A stretch of 63,975 nt of DNA, counting the filler, from Jimgerdemannia flammicorona (taxonomy: Eukaryota): the NCBI GenBank assembly GCA_003990765.1. It is 3 parts of 3 records of this genome, joined end to end, with 100 filler letters (N's around TTAATTAATTAA, not from the genome) between each part and the next. Parts side by side here need not be neighbours in the genome. Positions count along the whole stretch, not along the records: positions 1 to 21,260 come from RBNJ01001493.1; 2 more parts are not named here. One strand, written 5' to 3'. A model generated the notes under the pieces. The model saw nothing but the letters and a program-made list of their open reading frames with translations. It had not been told where the DNA came from and searched no databases. This document shows, piece after piece, positions 1 through 63,975 of the stretch (positions are counted from its first letter, which is position 1; every line of letters starts with the position of its first letter). The position numbers were made by a program, and so were the translations under genes.

Positions 1-142
1 ATTTATACAAAATATAATTCAATGGTTGCTAAGATATAAAGCTAAATATAAATTCCAATAACTAAAACTACTAAGTTCCAAGGCTGGCATTATTTAGTAC
101 CACATCAAAATACCAGTGCTGGAACAATTTCGCGTCACCTCA

Positions 143-245
143 GAATACCGGTGCTGGCATTATCCAGTGTTACATGAGAATACCGGTGCTGGCATTATCC
201 AGTGTAACATGAGAATACCGGTGCTGGCATTATCCAGTGTAACAA
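143..245. repeat. 35-bp tandem repeat, 3 copies plus degenerate upstream copies
   Basis: GAATACCGGTGCTGGCATTATCCAGTGT(T/A)ACATGA at 143, 178, 213. Confidence 0.9.
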
Positions 246-273
246 AGAACTTTTTAGAGCAGAAAGTTCAGGA

Positions 274-1083
274 TCATGGGAGCTTCATCATCATCATCAT
301 CACTGAAGGAGATGAGATCCGCGAACTCTTCCTGCAGGTCGTGCGTTTCGTGTACTTCGTCACGCGGTTCGCATGCTTCGGGTATGTCGCGCGGGATGAC
401 GTCATCGCCGATGACGTCATCACGTTCGGCGGGGAAATCGGGGGAGCTCTCCAGTCTATGAGGTTCTCTTCCACAAAGTAAGGAACAAATGTGGGGTCCT
501 GGGGAGGTCTGACCTGGATGCTTGGGCCTTGGAATACTGAGATCAACCCTTGCAGGAACTGGTCTGGGTTGTCCTGAAGGATAGGGTGCCAGAAGTCTTC
601 TACTTCTTCGCTGTTGAGGGTGATAGTGGACCAGGCTTCTGTAGCCACCCTGGCTTCTAGTGCATTGATTCAGCGGGATGACAGATCTCTGAAGTCTGAG
701 ACTCTAACATACTCCAAGTTGGGGATTGACCATGGTGCATGCCTGAAGATCTGATGGATCTTCTTTGCCGTCCTTGCCTCACGTAGGTCTATGGGGGTGG
801 CATCTTGTAGCTCTTGAGGGCTGGCCTGTGGGAACTCCCGGCAGAGGAGGTTTCCTATTTCATACTCCTGCCACATTTGGAGGCATTTGGTGGCAATGGT
901 GATCCTTGTTTCCATTTCACGGCAGTAGAGAATAAAGTGATAGGGGTCTGCAGTACCCAGGTTGATGCTAGGAGTTCTTCTTGAGTGGGTCCTCATGGCT
1001 CTTCTGATGTCTTGGAACATCCTTTCCTCGACCGAGATACCTTGATGATTCCTTGACCTTGAGGTTTGGTGGGCAGCAGGCAT
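274..1083 (-). pseudogene. LTR-embedded accessory ORF (~269 aa), one premature TGA
   Basis: Track ORFs 670-1083 and 274-648 are in frame, separated by a TGA at 670-672 (likely CGA>TGA). Homologous to 24895-25702. Confidence 0.75.
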
Positions 1084-2721
1084 TTTGTTTGTGGTAAGTC
1101 TTTGAGCTATTTTGGGATTGGTAGTTCTTGTTGGTTGCTGCTACTGTGGTTCCTTGATCCTTCTTTTATATTCTTCAGGATGCTTGTGCTGTGGTCACAA
1201 TGACTCACAGTTGGTCATCGTTGCTCATCTCATATGCCATATAATCTTCTTGTACTCTGATCTGGTGGCTTGTAAAGAAAGGCTGTCTCCTGTGCTGATG
1301 TCATCATTCTAGGGTCACCGTTACAATACTCATTATATATATATTGAGCTTACTATATATATATACTGACTATAATGTAAGTAATTAATTCTTATTGATA
1401 ATATATTGATAAAAGCTTGATCAAATATATATTATTTATCAATATAAGCTTGTTATATATATATTGAACTTACTGATACTACTTATTATATACTAACCAT
1501 AATATAAATAATTCAATAATATATATTGAGCTAGATACATATATATTGCTTATTAACCTATGATAAATCAATACAATATATATATATTGAGTCTCTTAAT
1601 GGATCTCAAGCTTTTTATATCATTATCTTATATTATGAATTATTACTTATGACTAAATTATATAACTATAATTAGAAATTAGTATATTTCAACCTTTTAA
1701 GCTATAGTTATATAGTATTTATATAGATTTTTACTAAATTCTATGGATTTCTCTATAATATAAACTTATGAAGATATTATAATATTTCTATCAGTAAATA
1801 GTATAATTACTATCTCTTTAACTATAGATAAGATTATCTTTTAAAATCATTAGCAGATAAATTAAGGTTTGAAAAAAATAATTCTTTGAAATATTATTTT
1901 TCTATTAAAATATATCTCAATTTGTTTAAAAAAAAAAAAAAGAAATATAATTATACTCTCTTTGTGCTTTATTTTTTATTTATATGAAATTGATATATCT
2001 TGATCTTTTAAGCTATAGTTATATAATATTTATATATATGTTTTGCTGAATTCTATAGATTTCTTTATATAATAAACTTATAAAGATATTATAATATAAA
2101 TATATAACTATATTTCATATATATTTTTTTCTTTTTATTAATGAATAGTATAATTGCTATATAACTATCATTAATTTTCACTAAAATTTCTTATCTTTTA
2201 TAAAAAATATAAATTATATCAAACTATTAATATAGATATTATCTCAGGAACTTGAGAATATGCTCAATGTATTTATTTTCATTAATATAGATTTTTAGTT
2301 GTAAAAATGATAATAGAAGTCAATATACCTCAGTTGTATACCTTGGTAGAAATAATCTTATATAACTCTTGTTGAGGTATACTTAATCTGCTTAAATGTG
2401 GCTTTTTCTTAATACCTCAAGGCTGACAAAACCTGCTCATTTTTATTGAGGGTTTTGCATTTTTTCCATATGGAAGTGACTATTTTTCCTTATTGTGCCT
2501 GACTCAATTGGCTAGCTGCAGTTGGCCGGTTCATCACATTGGGCCCACACAAATTTTTGACTCGGGACGGCATATATACCTCACTGCGAGTTAATCCCAA
2601 ATTATCATGCTGCAGGGAACGCAAGTCAGATGATCAGGGTACGCCCTTTTTTTCCTCAAACAACAGTCATACTTGGCACCCCACCTGGTCTATGACTCGG
2701 GACCTGAGGCGAAATAAGTCC

Positions 2722-2745
2722 CTCTCTCTCTCTCTCTCTCTCTCT
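2722..2745. repeat. (CT)n microsatellite just upstream of the start codon
   Basis: About 12 CT units ending 2 nt before ATG 2748. A (TA)n tract also lies in intron 2 (~3503-3528). Confidence 0.9.
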
Positions 2746-2747
2746 AC

Positions 2748-5267
2748 ATGGAAAAACCAATGTTCACTGGCGATCTCCCCGTCCACAAGCGCCTGAGCCG
2801 CTATGCCGTCCACGAGGTTGGCACCGACCTGTCGCATCTCTCCCCTAACGAACGGAAGGCCATTCCTCTTTTGATCAAGGTCGGCAAGCTGCTTGACGCG
2901 CTATATATACGTCAGATGTGGTCCGGCAATGAGAAGCTCCTGGAGCGGCTCAAAGATCACAATGACAAGCAGCTCCTGACACTTTTCGACATGTATAAGG
3001 GGCCTTGGGTATGTAGAATGGCTTATAGCGCTCGTGTCATCATTGGGAAAGAGTACTTTACAAACTGCGTTGCTCTCCCGAACTCACTTCTCTCCTCGCC
3101 ACTCCCAGGCCCGCGAGGACTCCAGCACTCCCTTTATCGCCGATGTCCCACCGCGTCCCGAGGGCGCTAACTTCTACCCTGAGGATATGACGAAGGACGA
3201 GTTCGAGGCATGGGTGACTGGGCTCAACGAGCACGACCAGAAGCACGCCAAAGGCTTCTACTCGGTGATTCGGCGCAACAACAAGGGCGAGTTGTACCAC
3301 GTTCCCTACTCGAACGAATACGGCGACATCCTCTTACAGGTTGCCAATCTTTTCAAGCATGCCTCCAGGCTCGTGGAGGACCCGTCGCTCAGCCACTTTT
3401 TGTACATGCGCGCGCTGGCATTTGAGAACAACAAGTACCTCGATTCCGAAGTCGCATGGCTCAATATCAGTAAGGAGTCTAAATTCGAGATCACCGCGTG
3501 CGTATATATATATATATATATATATATATTTTTCCGCATCCGACAAAAATTCCCTCAATTCATTGTTTTTTGCCCTTCCCATCCGTAAACTAGAGGGCCC
3601 TATGAGGTATACACGGACAGATTGCACGGTTATAAGTCGGCGTTTGAGTTCTACTTGCACATGCGTGACTTCCCCTCCTCCAAGCTCCTGGAGAAGTTCT
3701 CGTCCAGCCTGCAGTATGTCGAGGACCACCTGCCCATTCCAGACGAGTACAAAAATCGCAAGCTCGTCGCCCCACCCATCGTTGTCGTCAACCAGTTATT
3801 TGCCAGTGGCGATGGTGCGTGTTTTTTCCTATGACAGATTCGTAGAGGTCGGGTGGGAATGTTTCGATGGGGGATGTGATAATGCGCAGGAATGCGGAAG
3901 TTAGATGGATCTCTTACTGACGTCATCATATATTAAATTACTTTGTTTTGCATCCAGTTGCCGTGCCCATGACCGCTGGTAAGGATCTTATATGTTCGTT
4001 TATGCTACGGTAATGACTGGCCGGCAGCTTTAGTGCCTGCCGTCACCATATTCGTCATGTGGACGTTTCTGTTGACCTAACCCTCTTCTCTTTCCTTCCT
4101 GTCGAACCTCACTCAGCCTACAACCTTCCGAATGACGAAGTACGTAATATATTCACGGTCACTTTGCAAAGTTTATGGCCTCGCTCGTTCACACGGTCTT
4201 TTGTGATTCCCGACCGTCTTTCCTAAACCCGTGATTCGCCCTGATTCGCATAGGATGCCATCAAGATCGCTGGCTCTAAGCTCGTCCTCATCAAGAATAT
4301 ACAGGAGGGCAAGTTTGCGCGCGTGCTCACCCCGATCGCCCAGCTAACGATCGCAGAGAACCAGCTAAAATTCGTCACGTGGGTGTTGGAGGGCCTTTTG
4401 AGGGCCTTTTGTGTTACTTGCCATTGTGAATGTTATGGTGACGTCGGTTGATGCTCATAAAATCCATCTTTGCTCCTCCAGGAGCGACGCCTTCACTACA
4501 CACATCCTTCTACACGAGGTCACCCACTCAAACGGCCCGCATCACATTGTAAACTGCCCTGAGGATACCGTCCGCTCGCGATTGCAGGAATTTCATTCAC
4601 AGATTGAGGAGGCAAAGGCTGGTGCGTAGGCTCTTTTTGATGCTCGATAGTTTTTTTGATTGTGGATAGCGAGGGTAATTCGCCTACGCAGTTATTAATA
4701 AAGACGGGTGTATTAACTTTTACTAGATATCGCCGGTCTGTTCGCTGCCGCGCTGTTAATCAAGTCCGGCGTCATCGAGAACGTCAAGCCCGAGGAGCTC
4801 TGGGTCACATTCCTGGCGTCCGCGTTCAGGACGTTCGTATGCCTGCTTGCCATTAATCCCACTACCTCCTTTTCATCACACAACTAACATCCCCATCTCC
4901 CCTCCCCAGCCTCCGCTTCGGCATCACCGGAGCCCATGGCGCCGGCCAAGCGGCGCAGGTCAACTACCTCCTCGACGCCGGTGGCTTCGTGCACGACGCG
5001 TCGACAGGTCGCTATTCGGTTGACTTCACGAGGATTGAACAGGCCGTCTCGGACCTGACCCGTGACATCATGATCTTGCAGGGCGATGGTGACAAGGAGC
5101 TCGTCCGGGCCTTCGTCACGCGGTATGCAAATAATCGTCCAGAGACCTGTCAGACGCTCGAGCGCATTGAGGGTGCGGGAGTGCCAGTCGATATTAGGCC
5201 TATTTACACAGTCGAGAAATTGTTCCCGCACGAACCAGAGGTCGAGGCCACCGAGGGCGGCCAGTAG
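2748..5267 (+). CDS. Peptidase family M49 (dipeptidyl peptidase III-like, HEXXH type; resembles the peptidase domain of plant Nudix hydrolase 3), 547 aa, 9 exons
   Basis: Exons 2748-3008, 3109-3497, 3594-3814, 3958-3978, 4117-4139, 4254-4378, 4482-4621, 4727-4832, 4910-5267. All introns are GT-AG and the exons total 1644 nt in frame. Motifs GANFYPEDMTK, GPYEVYTD, AYNLPNDE, HEVTH, EEAKAD, LRFG..AHG. Confidence 0.92.
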
Positions 5268-6600
5268 GGGGGAAAGATGGATTTGGTAGCTGTGGGTGAT
5301 GATGCCAAGCGGAATGGATGGTTCATAGCGACTTCTTTAGGTTTTTTTCCCACTCCAAGCCACATCCAAATAAAACTATGATAAATCTTGCTCTGGAAAT
5401 CCTCGGTCTTTTTGTTCATGTCTTATGAAATGTAATTATAAGGCAACTATCTCTCAAGTATTGTTATTTTGATTTCCCTAACCAAACCAAGAATAAGATT
5501 ATCACAGCTATTCTCACAGCCATTGAATGTCAATAGACCTCCACTGAACTGCTCTCAGTCAATAAATGAATTTCTGAAAGTCCGGACTTGAATTCTGAAA
5601 GAATTCAATACTTTCAAGCCTTTCTCTATCAATAAGAACTGAAGAAATATTATGAAATAGGATGAATCATCTACCAACAGATCACTTTTAGTAAGACCAA
5701 ACAGATATCTTGTCTTTTTATCAATAACTATGCTTATGATATTATAAAGAGATTATATGTTCTTTTTTGTACATAACTCTAAGTCCTCAACCACTTTTAT
5801 AAAATAATCTCTGATAATATTATCAACCTGACTGATGAATATTAGAGCAATATCACCTTTCAAGTAGTCTAATATATAATCTTTTAGTTTAATAAATATC
5901 TGGAGTTTAATATAAAATCAAATGAGTAGGTTTAGACAAAAGAGAGGAAAATGTAATAGTTTATTATAAAGCAAAAATTTTTAATAGAATTATCAATAGA
6001 AATTATAACAGAATTTCTAAAGAAAATTTCAATATAGTAGTTATATACTATATAAAGTATAACTATATATAGATATATCTAATATATTATATTTAAACAA
6101 TAGTCTCAATTTATATAAATACTCTCTATACTGAATATATTGTAACCTCAGCTATATTTTTCCCTCTTAAGAATAAAGAAGTATTTTTATCAAGAACTCA
6201 TAGACTTAACTTATTAATAATTCTGAATCTGATCAACTTAGGATATAAGTACAGTACTTCTATTTAGATAAGATCCTAAAAGTAATACTAAATTATATCT
6301 CAGCTATATATAGATATTTAGAACTTAGCACTTTCTTATAAAACTCAGAATCTAGAACTAATAGTTTATTCAGATTATCTGTAATGTATTAATTCTATCA
6401 GTATAGAGTTTATTATAATATTTAATATCTTAGCTTCTATTTTACAGTTTAAGATATTTCAATATATAGACTGAATTTTAGATAACTCAGATTTCAAGAT
6501 ATAATTTATTATTATATTTATTTAGTAGTTTTTAATAAAACAGAAGTTAGTTGATATTTTAGAATTTATTAAAAAATCTAGAGTAATTTAGATATTATTA

Positions 6601-9235
6601 TAATACATAATACCTTAAACTGATACTTTTGAAGACTATTTCCAAACCACTAAGACTCCCCTATATATATATAAATTTAAAATCTGGCTCTACAGAAGTG
6701 TAATAAATATCCTTTATATTTATTTTATATGGCCATATTTTTTTTTTTTTTATAAAAAAATCCTTAGCAATAGATTCTTGAAGTTGAGGGTCTTTACTAT
6801 GAAACTGGCTAGACTTGCAGTAGTGACATCATGTAATGTGACTGAAAGTACAGTAGTAACATTATATAAATGTGGCTGAAAGTGGCTAAAACAATGGCAT
6901 ATATTATATATATAGAGAAAAAACATTTTGACCTGTAATGCTATATAAAACCAAGTGTACAACTTAATTGTTGCATACTCTTGCCAAAGCAAATCAGACC
7001 AAAAAGTAACATATGTCTTTGTCTGAGTACTATCTACTCAAGGATACCAAAACCATCATATGTAATCTATCTCTCAGTACTAATGAATGTGCCAACGAGA
7101 TTGCCATGTGTAAATGAGATGAATATACTAGAGATGATGAAATTTTGGTTTTTGACTCTGATGATAATTGTCATGAGTTAGAGATTGACAACTCTCAGAG
7201 TAGTAATGAAGGTAATGAGAAAGTCTTATCTGCTCAAGAGATAATGATGTATGTTATAGCCAAATATGACTAGAAGAAGAGCGAAGCAGGATTGCAAACA
7301 TTTATAATGAAAGGAGACTTGGAGAGAAATTATTTTTATAAGAAGCATGCAGCCCATAATCTTGCAAAAGCTGCTGCATCAATACTATATATCATGAAGT
7401 AGTTTTCAGCACCTTTACAGCCAACCTATACTAATAGCAGAGAAGAAGATGTAGAAGTCAAGAGAGAGATCAATTAGGAAACTGAAATTGCTAATTAGAA
7501 TAAGTTATCAAGGACAACAAAAATCTCTCAAGATATACTTATTTTTATCTTCAGCAGATGAGTGCATACATGACCTGTGACAGAATGGACAGAAGACCAC
7601 AGAATCAAGCAACCTGATCACAGAAGTGAATAACCAAGGGCTGTATTTTGCTAGAGTAATCTAAGCATGGATATATCTTTAGATTACATATTGCTTTATC
7701 CTATATTTCAAGAAAGGTCATCATGTTAAGGTGAAGGGTCTTCTGGAAGATGAGGATATAGAACTTGCCATTGACTCTTATCTCAGAATGTACAAGTTTA
7801 TGGTGACTTCTGCAAAGCTCTAAGAATACTTAGAAAAGAAGGTATTCCCTTCTCTTACTCTAGTAGTAAAACTGATGATAATCTGAGAGGAAACTATTGT
7901 AAAGTGGATGAAGAAAATGAGATAGACTTATGGCTCATGAAAGAAAGGTATTTATGCTGACAGGCATAAGTATGAAGATATTGTAGCATATCACACCCAG
8001 TTTCTACAGAAGATATTAGATCTAGAATTATCAATGGTTGAATACAATAATGAGACTTTGATGCCTCTGCCTAATGATAATCTTGCTAATAGTACTCAGA
8101 TGAGGCATATATTAGTGATACATGACAAATCAACATTTCAGGTAAATGATGACATGAATGTAGGATTGGGACCAAAGATTGAATAACCTCTAAGGAAGAA
8201 GGGTCATGGTTGTGGCCTTATGGTTAGTGACTTCCTCCTTGATACAGTTGGTCACCTGGCTGTCTCTGAAGAAGAATATTCACAAATGACAGCTGCCTTC
8301 CACCATAAAGCATACCAATTGTTTGAGTATAGAAAGAATAATGATGGATATTAGACTGGAGAGCACCTTGTGAAGTAGATAAGTAAATAGAAATATATAT
8401 ACTTATACTACTTCAAGTATCTAATACAATCTACCACAATGAATAGCTTAGGGAAAGAGCCATTCTCATATTCAATACTATCTACTCTAGATATATTGCT
8501 ATGTTTATCTTTAACAATAGTTTCAGTCATTCAGTCTTTACTTCTGATGCACTTTTGGTATACAAGATAAACCTTGGCCCTGGTGGCAAGCAGTTGCTTA
8601 TGTGACCTGACTTCTTCAATGGGTAGGAACAACTGATGGTCTTTTCAGATGACTATTGTGACAAGGCACTATATAGCAATACAAAAGGAATGAAGCAGAT
8701 ATTGATTGAGCAAGGACTCTGGCCAAAATCCAACAAGCTACTTGCCCAGTATAGTATAGGATACAAGGCAGATGCTACAGCTTATTGTATAGAGAGGATT
8801 CTATCACTTCAATCAGACTTCTATACTCAAAAATCACTAATTGCAGAAATAATTGAGACTGCCAGCCACCACTGCATCTTTTACTCAAAGTTTTATTGTG
8901 AACTCAACTATATTGAGTACTTCTGGGGTGCAGCTAAGCACTATTGTCAAGTCAATTACAACTATATATGAGATGGTCTAAAGTATACTGTTCTAGAGAT
9001 ACTTGTATCAATTAACCTAATGACAATTCGGTGGTTCACTCAACAAGTATAATGTTATATAAGTATGTACCACAGTAGCCTCAAGCTGAGAGTAGCAGAG
9101 TTTATAGTAAAGAAATATAAATTATATAGGAGAATACCTGCTGGTACCATTATCAACATTTGAATAAATATGTGATCCAGACTTCAGACTTGCAGTTTTG
9201 TGTAACATATGGTTGATTTAAGGTATCATGCACTA
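6601..9235 (+). mobile_element. Tc1/mariner (IS630-like) DNA transposon, decayed
   Basis: 19-bp TIRs: taatacataataccttaaa (6601-6619) vs revcomp of 9217-9235 (tagtgcatgataccttaaa), differing only by G>A. TA on both flanks. Internal DDE transposase. Confidence 0.8.
7013..9163 (+). pseudogene. DDE transposase pseudogene
   Basis: Remnants HDKSTFQ, FIFNNS.SH, KFYCELNYIEYFWGAAK. Many stops. Start position approximate. Confidence 0.8.
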
Positions 9236-9989
9236 TATTAAGAACTTAGAAAAAGATATAAATATATAGAAGACTTATAGTTTTTCTTTTCTTAACTAAA
9301 TTAAAACTGATTTTTACTGAGAATATTTATATATTAACTAACTAATAATTTATATATAAATTTTAACTAAGTATATATTAATTTAAATAGATTATATATA
9401 TTTTTTCAGATATTATTCAGAACTTACAATTATAATAAGTTATACTAAATAGCTTTAAGTTAAATATTTAGAATTCAGGATAAAAATATATATCACTATA
9501 TTAAGTAATAATAGTTAAGTAATATACTTATCTAATGTGACAGTTGATCTGAATTAGGAATATGAATCAGGGGAATTAGATATTTGATTACATTATCTAA
9601 ACCTAATTCTTGATATAGTATAGTCTTATAAATAGCAGTCATTGTTATTTTACAACTATTAAAGTTTTCATAAATGTTGAACTCTTTACAGATATTGAAG
9701 ATTTCACAGATGTTGAAAAATTCAATATTTGCAAAAAGTGACTCATAACATAGTAATAACTTAGTCTCCTTATAGCTAGCAAACTTATATAAATAATCCA
9801 GTATCTTAGAGTAAATAAACCTCAGATTGAAATAGTTCAAAAGTAAGAGAAAGCAAAGGAACTAGTAAGCCTGCAGGCAGATATACTTCAAACTCTCCCA
9901 CCCCAGCATCTGAGGACTCTGTAGAGTCAAAGAAGATTAAGTTTTCAAGATACAGAAATCTGACATACTTTTAAGGTTAAGTATCTACC

Positions 9990-12900
9990 ATATTACAACT
10001 TGGTACTCATTGGCTGGTAATTCAAGATGAATCTCTCACTTTTAAGCTAAACAATAAACAACTACTACCACCTGAACAATCATACAAATCAAACTAAGAT
10101 ACCTAGATAAGATAGATATGAGACCACTAGTATTTCACAGTTATATATATCTCAGACAAATTAATCATTATCTTTATTGATGATTTTGAGCAATATGCTG
10201 CCATAAGGAACCTGACAGCAAGATAGCAAGTAACTCTCATACTCTTCAGTCTCTGAGGATCAGCAAGAGCAGTATTCACAGCTACAACCTATGTAGGAAA
10301 TGACAATAATACTATGCTAGCAGCACAGAAGACCTGGCTCCAGGCCAAATATTACATATACAGATGAGATCAAGCAGATACTGAAAGATCAGCTCAATGC
10401 AATATACCAAGGAATGAGTAAGAATCCAAACACATTCTACACCAGAATCTGATATCAGATAATTCTTACAGATTATGCTACTGCCATCAGGGATCAAGTA
10501 ACCAAAGCAATCTTTATAAAAGAAATCCACTCAGAAATAGCCCTGGCTATCTGCTCATCACCAATAGTCTTAGATCTGACACAGAAGGTCACCTATGCTC
10601 AGCAATACTAGATAGCCAGACATCTATAAGACTATATAATAGAGAGAGTCACTGAAGTTAGAATTGAAGTACCTAAGGCAACTAGTATGATCCCTACCAT
10701 AGTAATCAATTGAAATACACCTCAACTAAGAGCTACTGAATAACAGCGAAATAGTGACCCCAGAGAGGAACTTGCCAAACATTTTGCTGAAATGACTGCC
10801 TATCTAGGAGATGTGGTCAAGGAAATCAAAGGAAGAGATCACTGCCCAGTTCAGAAATTTGCTGCCACCTTGGACAAGAAGAGAGATACCTGCTACACCT
10901 GTGGAGAAGAGGGCCACTACTCATATGAATGTATAAGTGAAATCAAGCACAAGGCATAGCTAAGCAATGCTACTTAAAATAAGGAACAGGTCAACATTAT
11001 CACCTTTGAAGAGATTAGAGAATTAGATAACGAGAAATGGGATACCTATCTCATACAGACTACCAAGAAGAATGTTCACAAAGAACTCTACAAGAGACCA
11101 CCAGAGAGATCAAGAAGAACCCTGCAGAAAAGCAGATAGAGACTGCTATAGAAAGTCAAGGAGAAGAAACAGACCAAGATATGGAACTAGAATAGGCTGT
11201 TCAAGATATCATCCAAAGAACCACTCCAGCCAGTAAAGGAGAAAAGAAGAAGAAGCTTCACAATACTAAGATCTTTAAGTATAATATCTTCAAGGATCTC
11301 AGTCAATAAAAGATCAATGTCACCTTCAGCCAGCTATCAGAAATACCCACATTCAGATAGCAAATAACATATAGACTCACTGAGACAACTAAGGAGCAAG
11401 GTTGGAAGATAACTAAGGCCAACAATGTTCAAGAGGACTCAGGAGAAGAAAGTGAAGATAAGTACAAGAGCCACACTTATAAGAAAGATCCAAAATGTTC
11501 CCATCTAGTTTAGAGAGACAACTATCCCAGTAGATGTAATTATGACCAATGTAACCAACTATGACATTCTCATTAGCAACCAGTGGCTTCATAAAGCCAA
11601 GGCAATAATTGATCTGAATGCTCAGAAGATGCAGATTATCTATAATGGACAGAAGATGTGAATTTTCATCAATATCAACAAAGGAGTCCTGCCTAAGATG
11701 GAGGAAAAGAGAGTGAATAAGAGGAAGCCTATATGGTGACAACTCAGAAAAAAAAGAATAATATTGAATAGATGAGTGAAGAAGACTAGTGCAAAAAGAT
11801 TATAGAAGAATATGCACCACAAGGAGTCTGCTCTCATGAGACCCAAATATACTCTATGGAGCATGACAATGATTATTATCAGTGTACTGGCAAAATAAAG
11901 AAAATCTACCATCAAAGAAGAGAGAAGGCTCTTGAGAAATAGGCAAGAGAAGAAAAAAGAATAGAGGAAGAGGATGACAAACCACCAGCTCTGCTCAAAG
12001 ATAGTGATGATGAAGAGGAAATCAAGATTATAATTCAGAAGATTCACTCCAATATAGTCTTACCAGAATATAAGTCAGAAAATACAGCTGAAATGGATAT
12101 TGCCACAGTGGAGAAAACTATACTAGAACTCCAGACAACTACCCTACTTACAACTGGCCTGGAAATGATCATTCCAAAAAACCATATTGGAATCCTCAAG
12201 ATATGAAGTAGCCTGGCTAAGAGTAAAATCACAATTAAAGGAGAAGTTATTAATTTCAATTACATTGGAGAAATACTACTTATTGCTAAAAACTATAATC
12301 CTATAATTCCATTTCCAATCAAGATGAAAGACTGACTGGTACAGATGTTGATCCTCCTAGTTCTTTAGCCAAGAATCATAGAAATCAAGAAGTTGGAGGA
12401 AACAGAAAGAGAAAGAAAGAAATTTGGATCCAAGGGAAGAGAAGTATTCACCAGTACTAAGATCACCAATCTACAGCCCAAGAAGGAGGAAACTACAAAA
12501 AAGCACAGCTATACTACTGAAAATGAATTCCCACACAAGACAGAGCTCAAGAAAATACTGTATGAATTCAAGAATGTCTTTGCCACAGACTTCAAGAATA
12601 TCAAGGAAAAGACTCTATACTATTATCATGATGTAGATATCAGTGATACTGAACCAATTTACAAGAAGGCAAGACCTGTCCCACCAGCCTACTGAGAGTG
12701 GCCCAGAGAAGAAATCAAGCAGATGGAAGAAGCTAGTATCATCAAAGAAGCCAGCAGCCCCTGGTCTTCATCAGTTGTACTAGCTCTGAAGAAAGGAAGC
12801 AAGCCTGGAGAATTCACCCCAAGACTCTGCATTGATTACAGAAAGCTCAACATAGTTACCAAGAAGGATTGCTAATTACTGTCCCTCATCAATTACATTC

Positions 12901-13638
12901 TTATAATTCTGAGAGACAAAGCACAGTACTACAGCATCTTGGATCTATATTTTGTATTCCACCAAATTGGACTCACAGAAATAGCAAGTGAAAATCAGCC
13001 TTTATCACCTCAGATGGAACCTATATCTACTTGTGAATATCATTCAGAATGTACAATACCCCTGTAAGCTTCTAGTGAATGATGAACAAAATCTTCTACT
13101 ATGATATGGAAAAATGAATGATGGTTTATAAGAATGATGTTATCATCTATAGCAGGACAGCTGAAGAATATCTGCAGCATATTCAATAGATGATAGAGAA
13201 GCTGAGACAGTATGGTCTTTATATCAAGCCCAAGAAGTATAATTTTGTAGAAATTGAGATCATCTATCTCAGCTATATTATTAATCAAGAAGGAATACAT
13301 ACAGACCCTCTCAAGATATAAGTAGTAGCAGTATACCCAAGGCCTACTACTGTTACTGAAGCCCAAGCCTTCATGGGGCTGGCCTCATACATATTACCAA
13401 TGATTTATCAGAGGATTCTCCAATATTGCAGGCCCAATCTATGAACTCAACAAGAAGGATACTAAGTTCCAATAGACTGGCAGGCAATAAAAAGCATTCA
13501 ATGAGCTCAAGGTTAGACTGACCCAGGCACCCATCCTCAGAAGACCTGATTGAACTTAAGAATTTATCCTGCAGACAGATATAAGTACTCAGAGACTAGG
13601 AGCAATTCTAGCTCAAAAGAAAGATAAAGTAGAGTATG
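9990..13638 (+). mobile_element. Ty3/Gypsy family E: LTR end/PBS, gag, PR, dUTPase, RT, start of RNase H; truncated by LTR A
   Basis: TATTACA-ACT-TGGTAC at 9991-10006. CYTCGEEGHYSYEC zinc knuckle ~10891. Protease C-half ~11500-11680. RT motifs SPWSS.VV..K, RLCIDYRKLN. FILQTD at ~13562. Confidence 0.85.
12040..12435 (+). pseudogene. dUTPase domain (family E), between PR and RT
   Basis: TGLEMIIP, SSLA, GEVINFNYIGEI and ETERERKKFGS are decayed trimeric dUTPase motifs. Confidence 0.75.
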
Positions 13639-15699
13639 TATAAGAGGGTTACTTTTTAGGGTAGCCATTACATAGTTCTAGAAGGGTTTTCTGGAGGTTC
13701 CGGATATTCTGGAAGACTGTTTTCTTATGGTCAAGATCAATTTCGTATGGAGTACATCCTCTATGATTATTGATTTTAAGATTGGGTTGACATCTCAACC
13801 AAAGTCCTTTTTTTGGACTAGTTCTGGATGTTCAGGATTTTCTGTATTTCAGGAAGTTCAAGAAACTAAGACCAGCTTAGTTGAATCAGCGTATTGCTGC
13901 AGACAATACCCAATTAGGAAATTTCATGATGGGGTTAGGAGTGGGACCTAATGGGGAGTGGCTTTACTTAAGAGTGGTTTGTGGGTTATTAAATAGGTTT
14001 ATTCGCTATTCATGATATGCTATACTAAGAGTAGTTGTGTGAAGGGATATTGTGGGGAAGTGTTTAGGAATATTCTTATATGTTCGAGTCAGAGATTCTG
14101 AGGTCTGGGGGAGGGGGTATTTATACTAGTGAGGGGCTATCTGGACTATACTAGATATGGATGTAGTACTAAGTACTTTGTTGAGTCGGAATGCAGTCAT
14201 GTAGTACAAGTATGATCTGACATGTCAAGAGATCGTCTGACTGCTGAGTCAGTTCACAGTCATGTCATATAAGGCTAATCTAACTATACTATGACTGCTA
14301 GGCTATTTATGAGTTTAGGTGCTGTCTGGGTAGTTCTCGATGACATCACTATCAATTGCATTATCTCTAATAAAGTAGTCATCTAGGAAGAGTGGTTCGC
14401 AGATTACTTCTCCTTGTTCACTGAGGTAATAATACATTAGAACTTCATCACCATCCCACAGGATAGCATTGTCTGTCTCATATGCTGGATATGGTATTGG
14501 TGGGCGAAGGAGGGGTGCATCATCTTCACTTTCATCAGATTTGCTATCTGCATACCTTCTGTAGGTAACAGCACTATAAGTCATGGGGTTGTAGTAAGCT
14601 GGTGGCTGTGGTTCATGTCGCTCATACTCAGGTGGTGGAGTGGTTGGTTCAATCTCGAGAGTTGTCTGAAGGTACAGGTTATGTTCTCTGGTCTCTTCAT
14701 TGTAGTTGAAGTAATCGGGGGTGAATGCTGGTTGGTATTCATGCTAGTGGTCATTGTCCCAATAAGTCTCATATGCTGTTATGAATTGTTGTAAGTTCAT
14801 CAGCAAGGTTGGTGGTGTGATCAGGGTTGGCAGAGATCCTTGGCTAGAGGTCATATCAGTATCAGAGGGATCATTATCTTCTGCTTCATCTTCATCGAAG
14901 TGGATTATATCGTTGATGTCCTTCATAGTATATCCAACTTGGGGCATTTGCAGGATATGATCATTGGGATGTGTGAAGGTTCTGTCTGTGGTTTCGACAT
15001 ACTCGAGGTACTTGTGGTTGAGTTCTTGTATCATATCATCGATTTGGCCATAGGACAGGGTAGCAACCATTTCAGCTGTAGTAACTCAGAGGCAGGGAAT
15101 AACAGTGCTATACTCATAGAAGAGTTCTCAATGTTTGCAGGCAATGAGCTTCTGATGTTGAGACATCTGGATAATATCTGTATTGTGGTAGTGTTTGATT
15201 ATGTCTTCCAGGAGGCAGCTGATCTGGTAGTAGCTTGAGATTTGTCTGATTCAGTGGACCTCGCTAAGCATGTTCAGAGCATTCCATCAGGCTTCCATGA
15301 AGTAGAGGGGTGCTAGGCTATGGATATTCATAAGGGCAGAGGGGGTGTGGCTCAGTTGACAATGGCATTCCAAATGTCGGTGCAGATATGGGTGTAGATC
15401 TCAGTGGTCATGTTTGTGTGTCTGGAAGTTGTGGTTGTTATTTGTTTTGGTTCTCTGATTTGATGCATCTCAGTGCTCGGTATATATGCATTTGGTCCTG
15501 ATTGGTAAGATTCTGTTTATGTAAATCTTGTATTCTGTGACTTCATATTGACTCAGCTTTGTGTACTGTGACTTCAGTTTGACTCAGCTTCATGATCAAG
15601 CAGGTGATTTCTAGATTTGTTCAGAGGTCATGTGTGATTTCAGTGGCTTGTTCAGAGGGTGACATGTAATTTCATTGGCTTGGAGGTTGTGCACTTACA
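13639..15699 (-). repeat. LTR family A, copy 1 (2061 bp, 3' LTR)
   Basis: T(A/G)TAAG...CTTACA termini. PPT (actctccccttctt) abuts at 15700. Core TATA ~14117-14125. Four copies in the window. Confidence 0.9.
14315..15411 (-). pseudogene. LTR-A embedded accessory ORF (consensus 365 aa)
   Basis: Track fragments MTT.IYTHI, MVATLSYGQ and MTYSAVTY join into one frame when copies 1-3 are compared. Stops are CGA>TGA or TGG>TAG type. One 1-bp deletion in this copy. Confidence 0.8.
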
Positions 15700-17420
15700 A
15701 CTCTCCCCTTCTTAGCTTTCGATGTCCTCATCAGGGCCTTCTAATTTTGTTCAGTGATACAGGGAGAATAGGCTTGCTTTCAGTTTCACCCTTTTTCCAG
15801 AGAGTCAGTATTCTTATCTTGTTTTGCTGAGTTCTTGGTTTGGTTTGCAATAATTATAATGTTTGGGAGAATAATATATAGTATGTATGGATAGGTGCAG
15901 AATATTTGGTTCTAGTTGTTCAAGGAATCATATTCCTGAACTAGGTCAGTAGCATTCTGGAGATTGGTCTTGGGTTCTCAGATTGCATCATGGATTAGGT
16001 AACCTTTCCATTTGACAAGGTACTCAGGATGGTTCTTGTTGCCATGTTTGTTGAGGATTTGTTCAACTTCATATTCTTCTTGATCATTAATAATGATAGG
16101 TGCAGGTGTTTTGGTGGTCCAGTTTGGAAATAGCTCATCATCATTCTCATTGTATCACTTGAGACGTTGGACATTAAAGACTGGGTGAATCTTAATAGTG
16201 TCTGGTAGCGTCAGTTTGTAGGAGGTAGGAGAGACTTGTGTGATGACTTCAAATGGTCCAAAGAACTTACTGTTCAGCTTTGTAGATGGTCTGTGCTTGA
16301 GGTTGTCAACTCAGTATCCTCTGATGTCCAGTAAAACTTTTTCTCCAATATCAAAGGTTTCTTCTTAGCAGTGTTGGTTAATATACTGTGACTGTTTTTC
16401 TTGAGCTCATGATAAATTCTCGATTGCAATCTGGCTTAGATTACGCATTCGGAGTAGGAATTCTTCAACAGCTTCAACTGTAGAGAGTTCTTCAGTGGTA
16501 TGGATAAGTGTTAAAGGGGTGTTTGGGTTTTGTCCAGTGTTGGCGAAGAATGGGGTCATTCCAAGAGAGGCTTGCTTGCTGTTGTTGTATGCAAACTCAA
16601 CTGCAGTGAGGTGTTCATACCAGTTATCTTGTCTGTAGGAAAAATAGTTCCTTAGCATTTGTTCCAGAGTTCGGTTCATTCTTTCAGTTTAGTCATCAGT
16701 TTCTGGGTGAAAAGCTGTAGATAGTGCAAATTTTGTTCCAAGGTATATATGGAGGGCTTTCCAAAATGGCTGGTGAATTTCGGGTCTCAGTCACTAATGA
16801 TGATCTTTAGAAGACCATGGTAGTGGAAGATGTTGTCAAACAAGAGTGTGGCTATGTCTGGTGCTGTTGCAGTAGTAGTAGTAGGCACAAAGTGGACTTG
16901 TTTACTGAGATAGTCCACAAAGATGACAATTGCATCTTTTCCATTCTTGGTTCAGGGTAATTGTACAATGAAGTCCATAGAGATTTGTTCCCAATTAGCA
17001 GATGGTACTGGGATAGGGTGAAGTAAGCCAGGATTTGCTAGTGTTGAGGACTTATTTCATTGGCAGACATCACAGAAAGTGATGTAGGTTTTGAGCTAAT
17101 CTGCCATATGGGGCCAATAGAAGTTTCGGGAGATAACTTCATAACATTTATCAAATCCTAAATGTCCAGCTGTAGGGGTATCATAACATTCAAATAGGAT
17201 AGTCCTTCGGAGGTCTCAGTTGTTTGGGACATATAGTCTGTCTTTGTAGTAGATAGTATTGTTCTTCAGCTGGTATTGATGATACCGTGTATGCTTGTCA
17301 GCATCATCACTATTCAGGATTTCTTGCAGTGCTTGAGCTTCCTTATCATCGGCACATGCTGTGATAATTTGTTCCATGATAGAGTTTGTGACCAAGGTGA
17401 GAGTTTGGATAACCTCTTCA
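15700..17420 (-). mobile_element. Family A integrase + chromodomain fragment
   Basis: [28 protein letters not shown] and EYEVEQIL..YLVKWKGY motifs. Confidence 0.9.
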
Positions 17421-19481
17421 TATAAGAGGGTTACTTTTTAGGGTAGCCATTATGTAGTTCTAGAAGGGTTTTCTGGAGGTTTCGGATATTCTGAAAGACC
17501 GTTTTCATATGGTCAAGATCAATTTCATATGGAGTACATTCTCTATGCTTATTAATTTCAAGATCGGGTTGATGTTTCAACCAAAGTCCTTTTTTTGCAC
17601 TAGTTCTGGATGTTCAGGATTTTCCATATTTCAGGAAGTTCAAGAAACTAAGACCAGCTTAGTTGAATCAGTGTATTGCTGCAGACAATACCCAATTAGG
17701 AAATTTCATGATGGGGTTAGGAGTGGGACCTAATGGAGAGTGGCTTTACTTAAGAGTGATTTGTAAGTTATTAAATAGGTTTATTTACTATTCATGATAT
17801 ACTATACTAGGAGTAGTTGTGTAAGGGGATATTGTGGGGAAGTATTCAGGAATATTCTTGTGTGATTGAGTCTGAGATTCTGAGGTCTGGGGGAGGGGGT
17901 ATTTATACTAGTGAGGGGCTATCTGGACTATGCTAAATATGGATGTAGCACTAAGTGCTTTGTTGAGTCGGAATGCAGTCATGTAGTACAAGTATGATCT
18001 GATATGTCAAGAGATCATGTGACTACTGAGTCAGTTCACAGTCATGTCATACAAGGCTAATCTAACTATACTATGACTACTAGGCTATTTATGGGTTTAG
18101 ATACTGTCTGAGTAGTCCTTGATGACATCACTATCAATTGCATCATCTCTGATAAAGTAGTTATCTAGGAAGAGTGGTTCGCAGATTACTTCTCCTTGTT
18201 CACTGAGGTAATAATATATTGGAACTTCATCACCATCCTACAGGATAGTATCATCTGTCTCATATGCTGGATATGGTGTTAGTGGGTAAAGGAGGGATAC
18301 ATCATCTTCACTTTCATCAGATTCGCTGTCTGCATACCTTCTATAGGTTACAGCACTATGAGTCATGGGGTTGTAGTAAGCTGGTGGCTGTGGTTCATAT
18401 CACTCATACTCAGGTGGTAGAGTGGTTGGTTCAATCTCAAGGGTTGTCTGAAGGTACAGGTTATGTTTTCCAGTCTCTTCATTGTATTGAAGTAATTGGG
18501 GGTGAATGCTGGTTGATATTCATGCCAGTGGTCATTGTCCCAATAAGTCTCATATGCTGTTATGAATTGTTGTAAGTTCATTGGCAAGGTTGGCAGTATG
18601 ATCAGGGTTCACAGAGATCCTTGGCTAGAGGTCATATTGGCATCAGAGGGATCATTATCTTCTGCTTCATCTTCATCGAAGTGGATTATATTGTAGATGT
18701 CCTTCATGGCATATCCAACTTGGGGCATTTGCAGGATATGATCATTGGGGTGTGGGAAGGTTCTGTCTGTGGTTTCAACATACTCGAGGTACTTGTGGTT
18801 GAGTTCTTGTATCATGTTGTCGATTTGGCCATAGGACAGGGTAGCAACCATTTCGGCTGTGGTAACTTGGAGGTGGGGAATAACAGTGCTATACTCATAG
18901 AAGAGTTCTCAATGTTTGCAGGCAATAAGCTTCTGATTTTGAGACATCTGGGTAATGTCTGTATCATGGTGGTGTTTGATTATGTCTTTCAGGAGGTGGC
19001 TGATCTGGTTGTAGCTTGAGATTTGTCTAATTCAGTGGACCTTGCTAAGTATGTTCAGAGCATTCCATTGGGCTTCCACAAAGTAGAGGGGTGCTAGGCT
19101 ATGGATATTCATGAGGGGCAGAGGGGGTGTGGCTTGGTTGACAATGGCATTCCAAATGTCAGCACGGATATGGGTGTAGATCTTGGTGGTCATGTTTGTG
19201 TGTCTAGAAGTTGTAGTTATTGTTTGTTTTGGTTCTCTGATTTGACGCATCCCAGTGCTCGGTATATATGCATTTGGTCCTGATTGGTAAGATTCTGTTT
19301 GTATAAATCTTGTGTTCTGTGACTTCCTATTGACTCAGCTTTGTGTGCTGTAACTTCAGTTTGACTCAGCTTCATGATTGAGCAGGTGATTTCCAGATTT
19401 GTTCAGAGCTTGCGTGTGATTTCAGTGGCTTGTTCAGAGGGTGACTTGTAATTTTGGTGGCTTGGAGTTTGTGCATTTACA
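17421..19481 (-). repeat. LTR family A, copy 2 (2061 bp), with embedded ORF at 18097-19193
   Basis: Colinear with copy 1, with the same termini and PPT. Confidence 0.9.
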
Positions 19482-21240
19482 ACTCTCTCCTTCTTAGCTT
19501 TTGATATTCTCATCAGGGCCTTCTAATTTGTTCAGTGATACAGAGAGAATAGGCTTGCTTTCAGTTTTGCCCTTTTTCCAGAGGGTCAGTATTCTTGTCT
19601 TGTTTTACTGAGTTCTTGGTTTGATTTGCAATAATTATAATATTCAGAAGGATAATATATAGTATGTATGGATAGGTGTGGAATATTTGATTCTAGTTGT
19701 TTAAGGAATTATATTCCTGAACTAGGTTGGTAGCATTCTGGAGATTGGTCTTGGGTTCCCAGGTTGCATTGTGGATCAGGTAACCTTTCCATTTGACAAG
19801 GTACTCAGGATGGTTCTTGTTGCCATGTTTGTTGAGTATTTGTTCAACTTCATATTCTCCTTAGTCATTAATAATGACAGGTGAAGGTGGTTTGGTGGTC
19901 CAGTTTGGAAATAGCTCATCATCATTCTCATTGTATCGCTTGAGACGTTGGACATTAAAGACTGGGTGAATCTTAATGATATCTGGTAGTGTCAGTTTGT
20001 AGGAGGTAGAAGAGACTTGTGCGATGACTTCAAATGGTCTAATGAACTTGCTGTTCAGCTTTATAGATGGTCTGTGCTTGAGGTTGTCAACTCAGTATCC
20101 TCTGATGTCCAGTAGAACTTTTTCTCCAATATCAAAGGTTTCTTCTCAGTAGTATTGGTTAACATACTGTGACTGTTGCTCTTGAGCTCGTGATAAATTC
20201 TCGATTGCAATCTGGCTTAGATTGTGCATTCGGAGTAGGAATTCTTCAACAGCTTCAACTGTGGAGGGTTCTTCAGTAGTACAGATAAGTGTTAAAGGGG
20301 TGTTTGGGTTTTATCCAGTGTTGGCGAAGAATGGGGTCATTCCAAGAGAGGCTTGCTTGCTGTTGTTATAAGCAAACTCAACTGCAGTGAGGTGTTCATG
20401 CCAGTCATCTTGTCTGTAGGAAACATAGTTCCTTAGCATTTGTTCCAGAGTTCAGTTCATTCTTTCAGTTTGGCCATCAGTTTCCAGGTGAAAGGCTGTG
20501 GATAGTACAAGTTTTGTTCCATGGTGTATATGGAGGACTTTCCAAAAATGGCTGGTGAATTTCACATCTCAGTCACTAATGATGATCTTGGGAAGACCAT
20601 GGTAGTGGAAGATATTGTCAAACAAGAGTGTGGCTATGTCTGGTGCTGTTGCAGTAGTGGTAGTAGGCACAAAGTGGGCTTGTTTGCTGAGATAGTCCAC
20701 AAAGATGACAATTGCATCTTTCCTGTTCTTGGTTTGGAGTAATTGTACAATGAAGTCCATAGAGATTTGTTCCCAATTAGCAGATGGTACTGGGATAGGG
20801 TGAAGTAAGCTGGGTTTTGCTAGTGTTGAGGACTTGTTTCGTTGGCAGGCATCACAGGAAGTGATATAGGTTTTGAGCTGATCTGCCATGTAGGGCCAAT
20901 AGAAGTTTCGGGAGATAACTTCATAACATTTATCAAATCCTAAATGTCCAGCTGTAGGAGCATCATGACATTCAAATAGGATAGTCCTTTGGCCATCTTG
21001 GTTGTTTGGGACATACAGTCTGTCTTGTAGTAGATAGCATTTTCCTTCAGTTGGTTTTGATGATACTATGTATGCTTGTCAGCATCATCACTATTCAGGA
21101 TTTCTTGCAGTGCTTGAGCTTCCTTATCATTGGCACATGCTATGATAATTTGTTCCATGATGGAGTTTGTAACCAAGGTGAGAGTTTGGATAATCTCTTC
21201 GATTGGTGGTTTGGAGATTGCATTGGCAATAATATTTTCC
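19482..21240 (-). mobile_element. Family A integrase + chromodomain fragment, copy 2
   Basis: Colinear with 15700-17420. CDACQRNK zinc-binding motif. Ends at a poly-T tract. Confidence 0.9.
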
Positions 21241-21260
21241 TTTTTTTTTTTTTTTTTTTT

Positions 21261-21360
21261 NNNNNNNNNNNNNNNNNNNNNNNNNNNNNNNNNNNNNNNN
21301 NNNNTTAATTAATTAANNNNNNNNNNNNNNNNNNNNNNNNNNNNNNNNNNNNNNNNNNNN
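21261..21360. other. Artificial contig linker
   Basis: N44-TTAATTAATTAA-N44, giving stop codons in all six frames. Confidence 0.95.
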
Positions 21361-21705
21361 CCGGTACCTTCCCCCCTCTCAGCCAGCTCTCCAGTCCAGC
21401 TCCTTGCTGACCCCCCTTCATCTTCTCTGCAAAGCTCACCCTGCCAGACCCTTGACCTCCAGCTCTGCCCCCTCCTCCACAACGGCCTCCCACCAGCAGG
21501 CCCCTCATACTTCCCCCCAAGCTGGGGCCTCTCCCCACTTGCTGCCATTCAAACACTCCAGGGCCACCCTGCCCAGTATGCACCTCTGGATGCTCGTTGG
21601 TCGCCATGATACTAGTAGCTTTTCTCCAGAAACTGTGTCGAAAGTATTGCTAAAAGATTGTGTAATCTGAATGTTACCGGAGAAAAAAGCCTTGTCCTTC
21701 AACCT
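21361..21705 (-). mobile_element. L1/Tx1-like LINE 5' end (5'UTR + ORF1 start)
   Basis: MATNEHPEVHTGQGGPGVFEWQ..SFAEKMK is homologous to the ORF1 starts at 63577 and ~47550. Confidence 0.8.
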
Positions 21706-21708
21706 TAT

Positions 21709-21850
21709 CTATAATATCTCTTATTTCTATCCCTTGCTTATTCTTTGGATACTTAGGAAAATAAGGTATTACTTAGAGACTTAGTATATAATGTATACCA
21801 AGAAGCATTCAGTTTGAGGAAGCACTCACTTGAAAGTAGTTATAGTGGCA

Positions 21851-21852
<2 letters not shown>
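21709..21852 (-). repeat. Terminal fragment of a family B-like LTR
   Basis: Similar to 41040-41182. Confidence 0.75.
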
Positions 21853-21913
<61 letters not shown>

Positions 21914-24178
21914 GTCACTTGGACTCTGCTATTTATTACCAGTCTATTAATAAGTTTACAGTATATCCTCCAAATACCCAATCCCCATAAGGGGGCCACT
22001 CCCCACATCCTCACGAACAAAGACTACTCTCTCACCCATGACTCCCACCCTCCCTCTACTCTGCCTACAGATTTTCTCCACCAAATGACACCTTCAATCA
22101 TCCTACAACCCCCAACCAAGCCACCAGCCTGTCAAGGTGTCTTCTATAAGGCTACACCACTGCAGCAGCCTGACCTCTAAGTCAAGTCTCCTCCTATCCT
22201 CAAAAACAAATAACCAGTGACTGGTCAGCTCTATTCAAATGGCCAAAGCCCAGCCTAATGTAAGCCATTCCTTCCCCACCCCCCTACCAATCTATCCCTC
22301 AAATCCTCCCACTGCCTCTGCATGCCAGCTCCCCTACAAACTACCTCCAAATGATCCCTGATGGTCTGCCAAAAGGTACTAAGTACCTCACACTCTCCTA
22401 GCCAATGTTCAGGCATCTGTATATATCTCCCTTATTGCTCTACATTATAACACTCTCTATAGTCAAAGCAACCTCTCTTGATAACGTGACCTAAGTGGAA
22501 GTTGAGCATGATATTTTGCCTCAGTATACACCACCAGGCCACCCAGTACTTTGGTAGCATCCACCTCCTCACCTCAGCACTCCAGGCCCAAATGCTATAC
22601 TAGTCCCACTCCTTGCCAATTCCTACTCCTTGCCAACTGCTAGGCCACAGATCCTGGCCTGGTTCCTATTAACATTCAATCCAATCACTAATATCAAACT
22701 CAATTAGGGAAATGCTGCCCAACAACACTCAGTCCCATCTCCACATTGCTGGGTCCCAAGCCACCTTCTCTTTATTTCCCTGCTATCTAATTCCAATGCA
22801 GTGCACCCCCTACCAGAAGCCTTTGTATCACAATTGTTCAGTATTCTGAAGGCCAATAAATGCTAGGAGATTACCAGTCAAACCTCTAGGTGAGGATCTC
22901 ATCTCTCAGACTTTCTGCAATAGGGGGACCCAACCTCCCCCTCTCAACTCTACTGCTCTCTTCAGCCACCATGCTCTCAAGCAGTGCAGCCTCTTAGAAA
23001 AGTCAACCAGCCCAAGTTCACTCCTTGCCACCAGTAAGGATAAGACTTTCCAGCTAATCTGACTCTGTCTTTCAGCCCAGATCCACCCCTTGGCCAGCTT
23101 CATCAATCACTTCACCACCCAAGCTGAGAAGTCCAGATGATAAGCCAGATACTACAACTTTGGCAGCCAATAGATATTCAGAATAGAAACATGCCCTGTC
23201 AGAGATAATTGGCGACCCCCCCAACTCTACAGGGCATCCTTCCAGATTCCAACCTACTGTTCTCACCAAAGTCTGGATAAAACTGACCCATATATCAACA
23301 GATAAATACCCAAGTACTGTACCAGCAGGGATGATGGTTCCAATAATCTCCCCTCCCACCAGACTATTGCCTAACACCATTGTTTTACACTTATGCCAAT
23401 TAAGCTTGACCCCTGAGTTCTCCTCATACTACTCCACTGTTTCCTTGAGCTTTTCAACATCTGCAATTGATCCTAGGCCAACCACCATGTCATCTGCAAA
23501 GGCTTCTACTTTCCACCCAATGCCAATGATAGAGAGCTCCACTATCTTCCACCTGATTCTGTCTACGAAGGGCTCCAGAGAAAGTGCATATAAAATGGGG
23601 GACAGTGGGTCCCCCTGGGGCACCCCCCTACCCAGAGGAAACACTACCCCTCTGTGTCCATTACATATAAGCACAGCCCTACTTCCTTTTAGTAATCTGA
23701 CCATGGCTGACCTGAACTTGTGTGGGACCCCAATCCTATCTAATACTTTTGCCAGCCAGACCCACTGCACCCAGTCATAAGCCTTCTCCTGGTCCAGAAA
23801 AACCAGTCACCCATCCAGTCCACTGGCTCATGCCCCTTCAATAACTCCATGAATCTAGGCAGTACCATCCCTAATGAGCCAGCCTCCCACAAAGCCCCTC
23901 TGCTCAACACCCAAGACTTGCTGGGCCACCTTTTGTATCCTTGCAATCACCATCTTGGTAACCAACTTTCTATCCATATCCAGCAATATAATCAGCCTCC
24001 AGTTCTTCCAGTCCTCTCACCTTCCTTTGTTCTTGTAAAGCAATATCACCAGCCCCAGATCCTGTTCTCCCACCCATTTCCCTGTCTGAAGAATCCAATT
24101 ACACAGAGCCATCATCTCATCCAGTACTCCTGGAACTCCCACCATCTGCTTCCAGAAGTCCTAGGGCAGACCATCCTC
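21853..24178 (-). mobile_element. 5'-truncated L1/Tx1-like LINE (RT, C-terminal Zn finger, poly(A))
   Basis: RGVPQGDPLSP and AFADD motifs. Poly-T at 21853-21910. Confidence 0.9.
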
Positions 24179-24894
24179 TTACTTAGAGACTTAGTATACA
24201 ATGTATACCAAGAAGCCTTCAGTTTGAGGAAGCACTCACTTAAAAGTAAGTGTAGTGGCAGTGCCTTCTATTTCAAAGGTCTTTCTCTTGTGTCCTATTT
24301 CAAGGGCCTTGTTCTTTATTGTACACAGACTGAATTCACCTTGGAATTCAGATTCAATGGGTTTACTTAAGTCTTTGGGGATTTATATACCAGTCTCAGT
24401 TCTGGCAGAAGTTAGCTAGGCTTCTGGAGTTTAGTCAGAAACACTAGAGTCACTTAGATATCATTACTAAGACTCAGAGGAATGTGTATATGTGAGGGGA
24501 CTTGATTCTTGTATCAAGGACTGAACTAAAACTGCTTTATTTTGGATAGAAACTGGGGGGTATTTATACAAGTTGGTCGGTGATTTCTGACTAAGTATGA
24601 GTGACTAATTTGGTAACTATAATGAGGTTTGTGATCGCGACCTTAGTCAGGTGGTTTTTGGTAAAGAATATCTTTGTGATCCGGACCTCAATTACTAGGC
24701 AATGATTAGCAGCTGTGGCAACAGTTGCTGTAGTGCCAATTGTTGGGGATAAGCTAGATATCGTTTTCTGTGTCGTTTTGCATCATTCGCATCATTTGTC
24801 ATTCATATGTCATGCTTCGTTCATATGATGGATGTCATCACCATTGGGTTATGTGATCGCTCATCATGCCTCATTCTATTACATCCTTTCCTCC

Positions 24895-25702
24895 TTAGAA
24901 ATCAATGTCCTCATTGATTGAGAAATTGAGAACTAGCAGAGAGAAAGGTGGGGAATTCTGCTCAGGGTTGTTGGCATCTTCTTTAGTAGTAGGGGGGGTG
25001 GTGGTTGCTGATGGCTCACTGTCCAGGATGGAGAAGTTAATGAGGTCTGCAAATGGTTCTTGTATTGGGATAGGTGCTGGTGTAGGGGCCATCCAAGTAG
25101 GGTTCTTGGTTCTTGTGCCTGGGAATATCCATTCAGATAGGCAGTCCTTCAAAGAGGTCAGAGAGGACTTGGACCCATTGGTCAGGGTTGTCATTCAGGA
25201 GGGGGCTCCAGTAGGGTTTGCAGTCAGTGGACTTGAGGGTGATCTAGAAGTTGGCTTCTTGGGCTACCTTGATTTCTAGTTCATCAACCTCAAAGAAGGA
25301 GAGGATCTGGAAGTCCTTCAGTTGGACATAGTTGAGGTTGGGGATTGCAAAGAGTACATGATGCATGATTCGATGGACCTTCTTGGTAAGTATTTGCTCA
25401 CTCCCATCCAGGTGGGTCCAATCAGAGACTTGGTCCATGGGTAGGTCCTTTGCCCATTGGAGGAGTTAATGGCCAATCTCATATTCATGCCAGATCTCTA
25501 GGTGGCTGGTGGCAAGGTAGGCTCTTTCAATGACTTCATGGTCATTGAGGACATAATATCCTAGGTCCTGGCTGGAGAGGTCAAGGGCCTCTGAGTGGTA
25601 GTTCCTTCCTTGGATAGCCACCTGGATGTGTTCAAAGAGGTGCTCAACCTGGCTTGGGAGGGGCCAGCTATAGTGGGCAGTTTGGCAGCAAGTGGTAGGC
25701 AT
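24895..25702 (-). pseudogene. Family B accessory ORF (~269 aa) between pol and PPT
   Basis: In-frame fragments 25466-25702 and 25244-25438, then one frameshift into the 24895 frame. TATAAATA ~70 bp upstream. Homologous to 274-1083. Confidence 0.75.
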
Positions 25703-27240
25703 TCTTGTCTTGTTCTTTTCTTTATGAGGAGAGGGGGATGTGAGTTGTGGGGTATTCTTGCCTAGGATATTTATACTTATTCACCCATCTGATGTGAGCT
25801 TCCATGGGTCATGCTTTCTGGTAAAAATGCATGACCTGTTGCTGTAAGCAGGGCATGTGCTAGTTACATGAGAAAATCCTGATTTCAAAGATCTCATCAC
25901 CATAGTTATGGTTACACAAGGTTAACAGATATTGGTCCACTTTTTTTTTGTCTAGTTGGCATATTTGCGAGGACTGACCATCCTTTTCTAGGGCAAGGGC
26001 TCCCATTGTCATGGCTGGGGGTTCGAATATCTCAGAAATAGACTTTTCTTATAATCCAAGGCAATTCCTAATAACAATATCTGTCATATAGATAGACTTA
26101 GACTGGTTTCGAAATCATTTGCTTTCCTAAGTTCCATATGAAGCATCCATCATCATCCAGCGGAGATGACACAGATGATGTGAAATGGAGTTGTTCAAAT
26201 GTGTTTTGCTGTACTGTACTAGATTGTTCATTTGTCTGGATATCTTCTTGTTAGTTATCCATAGTGTTCCCTTTTTTCGCAATGTTTGGTATTATATGTT
26301 TCCAGATAAGGATGTGGTATCCTTTTGCTCACTGTGTGCTCCAAATCCTAGAGCTGCAGTTCCTTTCTTTACTAGGGAGTAAGTGTTTCCATATAGTTCT
26401 GGAGGGCTTCGTGTGCATTCTGCAGGGCTTCATCTTTTTCCCAGGTAACATCATGGGTGGGGTAACTCTTCCACTTAATCAGGAAAAACTGCTTGACTGT
26501 TTTGGGATATTTGCAGACCTTGTGGTCAAGTACTTCCTCAATTTCGAATTTCTCATGATCATTGATCCAAATTGGGGGTGGTGATGGAATTGTATGCTTG
26601 GGGAATAGATTCTCATGGTAGTCCACCAATTGGATGATATGGAATACTGGGTGTACTCAGATATTATAGGGAAGTTGCAACTTGTAGTTGACTTTGCTAA
26701 TCTTTTCCATGATCTTGTATGGTCCAATTCTTCTAGCATGGAGTTTCTTAACTGGTTGTTATACCAGGGTGTCTGGGTGGAGGTGGTCTGTTCTAAGCAT
26801 GACCATGTCACCAATATTGTAGGAGGCTTCTCTTTGCTTCAAGTTTGCATACTTGGTCTGGTAGTCTTGTGTTTCTATGAGAGCATCTCTTGTCATTTGG
26901 GTAAGATCAGAAATGGTCTTGGCCAGATCTTGGGCTACTGGGACTACTGATTTCGCAGTAGTACTTGGAGTCCTTGGGTATTGACCATGGTTCAGGAAAA
27001 ATGGAGTCTTCTTTGTTGAGGTTTGCTGACTATTGTTGTAGGCAAACTTGGCATAGGCTAGGTATTTGTCCCAATCATTTTGCTTATAACAGCAGAAAAT
27101 GCTAAGTATCTGTTTGAGAGTCCTATAGTACACTTGGTTTGACCATCAGTCTGAGGGTGGTAGGCAGTAGAGAACTTCAGCTTGATTCTATGGAGAGAGA
27201 AAAATGCCTTCCAGAAGTTACTTGTGAACTTGGCATCTCA

Positions 27241-30200
27241 GGAGGACCTCCTTTTGCTTGAACCATTCAGAGCAAGCTAAGCCACATGGACATCTTTTCA
27301 CAACAAGCAAAACGTTTTCAAGTTTTCCTATTTTCTATTCTGGTGTACAAGGTGTAGCAGGAGTCTAGCTACAGTACACAATAAGTCTCATCTGTTTTTG
27401 TGGAGTTTTTGTCAGATGATGACCCAGGGTTCATCAAGCTCTGAGTATTTAGAGAGAAGGAGGCCTGGTCTGGGTCTCCCTAAGAGTTTTGCAGCAACAG
27501 TTGGAGCTTGTGTAGGGGCAAGAGGAGTAGATGATCAGGAGAGACAGGCTGGTATTGAGAGTTGGCACACAGTGATGGGGGGCAGGAGGGTGGCTACTAG
27601 GCCCATAGGGGTAGAGCTGGGGTGACATAGTGTTGACAGAGGTGGGAGTCAGGTAACTGGCCAGGTGACTGGTCAGGTGACAGGTCAGGTACCTGCTAGG
27701 GGCCAGGGGTCCGGAAGTAGTATGGCTGGGACTGGTATTCCTGGGGCTGGGCCAGTGGCTGGGGTGACTGCTGGAGTGTCAGAGAACTGAAAGAAGGCAA
27801 TGATGGCAGTAGGTTCCAGCGAACTGGTAGTGCATCCCTTCTTCCATAAGTCAGTGTCAACATGGGCCATTTCAGCGAATTTTCTGGGACTGGGGATGTC
27901 TGCTAGAAAGGTCTTGTGGCTAGTGGAAGAGGAGATTGCAGGGGCAGAGTCACTGAATTTCATCCCATCAGCTGAGGTGGTTGAGATAGGATTTGTCAAG
28001 AAGGAGGAGATGGTGAAGGCCTTGGAGAAAGGGCTGGTCATCAAGAACATCAAGGTTGGCATGTCGAGGTGCCTGAGATGAGACCCACAGGCAGTGCGAC
28101 TAGTGATTGAAGGGCTGCTGACATTGGGGAGACAGGAGACCAAAGGAATGGAGGCAGAGGTGCTGGGGGCATTTGGCAAGATGGTTGATTTTGGATTTAT
28201 GTTCTGGGAGGGGACTAAGCTGAGGAATGGCAATAATGAGATAATGGTGAGGCTGGAAGGCAAGGAGGCCACAGAGCAAGGGAGGGATTGGCCAGAAGTA
28301 ATTTGTATTGAAGGGCAGGAGTACAAAGTGTGGAGAAGGAAGAGTTCTGAACAGGAGGAGGAGAAATTGCTAGTCACTCTAGAGGAGAGAGAGGCTGCGA
28401 AGGAACTGTGAAAGCAGAGATGGGAGGAGTTTGCCAAAGACTGGATCTGGATCCCAACAGATGGGAGAAGAAAGAGGTGGTAAAGGACAAACTAAGAGTG
28501 CCTGCAGACAGTCCTCCAGAGCTCAGAAAGGGAGGAGAAGGAAAGAGCAGAGGTGGTCAAAAATCAGATGGAAGAGGTAGAGATAGCTGAGGTGTCCTTT
28601 TCGCAACTAGGGGGTGTGGAGAACTCCACTCATGTACTAGTAAAGGGGAAGTGGGCTGATAAGGAGAAGGCAACTGCTGGGGACTTTGAGGAGGTTATCA
28701 AGGTGGTACCGGAGACCCAGTTGGAGGATGTCCACATGGTGGGAGCTGCAAATGTTCATTGGGAATGCCCAGAAGCAGGCAAAGTAGTTCGGCTGGAGAA
28801 AGGCACTGAGGAGGATGACCTGGTGGATGTGGCATCCAACGTATTGATGGATAGAGAGATGCTGCAGGAGCTGAGTAGGACCCCAAGACTAGCCACTCCT
28901 AGGCCCATAGTGATGACAGTGGATGACTGATATCAGGCAGTGCTCGAGGAACTTGTGGAGGAGGATATCAAGGAAGTGGATGTATTTAATAAATTGCAGG
29001 AGGCCTGGGAAAAGTTCCTCAATATGGTATTGCAGGGGCCGAAGTTGGTGACAGTGATGGTAGCAGCACTTCTGGATGATGAAGGATATGAGATAGATGA
29101 GGACCATATGGCTGATATCAGGAAGGTAGCATCAGAGTGAGTGGATGTCTTCTGCAGTGGTGGGAATGGAGCCCATATCTGGAGGGCTATCTGCGAGGAA
29201 TAGAAGGTGATAATCTGCAGTAGGGCTGAAAAGGTGGTTGTGACTCCAGCTGAGCTTTAAACATTTATATCCATAATGATAAACAGTCTATGTATATTAT
29301 CACTAAATGTCAATGGTTTGCGTGATGGAGTGAAGCGAAGGCATTTGTTTTGGTGACTGAAGATCAGGAGGTATGATGTAGTATTTCTGCAGGATATTCG
29401 GACCTATGGGGAGCAAGATTATGAGAAGTGGAGCAAGGAATGGTTTGGTAGTACAGGGTGGAATGAGCAGGTGGGTATTTTGGTTGGCTTGGAGAGAGGA
29501 GAGCTGAAGGAGATTGAGATATATAGTGATTGATTGGTCTGGGGGAGATTGAAAGGAGGAGCTGGTGATGGGCTGGTGGTTGGCTCTGTATATCTGCCGG
29601 CAGTTGGCAGAGAGCGAAACCAATGGGTGGAAGGTTGGCTGGATTGGGGAGGCCAAGATGAGATTGGGCTGGACATTCTGAGAGGGGACTTCAACATGGT
29701 GCATGACAGGACACTAGATAGGTCTGATGGTGGAGTTGGAGTGGTGGTTTCTACAGGGCTCTCACGGTGGCTTCAAATTGAGAAGAAAATGGGATTGGTT
29801 GATAGAGTATGACAATGTCAAGGTGAGAAGTCAGGGCTATTCACTAGGTGGCATCTGGTTGGTGAGGATTTGGTTAGTATAAGGATTGACTGGATTCTGG
29901 TAGCAGAATACTGGGGCAATGTTTTGGATTCGACAGAGGTATAGTAGTGTCTCTGGTCAGATCACTGGGGTGTGGAGGTGTGTGGGAGATTCCAGGTAGC
30001 CAGTGGTGGTGGAGGCAGATGGAGACTCAATGTGGCACTACTCAAGAGACAGGTGGAGCAGGACCAGTTTGTTAAAATTGCAAGAAAGGAAGTGGCACAG
30101 TGGAAGAACAGTGGCCAGTCAATAGCACAGTAGTGGGGGAAATTTAAACATTTGACAGGTGCATATTGGTGTGATGTAGGAGAGGTAGCTGGGAGGGAGC

Positions 30201-32990
30201 AGAAGGATAGAGTAGAGCAGGGGCTTCACTGGTGGCTGAGGCTTCTGAAAGGAGAGAACTCCTCCAGGGTACGACACTCCCTGTTGATCAAGGAGGTAGC
30301 TGAGTTGCGGTCAGATTTGAAGGCAGCAGAAGATAGGGTAGTGGATGGGTTGCTGGCAAGATTGCGAGCAAAGCAGTTGGAAGAAGGTGAGTAACCCACC
30401 AAATACTTGTCCAGAATCCTGAAGGCCAGGAGGGTACAGCATAGCTGGGCTTCAGTGTTGTGAGAGGATGGAACTGAGGTGACTGATATCACAGATATGC
30501 TTGGGGAGATCTCTGGTCGATGGTGCACCCTATGGCAGAATGAGGGAGGGCTGGTAGAGGGAGAGACAGTGCTGGAGGCTAATAACAATTTGGTTGGTGG
30601 TTGGCCAGTGGTGGCAGAGCCGGCAATTGGTAGAGTGGTAATGAGTAGGGTGACCCTTGAAGAGGTGTTGGAGGTTCTGAGGAAAGTGCAGGCTAGTTCA
30701 TCACCAGGGGAGGATGGACTGCCTTGGAAGTTCTGGAAGGAGTTTCGAATGGAGTTTGGGGCATGGCTCATGGAAATGGCAAACTTTATGCTGGGGGAAG
30801 GCTGCTGGATTGGCAATGACTCCTTAGGGCTAGTCTCTCTGCTCTATAAGGAGAAAGGGGACAGATGTGTGTGGCAGAACTAGAGGCCCATTATGTTGCT
30901 GAATGTGGATAGGAAGTTGGTCTCCAAGATTCTGGCAGAGAGAATGCAACAATGGATTGGCCAATTGGTAGGTGATGAATAGCAAGGGTTTGTGAAGGAG
31001 AGATAGATTCGAGACAGCACAGCCTGGGTGCAAAATGTTTTGGAGGGTTGTAGAAGCTGGTAGATAGATGGAAGAATGGTGTTCTTGGATCAGGAAAAGG
31101 CATATGATAGGGTGCGGTAGAGCTACTTGGAGGTGGTTCTATGGAAGGCTGGGTTTGGGATGGGGGAGGCTCGCAAACTGATGGGTCTGGTGCAAGGTTG
31201 CCAGGCAGCAGTGTTGATGAATGGGTAGAGTGGCCTGGAGTTTTTCTTAGGGTGAGGTGTGCCACAGGGGGATCCTCTTTTGCCCCTGCTTTATATTTTA
31301 TCTTTGGAGTCCTTGTTGGTATAGCTGAAGAGGAGGCTTACCAGATTGAAGATGGGGGATGTAGTCTGGAAGCTGGGGGTCTTTGTGGACAACATGGTGG
31401 TAGGGTTAGGTAGTGTGGAAGACGTGTGAGCTTGCAGGAAGGGGTAGGACAGTATGAGATGTTGGCAGGGGTGAAGCTGAACTGGGGCAAGTGTGAGACC
31501 ATAGAGCTTAGAGCTGGCATGGATACTTTGGACAATTAGTTGGTCCTGGAGAGGTAGTTCGATATTTGGGTATCTGGTTCTTAGTATATGAAATGGTGCT
31601 GCTGAAAGAGTGGTGGTGTGGATTGATACAGAAGTGGGAGAATGCCTTGCTGGGCTGGTCTGAGAGGGGCTTCTCTTTGGTTGGGAGGATTGTAGTCTTG
31701 AATGTATATCGGTTACCGAAGCTGTAGTACTTGGGGTACCACCTGGACTTTCCAGGATGGGTGGTGCAGAAACTGAAGAAGATGGTCGAAGAATGGCTAT
31801 GGCAGAGAAGGAGACCACAGATTAGTTGGGAGGTAATGGTGATGCCAAGGGCAGATGGAGGTCTGGGGCTGGTGGACTTTAGAAGGCATCTGAAGGCACT
31901 TCGGGGCTGGTGGGGTTATTGAATGGCAGAATTAGGAGTGGAGGGTTGGAGCAAACTGGCTATGGATAACTAGGAAGTTAGGTTCTGTCCCCAGAGTGAG
32001 GTTTGGAAGGATATACAAGGTTTGCTCCAGGTTGGAAGGGTTGGTAGGTTGCGCTATCGGGGATTCTGGTGGAGTATTGTGGAAGCTTGGCTAGTGATGG
32101 GACTTATGGGCCCAGAGTCTGGCAAAGAAGAGGAGGACCCAGAACAGTGATGGTGGCAATTTGGTGTGATTTGTATTGGCAGCCACCTGTTGGTTGAATA
32201 CTCTCTAACTAGGGTGATAGAGTGGATCTGGACAGGTCTGCTTGAGAGGTGGCCAGTTGATTGGCAGAAGGCTGGGTTTAGAAAAGAGTGGGAGTGGGGT
32301 CAGGTTTGGGGCTGGGAGACCTCACTACTCAAGATTGCCCCACCTAAGTTCTGGGTGGTATGGTGGTGATTTTTGTGGAGGAATGTTATGCTGAGGTATA
32401 GGATGGGGTGGATGGTGGATGAAGGTGTGAAGGAATGTAAGTGGTACTGTGAGCTGGATGGGGGAGTGGTGCAGATGCTGGAGCATGTTCTGGTGGCCTG
32501 TCCAGGGGTTGAAGGATTTTGGCAGACATTAGAAGGTTATTGGGGAGAAGGAAGTGAGCAGGCAGGGAGCCCCACTTGCCAGGTGATCAAGCATCGACTG
32601 GTGGGAGACATTGGGGATGTCTGGGGAGGCCTGGATCAAATTATCAGCATCTGGGTGCTGATGGCAGTACACTGGTGATGGGTGTTCGAGAGAGATCCTT
32701 AGATGGGAATTAGAGAATTGATGGAGCAGTGGAAGGGGTTACTTTTGGAAGTGGTGTAAGGGTGGTGGTATCAGGGGCAGAGGCACCAGTTGGGGGCCAT
32801 GGAGAAGGTATTAGACATTGTTCAGAGGAGTCAGGAGTACCTCATACTTGGTGAGAAGGGGGTGAGGTAGAAAGAAGGAGTTGGTTGAAGTTGGTTGCAG
32901 AGTTCTACTTATATATGTTATATGATGTTAGTAGTAGATTGTAGTTAGTTGATATTGTATTAGATAGTTTGTAATAAAGGAGTAAAAAAG

Positions 32991-33022
<32 letters not shown>
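27241..33022 (+). mobile_element. Full-length L1/Tx1-like LINE (ORF1; ORF2 APE-RT-Zn finger; poly(A))
   Basis: TSD aactt(g/a)g(c/t)atctca at 27227-27240 and 33021-33034. ORF2 from 29277 with SLNVNGL, GDFN, SDH, SSPGEDG, DQEKAYD, QGDPL. Confidence 0.93.
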
Positions 33023-33024
<2 letters not shown>

Positions 33025-35849
33025 TAGTATCTCAGTCAGATACAATAGTACTAGGCATGCCATGTAGCCTGAATACTTGATTGAGGAAAATCTCAGCAAT
33101 CTCTGGTGCTGTAGTGGTGTTCTTGGTGGGTGCAAAATGGGCTTATTTACTTAGGCGGTCCACAAATACCACAATGGCATCCTATTCTGCCTTGGTCTTG
33201 GGGAGTTGGACAATGAAGTCCATTGCAATCTGGTTCCAGTTGTGACTTGGGATAGGTAAGGGTTGCAGGAGTCTGGCTGGTAGCTTATTACCACTTTTAA
33301 ACCTTTGGCATATCTCACATGAGGTCATAAAGTCTTTGATGTCCTTGGTCATCTTTGGCCAGTAGAACTCTCTTGAGAGGAGGTTGTAGGTTTTTTCAAA
33401 ACCATAATGTCCTACTGCAAGAGTATCATGGAGTTCCTGTAAGATCTTGAGCCGCAGAGTATCATTGTTATACAACCACTCTGTTATAGTCCCTATAGAT
33501 AAGTCCATCATGATAGGTGAATCTCTTGGCCATTTGTCTTATGGGTTCTGGAACCTCAGCCTCTGGATCTTGGCAGAATTGAAGGAAGTTCATCAGGGGG
33601 CTGTCCTGCTGGTAGCCATCCTTGATCATTTGGGTAAGGTCTCCAATTACTTCAACCATAAAGACAAGTTCATCTTCCATGTACCTGGAGAAACCATCAG
33701 TCACACAGTTGGTTTTGCCTGAGATATACTTGATTTCTATATCAAAGTTGGCAATGATTTCTATCCAGCGGGCTTGTCTGTGGGTCAGCATGGGCTGTGT
33801 GTGAATATACTGCAATGCATAGTGATCAGTGTAGGCTACAAATGGCTGTCCTCGGAGGAAATGGCACCATTCCTGAAGTGCAGTAATAATAGCCAGGAGT
33901 TCCTTCTCATGGATGGTATACTGGATCTTAGCTGGCTTGAGTTTTTGGGAAAGATAGGTCACTGGGCAGTCTTCTTGGCTGAGCACTACCCCAATGGCAA
34001 TATCAGAGGCATCCATGGTCAGAGTGAATGGTCTGGTAGAGTCAGGTGCAATTAGTACTGGGGCCTCAGTAAGGAGTCTTTTGAGATGGTCCATAGCCAG
34101 GGTGCATTCGGGGGTCCATTCAGCTTTGATGTTTACTCCTTTGTGGGCCAGACTGATCAATGGAGCTGTAATAGCAGAGTATCCTTGGATAAACCTCTGG
34201 TAATAATCAGCAATACCCAGAAAGTGCTGGAGTAGCTTGAGGATAGTAGGGATAGAGATATCCTTAAGGTCTGATACCTTTCAGAGGTCTACATTGATAC
34301 CTTCAGTAGAGATGATGTGTCTTAAGTACTCGATCTAGTCTTGATAGAACTTATACTTGCCAATCTTGGCATAGAGCTGGTGTTCTCACAGGAGGGTCAG
34401 TACTTGTCTGAGGTGGGTGTAATATAGCTCTACTGTCTCACTGTAGATTAGTATATCATCAATATATATAAGAACACAGATATTGAGGAGTGGTTTAAAG
34501 ATGTCATTCATCAGATGCTGTAATGTTGCTGGTGTATTGGTCAATCCAAAAGGTATGACTCAGAACTAGTAGTGTCCAAACCATGTTTGGAAAGCTGTCT
34601 TCTCAATGTCCTTCTCATCAATGAGAATCTGGTGGTAACCATTTTGCAAATCTAGTAGAGAAAAGGTCTTGGCCTTGAAGATTTGGTATAGCAACTCATC
34701 AATCCTAGGTAAGGCATACCAGTTCTTGATGGTGATCTTATTGAGGGCTCTATAGTCAATACACATTCACAGAGAGCCATCCTTCTTCTTGACAAATAGA
34801 ATGGGGGCTCCAAATAGAGAGTGGCTGGGTTCAATGTATCCTTGGGCCAGTAGTTTAGTCAATTCATCCTTGAGGGTCTTGAGCTCAGGTTGGATCAGTT
34901 GGTAGATACTCTTGTATGGGGGTTCAGATCCTGGAATAAGATCAATTCCATGTTGGATTTAGCACTTGGGTGGAAGTCCTTGGGGGTCTTGGAATACATC
35001 TCAGAATTCTTCGAACAGTTCTTGAGCTTCTGTTGAAATTTGGCTACTTGTAGCTTCAGTGACTTCTTGTACTATACAGATGAAGTAGGTGTTTCCCTTT
35101 TTTCAAGAGAGTCTCTTCATTTGAATGGTAGAGATGATTTCGATTCCTTGGTGGTTGGTACCTTCCTGTGGTGTCAGGGTGATCTTTCTGCCTTCATGGG
35201 TCAGGTTAACCTCATTGGTTCTCCAGTTGATGTCTGGGTTGTACTGGGTCAACCAGGCTTTTCCTAAGATAATATCTTATTCTGGGAGGTCTATAATGCT
35301 GAAGTCTAACTTCTCTTGATATTTGCCAATCTTAAGCAAAAGATCTTTGCAGATCTTGGTCAATGGTGCAGTTTTACTATCACCAAAGGTAATACTTCTT
35401 TTCTCAGTGGCTGGTCTGCTTTGGGCTCCAATCCTCTTGGCAGTCTTAGTGCTGATGTAGTTTCCAGTAGCACAACTATCAAGCAGGACATTGACATTTT
35501 GTCTGTGGACTTGTTCTGTGAACTTGATGCAACTATCCTCCTTTTTGATGGTATTGAGCTCTTCATCTTCATTGTTGTCCCAATTGCTGTCAGTCTCCTC
35601 GAAGTCAGTTTCTCCACATCCTTCACAAGGAGGGTTGTCTTGTTTGGGTTCCTCAGTCTGTTGAGCTTGGTGTTTCTCAGATTGAATTTTGAAAACTTTG
35701 GAGAGGCATGCATGGCATTCACCAACATGTTCCATGCAGTACATTCAAATAGAATGAGGGCATTATCCACATGGTGCATAACTATCTGCAATTCTCTTAT
35801 ACCAGTTTTTGTCATCTTCCTTCATGGTAGTGATCTTTTGACTGGGAGG

Positions 35850-36270
35850 TTTTTTGGTAGATCCAAACCCTTTCTTGCCATGGTCTGTCTGGGAGAGTTT
35901 GGGGACTTCTTCAATGGTGAGATCTTGACAGATTTCTTTGATGATTGCTTTGACAATCCTTTGGCCTATTTTGACTTCAAATGATGTGTCTCCAAAATTT
36001 CGTAAGATGACATGGATTTCACCAGTAAATCCTTGGTCAACTACTCCTCCTCCTAGTCTAATGTTGAACTCTTTGGATAGGCTACTTTGCTCAGCAAGGC
36101 AGATGTATGTATCTTTGGGAGCTTGCATTGCAATTCCTGTTCACACTATAGCATTGGTGCTTGGTGGAATAGTGAGGTCTTAGCTACTGTAGAGATCATA
36201 TCCAGCATTAGTTGGGTGAGTCTTAGTGGGGATGGTAGCCTTGTATTATATCTTCTGTACTTTGATGACA
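35850..36270 (-). pseudogene. dUTPase domain (family B), between gag and PR
   Basis: AGYDLYS, SSLS, GGVVDQGFTGEI, HGKKGFGST. Confidence 0.9.
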
Positions 36271-37100
36271 TTCTCGGGGTTCTTCTTTCCTGGGCCTTCT
36301 CCAATGACAGTAATATTCTGGTTACTGGGTTCACCTGATCTGTTTCTCTTCTCAAGACATTTGACTGAGATGTGTCCTGCCTTCTTGCAGATGAAGCACA
36401 ATCCCTTTTCGTGGAGCTGCTTCTTCTCATCCTTAGTGGGAGGTCTGGGTCCTCTGGGATTTCACTGGTTCCTTTGATCATTTCTTTGATCATATCTTTG
36501 ATCATTCCTTTGATCATTTCTCCTGGTAGGATTCCTCCTATCTTGGTTATCCTTCTTGTGTTCTTGAATTCATGGAGCTTGTGTAGCAAGGATTTCATGG
36601 GCTCTTCTTTGTACTTTGGCAAAGCACCATGAGTAGTGAGGACATCCTTGGGGAAGACCTTGTTCCTTGATCTTCTGCATGAGCCAGTCTGGTAGGGCTG
36701 CAAAGAGATGGATGGCTCTGGTACCATTGATGGCCAAATTGTTCTCCTGGTAGGTAAGTCCAATAGTTTTGAGGTAGGCATCCATTCTGGTGGCAAAGGT
36801 CTCTAGATCCTCTTTGCCATTCTTGTGGAACTTTATCTGAGACAGTTTGTTCCAAGTTTCTTATATGTAGGCTGCATTTCGAAATTTGGTCAGTAGCAAG
36901 GCCTTGAGTCCTGGGCCTGCTTTATGGTCATCCCAACCTGGTCTATTGTTGCCAGGTACTTGTTCATTGACTTGAGGGCGGACTTCCTAGATTACTGAGT
37001 GTTGTTCCAAGGTTCACCAGAATTTGGCTGCTGTTTCCATAAAGAATGTGGCTACTGTTTCTACTTGTGCTGCTAATGTGGCAAACAGCTGTTGAAGGGT

Positions 37101-39522
37101 AGGGGAATGGAGGCCACTGCAAGTGGCTGGACTGGATGACTTGGCCTTGCTGGTGCGAGGTGAGGAGGTCCAGAGTGTCCTTACAGCAACTAAAACTGGA
37201 ACAGCACCAGGGGAGGATAGACTACCATAGGACTTCTGGAAGAAGATGGTCAAGGTCTCCGGCATTTTGGAGGAGATGACTGCTCTCTGTAATCATTTTC
37301 TTCAGAGCAGTGAGTGGGTTGGAGAGCAGGATCTTGGGCTGGTGGCTTTATTATACAAAGACAAGGAGAGGAGAGAAGACTGGAAGAACTGGCAACCAAT
37401 CATGCTTTTGGACATAGATAGGAAAATAGTGATCAAGGTAGTTGTTGTAAGGCTGCAGAAGGTTGCCCAGCAGGTGCTGGGGGAGGAGCAGCAGGGCTTT
37501 GTTGGGAGCAAACTTATAAGAGATGGGACTGCTTGGGTATATAGTATCATTGAAGGGACCCAGGCTTGTGGCCTGGATAGAAGGCTGGTCTTTTTGGACC
37601 AGGAGAAGACATATGACCAGGTCCAGTGGGTATGGCTGGGCAAGGTGTTGGATCATATTGGTGTTCCACCAGGTTTTCAGGCTTCTATGGTGAATCTGCT
37701 CGAGGGCAGTTGGGCAGCGCTGATGTATAATGGTCACCATGGTCAGGCATTTACCTTGAGAAGAGGGGTCCCTCAGGGGGACCCCTTGTCCCCTATTCTT
37801 TATGCTCTCTCATTGGAACCATTAATGGATAGGATTTGCCAGAAGGTGGTGGGGCTCTCCATCTATGGTATAGTGTGGAGAGTGAGAGTCTTTACAGATG
37901 ATATGGTGATTGGCCTTGGGTCTGTGGCAGATGTCGAGGCACTTAAGGAGGTGATGGAATGGTATGAGGATCACTCTGGGGTAAAGCTCAACTGGTATAA
38001 GTGTGAGACTATAGTGCTAGGGAATAGGCTGGTGGGTGGGGATGTCATTGGAACAATTGTCCCTACTGGTGAGGTGGTATGGTATCTGAGCATCTTCCTC
38101 TCTGTGTATAGTTCTGTCTTATCATGAGTATAGTGGGAGAGCAGGGTGGCTATTTGGGGGGAGGCCCTTCGAGGTTGGAGAGGCCACCATATCTCTTTAG
38201 CAGGGCAGGTATCAATTCTGAATATGTACTGGTTCCCCTAGCTGTGGTATGTGGCATACCACCTAGACTTCCCAGCTTGGGTGGTGAAGAGGCTGATGAA
38301 GGTGGCTAGGGATTGGATTTGGGCAGGGAGGAGATCCCAGATCAGTTGGGATACTCTTGCAATGCCGGTGGACAGGGGAGGTCTTGGCCTTGTGGATTTC
38401 CCTAAGAGGTTGCACTGCTTGCAAGCCTGGTGGTAGAAGAGAGTGGCTGACCTACAGGGAGGAGGTTGGGTACCTCTGATACAGAAGGTGTAGAAGATGA
38501 GAACCTCCCAACAAGGGTCCTCAGAGGATCTTCTCTCTTTGGTAGGGCTTAATGGAATTTGGTAGCTGTGATTTAAGGGCTTTTGGTGGAGAGTGGTCAA
38601 TGGAGCACACAGAATTGGTCTGAACTGGTAAGGCAATAAGGGGGAGGTGTTGTGGGGTCCTCATATGTGGCGATGGGATAGACTACTACTGGGGGGTGCT
38701 CCGCTTATTACTTTTGATATTGGGGATGGAGTGGAGTGCCAGCAGGGTCTTGGCCAGGACCTTTGGCCAAGTGGTTGGCAGGTAGTCGGGATCAGCGAGG
38801 AGTGGGACTAGGCAGGTATCTGGTATTGGAGTACTGAGGTGTGGTGGTGGCTTCCCTCCAAGTTCTGAGTGGTGTGGTGGCAAATGCTGTAGAGGAATGT
38901 CATGCTGAATTTCCACACTGGGTATCTGGTAGATGGTGGCTGTTTCAATTGTGAGGAGTATTACAATATAGAGCAAGCTGGGGGTTTGGTGCAGACACCA
39001 GAACATTGGCTGGGAGAGTGTGAGGTTTTGGGGGACTTTTGGGTTAAAATAGGGGATAGACTGAGTGTAGGGTACAGGCTGGTGGGTGAGGGGGATCACT
39101 GGGAGGACTTGAGGTCTTGGCTGGTGGGGGGGGTGGGTGATAGTTGGCTCACTATTGGGTGGGTGTTAGTAGTTTGGGTGGGACTGGCAGGACATTGGCT
39201 ATTTGTATTTGAGGAGGGGCAGTGGGTAAGCCTGCAGGAGAAGGTTTTAAGGTGGGAGGAGCTGTTGGGAGATCTGATGACTGGATGGTGGATAGGTTGG
39301 GGTCCTTCAGGGGGGCAATGGTGAGGTTTAGTGATAAGGATATATGAACAAAGTGGTGGGAGGGTGGGAATTATATTCGATAGAGTAGTGTTTCATCAAG
39401 AAGGGGTTGGGGGGAGGGGCCCCCCTAGGGGGGTTGGATAGGGGGTGGGTTCACTGTACTTATATAGGATAGATAGGGTAATAAAGGAAGAGTCCAAGTG
39501 ACTAAAAAAAAAAAAAAAAAAA
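37101..39522 (+). mobile_element. 5'-truncated L1/Tx1-like LINE
   Basis: 18-bp TSD aaacagct(g/a)ttgaagggt at 37083-37100 and 39520-39537. RT ORF 37246-38127. Poly(A). Confidence 0.93.
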
Positions 39523-40466
39523 CAGCTATTGAAGGGTGCTGTTCTGGTAGTTGGTGAGTATTCCTATAGGCACTCAGTTATCATTCCATTGGTTTGCTTG
39601 GTAGCCTGTGTCAACTGCATTGATGAAGTTTTCAATATTGTTATTTTTTCCACTGAATGTTGGAATTCGCAAAGTCTTGGTTGGTTTGTTCTATTTAGCA
39701 ATCTGTCCTACTATCTCTACTAGTGCTGCTAGCTAGGTAGTCAGTGCTGCAATATTGGCATCTACCATTGTGTTGACTATTAGTGGTGGGCCTGTTGGGG
39801 TAGATTCTCCTAAAGATTGTTCTGCTTGGTGGAGTTGTGGGGCTATATGACTTGGAGTTATTTGATTTCCAGATATTAAGTCAAAGAGTCCTGTGAGAGA
39901 GGGTAAACCAAATCTCTTTATAGGTAGTTGAGTTGGTTCTGGGGTCTGATCTTCTTGACCTATGGTTCCTTGGTAAATTCCTAGGCCTACTGTTCCTTAT
40001 TGGCTATCATCAGACTGGTAACCTATAGAGTCTTCATCTGACTCCCTTTCCTGATGAGATAGTGTGTCCTCATACTGACTAGGTCCTTCAAAGAGGTATC
40101 ATTCTCTGGCTGAGTAGATGGGCCTGCTCCTTGTTCAGCAGTAGGGGATGGGTGGCCTGCTTGCTTATTCTTATACCTAGTTATGGCAGAGGTGTAGTAT
40201 ACAACTAACCTGTAGTAGAGAGAGGTCTTGGTTGGGGTATGATGATATCTATCAGAGGCAATCCACTTGGCAGCTGTTTCTCTTGCAGTAGGGAGTGTGA
40301 TATAATCTAGAAAATCCTGAGTGGCTACAGAAGTAGATTCTGGGGTCCTAGTGGTTCCAATGTGTCCTTGGAGGAGTTCATAGAACCTATAGTGGCTAAC
40401 AATATTCCTAAGTCCTGGGTAATATGTATATCCTAAAGGCTTGATATAGATCCTTATAAGCCTAGG

Positions 40467-40822
40467 AGAATTGGGTAGGGGTGGGGCACTGTGTATTATA
40501 TAGAAGCTAGACAGACATATTGGTTTAATAAAGGATGGAGTCCAAGTGACTATAAAAAAAAAAAAAAAAAAAAAATAATTTTTTTTTTTTTTTTTTTTTT
40601 TTTTTATAGTCACTTGGACTCCTTTATTCCACTAGTTTATAGAATTACACTATCTGTGTATCTCATCGATTACCCTAGAACAACAATGAACCCAACCCTC
40701 TACTATTTAATAATAATATAAGGAAGAGCCCTTCAGCCTACAGCTTCTTTCCACCTCACCCCCTTCTCACCAAGTACGAGGTGCTCCTGACTCCTCTGGA
40801 CAATGTCTAACACCTTCCTCAT
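40467..40822. mobile_element. Two short LINE 3' ends, tail-to-tail
   Basis: Poly(A) followed by poly(T) at 40554-40605. Flanked by duplicated tagatcctt(a/g)taagcct(a/g)g. Confidence 0.85.
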
Positions 40823-41039
40823 AATAGATCCTTGTAAGCCTGGTCAATTACAAGCTGGTAGGTCCTTGGGTCTGTAGTTTCCTGGTACCACCTGGTCCTA
40901 ATGGCAAGAGCTTCTCTGGCTCTAGTTTGGGGATCCACAGTTGATTCTGGGGGTTACTCCTATCCAAGGTTGGTCTTGTTCCAACTTCAGGAGTATGTTC
41001 TTTGGTGCCTTCTTGGCCGGTAATCCACTGCTACCAAGT

Positions 41040-41802
41040 TGTAATAACTCTCACTTCTATCCCTCTCTTATCCTTTAGATAATTAGAGAAGTGGACTATT
41101 ACTTAGGGACTTAATATACAATGTGTATCAAGAAGCCTTTAGTTTGAGGAAGCACTTGCTTATAAGTAAGTGTAGTGGCAGTGTCTTCTGTTTCAAAGGT
41201 CTTTCTCTTGTGTCCTATTTTGAGGGTCTTGTTCTTTGTTGTGCACAGACTGAATTCGCCTTGGAATTCAGATTCAATGGGTTTACTTAAGTCTTTGAGG
41301 ATTTATATACTGGTCTCAGTTCTGGCAGAAGTTAGCTAGGCTTCTGGAGTTTAGTCAGAAACACTAGAGTCACTTAGATGTCATTACTAAGACTCAGGGG
41401 AATGTGTGTATGTGGGGGGACTTGATTCTTGTATCAAGGACTAAACTAAAACTGCTTTATTTCGGATGGAAACTGGGGGGTATTTATACAAGTTGGTCCA
41501 TGATTTCTGACTAAGTATGAGTGACTAATTTGGTAACTATAATGAGGTTTGTAATTGTGACCTTTGTCAGGTGGTTTTTGGTAAAGAATATCTTTGTGAT
41601 CAGGACCTTAATTACTAGGCAATGATCAGTAGCTATGGCAACAGTTGCTGCAGCACCAATTGTTGGAGATAAGCTGGATATCGTTTTTCGAATTATTTTA
41701 CATCATTCACATCATTCATCATTCATATGTCATGTTTTGTTCATATGATGACGTCATCGTCATCGGGTCATATGATTGCTCATCATGCCTCATTCTATTA
41801 CA
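41040..41802 (-). repeat. Family B 5' LTR (763 bp)
   Basis: Inverted termini, TATA at ~41480-41489, adjacent PBS. Matches 24179-24883. Confidence 0.9.
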
Positions 41803-42619
41803 CTGACAAGGCAATGAGAGACAGGTGTTGTGGGGTCCCCATATGTGGTGATGGGATAGACTGCTACTGGAGAGTGCTCCACTTGCTGCTTTGGATATTG
41901 GGGATGGAGTGGAGTATCAGCAGGGTCTTGGCCAGGACCTTTGGCTGAGCAGTTGGCAGGCAGTCAGGATTGGCAAGAAGTGGGACTGGGCAGATATCTG
42001 GTCTTGGAGTACTGAGGTACAGCAGTGGCTTCCCCCCAAGTTCTGAGTAGTATGGTGGTGAATGCTGCAGAGGAATGTCATGCTGAATTTCCACACTGGG
42101 CATCTAGTGGATGGTGGCTGTTTTGACTGTGAGGAGTGTTACAATATAGGATAAGATGGGGGTTTGGTGTAGATGCCGAAACATTGGCTGGGAGAGTGTG
42201 AGGTTTTGGGGGACTTTTGGATTGAAATAGGGAATAGACTGGATATGGAGCACAGGCCAGTGGGTGAAGGGGATCGCTGGGAGGACTTGAGATCTTGGCT
42301 GGTGGGGGGGGTGGGGGATAGTTGGCTCACTGTTGGGTGGGTGTTAGCAGTTTGGGTGGGATTGGTGGGATATTGGCTATTTGTGTTTGAGGAGGGGTAG
42401 CAGATGAGACTGCAGGAGAAGATTTTAAGATGAGAGGAGCTGTTGGGGGATCTGATGACTGGATGGTGGATAGGTTGGGGCCCTTCAGGGGGACAGCAGT
42501 GAGGTTTGGTGGCAAGGATATGTGAACAGAGTAGTGGGAGGGTGGGGATTATATTCAATAGAGTAGTGTTTCGTCGAGAAGGGGTAGGGGGGAGGGGCCC
42601 CCCTAGGGGGATTGGATAG
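41803..42619 (+). mobile_element. LINE ORF2 C-terminal/3'UTR fragment
   Basis: Colinear with ~38626-39440. Confidence 0.88.
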
Positions 42620-42719
42620 NNNNNNNNNNNNNNNNNNNNNNNNNNNNNNNNNNNNNNNNNNNNTTAATTAATTAANNNNNNNNNNNNNNNNNNNNNNNNN
42701 NNNNNNNNNNNNNNNNNNN
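42620..42719. other. Artificial contig linker
   Basis: N44-TTAATTAATTAA-N44. Confidence 0.95.
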
Positions 42720-42804
42720 ATATTGTTTGGTGGGTGGTGGGGGAGGGTTTTGGCCTATATAGTCTAGGTTCCCTTCCAATAAAAATCCACGGGACTATGA
42801 GTCC

Positions 42805-42838
<34 letters not shown>
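42720..42838 (+). mobile_element. 3' end of a LINE-like retroposed sequence with poly(A)
   Basis: AATAAA at ~42778, then GGACTATGAGTCC and a ~30-nt A tract. Confidence 0.6.
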
Positions 42839-42839
<1 letters not shown>

Positions 42840-45800
42840 AAATATTGATGTGGTGTGCCCTATCAACTACTCCCCACCAGAATCTCTTATATCATATATA
42901 TCCACTGTTCTGAAGCCCAACTAAGGACAGTAAATCTCCTGTAGAGCCTCTTGGTAAGAACCTTATCTCCCAGACCTTCTTTATCAGAGAGACTCAGCTA
43001 CCACCTCTCAGTTCTACTGCTCTCTTCAGCCACTATGTTTGTAGACAATACAGCCTCTTTGGGAAGTCAACCAGCCCAAGGTCTCCTCTAGCCACTGGTA
43101 GTGACAAGATTTTTCAACTAATTTAACTCCTTCTCTTAGCCCAGATCTAGCCTTTGGCCTGCTTCAATAATCTCTTCACCACCCAGACAGGAAAGTCCAG
43201 ATAATATACCAAATACTACAGCTTTGGCAGTCAATAGACATTCAAAATCGAAATATGCCCTGCTAATAATAAATGATGGCCTCTCTAACTCTGCAGGGCC
43301 TCCCTCCAGATAACCACTCACTACTCTCACTAAGGTTATGGTAGGACTGACCCATATACTGAAAGATAGATATCCAAATATCTCACAGTCTCTCCAGTAG
43401 AGACAATTGTTCCAATGACTTCTCCTCTCACCAGACCATTGCCCAACACCATCATTTCATACTTATACTAGTTGAGTTTAGCCCTAGAGTATACCTCATA
43501 CCACTCTACTATTTCCTGGAGTTCCTCAACATCAGCAACTGATCCCAAGCCAACTACTATATCATCTACAAAGACCCCAACTTTCTGCACAATTCCAAAT
43601 ACTGAGAGCCCCACTACCTTGTGCTGAATCCTGTCTATCAAGAGCTCTAAGGATAAAGTATACAAAATAGAAGACAGCAGATTCCCCTGGAGAATATCCC
43701 TACTCAGAGAAAATGCCACCTCTCAATACTCATTGTATAAGAGTGTCACTCTACTCCCTTCCAGTAGGCTGATCATTGTCACTCAGAACTGCTGAGGGAT
43801 ACTAATCTTATTCAGTACCTTTACTAACCAGATTTGCCAAACATGATCATATGCCTTCTTCTGATCCAAGAATACCAATCTACCATCCAGTTCACAGGCT
43901 TGAGCCTCTTCAATAACACTATGCACCCAAGCCATGCTATCTCTAATAAGCTGGCTCCCTACAAAACCTCTCTGCTCCTCACTCAAGACTTGCTGAACCA
44001 CCTTCTATAGTCTTACCACCATCACCTTGGTAACCAACTTTCTGTCTATATCCAGAAGTATAATAGGCTACCAGTTCTTCCAGTCCTCCCTCCTGTCCCT
44101 GTCCTTATAAAGCAGTACCACCAGCCCTAGATCTTGCTCACCCACCCACCTCTCTGACTATAGCATTAAGTCATACAGTATTATCATCTCTCCCAGCACA
44201 CCAGGGACTCTCAGCATCTTCTTCCAAAAGTCCCAGGGTAGACCATCCTCTCCTGATATTATGCTCAGTATAGTTGCAGCAAGAACCTGGTGAATCTCCT
44301 CCTTCTGTACTGGCCTCACTAAGTTGTCCAACCCATCTACTTACAGTGAGTGCCAATCCTCCAATGCATTTTCAATGGTAGCAGCATCCACCCTACCCTT
44401 CTTCTCACTCTACAAATCACTTCACCTCTCCTTTAGTAAGTCTAGAATGTCCTATGAACTATGCACCAGAAGCCCATCTGAATTTAGTACCCTCTCTAAT
44501 CTCTGTCTCACTCTTCTTGTCTGAAGGATCCTTGAAAGATACTTAAAGGACCTCTCTCTCTTCTCCAGCCCCTGCTAGTATAATTGTGTAGCTAAACTCT
44601 ATACCTGCAACTCCTCCTCCTCTCTCAACATCTGTTGTAACTCTGCAATCTCTAGCTTAGCCTATATTAACCTCTAATCCTCCACCCCCTCCAGGGCCAA
44701 AAGACCTGCTCAATTTTTCAAAAGCCTAGCCAATCTAGCAGAAGTCCAGGACACTCTCTTCTTTCTCTGTCTACTGGCCACCTTACCAGCCTCCCTTCAA
44801 TAAACCTTAGCAGTCTCCTTCAACCTTACCCATTGGACATTAACTGGGGCACTCTCTCATACCCAACCCTCCACTCTCTGCCAAATGTCCTCAGCCCACT
44901 TGTCCCACAATGCCTTCTAAGCCAACAAAGAGGAATTGAGGTACCAATGTCCAGACCCATCCCCACTCCCCCCAAAATGACCCCGTCCTAACAGCCCCCA
45001 ATGATCAGACTATAGATACCACTCAGCCTTTAGTGACTTCCAAACATCCAAACCCCAGCAGTCTGCTATCAGCACCCAGTCAATCCTCATTCTCAGACCA
45101 TTTGTCCAGTATATGTATACCCTCTTATCTCCCCAAAATCCCCTTCCAGTGTCCACCAGAGAGCCCAGCCTTTCCATGTCCTCTTATGTCTCCAGGCCCC
45201 CACTTCTGTCCTCAGCCCCCTGCCCTCCATCAGTCCTATCTATCAGCATATTCCAGACCATATTAAAGTCTCCTCCAAAAATGTCCACTCCAGCCTCAGT
45301 AAGGGCCCTACTCTTCTGGAGTCTCTTCACCCATTCCACTCACTCACTCTGCATAGCAGAGTAGTAGCAGGAATCTACTATATATAACTAGCTCCCAACC
45401 CAGTTAAATCTACTCTCCCCAAACCAGCCTGTCTTCCTAACTCCTCATATCTTGTACCTCTCCTCTGCCTCTTCAGACCAGAATTCCAACCTTACCCCTC
45501 CAAACTACCTCATCTTCCTATTCCTTCATCTATTCTAACCTATTCAAGTCATCTATATATCTAATATCCTGCAAAAGAAAGAGATCTGCCTCCAAACTCT
45601 TCAGCCAAGTAAAAATGTTCTGATATTATACCAATCTCCATAGCCTATTCATGTTTAAGAAAAAAATGTTTGTTGTACTATTTATAAAAAATAATATTAT
45701 AAGTCCTATATAACCTCTCCAACTCTACATTCATCTTCTCTTGTGCTAAGTCTAAATCATGTTCAATAGTCACCTCCTCCTCTTCAACCCTCTTAGCCTC

Positions 45801-47700
45801 CAATTCTACCAGAAGTTCAGCCAGCTCCCCATCCTCCTTTTCCTCAAAGTTCTTATGATACTCTAAGCAGGCTTCCTGCCAGAGCTGCAATCCATATCTC
45901 TCTGCCCACCAGAGGGCAGCCTGCTCCCCAGCAATAATCACCAGCTTCACCTCTCTTATCTTATTGATCTCATATCCTTCTTCCTCCAAAAACACTATAA
46001 GTACCTCTACCTTCAGGGCCTCCACTACTCTATCTCTACATAAGATTCATGTCTATTGATCATTACTAATCACCCTTAGGTCCACATTACCCAACTCCAC
46101 AGCTGCCAAGTTATTCATTATTTGGTACATCCACTGTAGGTTTTCTACCTTCTTTCTACCTGGAGTCAATAGTCTCCCCTCTTCCAGCATTGAGATATCA
46201 GCCTCTGCACTCACAGTCTTATCCCATATCTCCTCAGAGATATCTATCAGTTCATCCTCACCAGCTGCCACCATCTGTCCCCCTTTCACTACCTCAGGAA
46301 CTCTAAAGTGCACTTGCTGGACTCCTCACATAGGTACATCCTCTGTCATCTAATCTCTTGAGGCTGGACCCCTTCTGATAAGAGAAGAAGTGTCCTCCCA
46401 GACTTCAAAAGTACTATCTATATACAGATCTCTGCTTAGTATCTTCTTGTTCTCTTCCAGACCCTCCTCCACAGTCTCTCTATCTTTGCTGGCCCAGACA
46501 CTCACTTTGGCTCCCCCAGTACCCTCCATGCCACTAGCATTCCTCTTCGCCTTCTCCTCCAGACTCATCAGCAACTCTCTCTGTCTTTTGTACCCTTGGA
46601 ACCTCTCCTATAGCCCCTTATCAATATGGATGTACTTCCCATCTACTACCTCCAAATACATCAACTCTATATATGCATTCCAAGCCTTCACTCTCTACTC
46701 TACTATACTACTCAACTCCTCCAGTACCTCTAACAAATCCTCCTCCTCCTCCTCACTCCCCTTCACTCTCATTATCTAGTATATGAAGGCCCCCCACACT
46801 ATCACTGATGGCCAATCATGAGTCTTCCTGATAGCCTCCCTTCTAGCTAGCTAAATCTGGACATCAACATCTCTAGTCCTGAATGAGGTCCCTTCCCAGA
46901 CCTGAAACCCAACATCAACCACCTCTCTATACTTGGCCATAATCTCCTTAACTCTCCTCCTCATCTTCACAGTAGTTACCATGGATACTCCTTTTACCAG
47001 AAGTTGCACCACCCTGGGGTTGCATCTCAAGTAATATGCTATCAGGATACACACCTCTCCAACAGTTAGCTCAGCCTTCAGCATGTCTTTCAATGGCCCA
47101 GCCTCCTCAAAACCCACCTCTACCCCTTCCAAACTCCTCAGAAACTTCACTGATACCACACTATCCATCTGTTTAGCAATCAGCCCCAAGACTATTTTTG
47201 CTATCACTGCCAAGCCCCAGAAGTATAAAGTAATCATAAACTCTGAGATTGACTTTTTGAGTAATGGGGCCACCACTAAGTCTATTACACCATCTGCCAG
47301 ATCTCCCAACCAACCAGGCTCCATCTTTCTAGCCTCACCATCAGCAGTTATATCTGGATTTTTTTTCAGATTGCTGGTCACTGCTCTATCAGCAGTTACA
47401 CCCCCAACCACTATACTACTAGCCCTATTACTTGATACCCCCAAGAGAGTTTCTCTCAATCCCACAGCAGCAGTCTTTTTCTTGCCACCCTGCAGCCATC
47501 TATCCAATCTAGCCACTATATTCTCTTGCTTGACCTTCTCAGCAAAGCTCATCTGCTTCCCCCCTGGCTGTACCATACTTCCTCCTCCACTGCCACCAAC
47601 TTTCCTTCTTTCTGACAAAGTGCTTAGTATCTCCAATCCTACTTCCTGACTCCTCTCCACATACTGTTAGCTAAATGTACTGAGGCCACTCTATCTAGTA
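42839..47700 (-). mobile_element. L1/Tx1-like LINE (ORF1 + APE + RT), 3' end interrupted
   Basis: ORF1 46851-47660. LNMNRL, FLQD, GDFN, DQKKAYD, VFVDD. Confidence 0.88.
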
Positions 47701-47819
47701 CACTCTGTAGAACTCTGATTTGAGAATATGTTCTTAAGATATTTCTCTAAAGAATAGTGTAAAAGTAGTTGATATATATTTATATAACATGGGATATATT
47801 AGGAAGAGAATGATGTAAC

Positions 47820-48510
47820 TAATTATAGAACCTCTCTAATAGATATCTCTAACTCCAGAAAGTTGATAAAGATTATCTATATTGATACTAATTTATTAAA
47901 GAACAGATATACTATCAGTTTACTAGTTTTTGCTACTAAAGTAGTTCTTTTTTTACTTTTAGTTACTCTAACAGTCACATCTTCAGTGACATCACTACCA
48001 CTAGTAGGTCCTCCTCCAGCCATCTGCTTAGCCTTAGAAATACTAGTCACACTCTGTCCCTGACCTCTATCAGTCACCTGACTGGTCACCTGACTGGTCA
48101 CCTGACACTTCTTCTTATCAATACTATATCTTCTCTACTATGTTACCATAAGTATAGCAGCAGCTCTTCTGCTCACCACTATAGTATACTAACTCTCTAC
48201 TACTATAGCTCTTTTCTATCCTCCTCTACTTCTCTCTATACTTCCAAATCCTATTATTGCTGTAAAGCTCTTAGATAGGCTTAGACCAGACCTTCTTTTT
48301 TTAAAATACTCAGACTCAGTAAAATCTTAGTTCACTATTTTACAAAAATGTATCAGATTTTAATAAAATTTATTATAAACTAAAGCTAGACTTCTACTAT
48401 ATCTTACACATTAGTATACTGAAGTATAAATTGTCAAATATATTGCTTTTTACTGAAATATATATATATAGCTTAGCTCTTTCTAAATAGTTTAAGCAAA
48501 AGAAGTCCTG
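47820..48510 (-). mobile_element. Heavily mutated LINE 5' end, same family as 27241
   Basis: Reverse complement aligns to ~27241-27915, including the caggtgact repeats. Confidence 0.75.
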
Positions 48511-48632
48511 ATTGTTAAATAGTTTTCTACTATTCATTTTAGATTTATATAACTAGTTGTAACTAGTTTTTGAATTTATATAAGATTTCTTAATAAGATA
48601 AGATATAACTTCACTACTACTATATATTAAGT

Positions 48633-49100
48633 ATAATACATAGTTTCAGTTTCTTTAAGAGAAAGTAGCTAAATCAGAAAGATTCTAGTAGATCTAAAAT
48701 AGTTCAAAGAGATACTTATAGGTTTAGATAATCTTAAAAAATTCTGAAAAAAAAAGCTAAGCTTTATTTGAGTAGAGAAAGAGGATATTTATACAAGATC
48801 TAAAAAAAGAATCTAGAAGAATCTTAGAAATAAAAAGAAAAGTTAAGAAAATAGTTCTTAATAAAATGATTAATAGAATTCTATAATGTTCCAAAAGGCC
48901 TATGATTAGTTAAGATAAGATACTTAGTACTAAGAAAAGATAAAAATGTTCCAATGAAGTCTTGGTATTAAGAGTAGATTTCTAAGCATTTAGAAGATAC
49001 TAGAATATTGTAAAATATTTAGAAAAGATAAGAAAAAACTAGAGAAAAGATATGAAAATATATATACTATAACTAAGATATGATTAAGAAATTATTACAA
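48633..49100 (-). repeat. Decayed solo LTR related to family C
   Basis: Shares gatatttatacaagatct, gagatactta and gaagatactagaatattgt blocks with 52950-53353. Ends TTACA. Confidence 0.7.
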
Positions 49101-51953
49101 TATTATCTGACAATAGTAGTAACTAGTATAAATATAAAAATATTGAGAGTATAGTGTAATGTACCTGGCTCAATGGAGGCAAATTACAAGGTTGGGGGTT
49201 ATTGTAGTTTAGCTTGAGCCCTCAGTTACTTTGTTAAAAAGTAATAAAATATTCTAAGATTTCTGAGATCCTTGATGTTTAGTGGTATAATAGTCAAAGC
49301 TAGATATCTGTGAGCAATTTCCTTATTGGGATAGTTCTCTGGGTATAGTGGTGATTTGTGTGTAAATGGACTTCCTTCTTAGATCAACTGGGAATTAGTA
49401 GAAATTTGTATATAGTATAATGGTCTTTCTTATACATGATGGTCTGGCAATTTGGTGGTTTTTCTTCTTGAGTGGCAGGTGATCTCTGTATGACAATCTC
49501 TATATAACATAATGATTTTCAAAAGTATGCAATTTCTGACAGGACAATCTTGGCAGGCTTTCTGATTTGGTGTGGATTCTCCTAAATCAGCAGGGTTCTT
49601 GTATGTTACTGGGAATTGTGCTGGTGGCAGATTCTTCTATATTGGGCTTACTGGGAACAAATGAATAACTCAGATGTTGTAGATTCTTCCTAACCAGCAG
49701 CTCTCTGGGAAATAACTCAGATAGTACAGATTCTTCTGAATCAGGCTCTTTTGGAAATAATAACTCAGGTGTCATAGATTCTTTCTGAATTGGTGGGGTT
49801 CTCAGGGAATGTAGATAACTCAGAAATAGTAGCTTTAACTGAGAAACATACTAGTGTGTAAGAGGGTTGCTTGTTAGGGTAACTGTTACATAGTTCTGGA
49901 AGGGTTTTCTGGAAGTTCTGGATATTCTGGAAGACTGTTTTCTTAAGATCAAGATCAATTTCATATGGAGTATGTCCTCTATGCTTATTAATTTTAAGAT
50001 CAGATTGACATCTCAACCAAAGTCTCTTTTTCAGACTAGTTCTGGATATTCAGAATTTTCTATATTTTAGGAAGTTCAAGAAACTAAGACTAGCTTAGTT
50101 GAATTGGCATATTGCTGCAGATAATACCCAATTAGGAAATTTCGTGATAGGGTTAGGAGTGGGACCTAACAGGGAGTGGATTTACTTAAGAGTGGTTTGT
50201 GGGTTATTAAATAGGTTTATTCGCTATTTATGATATTACTATGCTAAGAGTATTTGTATGAAGGGATATTGTAGGGAAGTGTTCAGGAGTGTTCTTGTGT
50301 GTTTGAGTCTGAGATTCTGAGATCTGGAGGAGGGGATATTTATACTAGTGAGGGACTATCTGGGCTATGCTGAATATGGATGTAACACTTAGTGCCTTGC
50401 TGAGTCAGAATGCAGTCACATAGTACAAGTGTGATCTGATATATCAAGAGATCATCTGACTGCTGAGTCAGTTCACAGTTACATTGTACAAGGCTAATCT
50501 AACTATACTATGACTTGCTAAGCTATTTATAGATTTAGACACTGTCTGGGTAGTCTTCAATGACATCACCATCAATGACATTATCTCTGATAAAGTAGTC
50601 ATCTAGGAAGAGTGGTTCGCAGATTAATTCTCCTTGTTCACTGAGATAGTAATACATTGGGACTTCATTACTATCCCACAGGATTGCATCATCTGTCTCA
50701 TATACTAGGTATGGAGTTGATGGGCAAAAGAGTGGTATATCATCTTCACTTTCATCAGATTTGCTGTCTGCATATCTTCTATAGGTTATAGCACTATGAG
50801 TCATGGGGTTGTAGTAAGCTGGCGACTGTGGTTCATGTTGCTCATACTTGGGTGGCAGAGTTGTTGGTTCAATCTCAAGGGTTGTCTGAAGGTACAGGTC
50901 ATATTCTCCTGTCTCTTCATTATAGTTGAAGTAATCAGGGGTAAATGCAGGTTGGTATTCATGCCAGTGGTCATTGTCTCAATAGGTCTCATAGGTGGTT
51001 ATGAACTGTTGCAAGTTCATTGGCAAGGTTGGCAGGGTGATCAGGGTTGACAGGGATCCTTGGCTTGAGATTATGTCAGCATCAGAGGGATCATTGTCTT
51101 CTACTTTGTCTTTATCAAATTAGATTATATCATAGACATCCTTCATGGCATATTCAACTTGAGGCATTTGTAGAATATGGTCATCAGGGTGCAGGAAGGT
51201 TCTGTCTGTGGTCTGAACATATTTGAGATACTTGTAGTTGAGTTCTTGTATCATATCATCGATTTGGCCATAGGATAGAGTAGCGACCATTTCAGCAGTA
51301 GTAACTCAGAGGCAGGGAATAAAGGTGCTATATTCATAGAAGAGTTCTCAATGTTTGCAGGTGATGAGTTTCTGGTATTGGGACATCTGGGTAATATCCA
51401 TGTCATGGTAGTATTCAACCATGTCTTCTAGGAGGTAGCTGATCTGATAGTAGCTTGAGATTTGTCCAATTCAGTGGACTTCACTAAGCATGTTTAGAGC
51501 ATTCCATTGGGCTTCCACAAAGTAGAGGGGTGCTAGGCTATAGATATTTATAAGGAGTAGAGGGGGTGTAGCTTGGTTGACAATGGCATTCCAAATATCA
51601 GCACAGATGTAGTTGTAGATCTCAGTGATCATGTTTGTATATATTCAGAAGTTGTAGTTATTGTTTGTTTTAGTTCTCTGTTTTGGCATGTCTTGGTGCT
51701 CAGTATATATACATTTGGTCCTGATTGGTTAGATTCTGTTTGTGTAAATTTTGTATTCTGTGACTTCGTGTTGACTCAGCTTTGTGTGCTGTGACTTCAG
51801 TTTGACTTAGCTTCATGATTGTGCAGGTGATTTCCAGATTTGTTTAGAGGTTGCATGTGATTTTGGTGGCTTGTTTAGAGGGTGACATGTGATTTCAGTA
51901 GCTTAGAGGTTGTGCACTTACAACTCTCCCCTTCTTAGCTTTCAACATCCTCA

Positions 51954-52289
51954 TCAGAGCCTTCTGATTTGTTCTAGTGTTGTTATACCATTTGGGAGGT
52001 CAAAAGTCTGGTAAGGTCTATTTTTCTCAGAAAGTAGCATGCTCATAGTACAGTTGCCTAATGTGTTGGATTCACATATTAAAGGATTGTGTGTTTGATG
52101 CCGTGTGCCGGAAGTGATTCTGATATCGTTTACTGCTAGAGAATTTTCTCTAAGGAATCTTCTTAAATGTCTACACCTCATTTCCCACCAGTGGTACAGG
52201 GAGAATAGATTTGCTTTCAGTTTTGCTATTTTTCTGAAGAGTCAGTATTCTTTTGTCTTGGCTTTGCTAAGTTCTTGATTTTTGTTCAT
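51954..52289 (-). pseudogene. Small ORF (~111 aa) between chromodomain and PPT in family A
   Basis: ATG at 52289 is in frame with track ORF 51954-52181 across a single TGA. 215 bp of it is absent in copies 1 and 2. Confidence 0.5.
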
Positions 52290-52949
52290 GATAATTATAA
52301 TATTCAGGAGGGTAATATATAGTATATACTGATAGGTGTGGAGTATTCAGTTTTAGTTGTTCAAGGAATTATATTTCTGAACTAAGTCAGTAGTATTCTG
52401 GAGGTTGGTCTTAGGTTCCTAGGTTGCATTGTGGATTAGATAATCTTTCCATTTGACAAGGTACTCAGGGTGGTTCTTGTGGCCATGTTTGTTGAGGATT
52501 TGTTCAACTTCATATTCTTCTTGGTCATTGATAATGACAGGTGCAGGTAGTTCTGTGGTTTGGTTTGGAAATAGCTCATTGTCATTTTCATTATATTACT
52601 TGAGACATTGGACATTAAAGACTGAGTGAATCCTAATAGTGTTTGGTAGCACCAATTTGTAGAAAGTGGGAGAGACTTGTGCAATGACTTTGAATGGTCC
52701 AATAAACTTACTATTTAGCTTTGTAGATGGTCTGTGCTTGAGGTTGTCAACTTGGTATCCTTGGATGTCTAGTAGAACTTCTTCTCCAATATCAAAATTC
52801 TCTTCTCAGTAGTGTTGGTTGACATACTGTGACTGATGTTCTTGAGCTTGTGACAAATTCTTGATTACAATCTGGCTTAGATTATGCATTCAGAGCAGGA
52901 ATTCTTCAATAGCTTCAACTGTGGAGAATTCATCAGTAGTTTGGATAAG

Positions 52950-55900
52950 TGTAACAGTTTTAGTTTCTAAATGAGGAAGTGACTAGTTCTGGTGATTCTA
53001 AGTAGCTCGAAGAGATACTTAAGGATTCAAGTGTTCTTGAAGGATTTCTGAGAGAAAATATTCTGAGACTTTATTCATGAGAACAAAGGGAATATTTATA
53101 CAAGATCTGAAAGAAGAATCTGGAAGAATCTGAGAAATTAAAGGAAAATGCCAAGAGAAAAGTTCTTGGCAAAGATGACAAATGATGACAAATAAAGTTC
53201 TACAAGTTTCCAGGACATTCAGTAACTAGATAAATAAGTACTAGTGGATGCTCAGCACCAAGAAAGAATTTCTAAGTGTTCAGAAAGTACTAGAAGATTG
53301 TAGAATATTGAGAAAAGATAAAGAAAAGAAATAAACTATGCTAAAATATTACATCTCCCTCTCCTTAAGAATCAATGTCCTCATTGAATTCTCAAAGTTA
53401 CACATAATAAACAATAAGACTAAAAGAAACTTCAAACAAAATATATCAGCTCATTGGCAAGGACTGGCCATTCTTGTATAAGGCAAGGGCCAAAGTATCA
53501 TCTTGATCAGATGAGAACTGATTCAAACCTCATTTATTACAAGATTTATAGGGTTCTTCTATATCTCTTGTTTCTGATGCTGTATCCTTTAGAGTGCCCT
53601 GATGCTTAATGTGCCTGATCAGCACAGTATGTCATCTACTATCTAAGGGGAGAACCTCATGGGCAGTCAATGAGTTCCTTTTTACTCAAACTCTTGGATG
53701 AGGTCTTGAGAGTTCTTGAGATTGGTGGTGAGTTCTCAGGTAGTGTCATATTCAGGGTAACCCATCCACTTGACTAGGTATTCTGTGTGATGGTATCAGA
53801 CTTATTTGTCTAAGATTTTCTTGACTTCATACTCGATATGGTCTTCAACTATCACTGGTGCTGATGGTATCAGAATTCAGCCAGGATATAGAGATGACTG
53901 GTTCCAGGCCTTGGGTTGTGACACATGGAATACTGGGTATATATGCATGGTTGTTGGCAAGTTGAGGCAGTAAGATCAGGTGGAGACTTACTCAGTGATC
54001 TCAAAGAGTCCAAGATACTTGGGCTGGAATTTAGCTGACTGGCAGTTGACGTGAGATTGAGCCTTGATGTTGTTAGCTTTGAGTAGAACTATATCACCAA
54101 TGTTATATATAACTTCTCACTGCTTCTTATCTATATACTTAGCTTGATGTTACTGAGCCTTTTACAGATTTGTAGTGGTGATCTTGAGAAGAGAATCCAT
54201 TTTGTCGATAAGGTTCTGAGCTGTGGGAACTTGTGTATGACTGAATTACTGGAATGAGACTAGGCTTGCAGGGGTTTCAGGGTCTTGACCATGAAGTAGC
54301 TGAAATGGGGAAAGGCCAGTTGATAATTAGATGATATTATTATAGATGAACTCGGCATAGGTCAGATAGTGGTCCCAATTATCTTGCTCATAAGATATGT
54401 AGTTTCTGAGCATTTGTTCAAGTATTCTGCTCATTCACTCAGTCTGTCCATCAGTTTGAGGGTGGAAGGCAGTGGACATAGTAATTTGGGTTCCAAGGGT
54501 CTTGAAGAGTACTTGCCAGAAGTGGCTTGTAAACTTGGGGTCATAGTCACTAATAATTACTCAGGGAAGTCCATAATGGTGGAAGATAGTCTTGAAGAAG
54601 ATTCTTGCAATTTCTGGGGCAGTGGCATTGGTTGTGGTTGGCTCGGCGATTGTAATCTTGGTGAGATGGTCTACAAATACAACAATAGCATCATAGCCTA
54701 TTTTGGTTTGTGGGAGTTGCACAATAAAGTCCATTGTGACTTGTTTGAACTTCTTGGTTGAAATTGGCAAGGGTTGTAGAAGACCATCGAGTGCTTGGTT
54801 GCTTGACTTGTTTCTTTGGCAAAGATTGCAGCTTTGGACATATATACTCCTTGATTTCCTTGAGCATGTTTGGCCAGTAGTAGTCTCATTAGATATTTTT
54901 GATGGTCTTCTCAGTTCCAAGGTGACCAGCTAGTGGGGAGTCATGATGTTCATGAAGAATCTTATACTATAGTTCAGGGTTAGCAGGAATATATACTTTG
55001 TCTTGATAGTACACGAGGTTATCCTTGATGGTGTACTTTTTCTTTATTCTTTTGTAGAACCAGAGAGTCTTGTTTGTATGCCTTCTTGATCTGATTGAGG
55101 AATTCAGGTGCCATGGTGACTTGTAAAATTGCAGCAAGGTTAGGTCTTTTTGAAAGTATATCTGGTACAACTAGAGTTTTATCAGGCTTATAGATGATAT
55201 TTGGGATAAAGGTCTGAAGTAGTTGACTCCACTTAGCTTGTTGGCAAGAAAGGGTTGGTTGAGTATTGATGTACTGAAGGGATCTGTGATTAGTGATCAC
55301 ATCAAACTCAACTCCTTCTAGGTATATTGTCAAGTCTTGAGGGCATGCATGATTACCAGGAGTTCCTTTTCATGAGTAGCCAGCTTTTGTTCTGTGGGGG
55401 ACAATTTTCTTGACTCAAAGGCAATAGGTCAGTGTCCTTGACCATCATCTTGAGAAATGACTGCACCAATGGCAAAGTTAGATACATCTGTTGTGACCAT
55501 GAGCTTCAAGTTTGAGTCCATGTTTCTAAGAACAGATGCATGGGTCAGGTGGTTCTTGAGTTCTTGAAAAGCTTGTTGACAGAAAGTATCCCAGATGTAG
55601 GGGACATAGAGGTCAGAGTTGGGTTCCTTTTGCAGGAGGTTTGTCAAATATTCTGCAATATCAGAGAAGTTCTTGACAAATCGACAATAGTATCCAGCCA
55701 GACCAAGGAAGGACCTGAGTTCAGTGAGGTTTGCTGGTACAGGCCACTGTTTGATGGCTTGTATTTTCCTTGGGTCTACTTGAATTCTTTTGGCTGATAC
55801 AATGTGTCCAAGGTATTTAACTTGATCCTTGAAAAATTCACATTTCTTGAGCTTTACATAGAGCTTGTTCTCATGGAGGATCTTGAGGACTTGTTTGATG

Positions 55901-58900
55901 TACTTGAGATGTTCTTCTTCAGTGCTACTAAAGATCAGGATGTCATCAATATACAAGTACAAAGATATAGAGCTGATCCTTGAAGACAGTTTATATGAGA
56001 TCTTGAAAGGTTGCTAGTACATTGGTGAGACCAAAGGCCATAACTAGAAATTCATAGAGTCTGAAGGGTATCATAAAGGCAGTCTTGGGTATGTCTTCTG
56101 GCTTGATTCAAATTTGGTGATACCCAGAGGTGAGATCAATCTTGGTGAAGTACATACTTTGTATTTTTGAGAGTATCAAAGATTTGATCTATGAGCAGTA
56201 GTGGATAATGGTTCTTGACTGTGATCTTGTTGAGTGCTCGGTAGTCTATGTACATTTGTAGAGTATCATCCTTATTCTTGACAAATAGGACTGGGGAGCC
56301 AAAGGGTGACTTGCTTGCCTGAATGGCTCCTTGCTCAATGAGTTCATTGAGTTCCTTCTTGACTGCTTCAATTTCGAGTAGAGACATACAGTACATTTTC
56401 TTCTTAGGTATAGCTGCATCAGGTATCAACTTGATTTTGTGGTCATAGTCTCTTGAAGGTGGTAGACCAGGTAGTTTGTCTGAGAAGACATCCTTATACT
56501 TGTTCAGCAGTAACTTGATGCTTTCACTAATTGATAGCTTCTTGTCTTCTTTCTTTAGTCAGATCAGTGCTACAAAAGCACAGGTAGCTTTCTTGAGGGC
56601 CTTCTTGAACTGAATTGCCGAAAGGGTAGCAATTGGGGTTCTTGTCTGAGTCTTGTCTAGCTTGATGGTAATATTGGCTCCATTCTGAATCAAGGTGACT
56701 TCATTCTTGGTCCAATCAATCTGAGGGTTGTGTCGTGTAAGCCAGGGTTGGCCTAGGATCAGGTCATGGTCTCCTAGTGGTGCTACCTCGAAATCTAAAC
56801 ATTCCCAGTACTTCTGGATCTTGAGAGGGAGTTTAGTAGCAATTGAGTTGATTGGTAAGGTGGTGTCATCTGCAGTGATAACTCCACCATTCTTGCTAGC
56901 TGGCTTGGTGAGAATCTTGAGCTTATCAATGAGGTTCTTGTTGATGAAGTTCCCAATAGCTCCACTATCTATGAGAATATCTAGCTCTTGTCCCTTGACT
57001 AGACCTTTGAAAATAAGCATTGAATTGGCTTGGTTCTCAGCTATACTTATAACTTTATCAGTGCTGCTAAAGCCTTTCTGATCTTGCTTGGTTGGAGATA
57101 GCTTAGTGACTTCTTTGATGACTGGTAGGGTGGCTCACTCCAGAATGAGCTATGCAATTCTGTCACCTTCATTGATGGTATATGGTTGGTTCTTATGGTT
57201 GGCTAGCAGGACTTACATATATTTCGCCTCAGAAGTCAGAGTCAATGACTCCAGCACCAACATCCAATGAGTGCTTGAAACTGAGGCCAGATCTTGGTGC
57301 AATTCTTACATAATGTTCTTTGGGGATTTCAACTGAAAGGCCAGTTGGAATGAGCCTTCTTTCATGTGCAGGAATAGTGACTTGTTGTACTGCTTAGAGG
57401 TCCAAACCAATGGCTCCTTCTAACTGTGCTTGGGGGATCTGGGCCTTAGGGTTGACTTGCATGAAATTGAGTACAACTTCTTGTTCAACTGGTTGACCTT
57501 GAGTGTCTTTAGATAGGACCAGAATCCTCTTTAGTTTGGCAGTTTTCTTGAGACATTTGGTTGCAATGTGACCAGGCTGATAGTAAAAGAAGCAGGCTCC
57601 AGCCTTCTTGAGGTGCTCCTTTTCCTTGGGTGTAAGCTTGCCTTTCTTGCTCTTGTTGATAGTGTCTAGGTCCATGGGGGCAGGTCCAACAGTTCTGACT
57701 TTGGGTTCTCCCTTTTGTGGTTGTTGTTGAAAGGCAGTCTCTTCTGTTCAAAGCAGTGACCATAGGTGATGACATCAAACCTATCACCAATCTTCATTGC
57801 TGTATCTAGGTCCTTGGATTCTTCTAGTTTGACATGAACTCAGGTTTGACCTTTCAGACCTCAGATGTACTTGTTGACCTTCTCATCTTCAGTGATATGT
57901 GGTAATTCTAGCAGGATTGACAGGAATTGTGCATTGTATGCTTGCAAAGACTTAAGTTATTTGACATTTGCCAGATGGTCTCGCACAGTCTTGGTGCTGT
58001 TGACTGGTTTGAATTGGCCTTGAACAGCATCAGAGAATTCATTCCAGGTCCTGATCTGGCCAGCAAATCTGGTATTCTGGATATGGTTTTGCCACCAGAT
58101 TGCAGTATTCCCTTAGAGGAGTGTGGTGGCAAATTGGACTAGTGTTGCTTCTTCTAAATTGGTTAGTTCTCCATATTGTTCTAATTGGAAAAGCCAGGCA
58201 TCAGTAGACAGTCCTCCTCTTTGACCATCAAAAGTGTCAGGCTTCTGAGGCTTGATAGTAACTGCTGTTAGATGTATTGATGTCAGTAGAGGTGCAGAGG
58301 TATGAGCAGGGGCCTTGCTTTCCTTTCTTTCTATACATTCTTAAAGTTGAGCAATTTGAGCTAATGTGGTCTGCAAAAGACTCTTGATGGCCCTGGTTGA
58401 CTGAGTAGGGTTTTGCTGTTCCTCTTCTTCTTGCTGATTGTATGAGGCATTGCCTGGACTGTAGGTACTGTATGAAGGATTCCACTCATTGTCCTCCATA
58501 GTGTTGTGACTGATATCTTGAGAGATGTCTTGATAAGGCTAGGTGTAACTTAACTGCTGCTACCAAGTGTAATGGTTCTAGTTTCTAAATGAGGAAGCGA
58601 CTAGTTCTGGTGGTTCTAAGTAGCTTGAAGAGATACTAAGGATTCAAGTATTCTTAAAGAATTTCTGAGAGAAAATATTCTGAGACTTTATTTATGAGAA
58701 CAAAGGGGATATTTATACAAGATCTGAAAGAAGGATCCAGAAGGATCTGAGAAATCAAAGAAAAATGCCAAGAGAAAAGTTCTTAGCAAAGATGACAAAT
58801 GATGATAAATAAAGTTCTATAAGTTTCCAGGATATTCAGTGACTAGCTAAATAAGTACTAGTGGATGCTCAGCACCAAGAAAGGATTTCTAAGTGTTTGA

Positions 58901-58970
58901 AAAGTACTGGAAGATTGTAGAATATTGAGAAAAGACAAAGAAAAGAAATAAACTACACTAAAATGTTACA
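52950..58970 (-). mobile_element. Full-length Ty3/Gypsy chromovirus-like family C (6.0 kb)
   Basis: LTRs 52950-53353 and 58568-58970. 5-bp TSD ATAAG (52945-52949, 58971-58975). PBS TGGTAGCAGCAG, PPT. gag PMDLD, dUTPase, LIDSGA, YIDD, TTDVS, INT, chromodomain. Confidence 0.95.
57060..57470 (-). pseudogene. dUTPase domain (family C), between gag and PR
   Basis: [36 protein letters not shown]. Confidence 0.9.
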
Positions 58971-59869
58971 ATAAGTGTCAGAGGGGTGTTTGGGTTTTGT
59001 TCAGTATTGATGAAGAATGGGGTCATTCCAAGAGAGGCTTGCTTGCTGTTGTTGTAGGCAAACTCAACTGCAGTGAGGTGTTCATACTAATCATCTTGTC
59101 TGTAGGAAACATAGTTCCTTAGCATTTGTTCCAGAGTTTGGTTCATTCTTTCAATTTGGCCATCAGTTTCAGGGTGAAATGCTGTGGATAGTGCAAGTTT
59201 TGTTCCAAGGTATGCATGGAGGGCTTTCCAAAAATAGCTAGTGAATTTCAGATCTCAGTCACTGGAGCTGAGTGGGTCCTTTTCACCTTGCAGTTTGAAG
59301 TTATGGTATCCTTTCTTGATGGTCAGAGAATGGTTTACCCAGTCAATCATGGGGTTCTCTTGTTTTAACCATGGAGTCCCAAGGATGATTTCATTATCAG
59401 GGAGTAGTACAATCTGGAGGGTAATATGTACTTGGTAGTCATCAATTCGGAAGGGCAGGTTGCAGACTTCCTTGCTAATGATATGGGAAGTTCCATCAGC
59501 TGTGGTAACTGCTTGAGTTTATTGTACTGGAGAGGTGAAGACCTTGAGTCTGTTGGCTGTTTCTTCATTGATGAAATTGCCTGAGGCACTACTGTCTATC
59601 ATAATCTTGACAGATGCTCAGTTGACAAAAGCTTGAAGTGTAAGTAGTTTGTCTGATCTAATGGTGGTAATTTCAGTTATAGGAGCTTTTCTTCTATTGG
59701 TTCTTCTTTGAGCCAGTTCATTGATACAAGAGAAGCAATCATCAATCATTCAAGAAGAGTACATTCCAATGCCATAGGGGTATCGGCCACTTAGTACATA
59801 TCTATCTTTAATTTTCTTATAGAATTGTTCTTCTTTGTTCATAGTAGGTTGGGCTGGGGTTTTGTTTGA

Positions 59870-60280
59870 TGAGCCAAATCCTTTGGATCCTTGGATAGTG
59901 GGTAGTAGTTCAGGAACTTCCTTGACTGTCAGAGTTGACTCGATTTTCTCAAATAGAATCTGGGTGATACAGAAACCAATAGGGATCTTGAAGGGTGTCC
60001 AACTATGGTTTCAGATGAGGATAATAATTTCACCTATATAATCTTTGTCAATGACTCCTCCTTCTACTGAGAGTCCTTTCAATGCTAGGCTGCTGCAACA
60101 GCATATTCTTCCAACATGTCCTTCAGGGATTTGGATACTGATTCCTGTATAGACTTACTTGACTTTTTGGTTGAAAACTATAGCTTCTTTGGCTGCATAC
60201 AGGTCATATCCAGCTGCCTTTTGACTTCCTTTGGTTGGGGCCTTGGCAGTTTGCCTTAACTTGACAAAGTCCAGTGTTCT
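59870..60280 (-). pseudogene. dUTPase domain (family A), between gag and PR
   Basis: AAGYDLYA, TGISIQIP, SSLA, GGVIDKDYIGEI, GSKGFGSS. Confidence 0.9.
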
Positions 60281-63200
60281 GGTGGTCAGGTTATTGAGGT
60301 GGTGCAGAGTAGTAACAGTTGCTCATGTTACTGTTCGAGGTTTTCAGTTGGGGCAGGTACTGGCCATATGTCCTGTCTTTTGGCAATAGAAGCATGCTCT
60401 GCTTCTTTGAAGTTTATTCCTTTCTCCTTCAGTGAGTTTCTTAAAGGTGCTCAGCTGGGTGGGTTCATGATTTCTGGGTGTCCAAGAGGTGGATGTTGAG
60501 GGAGCTCAGGATGCTTCATACTTGGGTTCTTCTTTCTTGGTCCAAGTCTTTTCTTTGTTGTTGAATTGTCTTCAGGGCAGAATTGGTCCAGCTGTTAGGA
60601 TTTGCTTGACCATAGTCTTGATTCTTGCCAGGCACCATTTTTGGTGATTGCAATCAACTGGGTGGCCTTGTTCACAGATTTTTCTAGTAAGCCATTCAGG
60701 CAGTGCATTGAATAAATGGTCTGCTCTTGTACCATTTCATGCTTCATCATTGGCAATATATCCTAGGCCAATGGTGTTCAGAAGTGACTCAAGTTTTGTA
60801 CAGAAGGTTTTGAATTCTTCTTTACCATGTATATTGAATTTGAGGTTATGGAGTTTGACTCAAGATTCAGCAATCATAGTTTTACTGTATTGTTAAGCAA
60901 TCATAAGTGTTTGAATCCAGGGGCTGTAGGATGGGCTCTATATCCTGGGGCATTGTTTGCTGCATTTTGGGCAATAACTGCAGGTTGGGTATCCCATGTA
61001 AGGGGTTTTTCAGGAAGGGTTCACCACCATTCTTCAGCAGGTCCTCAGAAGAATATAACAACTTGGTGGACATAGGCTGTAGTGGTAGCAAAGAGTTGTT
61101 CCAGAGTGTGGTCTTGATTGTTTGTCAGAAGGTAGTCAGCAACTCACTCATTTGTCTATTGATTGGCTTCAAAGTTAGTATCAACTACACTAATGAAGCT
61201 TTGGACTTCTTATGCAGTACTATTGAAGGTAGGTAGGCTCAGATTTTTAGTTGGTCAGGTCTGTTCAGCTAAGGCAGTAATGGTTGCTGCCATTATGGCT
61301 ACCTGAGCTGTGAGATCTAGAATCTATTGGTTTGCCATGTTGTTTACTAGAGATGATTGGACTGCTGGTAGTGATGTTACTAGTACTACTTGAGGTACTG
61401 GTGCAGAGTGTGAGAGTGTTCTTTGAGTCTGTATAAGTTGCTGGAGTAGTAGTTGTGGGTCTGGAGTAAGGGCTTGATAGATAGCTGTTTGTTGCTGTGT
61501 AGGTGTATTCTATCCTGATGGAGGTGTGTCACCTTCAGTGGTATATCTGGGATTAAATTCACTGAGATACTCCTCCTTTTTTTCGGTTTGGTCTCCATGT
61601 AGTTGGGTTTGCTCAGCATTGAAGTAGACAGAATCAGTTGTATATTGGATTTCAGATAGACTTAATTCAAAGTCAAGTTCAGGTTCAGTATTGGTTTCAG
61701 ATTCAGGTAGAGCTGTAGCTGGGCCTGCTTCTGGTTTGGGGTCAGATTGTTGATGGAGAGTTTCTCTTGCTTCTTCCTTAAGAATATGGTGGACCTTGCT
61801 GTTCTGGAATCAGTAGTATAATGCAGTCTTAGTCCTGGTGTGGTGAAAATTGGTAGAGTTGAGCCACTTGGCTATAGAGGCTTGGGCTTCATGAGGGACT
61901 AAGGCTAGAAAGACTGCTGATGGTTGTCCTAGATTGCTCGGATTTGTGGAGCTGATAAAACTTTTGTTGAGAAGAGTAAAGAAGGCTTCTATAAGACCCT
62001 CTTTGTCTTGACTTGCAGGGTGTAGAGCGAGTTCAGTGAATAGGATTTCGCCTATTTGCTGATTTAATTGAAGTACTTCTTTCTTTAAATGAAGTTTGTC
62101 TCACTTGTTGCAGGTGTGGAGGTCAAATTGTCCTTATACATCAGGTTCAATTCTCTCCAGATTGTCAGATGGTTCAGGATAAATTCCAGTTCAGAGGTTG
62201 GGCTTTATACCAACTTGTAGGAATTCTCAGAGGGGTTTGTAGTGGGGTGAGGAAGTATCTTGAAGTGGAATTGGATTGTAAACTGCTGCTACTAAGTTGT
62301 AAGAGGGTTACTTGTTAGAGTAACTGTTATGTAGTTCTGGAAGGGTTTTCTGGAAGTTCTGGATATTCTGGAAGACTGTTTTCTTAAGGTCAAGATCAAT
62401 TTCATATGGAGTATATCCTCTATACTTATTGATTTCAAGATCAATTTGACATCTCAACCAAAGTCTCTTTTTTGGACTAGTTCTGGATGTTCAGGATTTT
62501 CCATATTTCAGGAAGTTCAAGAAACTAAGACCAGCTTAGTTGAATTAGCATATTGCTGCAGACAATACCCAATTAGAAAATTTCATGACAGGGTTAGGAG
62601 TGGAACTTAATGGGGAGCAGATTTACTTAAGAGTAGTTTGTGGGTTATTAAATAGGTTTATTCACTATTCATGATATTGCTATGCTAGAAGTATTTGTAT
62701 GAAGGGATATTGTGGGGAAGTGTTCAGGAGTGTTCTTGTATATTTGAGTCTGAGATTCTGAGGTCTGGGGGAGGGGGTATTTATACTAGTGAGAGACTAT
62801 CTGAGCTATGCTGAATATAGATATAGCACTTAGTACCTTGCTGAGTCAGAATACAGTCACATAGTATAAGTGTGATCTGATATGTCAAGAGATCGTCTGA
62901 CTGCTGAGTCAGTTCACAGTCATGTTATACAAGGCTAATCTAACTATGCTATAACTTACTAAGCTATTTATAGATTAGACACTGTCTGGGTAGTCTTTGA
63001 TGACATCATCTCTGATGAAGTAGTTGTCTAGAAAGAGTGGTTTGCAGATTAATTCTTCTTGTTTGCTGTGGTAGTAATACATTGGGACTTCATCACTATC
63101 CCACAGGATAGCATCATCTGTCTCATATGCTGAGTATGGAGTTGATAGGTGAAGGAGTGATGTATCATCTTTACTTTCATTTGATTCGCTGTCTGCATAT

Positions 63201-63490
63201 CTTTTATAGGTTATAGCACTATAAGTCATGGGGTTGTAGTAAGCTAGCAGCTGTGATTCATGTTGCTTGTACTCAGGTGGCAGAGTTGTTGGTTCGATCT
63301 TGAGAGTTGTCTAAAGGTACAGGATATGTTCTCCTGTCTCTTTGTTATAGTTGAAGTAATTGAGAGTAAATGTAAGTTAGTATTTATACCAGTAGTCATT
63401 GTCCCAATAGATCTCATAGGTAGTTATGAACTATTACAAGTTCATTGGCAAGGTTGGTGGGATGATCAGGATGGCAGAGATCCTTAGCTC

Positions 63491-63975
63491 ACAGACACCT
63501 TTCACCGGTAATATTCGGGTGACACAAACTTCAGGCAACACTTTCGACAACATTTTCAAGTCTTGGTGTTATTAACATGGCGAGCAACACGCACTCTGGT
63601 GAGCGTACTGGACAGGGGGGCCCCAGTGCCTTTGACTGGCAGCATGTGGGGGGGGGTCGAGGTGCTGGTATTGGTTTGCCGAGTGCTTCATTGAGGGGGC
63701 ACAGGGCCGGGAGTGGCGGCAGAGGAGGTGCAAGGCCACATGGAGAGGGGAGGATGACCTTCGCGGACAAGGTCAGGATGGGAAAGCAGGCGACTGGGCT
63801 GGATGGCTGGCTGGAGCTAGGAAAGGCGACTGCCACCACGAGTGGCAAGGAGGCCTCTCCACTGGAGGGTCAGCGTAGGGGGGCTGGAGGAGTAGGGGCT
63901 GAGGCAGTGACTGCTGATGGCGGTGTGACGGGCAATCTGGAAAAAAATCCAGATGTGACGGCTGATGAGGGACCT
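63491..63975 (+). mobile_element. Young L1/Tx1-like LINE 5' end; ORF1 open from 63577 to the window edge
   Basis: MASNTHSGERTGQGGPSAFDWQ...TFADKVR with no stops and CpGs retained. Interrupts LTR A copy 4. Confidence 0.85.

Follow-up and report, generated by a model that had tools for sequence, protein, structure and literature searches.

Two minus-strand open reading frames in the window (the whole 63,975 nt stretch of Jimgerdemannia flammicorona DNA analysed here), ORF D (254..1083) and ORF B (24895..25702), are decayed copies of the same protein family, and the elements that carry this family are dUTPase-containing chromoviruses (Ty3/Gypsy). The family probably represents an accessory gene encoded by the elements themselves, their third after gag and pol; it has the look of a helper gene and not of junk, though any function assigned to it is a guess. 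An accessory gene family of Gypsy elements had been proposed in an earlier, sequence-only reading of this DNA, and the family proves to be real, tied to chromoviruses and without a domain known to Pfam.

BLASTP aligns D and B without gaps at E=6e-38, with 60 of 167 positions identical (36%), bearing out the protein alignment claimed earlier; all of the peptides quoted for D and B in that claim are present, on the minus strand and where they had been placed. The accompanying description of both as frames of about 269 codons holds only in part. ORF D is not a clean frame, having an in-frame TGA at 670-672 (codon 138) and a frameshift near 442-445, where tblastn with the homologue P0002 splits into two segments (1020-442 and 445-257), and ORF B has three in-frame stops and one frameshift. 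Because the C-terminus common to the family ('...ILNFLL') and its stop (254-256) sit in a different frame of ORF D, its true span is 254-1083. A plus-strand tblastn match at 46531-46716 (E 0.3-1.0) was rejected as chance; it lies in a low-complexity frame without family motifs.

Outside the window, the homologues P0002-P0007 are 57-93% identical to ORF D, a search of 5.8 billion clusters returned 6 matches (E 1e-116 to 1e-32), and 1.84 billion proteins, searched at all lengths, hold 5 representatives of the family (138-342 aa), none of them a fusion protein. Intact relatives in public data are 271-342 aa long, and the source records annotate a family member as 'hypothetical protein'. A metagenome scan gave 61 pattern matches and one confirmed locus, L001, where a B-type ORF is intact at 291 aa and its stop, PPT and TGTAAT are arranged as in B. 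Pairwise dN/dS ratios of 0.34 (D-B), 0.26 (D-L001) and 0.165 (B-L001) are rough because dS is saturated (about 2); the differences between B and L001 fall on codon positions 1/2/3 as 56/46/90. As judged from these aligned codons, the D/B protein was formerly under purifying selection, which agrees with the earlier claim of selection despite diverged DNA (dN/dS 0.17-0.34).

LTR-D (1..1325, minus strand) is partial, with its 5' end at 1325 (first letters TGTAACGG) and its other side running off the window start. Contigs from four sequencing runs have depths in the hundreds over 1 to ~1340 and near zero thereafter, and they break at 1325/1326 with at least 3 different continuations, one of which ends in a purine run; position 1325 is therefore the element terminus. 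Altogether 20 sequencing runs matched, mostly soil metagenomes, none of them on record as RNA and each with fewer than half of the query words, and contig cover of D is absent at 336-402, a gap that is not taken as evidence. For X2 and X4 (one and three contigs) the consensus of the loose ends is, on the element strand, internal sequence with terminal AGGAGGAAGA; in X17 the flank is a different one. The terminus found in the contigs of the four runs supports the earlier placement of ORF D inside an LTR, its start lying 242 nt behind the LTR-D end. LTR-D is here either a solo LTR or a 5' LTR with AT-rich DNA alongside, and the LTR is the only part of the carrier of D within the window; a candidate host gene at 2.5-6.0 kb gave no Pfam match. 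A TATA box (TATAAAAG, 1163..1170, minus strand) stands 80-87 nt before the ATG of ORF D, and both the 20-nt leader ahead of the ATG and a TATAAAAGAA motif are identical in D and L001. Downstream of the ORF, LTR-D contains a 35-nt tandem repeat in 2.9 copies (142..244) and, at 1-9, TGTATAAAT, similar to the TATA of LTR-B, with R/U5 outside the window; a DNA alignment of the post-ORF part of D with LTR-B found nothing alignable beyond short motifs.

Element B, also on the minus strand, extends between a 5' LTR (41096..41802) and a 708 nt 3' LTR (24176..24883) that is 91% identical to it, contains a TATA at 24559-24570 and AATAAA at 24536-24541, and has its start at 24883 in common with the 5' LTR (41802). 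Its gag-pol region (26375..36800) encodes CCHC, dUTPase, PR, RT, RNase H, IN zinc finger, the rest of IN, SH3 and chromodomain (Pfam: dUTPase, RVP_2, RVT_1, RT_RNaseH, Integrase_H2C2, SH3_Tf2-1 and Chromo, the chromodomain ending at ~26375), and a 5.6-kb foreign insertion at ~27.3-33.0 kb lies between the IN zinc finger and the rest of IN. The chromovirus hallmarks (PR-RT-RNase H-IN, a C-terminal chromodomain, LTRs) are thus present in B by domains and LTR pair, and A is assigned by domains. In B and L001 the accessory ORF lies between chromodomain and PPT; the final codons and stop of ORF B enter the PPT (24884..24896), a layout matched in L001, and the position just before the PPT given to B earlier is correct, the stop abutting the PPT and the LTR start at 24883. 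A TATA box (TATAAATA, 25765..25775, minus strand) precedes the ATG of ORF B by 66-73 nt. A minus-strand TGTAAC... motif at 25905..25916, which is 214 nt from ORF B on its upstream side and has no preceding purine tract, may be what is left of an LTR start like the one in D.

A third type of ORF, for which the sequence-only reading had noted a weaker pattern of the same kind, is present in three minus-strand copies (ATG at 15411, 19193 and 51632). Copy A1 spans 14318..15411 (putative LTR 13639-15699), copy A2 spans 18100..19193 and has stops and one frameshift, and copy A3 (50535..51632, putative LTR ~49853-51922) is a single frame of 366 codons with 5 internal stops, 4 of them TGA. In copy A2 a PPT at 19483-19495 is followed by TGTAAATG at 19481, a TATA-like site lies at 19257-19270, and the putative LTR-A of ~2.06 kb covers 17421..19481 on the minus strand; upstream of the ORF, Pfam finds integrase (H2C2, core), SH3_Tf2-1 and chromodomain (19640..21258, minus strand), and in the element of copy A3 CCHC, dUTPase and PR. 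The LTR-A end ...CTCTTACA is common to four copies. The 5' LTR of element A3 (62290..63489, minus strand) lacks its 5' part, the truncation falling within the ORF region, and a PBS-like GTAGCAGCAGT follows it. Since the ATG of ORF A (copy A2) is 288 nt behind a conserved PPT and TGTAA, ORF A too is probably inside an LTR, the start of LTR-A resting on this motif because the sole 5' LTR copy is truncated. Of the earlier statement that D and A are both inside the LTR, the part on D is supported by the contig terminus and the part on A is made probable by PPT and TGTAA.

Whether ORF A belongs to the same family depends on which A-type sequences are compared. With the decayed copies of the window the membership claimed earlier fails: HHalign against D/B gives P=0.037 (probability 1.4%), hmmsearch gives an i-E of 2.9, and tblastn of the window with the D/B-family query P0002 does not find the A copies. 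A mixed profile gives P=0.0032 in HHalign, and with the intact A-type N-terminus P0017 from public data the claim holds, at P=1e-4 (probability 58%) across 117 columns, nearly the full length; the score of 34.8 is reached by 0 of 300 shuffles (mean 13.0, sd 2.5, max 22.9) and by 0 of 69 natural decoys (max 20.5). The alternative is that ORF A is unrelated and by chance occupies the corresponding position of a kindred element, a reading that we consider possible but doubtful. It is favoured by the failed searches with the window copies, by a length about 100 codons greater than that of D/B, and by a reverse plain HMM search of the six-frame window that finds neither D nor B, its best match to a family protein scoring 8.5 bits; HHalign is thus the only method that makes the link, plain HMM searches being negative in both directions. 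Against it stand the P0017 result and its distance from shuffles and decoys, a colinear alignment, a cassette common to D and A in order and distances (PPT, TGTAA, 242-288 nt, TATA, ATG), and a similar acidic motif, RD[DN].I..D[VL]I, in both types. On these profile comparisons we take ORF A to be a likely, if remote, member of the family.

The accessory gene is always in sense orientation and downstream of the chromodomain, outside gag-pol, and is kept in related elements (B, L001, D). Its place in B is ahead of the PPT, and in D it follows the LTR start and precedes, within the LTR, a TATA resembling the one of LTR-B; the integrase C-terminal parts of the three lineages that have the gene are just 34-43% identical. 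That it was retained in lineages so diverged argues against its being a passenger, a captured host-gene fragment or chance ORF that spread without serving the elements, and so do the excess of third-position changes, dN/dS ratios of 0.17-0.34, and the conserved TATA box and leader. The 1.84 billion representatives, searched without regard to length, yielded no longer relative and no host-gene relative, and neither a known domain nor a host-gene fragment, which the sequence-only reading had named as grounds for abandoning the idea, turned up there or in Pfam. A passenger would nevertheless fit the state of the window, where all five gene copies are broken (5/5 dead), the tiny size of the family, and the existence in the same window of element E (52947..58970, minus strand), a nested chromovirus with 406-nt LTRs that manages without the extra ORF. 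We judge this explanation improbable, with the reservation that a family this narrow (5 representatives) may be a short-lived passenger.

Element E also bears on the idea that the U3 or pre-PPT region is conserved as a cis-acting DNA or RNA sequence and not as protein code. The final 29 nt of ORF B are identical at 27 of 29 positions to the 29 nt ahead of the element E PPT, where no ORF exists, so at least the end of ORF B overlaps a cis element. Over the ORF, silent sites are saturated while the protein is kept, frames of 271-342 codons are intact in other sources, and the contigs differ by in-frame 3-nt indels (at 251, 285, 286 and 406), all of which make a purely cis-acting explanation very hard to credit.

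As modelled, the protein begins with a helical domain of ~190 aa and a short hairpin and ends in a disordered, strongly acidic tail. The AlphaFold model of the N-domain (pLDDT 71, pTM 0.63) has helices at 21-187 and the hairpin; a first structure model was poor (pLDDT 54), as were 4 of 5 second-round models (pLDDT 50-55.5). Tails of the D/B type are 46-125 residues long, with 17-28 Asp/Glu, 2-4 Lys/Arg and 8-40 hydrophobic residues and recurring hydrophobic motifs (DLI[S/N/T]F, [I/V]LNF), and are acidic in the manner of Tas/VP16-type transactivators. The whole protein is acidic (helical domain pI 5.3-6.4), which argues against direct binding of DNA or RNA, so that an activator of this kind would need a partner. 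An in-house hydropathy scan of 5 family proteins found no membrane segment (Kyte-Doolittle 19-residue maximum 0.64-1.38), so the protein is not env-like.

Searches for a known domain or fold were negative throughout. Pfam names no family for the accessory ORFs in the window. A Pfam scan of 9 family proteins (E up to 1 or 10) gave nothing above the curated cut-off, the closest matches, NpmA (E 0.026) and RAMP (E 0.053), being far below it; a sequence profile search of PDB gave no match (best E 0.44), Foldseek against PDB gave nothing at E<=0.001 for either structure model, and neither for P0003 (best 0.83) nor for P0016 did the ESM Atlas offer a usable look-alike. The top Z of a VIA wide fold search is 4.1, and five rows of ParB/SopB/VirB/KorB/Spo0J proteins (Z 3.0-4.0, covering model residues ~71-157) are at noise level for helical proteins and would serve merely as a lead.

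In each of D, B, L001 and A the ATG has a TATA box 66-87 nt ahead of it; together with the leader common to D and L001, this suggests a promoter belonging to the gene itself. Transcription from it would yield a short message of ~1.2 kb, terminated by the poly(A) signal of the LTR that follows the gene, and where the layout is that of D and A each LTR, even a solo one, would amount to a gene complete in itself; the LTR border would have shifted across the gene during evolution. We tentatively suggest, by analogy, that the helical domain would dock on a host or element protein and that the acidic-hydrophobic tail would recruit host machinery, as the activation tails of VP16 or foamy-virus Tas do, with the outcome that element transcription would be raised in trans. 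An extended version is more speculative still: a chromovirus clade with its own trans-acting regulator, a VP16/Tas-like adaptor that has an acidic activation tail and is under a private promoter, the whole gene lying in U3 in two lineages and solo LTRs acting as autonomous genes.

About as plausible as the activator is an accessory gene with another job, either a Rev/CERV-like RNA export helper or an adaptor or decoy that binds host trafficking, autophagy or silencing proteins. Acidity throughout suits protein binding better than nucleic-acid binding, and the tail motifs DLISFE and DLIIFE would fit the clathrin-box pattern (L-hydrophobic-x-hydrophobic-acidic). An Arg-rich stretch near residue 30 of D-type proteins also counts for this reading; it is weak in the B-type and absent from the A-type. 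Precedent exists in a helper protein reported to serve RNA export of the LTR retrotransposon Cer1 of C. elegans (PMC10309623).

Several known systems resemble the gene in position or design. Foamy-virus Tas/Bel1, which has an internal promoter, and HTLV Tax resemble the family gene in size (~300 codons) and in a 3'-terminal position that adjoins or overlaps U3; Tas shares with it the own promoter inside the element (putative here), and Tas and herpesvirus VP16 share a structured core with a C-terminal acidic-hydrophobic tail. No sequence or fold match to Tas, Tax or VP16 was found, and the core is acidic here, so that DNA contact would be made via a partner. The superantigen gene sag of MMTV, a mammalian retrovirus, is a complete ~300-codon gene inside U3 of the LTR and hence present in both LTRs, as the family gene may be in D and A; Sag is a type II membrane glycoprotein, whereas the family protein has no hydrophobic segment and the host is fungus-like. 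PDB sequence, Foldseek and VIA wide searches detected no similarity to Sag, a missing match being compatible with a likeness. HIV/SIV nef, a 3' accessory ORF overlapping PPT and U3 that encodes an adaptor working through short motifs, acidic clusters among them, is a positional analogue only: the proteins have no similarity, and the family, which starts MPA, MPT or MTT, has no myristoylation signal.

Additional ORFs of LTR retrotransposons include the env-like ORFs of plant Athila/Tat elements and extra ORFs of bdelloid rotifer elements. Like other additional ORFs of Ty3/Gypsy elements, the gene is a sense ORF beyond gag-pol and downstream of the integrase, of undescribed function, lineage-restricted and fast-evolving. 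It differs in lying inside the LTR in two lineages (in A probably) and in resembling no named family in sequence or fold, and from env-like ORFs in having no membrane segment. An 'add. ORF' is drawn for fungal chromoviruses in Novikova et al. 2010 (PMC2864245), and additional ORFs of Ty3/Gypsy LTR retrotransposons are treated in PMC5408684. CERV of C. elegans Cer1 is a Ty3/Gypsy-type accessory protein reported to act in trans on the RNA of its own element (PMC10309623); compared by description only, it is alike as an accessory protein of an LTR retrotransposon and differs in its host and in RNA export as its function.

In these elements a single orphan gene has been retained by three divergent chromovirus lineages, now outside and now inside the LTR, and it offers a natural example of a gene taken into or expelled from an LTR via a shifted plus-strand priming site. 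For annotation there is a warning, in that solo LTRs of the family contain what seems to be a stand-alone gene. Extra genes are what sets 'complex' retroviruses apart from simple ones, and to our knowledge they are barely described in fungal LTR retrotransposons; the gene is thus a candidate for a retrotransposon-encoded regulator in fungi, and a testable one. If the extended version were true, thousands of solo LTRs that recombination has left behind would supply the factor in trans to the family, and a retrovirus-style 'complex' genome organisation would have arisen in a fungal retrotransposon. Should the protein prove to counter host silencing or to drive transcription from the LTR, it would go some way towards explaining why these elements do so well in fungal genomes rich in repeats.

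The two decayed open reading frames ORF D (254-1083, minus strand) and ORF B (24895-25702, minus strand) encode proteins that align without gaps over 167 residues at 36% identity (E=6e-38), and the peptides quoted for these two and for ORF A in the sequence-only reading are all present in the window. In ORF D, codon 138 (670-672) is a TGA stop and the frame shifts near 442-445, the true C-terminus of the family lying in a different frame and ending at 254-256; ORF B carries three stops and one frameshift. Past purifying selection, which the same reading had proposed, is supported for the D, B and L001 proteins (L001 is a metagenome locus with an intact B-type ORF) by codon-position differences, 56/46/90 between B and L001, and by Nei-Gojobori dN/dS ratios of 0.34 (D-B), 0.26 (D-L001) and 0.165 (B-L001), which are rough values because silent sites are saturated (dS ~2) and both D and B are pseudogenes. 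In the window copies of ORFs A and D, in-frame stops are mostly TGA (4 of 5 internal ones for copy A3 of ORF A, plus the single one in D), and differences in contigs from public runs are mainly transitions, most commonly G>A on the plus strand. Together with arginine positions of intact relatives that read TGA or Cys in the window copies, this pattern fits C-to-T decay at CpG, as expected of methylated repeats.

Outside the window, a word-indexed search returned 6 family proteins with E values from 1e-116 to 1e-32, each of them unnamed or 'hypothetical protein', encoded on contigs of 0.8-1.6 kb and free of Pfam domains. When 1.84 billion representatives were searched exhaustively with a profile, only 5 members came up (138-342 aa), none of them longer or fused. 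Intact proteins are known for both types: P0003 (271 aa) is D-type, P0012 (342 aa) is B-type, and the B-type ORF of L001 encodes 291 aa.

The surrounding DNA is eukaryotic and repeat-rich, with 29-50% GC, marked strand skews and four N runs in two clusters (21261-21360, 42620-42719). Self-comparison and Pfam scans of read-through frames resolved several nested Ty3/Gypsy chromoviruses, minus strand throughout. Element B has LTRs at 24176-24883 and 41096-41802 (708 nt, 91% identity, both beginning with TGTAATAG) and the domain order gag (CCHC), dUTPase, PR, RT, RNase H, IN, chromodomain in the Pfam scan; its integrase is split by a 5.6-kb foreign insertion (~27300-32990) with a long A/T run at its start (~32980) and an extreme GC skew of 0.46, in which a minus-strand Pfam scan gave zero matches. 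Element A occurs as a tandem (13639-17419 and 17421-21200, minus strand, 3.78 kb each), a 3781-nt unit at 92% identity over 13639-21200 that runs from integrase to LTR end, the LTR end of one unit being fused to the integrase of the next; an N run comes next, at 21261, so this arrangement may be an assembly artefact. In an internally deleted copy (A3, ~49853-63489, minus strand; self-comparison and Pfam), protease is joined directly to the C-terminal portion of the integrase core (59000-62290, minus strand), such that the copy lacks RT, RNase H and the N-terminus of integrase and is non-autonomous, with the extra ORF region retained. Nested within it is element E (52947-58970, minus strand), a chromovirus with 406-nt LTRs (TGTAA...TTACA), a polypurine tract (PPT) at 53354-53366 (minus strand) and a PBS-like TGGTAGCAGCAGT.

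Several further repeats accompany these elements. A related pair of non-LTR type RVT_1 fragments lies at 37231-38124 (plus strand) and 23432-23806 (minus strand), one within element B, in regions inverted relative to each other (21894-24178 and 39522-37213, 67% identity). An 818-nt direct repeat (87%) at 38624-39441 and 41802-42619 flanks the 5' end of element B, its second copy adjoining both the 5' LTR and the N run, and the pair may be the LTRs of another element. An apparent host gene with introns (~2700-5400, plus strand) comprises a number of exon-like open stretches and encodes the motif HEVTH (HExxH-type), with no Pfam match at E<=0.01.

Of element D (1-1325, minus strand) the window holds part of one LTR only, and the location of ORF D inside it was examined with contigs from four public sequencing runs, two of them from soil metagenomes and two from coded organisms (one of these presumed to be RNA), placed on positions 1-2000 as 1655, 401, 190 and 28 records. 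Summed contig depth is tens to thousands from 1 to ~1340 and then ~0, except in one bin of run X17 (1810-1876, depth 102; the other three runs are at or below 3.8 there), and the records diverge in their continuation from 1325/1326. On the element strand, loose-end consensus sequences from X2 (1 contig) and X4 (3 contigs, agreement 0.7) read from unique sequence into the purine run AGGAGGAAGA and then immediately TGTAAC, which identifies AGGAGGAAGA as a PPT preceding a 3' LTR. Past 1325, X17 continues into another flank and the window into AT-rich DNA, a long low-complexity stretch with TATA-type microrepeats (1327-2500) that lies between LTR-D and the apparent host gene and has nearly zero contig cover in the runs compared. 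From the drop in depth and the differing continuations we conclude that 1325 is a true LTR-type element end. ORF D, whose start is 242 nt from this end, lies inside the LTR, as had been claimed. Within the LTR, 3' of ORF D, are a tandem repeat with a 35-nt unit (142-244) and, at 1-9, TGTATAAAT, which is similar to the LTR-B TATA TGTATAAATACC (24559-24570, minus strand; AATAAA comes after). ORF D therefore probably lies in U3, with R and U5 beyond the window edge.

A TATA box is found 66-87 nt 5' of the ATG in the D, B, L001 and A types, at 1163-1170 (D), 25765-25775 (B) and, as a TATA-like site, 19257-19270 (A, copy A2), all on the minus strand, and at 295-304 in L001 coordinates. Despite their different types and saturated silent sites, D and L001 have TATAAAAGAA in common, and the 20 nt of leader in front of the ATG are the same in both, suggesting a promoter and 5' leader belonging to the gene itself. 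What differs is the position of the LTR border: D, and presumably A, run PPT, LTR start, leader, ORF, and B and L001 run leader, ORF, PPT, LTR start, in agreement with the placement of ORF B just before the PPT. The L001 layout matches B exactly, its ORF ending ...DIDF with the stop merging into the purine tract, followed by TGTAAT. A TGTAAC that no purine tract precedes lies 214 nt before the ORF B ATG, roughly as far as the true LTR start of D lies from its own ATG. Element E has no extra ORF, its chromodomain ending ~290 nt before the PPT; the 29 nt preceding this PPT match the final codons and stop codon of ORF B at 27 positions, and the end of ORF B therefore overlaps a conserved pre-PPT element. 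In the C-terminal part of the integrase, identity among B, A and E is only 34-43%, and E lacks the ORF; the gene was therefore either lost from E or passed between lineages. The simplest account is that the plus-strand priming site shifted across the gene, in one direction or the other.

ORF A is present in three copies (14318-15411, 18100-19193 and 50535-51632, minus strand), preceded by integrase core, SH3 and chromodomain. All three retain, between chromodomain and ORF, the purine tract AAGAAGG[A/G]GAGAG followed by TGTAA[A/G]TGCAC, the ATG lying 288 nt past the TGTAA start. The other LTR-A end, ...CTCTTACA, is common to four copies, with a PBS-like motif next in the 5' copy. The claim that ORF A too is inside an LTR stands as a well-motivated inference, of a 2.06-kb LTR, rather than an observation, because the conserved purine tract and TGTAA favor it, yet the sole 5' LTR copy breaks off inside the ORF region, where neither TG nor a purine tract is present.

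Kinship of ORF A with D and B was partly borne out. The decayed copies in the window gave no tblastn match to the D/B family, an i-E of 2.9 in hmmsearch with the D/B profile and an HHalign P of 0.037 (probability 1.4%). Two intact relatives were retrieved with A as query, P0016 (247 aa, the C-terminal two-thirds of A, 62% identity) and P0017 (128 aa, the N-terminus, 81% identity). Arginines of P0017 correspond to TGA or Cys in the window copies, changes that read as C-to-T decay at CpG by which informative residues were erased. HHalign of D/B against P0017 aligned 117 columns with a score of 34.8 (P=1e-4, probability 58%), compared with 13.0 +/- 2.5 (max 22.9) for 300 shuffles, 12.3 for the reversed sequence and 12.1 +/- 2.4 (max 20.5) for 69 natural 128-residue ORF segments from the rest of the window; a mixed profile gave P=0.0032. 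In reverse, a plain HMM built from A only did not find D or B. Weighing the P0017 alignment and its controls, the failed HMM searches and the shared cassette layout together, we consider ORF A a likely remote member of the family.

The family proteins matched nothing in Pfam, PDB sequences, Foldseek, VIA or Atlas, and no hydrophobic segment of membrane-spanning length was found in them. AlphaFold performed poorly on 11 sequences (pLDDT 54); when 15 sequences were used for the N-domain, four models stayed at 50-55.5, and the best one, at pLDDT 71 and pTM 0.63, predicts helices over 21-187 and a short hairpin at 203-215. The core is acidic (pI 5.3-6.4), which argues against direct nucleic-acid binding. 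The tail is predicted to be disordered, with 17-28 Asp/Glu against 2-4 Lys/Arg; DLI[S/N/T]F motifs recur in it, as does [I/V]LNF at its end. The activators VP16 and foamy-virus Tas likewise combine a structured core with an acidic-hydrophobic tail, and Tas adjoins U3 and has an internal promoter. Because model and composition indicate the same build here, the protein might, tentatively, be a trans-acting activator or adaptor; a Rev/CERV-like helper or motif-based host adaptor is given equal weight. As an accessory gene of the element, the gene would most likely be transcribed from its own promoter into a short message ending at the poly(A) signal of the LTR. For B this signal is presumably AATAAA at 24536-24541, which would make the message ~1.2 kb long.

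General searches of the full-text literature, which are no proof of absence, found no description of the D/B/A family. In the portion available, PMC2864245 reports fungal chromoviruses bearing dUTPase, and its Figure 3 legend marks an 'add. ORF' of unknown function that may bear on the novelty of the orphan ORF; the portion of PMC3248453 available contains neither 'third ORF' nor 'ORF3'. The family itself is confirmed as an observation, and its interpretation as an undescribed accessory gene family of fungal Gypsy elements is largely supported. A mechanism as activator or adaptor would be a reasoned guess; the gene is an orphan accessory gene of fungal chromoviruses, and its position within the LTR in some lineages is notable.

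Follow-up and report, generated by a model that had tools for sequence, protein, structure and literature searches.

A 365-codon accessory gene inside the long terminal repeat of a dUTPase-bearing chromovirus from Jimgerdemannia flammicorona

Accessory genes in and beside long terminal repeats

The extra open reading frames (ORFs) of LTR retrotransposons are normally internal, and to our knowledge the layout in which a gene lies inside the LTR is otherwise known from a few retroviruses. The superantigen gene sag of MMTV lies inside the U3 of this betaretrovirus LTR, and the 3' accessory genes nef of HIV and SIV and bel/bet and Tas of foamy viruses reach into U3. Foamy viruses also pair an internal promoter with an acidic transactivator (Tas). 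We describe here an LTR family (family A) from a window of 63,975 nucleotides, filler included, made of three joined parts of the Jimgerdemannia flammicorona assembly GCA_003990765.1. Within its 2.06-kb LTR lies a complete accessory gene of 365 codons, placed between the polypurine tract (PPT) and the unit formed by a TATAAATA box and an AATAAA signal.

The family A gene shares with sag the position of a complete ORF between the PPT, where U3 starts, and the LTR promoter, a position assigned by motifs in family A, and would share with it the presence of the ORF in both LTRs of each provirus and in the 3'-terminal part of the genomic RNA. The two have no sequence relation (at E<=1, Pfam returned a noise match to RAMP alone). 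Family A is carried by a Ty3/Gypsy element that has a chromodomain and lacks env, not by a retrovirus, and its protein, most of which is unmodelled, is acidic; no features of the transmembrane type were noted in it. Like nef and bel/bet, the family A gene is an accessory ORF at the 3' end and, by motif position, in U3, but those ORFs begin upstream of the PPT and overlap U3, whereas the family A ORF and its candidate promoter are wholly internal to the LTR. Homology of the family A protein to Sag, Nef or Bel/Bet was not found by sequence or fold (Pfam, PDB, Foldseek). By analogy, the internal promoter and acidic transactivator of foamy viruses may serve as a working model for the family A gene, which would be a counterpart of MMTV sag and foamy-virus Tas outside the retroviruses.

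Additional ORFs have been described in bdelloid rotifer elements (ORF3; PMC5408684) and in some fungal chromoviruses ("add. ORF"; PMC2864245). As far as the available parts of these sources go, they are extra and often orphan ORFs beside the gag-pol of Ty3/Gypsy-type elements, as in family A, and dUTPase acquisition is known in the same kinds of elements; they lie in the internal region, either past pol and before the 3' LTR, or ahead of gag, whereas the family A ORF lies past the PPT and is not an internal additional ORF (aORF/ORF3), located upstream of that tract. The dUTPase-bearing fungal chromoviruses of Postia placenta (PosPlaTy3), Phanerochaete chrysosporium and Tuber melanosporum (Tmt1) share with family A a backbone of CCHC gag, dUTPase, PR, RT, INT and chromodomain (PMC2864245, available part); an LTR-internal gene, which family A has, is not mentioned for them in that part of the article. 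Our literature search, at the level of abstracts, turned up no LTR retrotransposon reported to carry an ORF entirely within its LTR, although Additional file 1 of PMC2864245 may hold such a case.

LTR copies and host element

Family A is represented in the window by four copies of the LTR, all on the (-) strand. Copy c1 (13637..15699), the 3' LTR of an element (Y) that is 5'-truncated, runs from TGTAAG to CTTATACA, a terminus that sets its true end at 13637, versus 13639 in the initial delimitation. Copy c2 (17421..19481; 92.1% identity to c1) adjoins by its 3' end the integrase zinc-finger region of element Y, and copy c3 (49857..51922; 86.4% identity to c1 over 49859-51922) is a 3' LTR. Copy c4 (62298..63508; 84.8% to c1 over 62300-63489) is a 5' LTR of which only the 3' 1.2 kb is present; its upper limit (~63508) was obtained by tblastn with P0002, a database relative of the encoded protein, and beyond this limit an unrelated GC-rich sequence takes the place of the LTR.

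The three 5'-complete copies (c1, c2 and c3) begin with TGTAAG or TGTAAA, and CTTACA is the 3' terminus of c3 and c4; family A thus consists of direct long terminal repeats with TG...CA ends. A PPT, AAGAAGG(G/A)GAGAGT, directly precedes the LTR in c1, c2 and c3 (3/3): AAGAAGGGGAGAGT at 15700..15713, (-) strand, adjoins the 5' end of c1, and the same tract is found at 19482 and 51923. At the other end, a PBS-like TAGTAGCAGCAG (62283..62294, (-) strand) is located 3 nt (ACT) past the end of c4 and agrees at 9 of 12 positions with what we take to be the initiator-tRNA PBS. The delimitation of the LTR by TGTAAG/CTTACA, as proposed in the earlier note, was confirmed. Within the window, we found no tRNA genes, no solo LTR of family A and no family A element with both outer LTR ends.

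LTR family A is part of a dUTPase-bearing chromovirus (Ty3/Gypsy) with the domain order gag-CCHC, dUTPase, PR, RT, INT, SH3, chromodomain. The internal region behind c4 (59258..60505, (-) strand) encodes a gag zinc knuckle (zf-CCHC, 60347-60505), a dUTPase (59753-60322) and a protease (RVP_2, 59258-59518), and the 3' internal region upstream of c1 (15981..17215, (-) strand) an integrase H2C2 domain (17099-17215), a Tf2-type SH3 (16158-16310) and a chromodomain (15981-16154), whose position sets the end of pol ~270 nt before the PPT. Chromodomain, SH3 and H2C2 were also recovered upstream of c2, with RVT_1 further upstream; on the element strand, RVT_1 (23432-24016) comes before Integrase_H2C2 (20572-21078). 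The Pfam Chromo matches at 19696-19860 (E 7.5e-17), 15981-16154 and 52422-52595 are each preceded by SH3_Tf2-1. The location of RT before INT with a gag zinc knuckle, and of the chromodomain at the integrase C-terminus, are those of Ty3/Gypsy chromoviruses; within family A itself, RNase H went undetected.

The reading frame, its decay and its product

In c1, the ORF occupies 14315..15411 on the (-) strand (ATG 15411-15409, stop TAA 14317-14315, 365 codons); in each of c1, c2 and c3, one reaches its ATG 289 nt past the PPT/LTR start. Since c4 is a 5' LTR with the C-terminal half of the ORF directly upstream of the TATAAATA region, the ORF is LTR and not internal sequence; situated past the PPT and before the TATAAATA box, it lies wholly inside the LTR, as had been claimed. 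The length of 365 codons was confirmed by c3 (51632-50538, stop TAA 50537-50535), which carries all of them with five stops and no frameshift. The c1 frame is interrupted by six stops (TGA at codons 20, 42, 54, 95 and 109, TAG at codon 223, 14746-14744) and a 1-bp deletion near 15336, and that of c2 (19193-18100, stop 18099-18097) by five stops and a 1-bp deletion at codon 237. The remnant in c4 (within 62298..63508) covers codons ~182-365, with four stops and a 15-bp in-frame deletion. As to the claim that the ORF is present in both LTRs, the 5' LTR c4 retains codons ~182-365 only, the remainder being replaced.

The window copies are dead, having decayed through C>T/G>A transitions at CpG and CpA, and the frame was intact in their ancestors. 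In the last 251 codons, all 10 stop-bearing codons are private to one copy, and in the first 114 codons the TGAs at codons 54 and 95 are common to c1, c2 and c3. Merging these three copies does not, contrary to the earlier note, by itself open the frame; only reversal of CGA>TGA does. Independent confirmation came from P0006, a public partial protein of 128 aa (81% identical), encoded on a 1180-bp contig of another public assembly: it starts at the same Met as the 365-codon ORF, has Arg at the five N-terminal stop positions (codons 20, 42, 54, 95 and 109) and continues past the N-terminal part into the C-terminal MVATLSYGQIDDMI. Stops common to all copies number 2 in the ORF frame (alignment columns 148-1404), and 35 and 44 in the other two sense frames over the whole LTR. 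The two shared TGAs would need parallel CGA>TGA decay, to which CpG pattern counts assign a low probability; given P0006, a single sequence, this appears to be the simplest reading. Metagenome contigs hold less decayed LTR copies than the window: position 15139 reads CGC in 400.6 of a depth of 585 (26 contigs of X1), matching Arg92 of P0006, and position 15088 reads CGA in 84.1/204.3 of the depth of X1 and in 20.8/20.8 of that of X3. An intron excising both shared TGAs was rejected, the best GT...AG pair found by eye breaking the frame.

The second relative, P0002 (247 aa, 63% identical, 80% positives), is more distant; it ends at the same stop position as the ORF and starts at the internal Met of codon 115 (15070-15068 in c1, (-) strand). 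The P0002 lineage may lack the N-terminal 114 codons or have them as a separate unit, and a 251-aa product from this internal, well-contexted ATG is possible. A gene of 251 codons only was ruled out by P0006, by a synonymous excess in the N-terminal part and by a third-position bias that begins at the ATG and is not seen in the 43 preceding codons.

Between c1 and c3, the C-terminal part shows 110 differences (32/16/62 by codon position), 59 of them synonymous versus 34.5+-4.6 expected, and the N-terminal part 47 (14/7/26), with 26 synonymous versus 15.9+-3.1 expected. The crude dN/dS is 0.16 in the N part and 0.14 in the C part; the differences fixed between both pairs give 0.10. Such an excess was found neither in the other two sense frames nor in LTR columns 1-288 or 1407-2080, nor within subfamilies (c1-c2 or c3-c4). 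The dN/dS comparison among LTR subfamilies that had been suggested thus gave crude values of 0.10-0.16, with the excess limited to the ORF, from ATG to stop. This pattern points to purifying selection on the gene during the split of the family into subfamilies and, together with P0006 and P0002, argues that the gene is real. One antisense frame also has a synonymous excess (72 versus 48.7), taken as a by-product because this frame carries 17 stops common to all copies, and antisense coding was set aside.

The product is an orphan without Pfam, PDB or fold match. It probably consists of a helical N-terminal domain of ~140 aa (predicted helices span residues 2-141), followed by a remainder of ~220 aa that is very acidic, rich in Tyr and Pro, poorly modelled and presumably disordered, in line with the initial description; the C-terminal part, 247 aa with 23 Tyr and 24 Pro, has a net charge of -36 and a pI of 4.05. 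The terms "helical" and "disordered" are to be taken loosely, the AlphaFold2 models being poor (pLDDT 32.6 for the 365-aa c3 sequence, with stops set to X; pLDDT 55.7 and pTM 0.46 for the N-terminal 128 aa), and the suggested Foldseek comparison with the PDB yielded no fold match (best E 0.87, on a low-confidence model). At E<=1, Pfam returned no family except RAMP (0.053) and the PDB sequence search no match. A representative-library profile search recovered P0002 only, plus a weak low-complexity match, P0003 (E 9e-5), and no shorter protein with the C-terminal part was found. The ESM Atlas gave no usable feature match; its model of P0002 has a pLDDT of 0.39 and TM<=0.30 to anything. An Atlas look-up with an RT/RNase H ORF returned a taxonomic mixture of Streptophyta, Arthropoda, Basidiomycota and Oomycota. 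There were no relatives among 188 pattern matches of the protein profile in metagenome_contigs, 29 pattern matches in genome_contigs, or viral_contigs, and a 24-nt LTR pattern had no match in metagenome_contigs. L001 and L002, retrieved with a degenerate pattern, were dismissed as chance matches (18 aa only). PPxY late-domain motifs, present in the window copies, are missing from P0002 and were not retained. In the absence of protein relatives outside the element family, any function found would be new.

Expression and possible role

The order of motifs proposed in the earlier note was recovered on the element strand ((-) throughout): repeats with TGASTCA, ATATATA, ATG, stop, TGAGTCA, TATAAATA, AATAAA. 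Two tandem 31-bp repeats (15528..15589) in the 5' part of U3 each contain a TGASTCA site (15549-15555 and 15580-15586), and a TATA-like ATATATA (15481..15487), a candidate U3-internal promoter, is located ~70 nt upstream of the ORF ATG. A TGAGTCA site (14245..14251) precedes the TATAAATA box (14118..14125), the presumed LTR promoter for genomic RNA, which would place the U3/R border ~30 nt downstream, the U3/R/U5 borders being motif-based. The only AATAAA of the LTR (13998..14003) lies ~95 nt downstream of the presumed start site. TGASTCA is not enriched window-wide (20 found versus 15.9 expected), and a sliding count of subfamily differences revealed no conserved non-coding footprint around either TATA box.

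The explanation that we favor, with a probability of about 0.6, is that of a gene-bearing chromovirus LTR whose gene has been selected and has its own mRNA and a trans-acting product. The genomic RNA would start ~30 nt past TATAAATA, so that the gene would belong to U3 and be carried at the 3' end of this RNA. In standard reverse transcription, U3 comprises all sequence from the PPT to the transcription start and is reproduced at both ends; each new insertion would therefore receive two gene copies, and each solo LTR keep one. A separate mRNA of ~1.45 kb would start after the ATATATA at 15487-15481 and end at the LTR poly(A) site; the 365-codon ATG would be its first AUG, with the TGASTCA repeats upstream of its TATA-like box. 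The candidate promoter near 15485 is suggested by this box, by the 31-bp repeats with their TGASTCA sites and by the lack of any ATG between ~15455 and 15411, upstream of the ORF start.

The gene could instead have no promoter of its own and be translated only from subgenomic or spliced genomic RNA, as the 3'-most ORF, a possibility that we consider doubtful. The ORF does lie at the 3' end of any transcript running from the 5' LTR TATAAATA to the 3' LTR, and the TATA-like sequence at 15487-15481 is no more than a motif match; on this view, any ORF copy in a 5' LTR or a solo LTR would be a silent passenger. Against it, the region directly upstream of the ORF offers the TATA-like box, the 31-bp repeats and a first-AUG geometry, and the candidate acceptor (CCAG/CTAG) just before the ATG is not conserved in c3. 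It is improbable that the upstream TATA-like box is the genomic promoter, with the ORF in an R of ~1.5 kb as the first ORF of genomic RNA. The enhancer-like repeats at the LTR 5' end do stand beside this box, and the sole AATAAA (14003-13998) would serve both readings, but TATAAATA followed by AATAAA 120 nt later is the usual R layout, and a strong poly(A) signal 1.5 kb past the cap in the 5' LTR is expected to end genomic RNA prematurely.

Slightly less probable again is a captured host gene or fragment riding in the LTR without any role for the element. P0002, encoded on a 998-bp contig and lacking the N-terminal part, might be its cellular homologue; purifying selection inside the LTR during subfamily divergence argues otherwise, as does the finding that, among ~15 billion proteins, P0002 and P0006 are the only relatives found, both short-contig fragments and neither in a named gene family. 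Finally, composition can keep frames open, the codon-aligned antisense frame being nearly so (3 shared stops in 366 codons), but a chance origin of the long frame from the A/C-rich composition of the strand is hardly credible given the synonymous excess in the sense frame and its absence from that antisense frame (P=0.85 and 0.42), the two independent database ORFs (63% and 81% identity) that share its start or stop, and stops that are each private or Arg in P0006.

Within the favored reading of a selected gene with its own mRNA, our guess, a tentative one, is that the product might serve the element in trans as a regulator or adaptor, in the manner of a transactivator. A gene borne by the LTR is doubled per insertion and survives LTR-LTR recombination in solo LTRs, and its expression from hundreds of sites without gag-pol is possible. 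More speculatively, every LTR, including solo ones, might be a self-contained cassette (enhancer repeats, TATA, gene, shared poly(A)) whose product would act in trans on the LTRs of the family, either activating them or countering a host defence by cytosine methylation and C>T mutation. The more LTRs the genome retained, the higher the gene dosage and hence the element activity would be, a positive feedback of which we know no description for LTR retrotransposons. Family A offers a test case, in a host whose repeats are heavily mutated, of whether retrotransposons bear regulators or factors that counter silencing.

In X12 and X13, whose contigs are only guessed to be RNA-derived and from which, as elsewhere, all coverage was computed on contigs, word depths >100 are confined to 13652-14071, downstream of TATAAATA; this is at most a weak hint that transcripts start after that box. 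Bins over the ORF, uninformative about its expression, range from 0 to 18.5, with thin contigs such as X13 records 21-24, and the DNA runs cover the whole LTR evenly.

A decayed 365-codon frame in the LTRs of family A

When the interval given in the earlier note was searched against the window by BLAST, four co-linear LTR copies were recovered, all on the minus strand: c1 (13639-15699), c2 (17421-19481, 92.1% identity with c1), c3 (49859-51922, 86.4% identity with c1) and c4 (62300-63489, 84.8% identity), the last comprising the 3' 1.2 kb only. Copies c1-c3, whose 5' ends are complete, all start with TGTAAG or TGTAAA, immediately 3' of the purine run AAGAAGG(G/A)GAGAGT, and CTTACA is the 3' terminus of c3 and c4. 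Since the terminus of c1 reads CTTATACA, its true end is at 13637. Three nucleotides beyond the end of c4 lies the PBS-like TAGTAGCAGCAG, with Pfam matches to gag zinc knuckle, dUTPase and protease domains behind it; c4 is therefore a 5' LTR. Of the flanks described in the earlier note, the PPT (polypurine tract) was recovered on one side and this candidate PBS on the other.

In c3, the frame spans 365 codons with five stops. Copies c1 and c2 each carry a 1-bp deletion, together with six and five stops, respectively; c4, which retains roughly codons 182-365, has four stops and lacks 15 bp in frame. Within the last 251 codons, 10/10 stop-bearing codons are stops in a single copy only. The first 114 codons have TGA at five codons (20, 42, 54, 95, 109), two being private to c1, one shared by c1 and c3, and two (54 and 95) common to c1-c3. 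Contrary to what had been proposed, merging the copies thus fails to restore the frame, and opening it requires assuming that these TGAs derive from CGA.

The C-terminal part (codons 115-365), searched by word index against 5.8 billion protein clusters, retrieved one relative, P0002 (247 aa, ENA, 998-bp contig; 63% identity, 80% positives), which begins at the internal Met and has the same stop as the ORF. A search using the first 114 residues of c2 retrieved P0006 (128 aa, a JGI "hypothetical protein", 1180-bp contig), which is 81% identical to c3 and shares the first Met of the ORF. At 5/5 N-terminal stop positions (20, 42, 54, 95, 109) its residue is Arg, and it continues unbroken into MVATLSYGQIDDMI, the beginning of the C-terminal part. 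Protein searches found no relatives beyond these two. Less decayed copies were present among metagenome contigs compared with c1 (CGC at 15139 in 26 contigs of run X1; CGA at 15088 in 5 X1 and 3 X3 contigs). The 365-codon gene is therefore real, with decayed Arg codons at the positions of the shared TGAs. That two such codons became TGA in all three copies through parallel decay would be roughly a one-in-seven outcome, as estimated from CG/TG/CA pattern counts, and is no strain on this reading.

The decay of c1-c3 bears a methylation- or RIP-like mutation signature: 318 of the 357 differences private to one copy are transitions, CpG is at 0.1-0.25 of expectation (7-21 observed per copy vs 73-82 expected), and variable sites include 62 CG/TG/CA, 69 CA/TA and 39 TG/TA.

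Selection on the frame and its predicted product

Copies were compared per codon against a null in which the observed base changes were re-dealt across sites with the same base. Between c1 or c2 and c3, 59/110 differences in the C-terminal part were synonymous, with 34.5 expected (codon positions 32/16/62), as were 26/47 in the N-terminal part, with 15.9 expected (14/7/26). Between LTR subfamilies, synonymous changes in the ORF frame are in clear excess, and the third-position bias starts at the first ATG. Under the same null, no excess was found in the other two sense frames or in LTR columns 1-288 and 1407-2080. Nor was it found within subfamilies (c1-c2, c3-c4), as expected if decay followed insertion. 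Nei-Gojobori dN/dS among subfamilies, for which the earlier note had called, gave crude values of 0.16, 0.14 and 0.10 that ignore transition bias, or roughly 0.2-0.3 when set against a spectrum-matched null.

The antisense frame with shared third position showed an excess too, yet it has 17 stops common to all copies. The codon-aligned antisense frame (14441-15235 and 18249-19016, plus strand) is nearly open, with 3 stops common to all copies in 366 codons; because no synonymous excess was found in it, its near-openness is probably a mirror effect of sense codon usage.

The ORF product had no match among Pfam families or PDB sequences. Of the helical N-half and acidic, Pro/Tyr-rich C-half suggested beforehand, the latter is apparent in P0002 (C-terminal part with net charge -36, 23 Tyr and 24 Pro), and the former agrees with five helices predicted in the first 128 residues by structure models that are poor. 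The proposed Foldseek comparison gave little, the best E-value against PDB being 0.87. By resemblance, a helical domain with a long acidic, aromatic-rich tail would fit a transcription activator or adaptor.

In P0006, the N-terminal part is net neutral with 10 Arg per 114 residues; the copies of the window read C, H, Q, Y or stop at these Arg positions, implying CGN codons. In the C-terminal part, unlike the N-terminal one, Arg is mostly AGA/AGG. Codons 1-114 and 115-365 may be of different origin.

Probable placement in U3 and putative expression

The minus-strand layout of c1 begins with two tandem 31-bp repeats, each with a TGASTCA site (15528-15589), and continues with the TATA-like ATATATA (15487-15481), the first ATG (15411), an internal ATG (15070), the stop TAA (14317-14315), TGAGTCA (14245-14251), TATAAATA (14125-14118), and AATAAA (14003-13998) followed by the LTR end. 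This bears out the order previously noted on the element strand (repeats, TATA-like box, ORF, then TATAAATA), and the complete ORF indeed lies inside the LTR, between its PPT-side start and TATAAATA/AATAAA; the gene and this location are supported.

In the standard reverse-transcription scheme, the sequence from the PPT to the transcription start is U3, which is copied to both ends; the 5' LTR c4 therefore carries the C-terminal half of the ORF. Since AATAAA stands about 120 nt after TATAAATA, as is usual in a promoter-R layout, we place the gene in U3 from its sequence context. In two runs guessed to be RNA (X12, X13), there is at most a faint indication of abundant transcripts that start downstream of TATAAATA; these runs are silent on the ORF.

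For the gene itself, we favour a separate mRNA that would start after the TATA-like box, a promoter assignment based on motifs. The TGASTCA-bearing repeats directly upstream of this box, the ATG-free stretch from the expected start site to 15411 and the A at -3 of the ATG all point to such a transcript.

MMTV sag is a gene inside U3, and foamy viruses express Tas with an internal promoter. The present architecture works like that of sag or resembles the foamy-virus arrangement; the carrier here is a chromovirus, and no homology was found to either. Literature searches turned up no gene lying inside the LTR of an LTR retrotransposon; Additional file 1 of PMC2864245, on fungal element structures, may bear on this.

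The carrier element and nested insertions

Pfam matches show that decayed LTR retrotransposons are nested throughout the window. A Tf2-type SH3 domain and a chromodomain lie upstream of c1, c2 and c3, integrase H2C2 upstream of c1 and c2, and RVT_1 farther upstream of c2. Family A is a chromodomain Ty3/Gypsy element with dUTPase placed between gag and PR, and is abundant in a soil metagenome (3363 matching X1 contigs). According to PMC2864245, dUTPase-bearing chromoviruses are known from basidiomycetes and Tuber, and rotifer elements are described with dUTPase in PMC5408684. The host of family A is likely a fungus. Two Gypsy elements of the window have dUTPase domains 5' of the protease, at 59753-60322 (family A) and at 35280-36140; the latter element (33-38 kb) has longer intact ORFs.

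Regions 13639-17419 and 17421-21200 are 92.3% identical across 3.78 kb, and at 17420 c2 adjoins the part of the c1 element that encodes the integrase zinc finger. This arrangement is best explained by insertion of one member of the family into another; the window lacks the 5' LTR of the incoming element.

In place of the 5' two-fifths of c4 stands GC-rich sequence unrelated to the LTR (63509-63975), which may be an insertion or rearrangement; a 151-aa open frame there (63523-63975, plus strand), without Pfam match, is cut by the window end. The integrase region of the c4...c3 element harbours a second, smaller Gypsy unit, in which two direct repeats of 407 bp (52947-53353 and 58565-58970, 91.9% identity) flank PR/RT/RNase H matches at 55022-57134. 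The c4...c3 element itself has apparently lost RT, RNase H and the N-terminus of integrase by deletion; its protease match (59258-59518) nearly abuts sequence like the integrase core in the other copies, with 58971-59263 matching 16504-16795.
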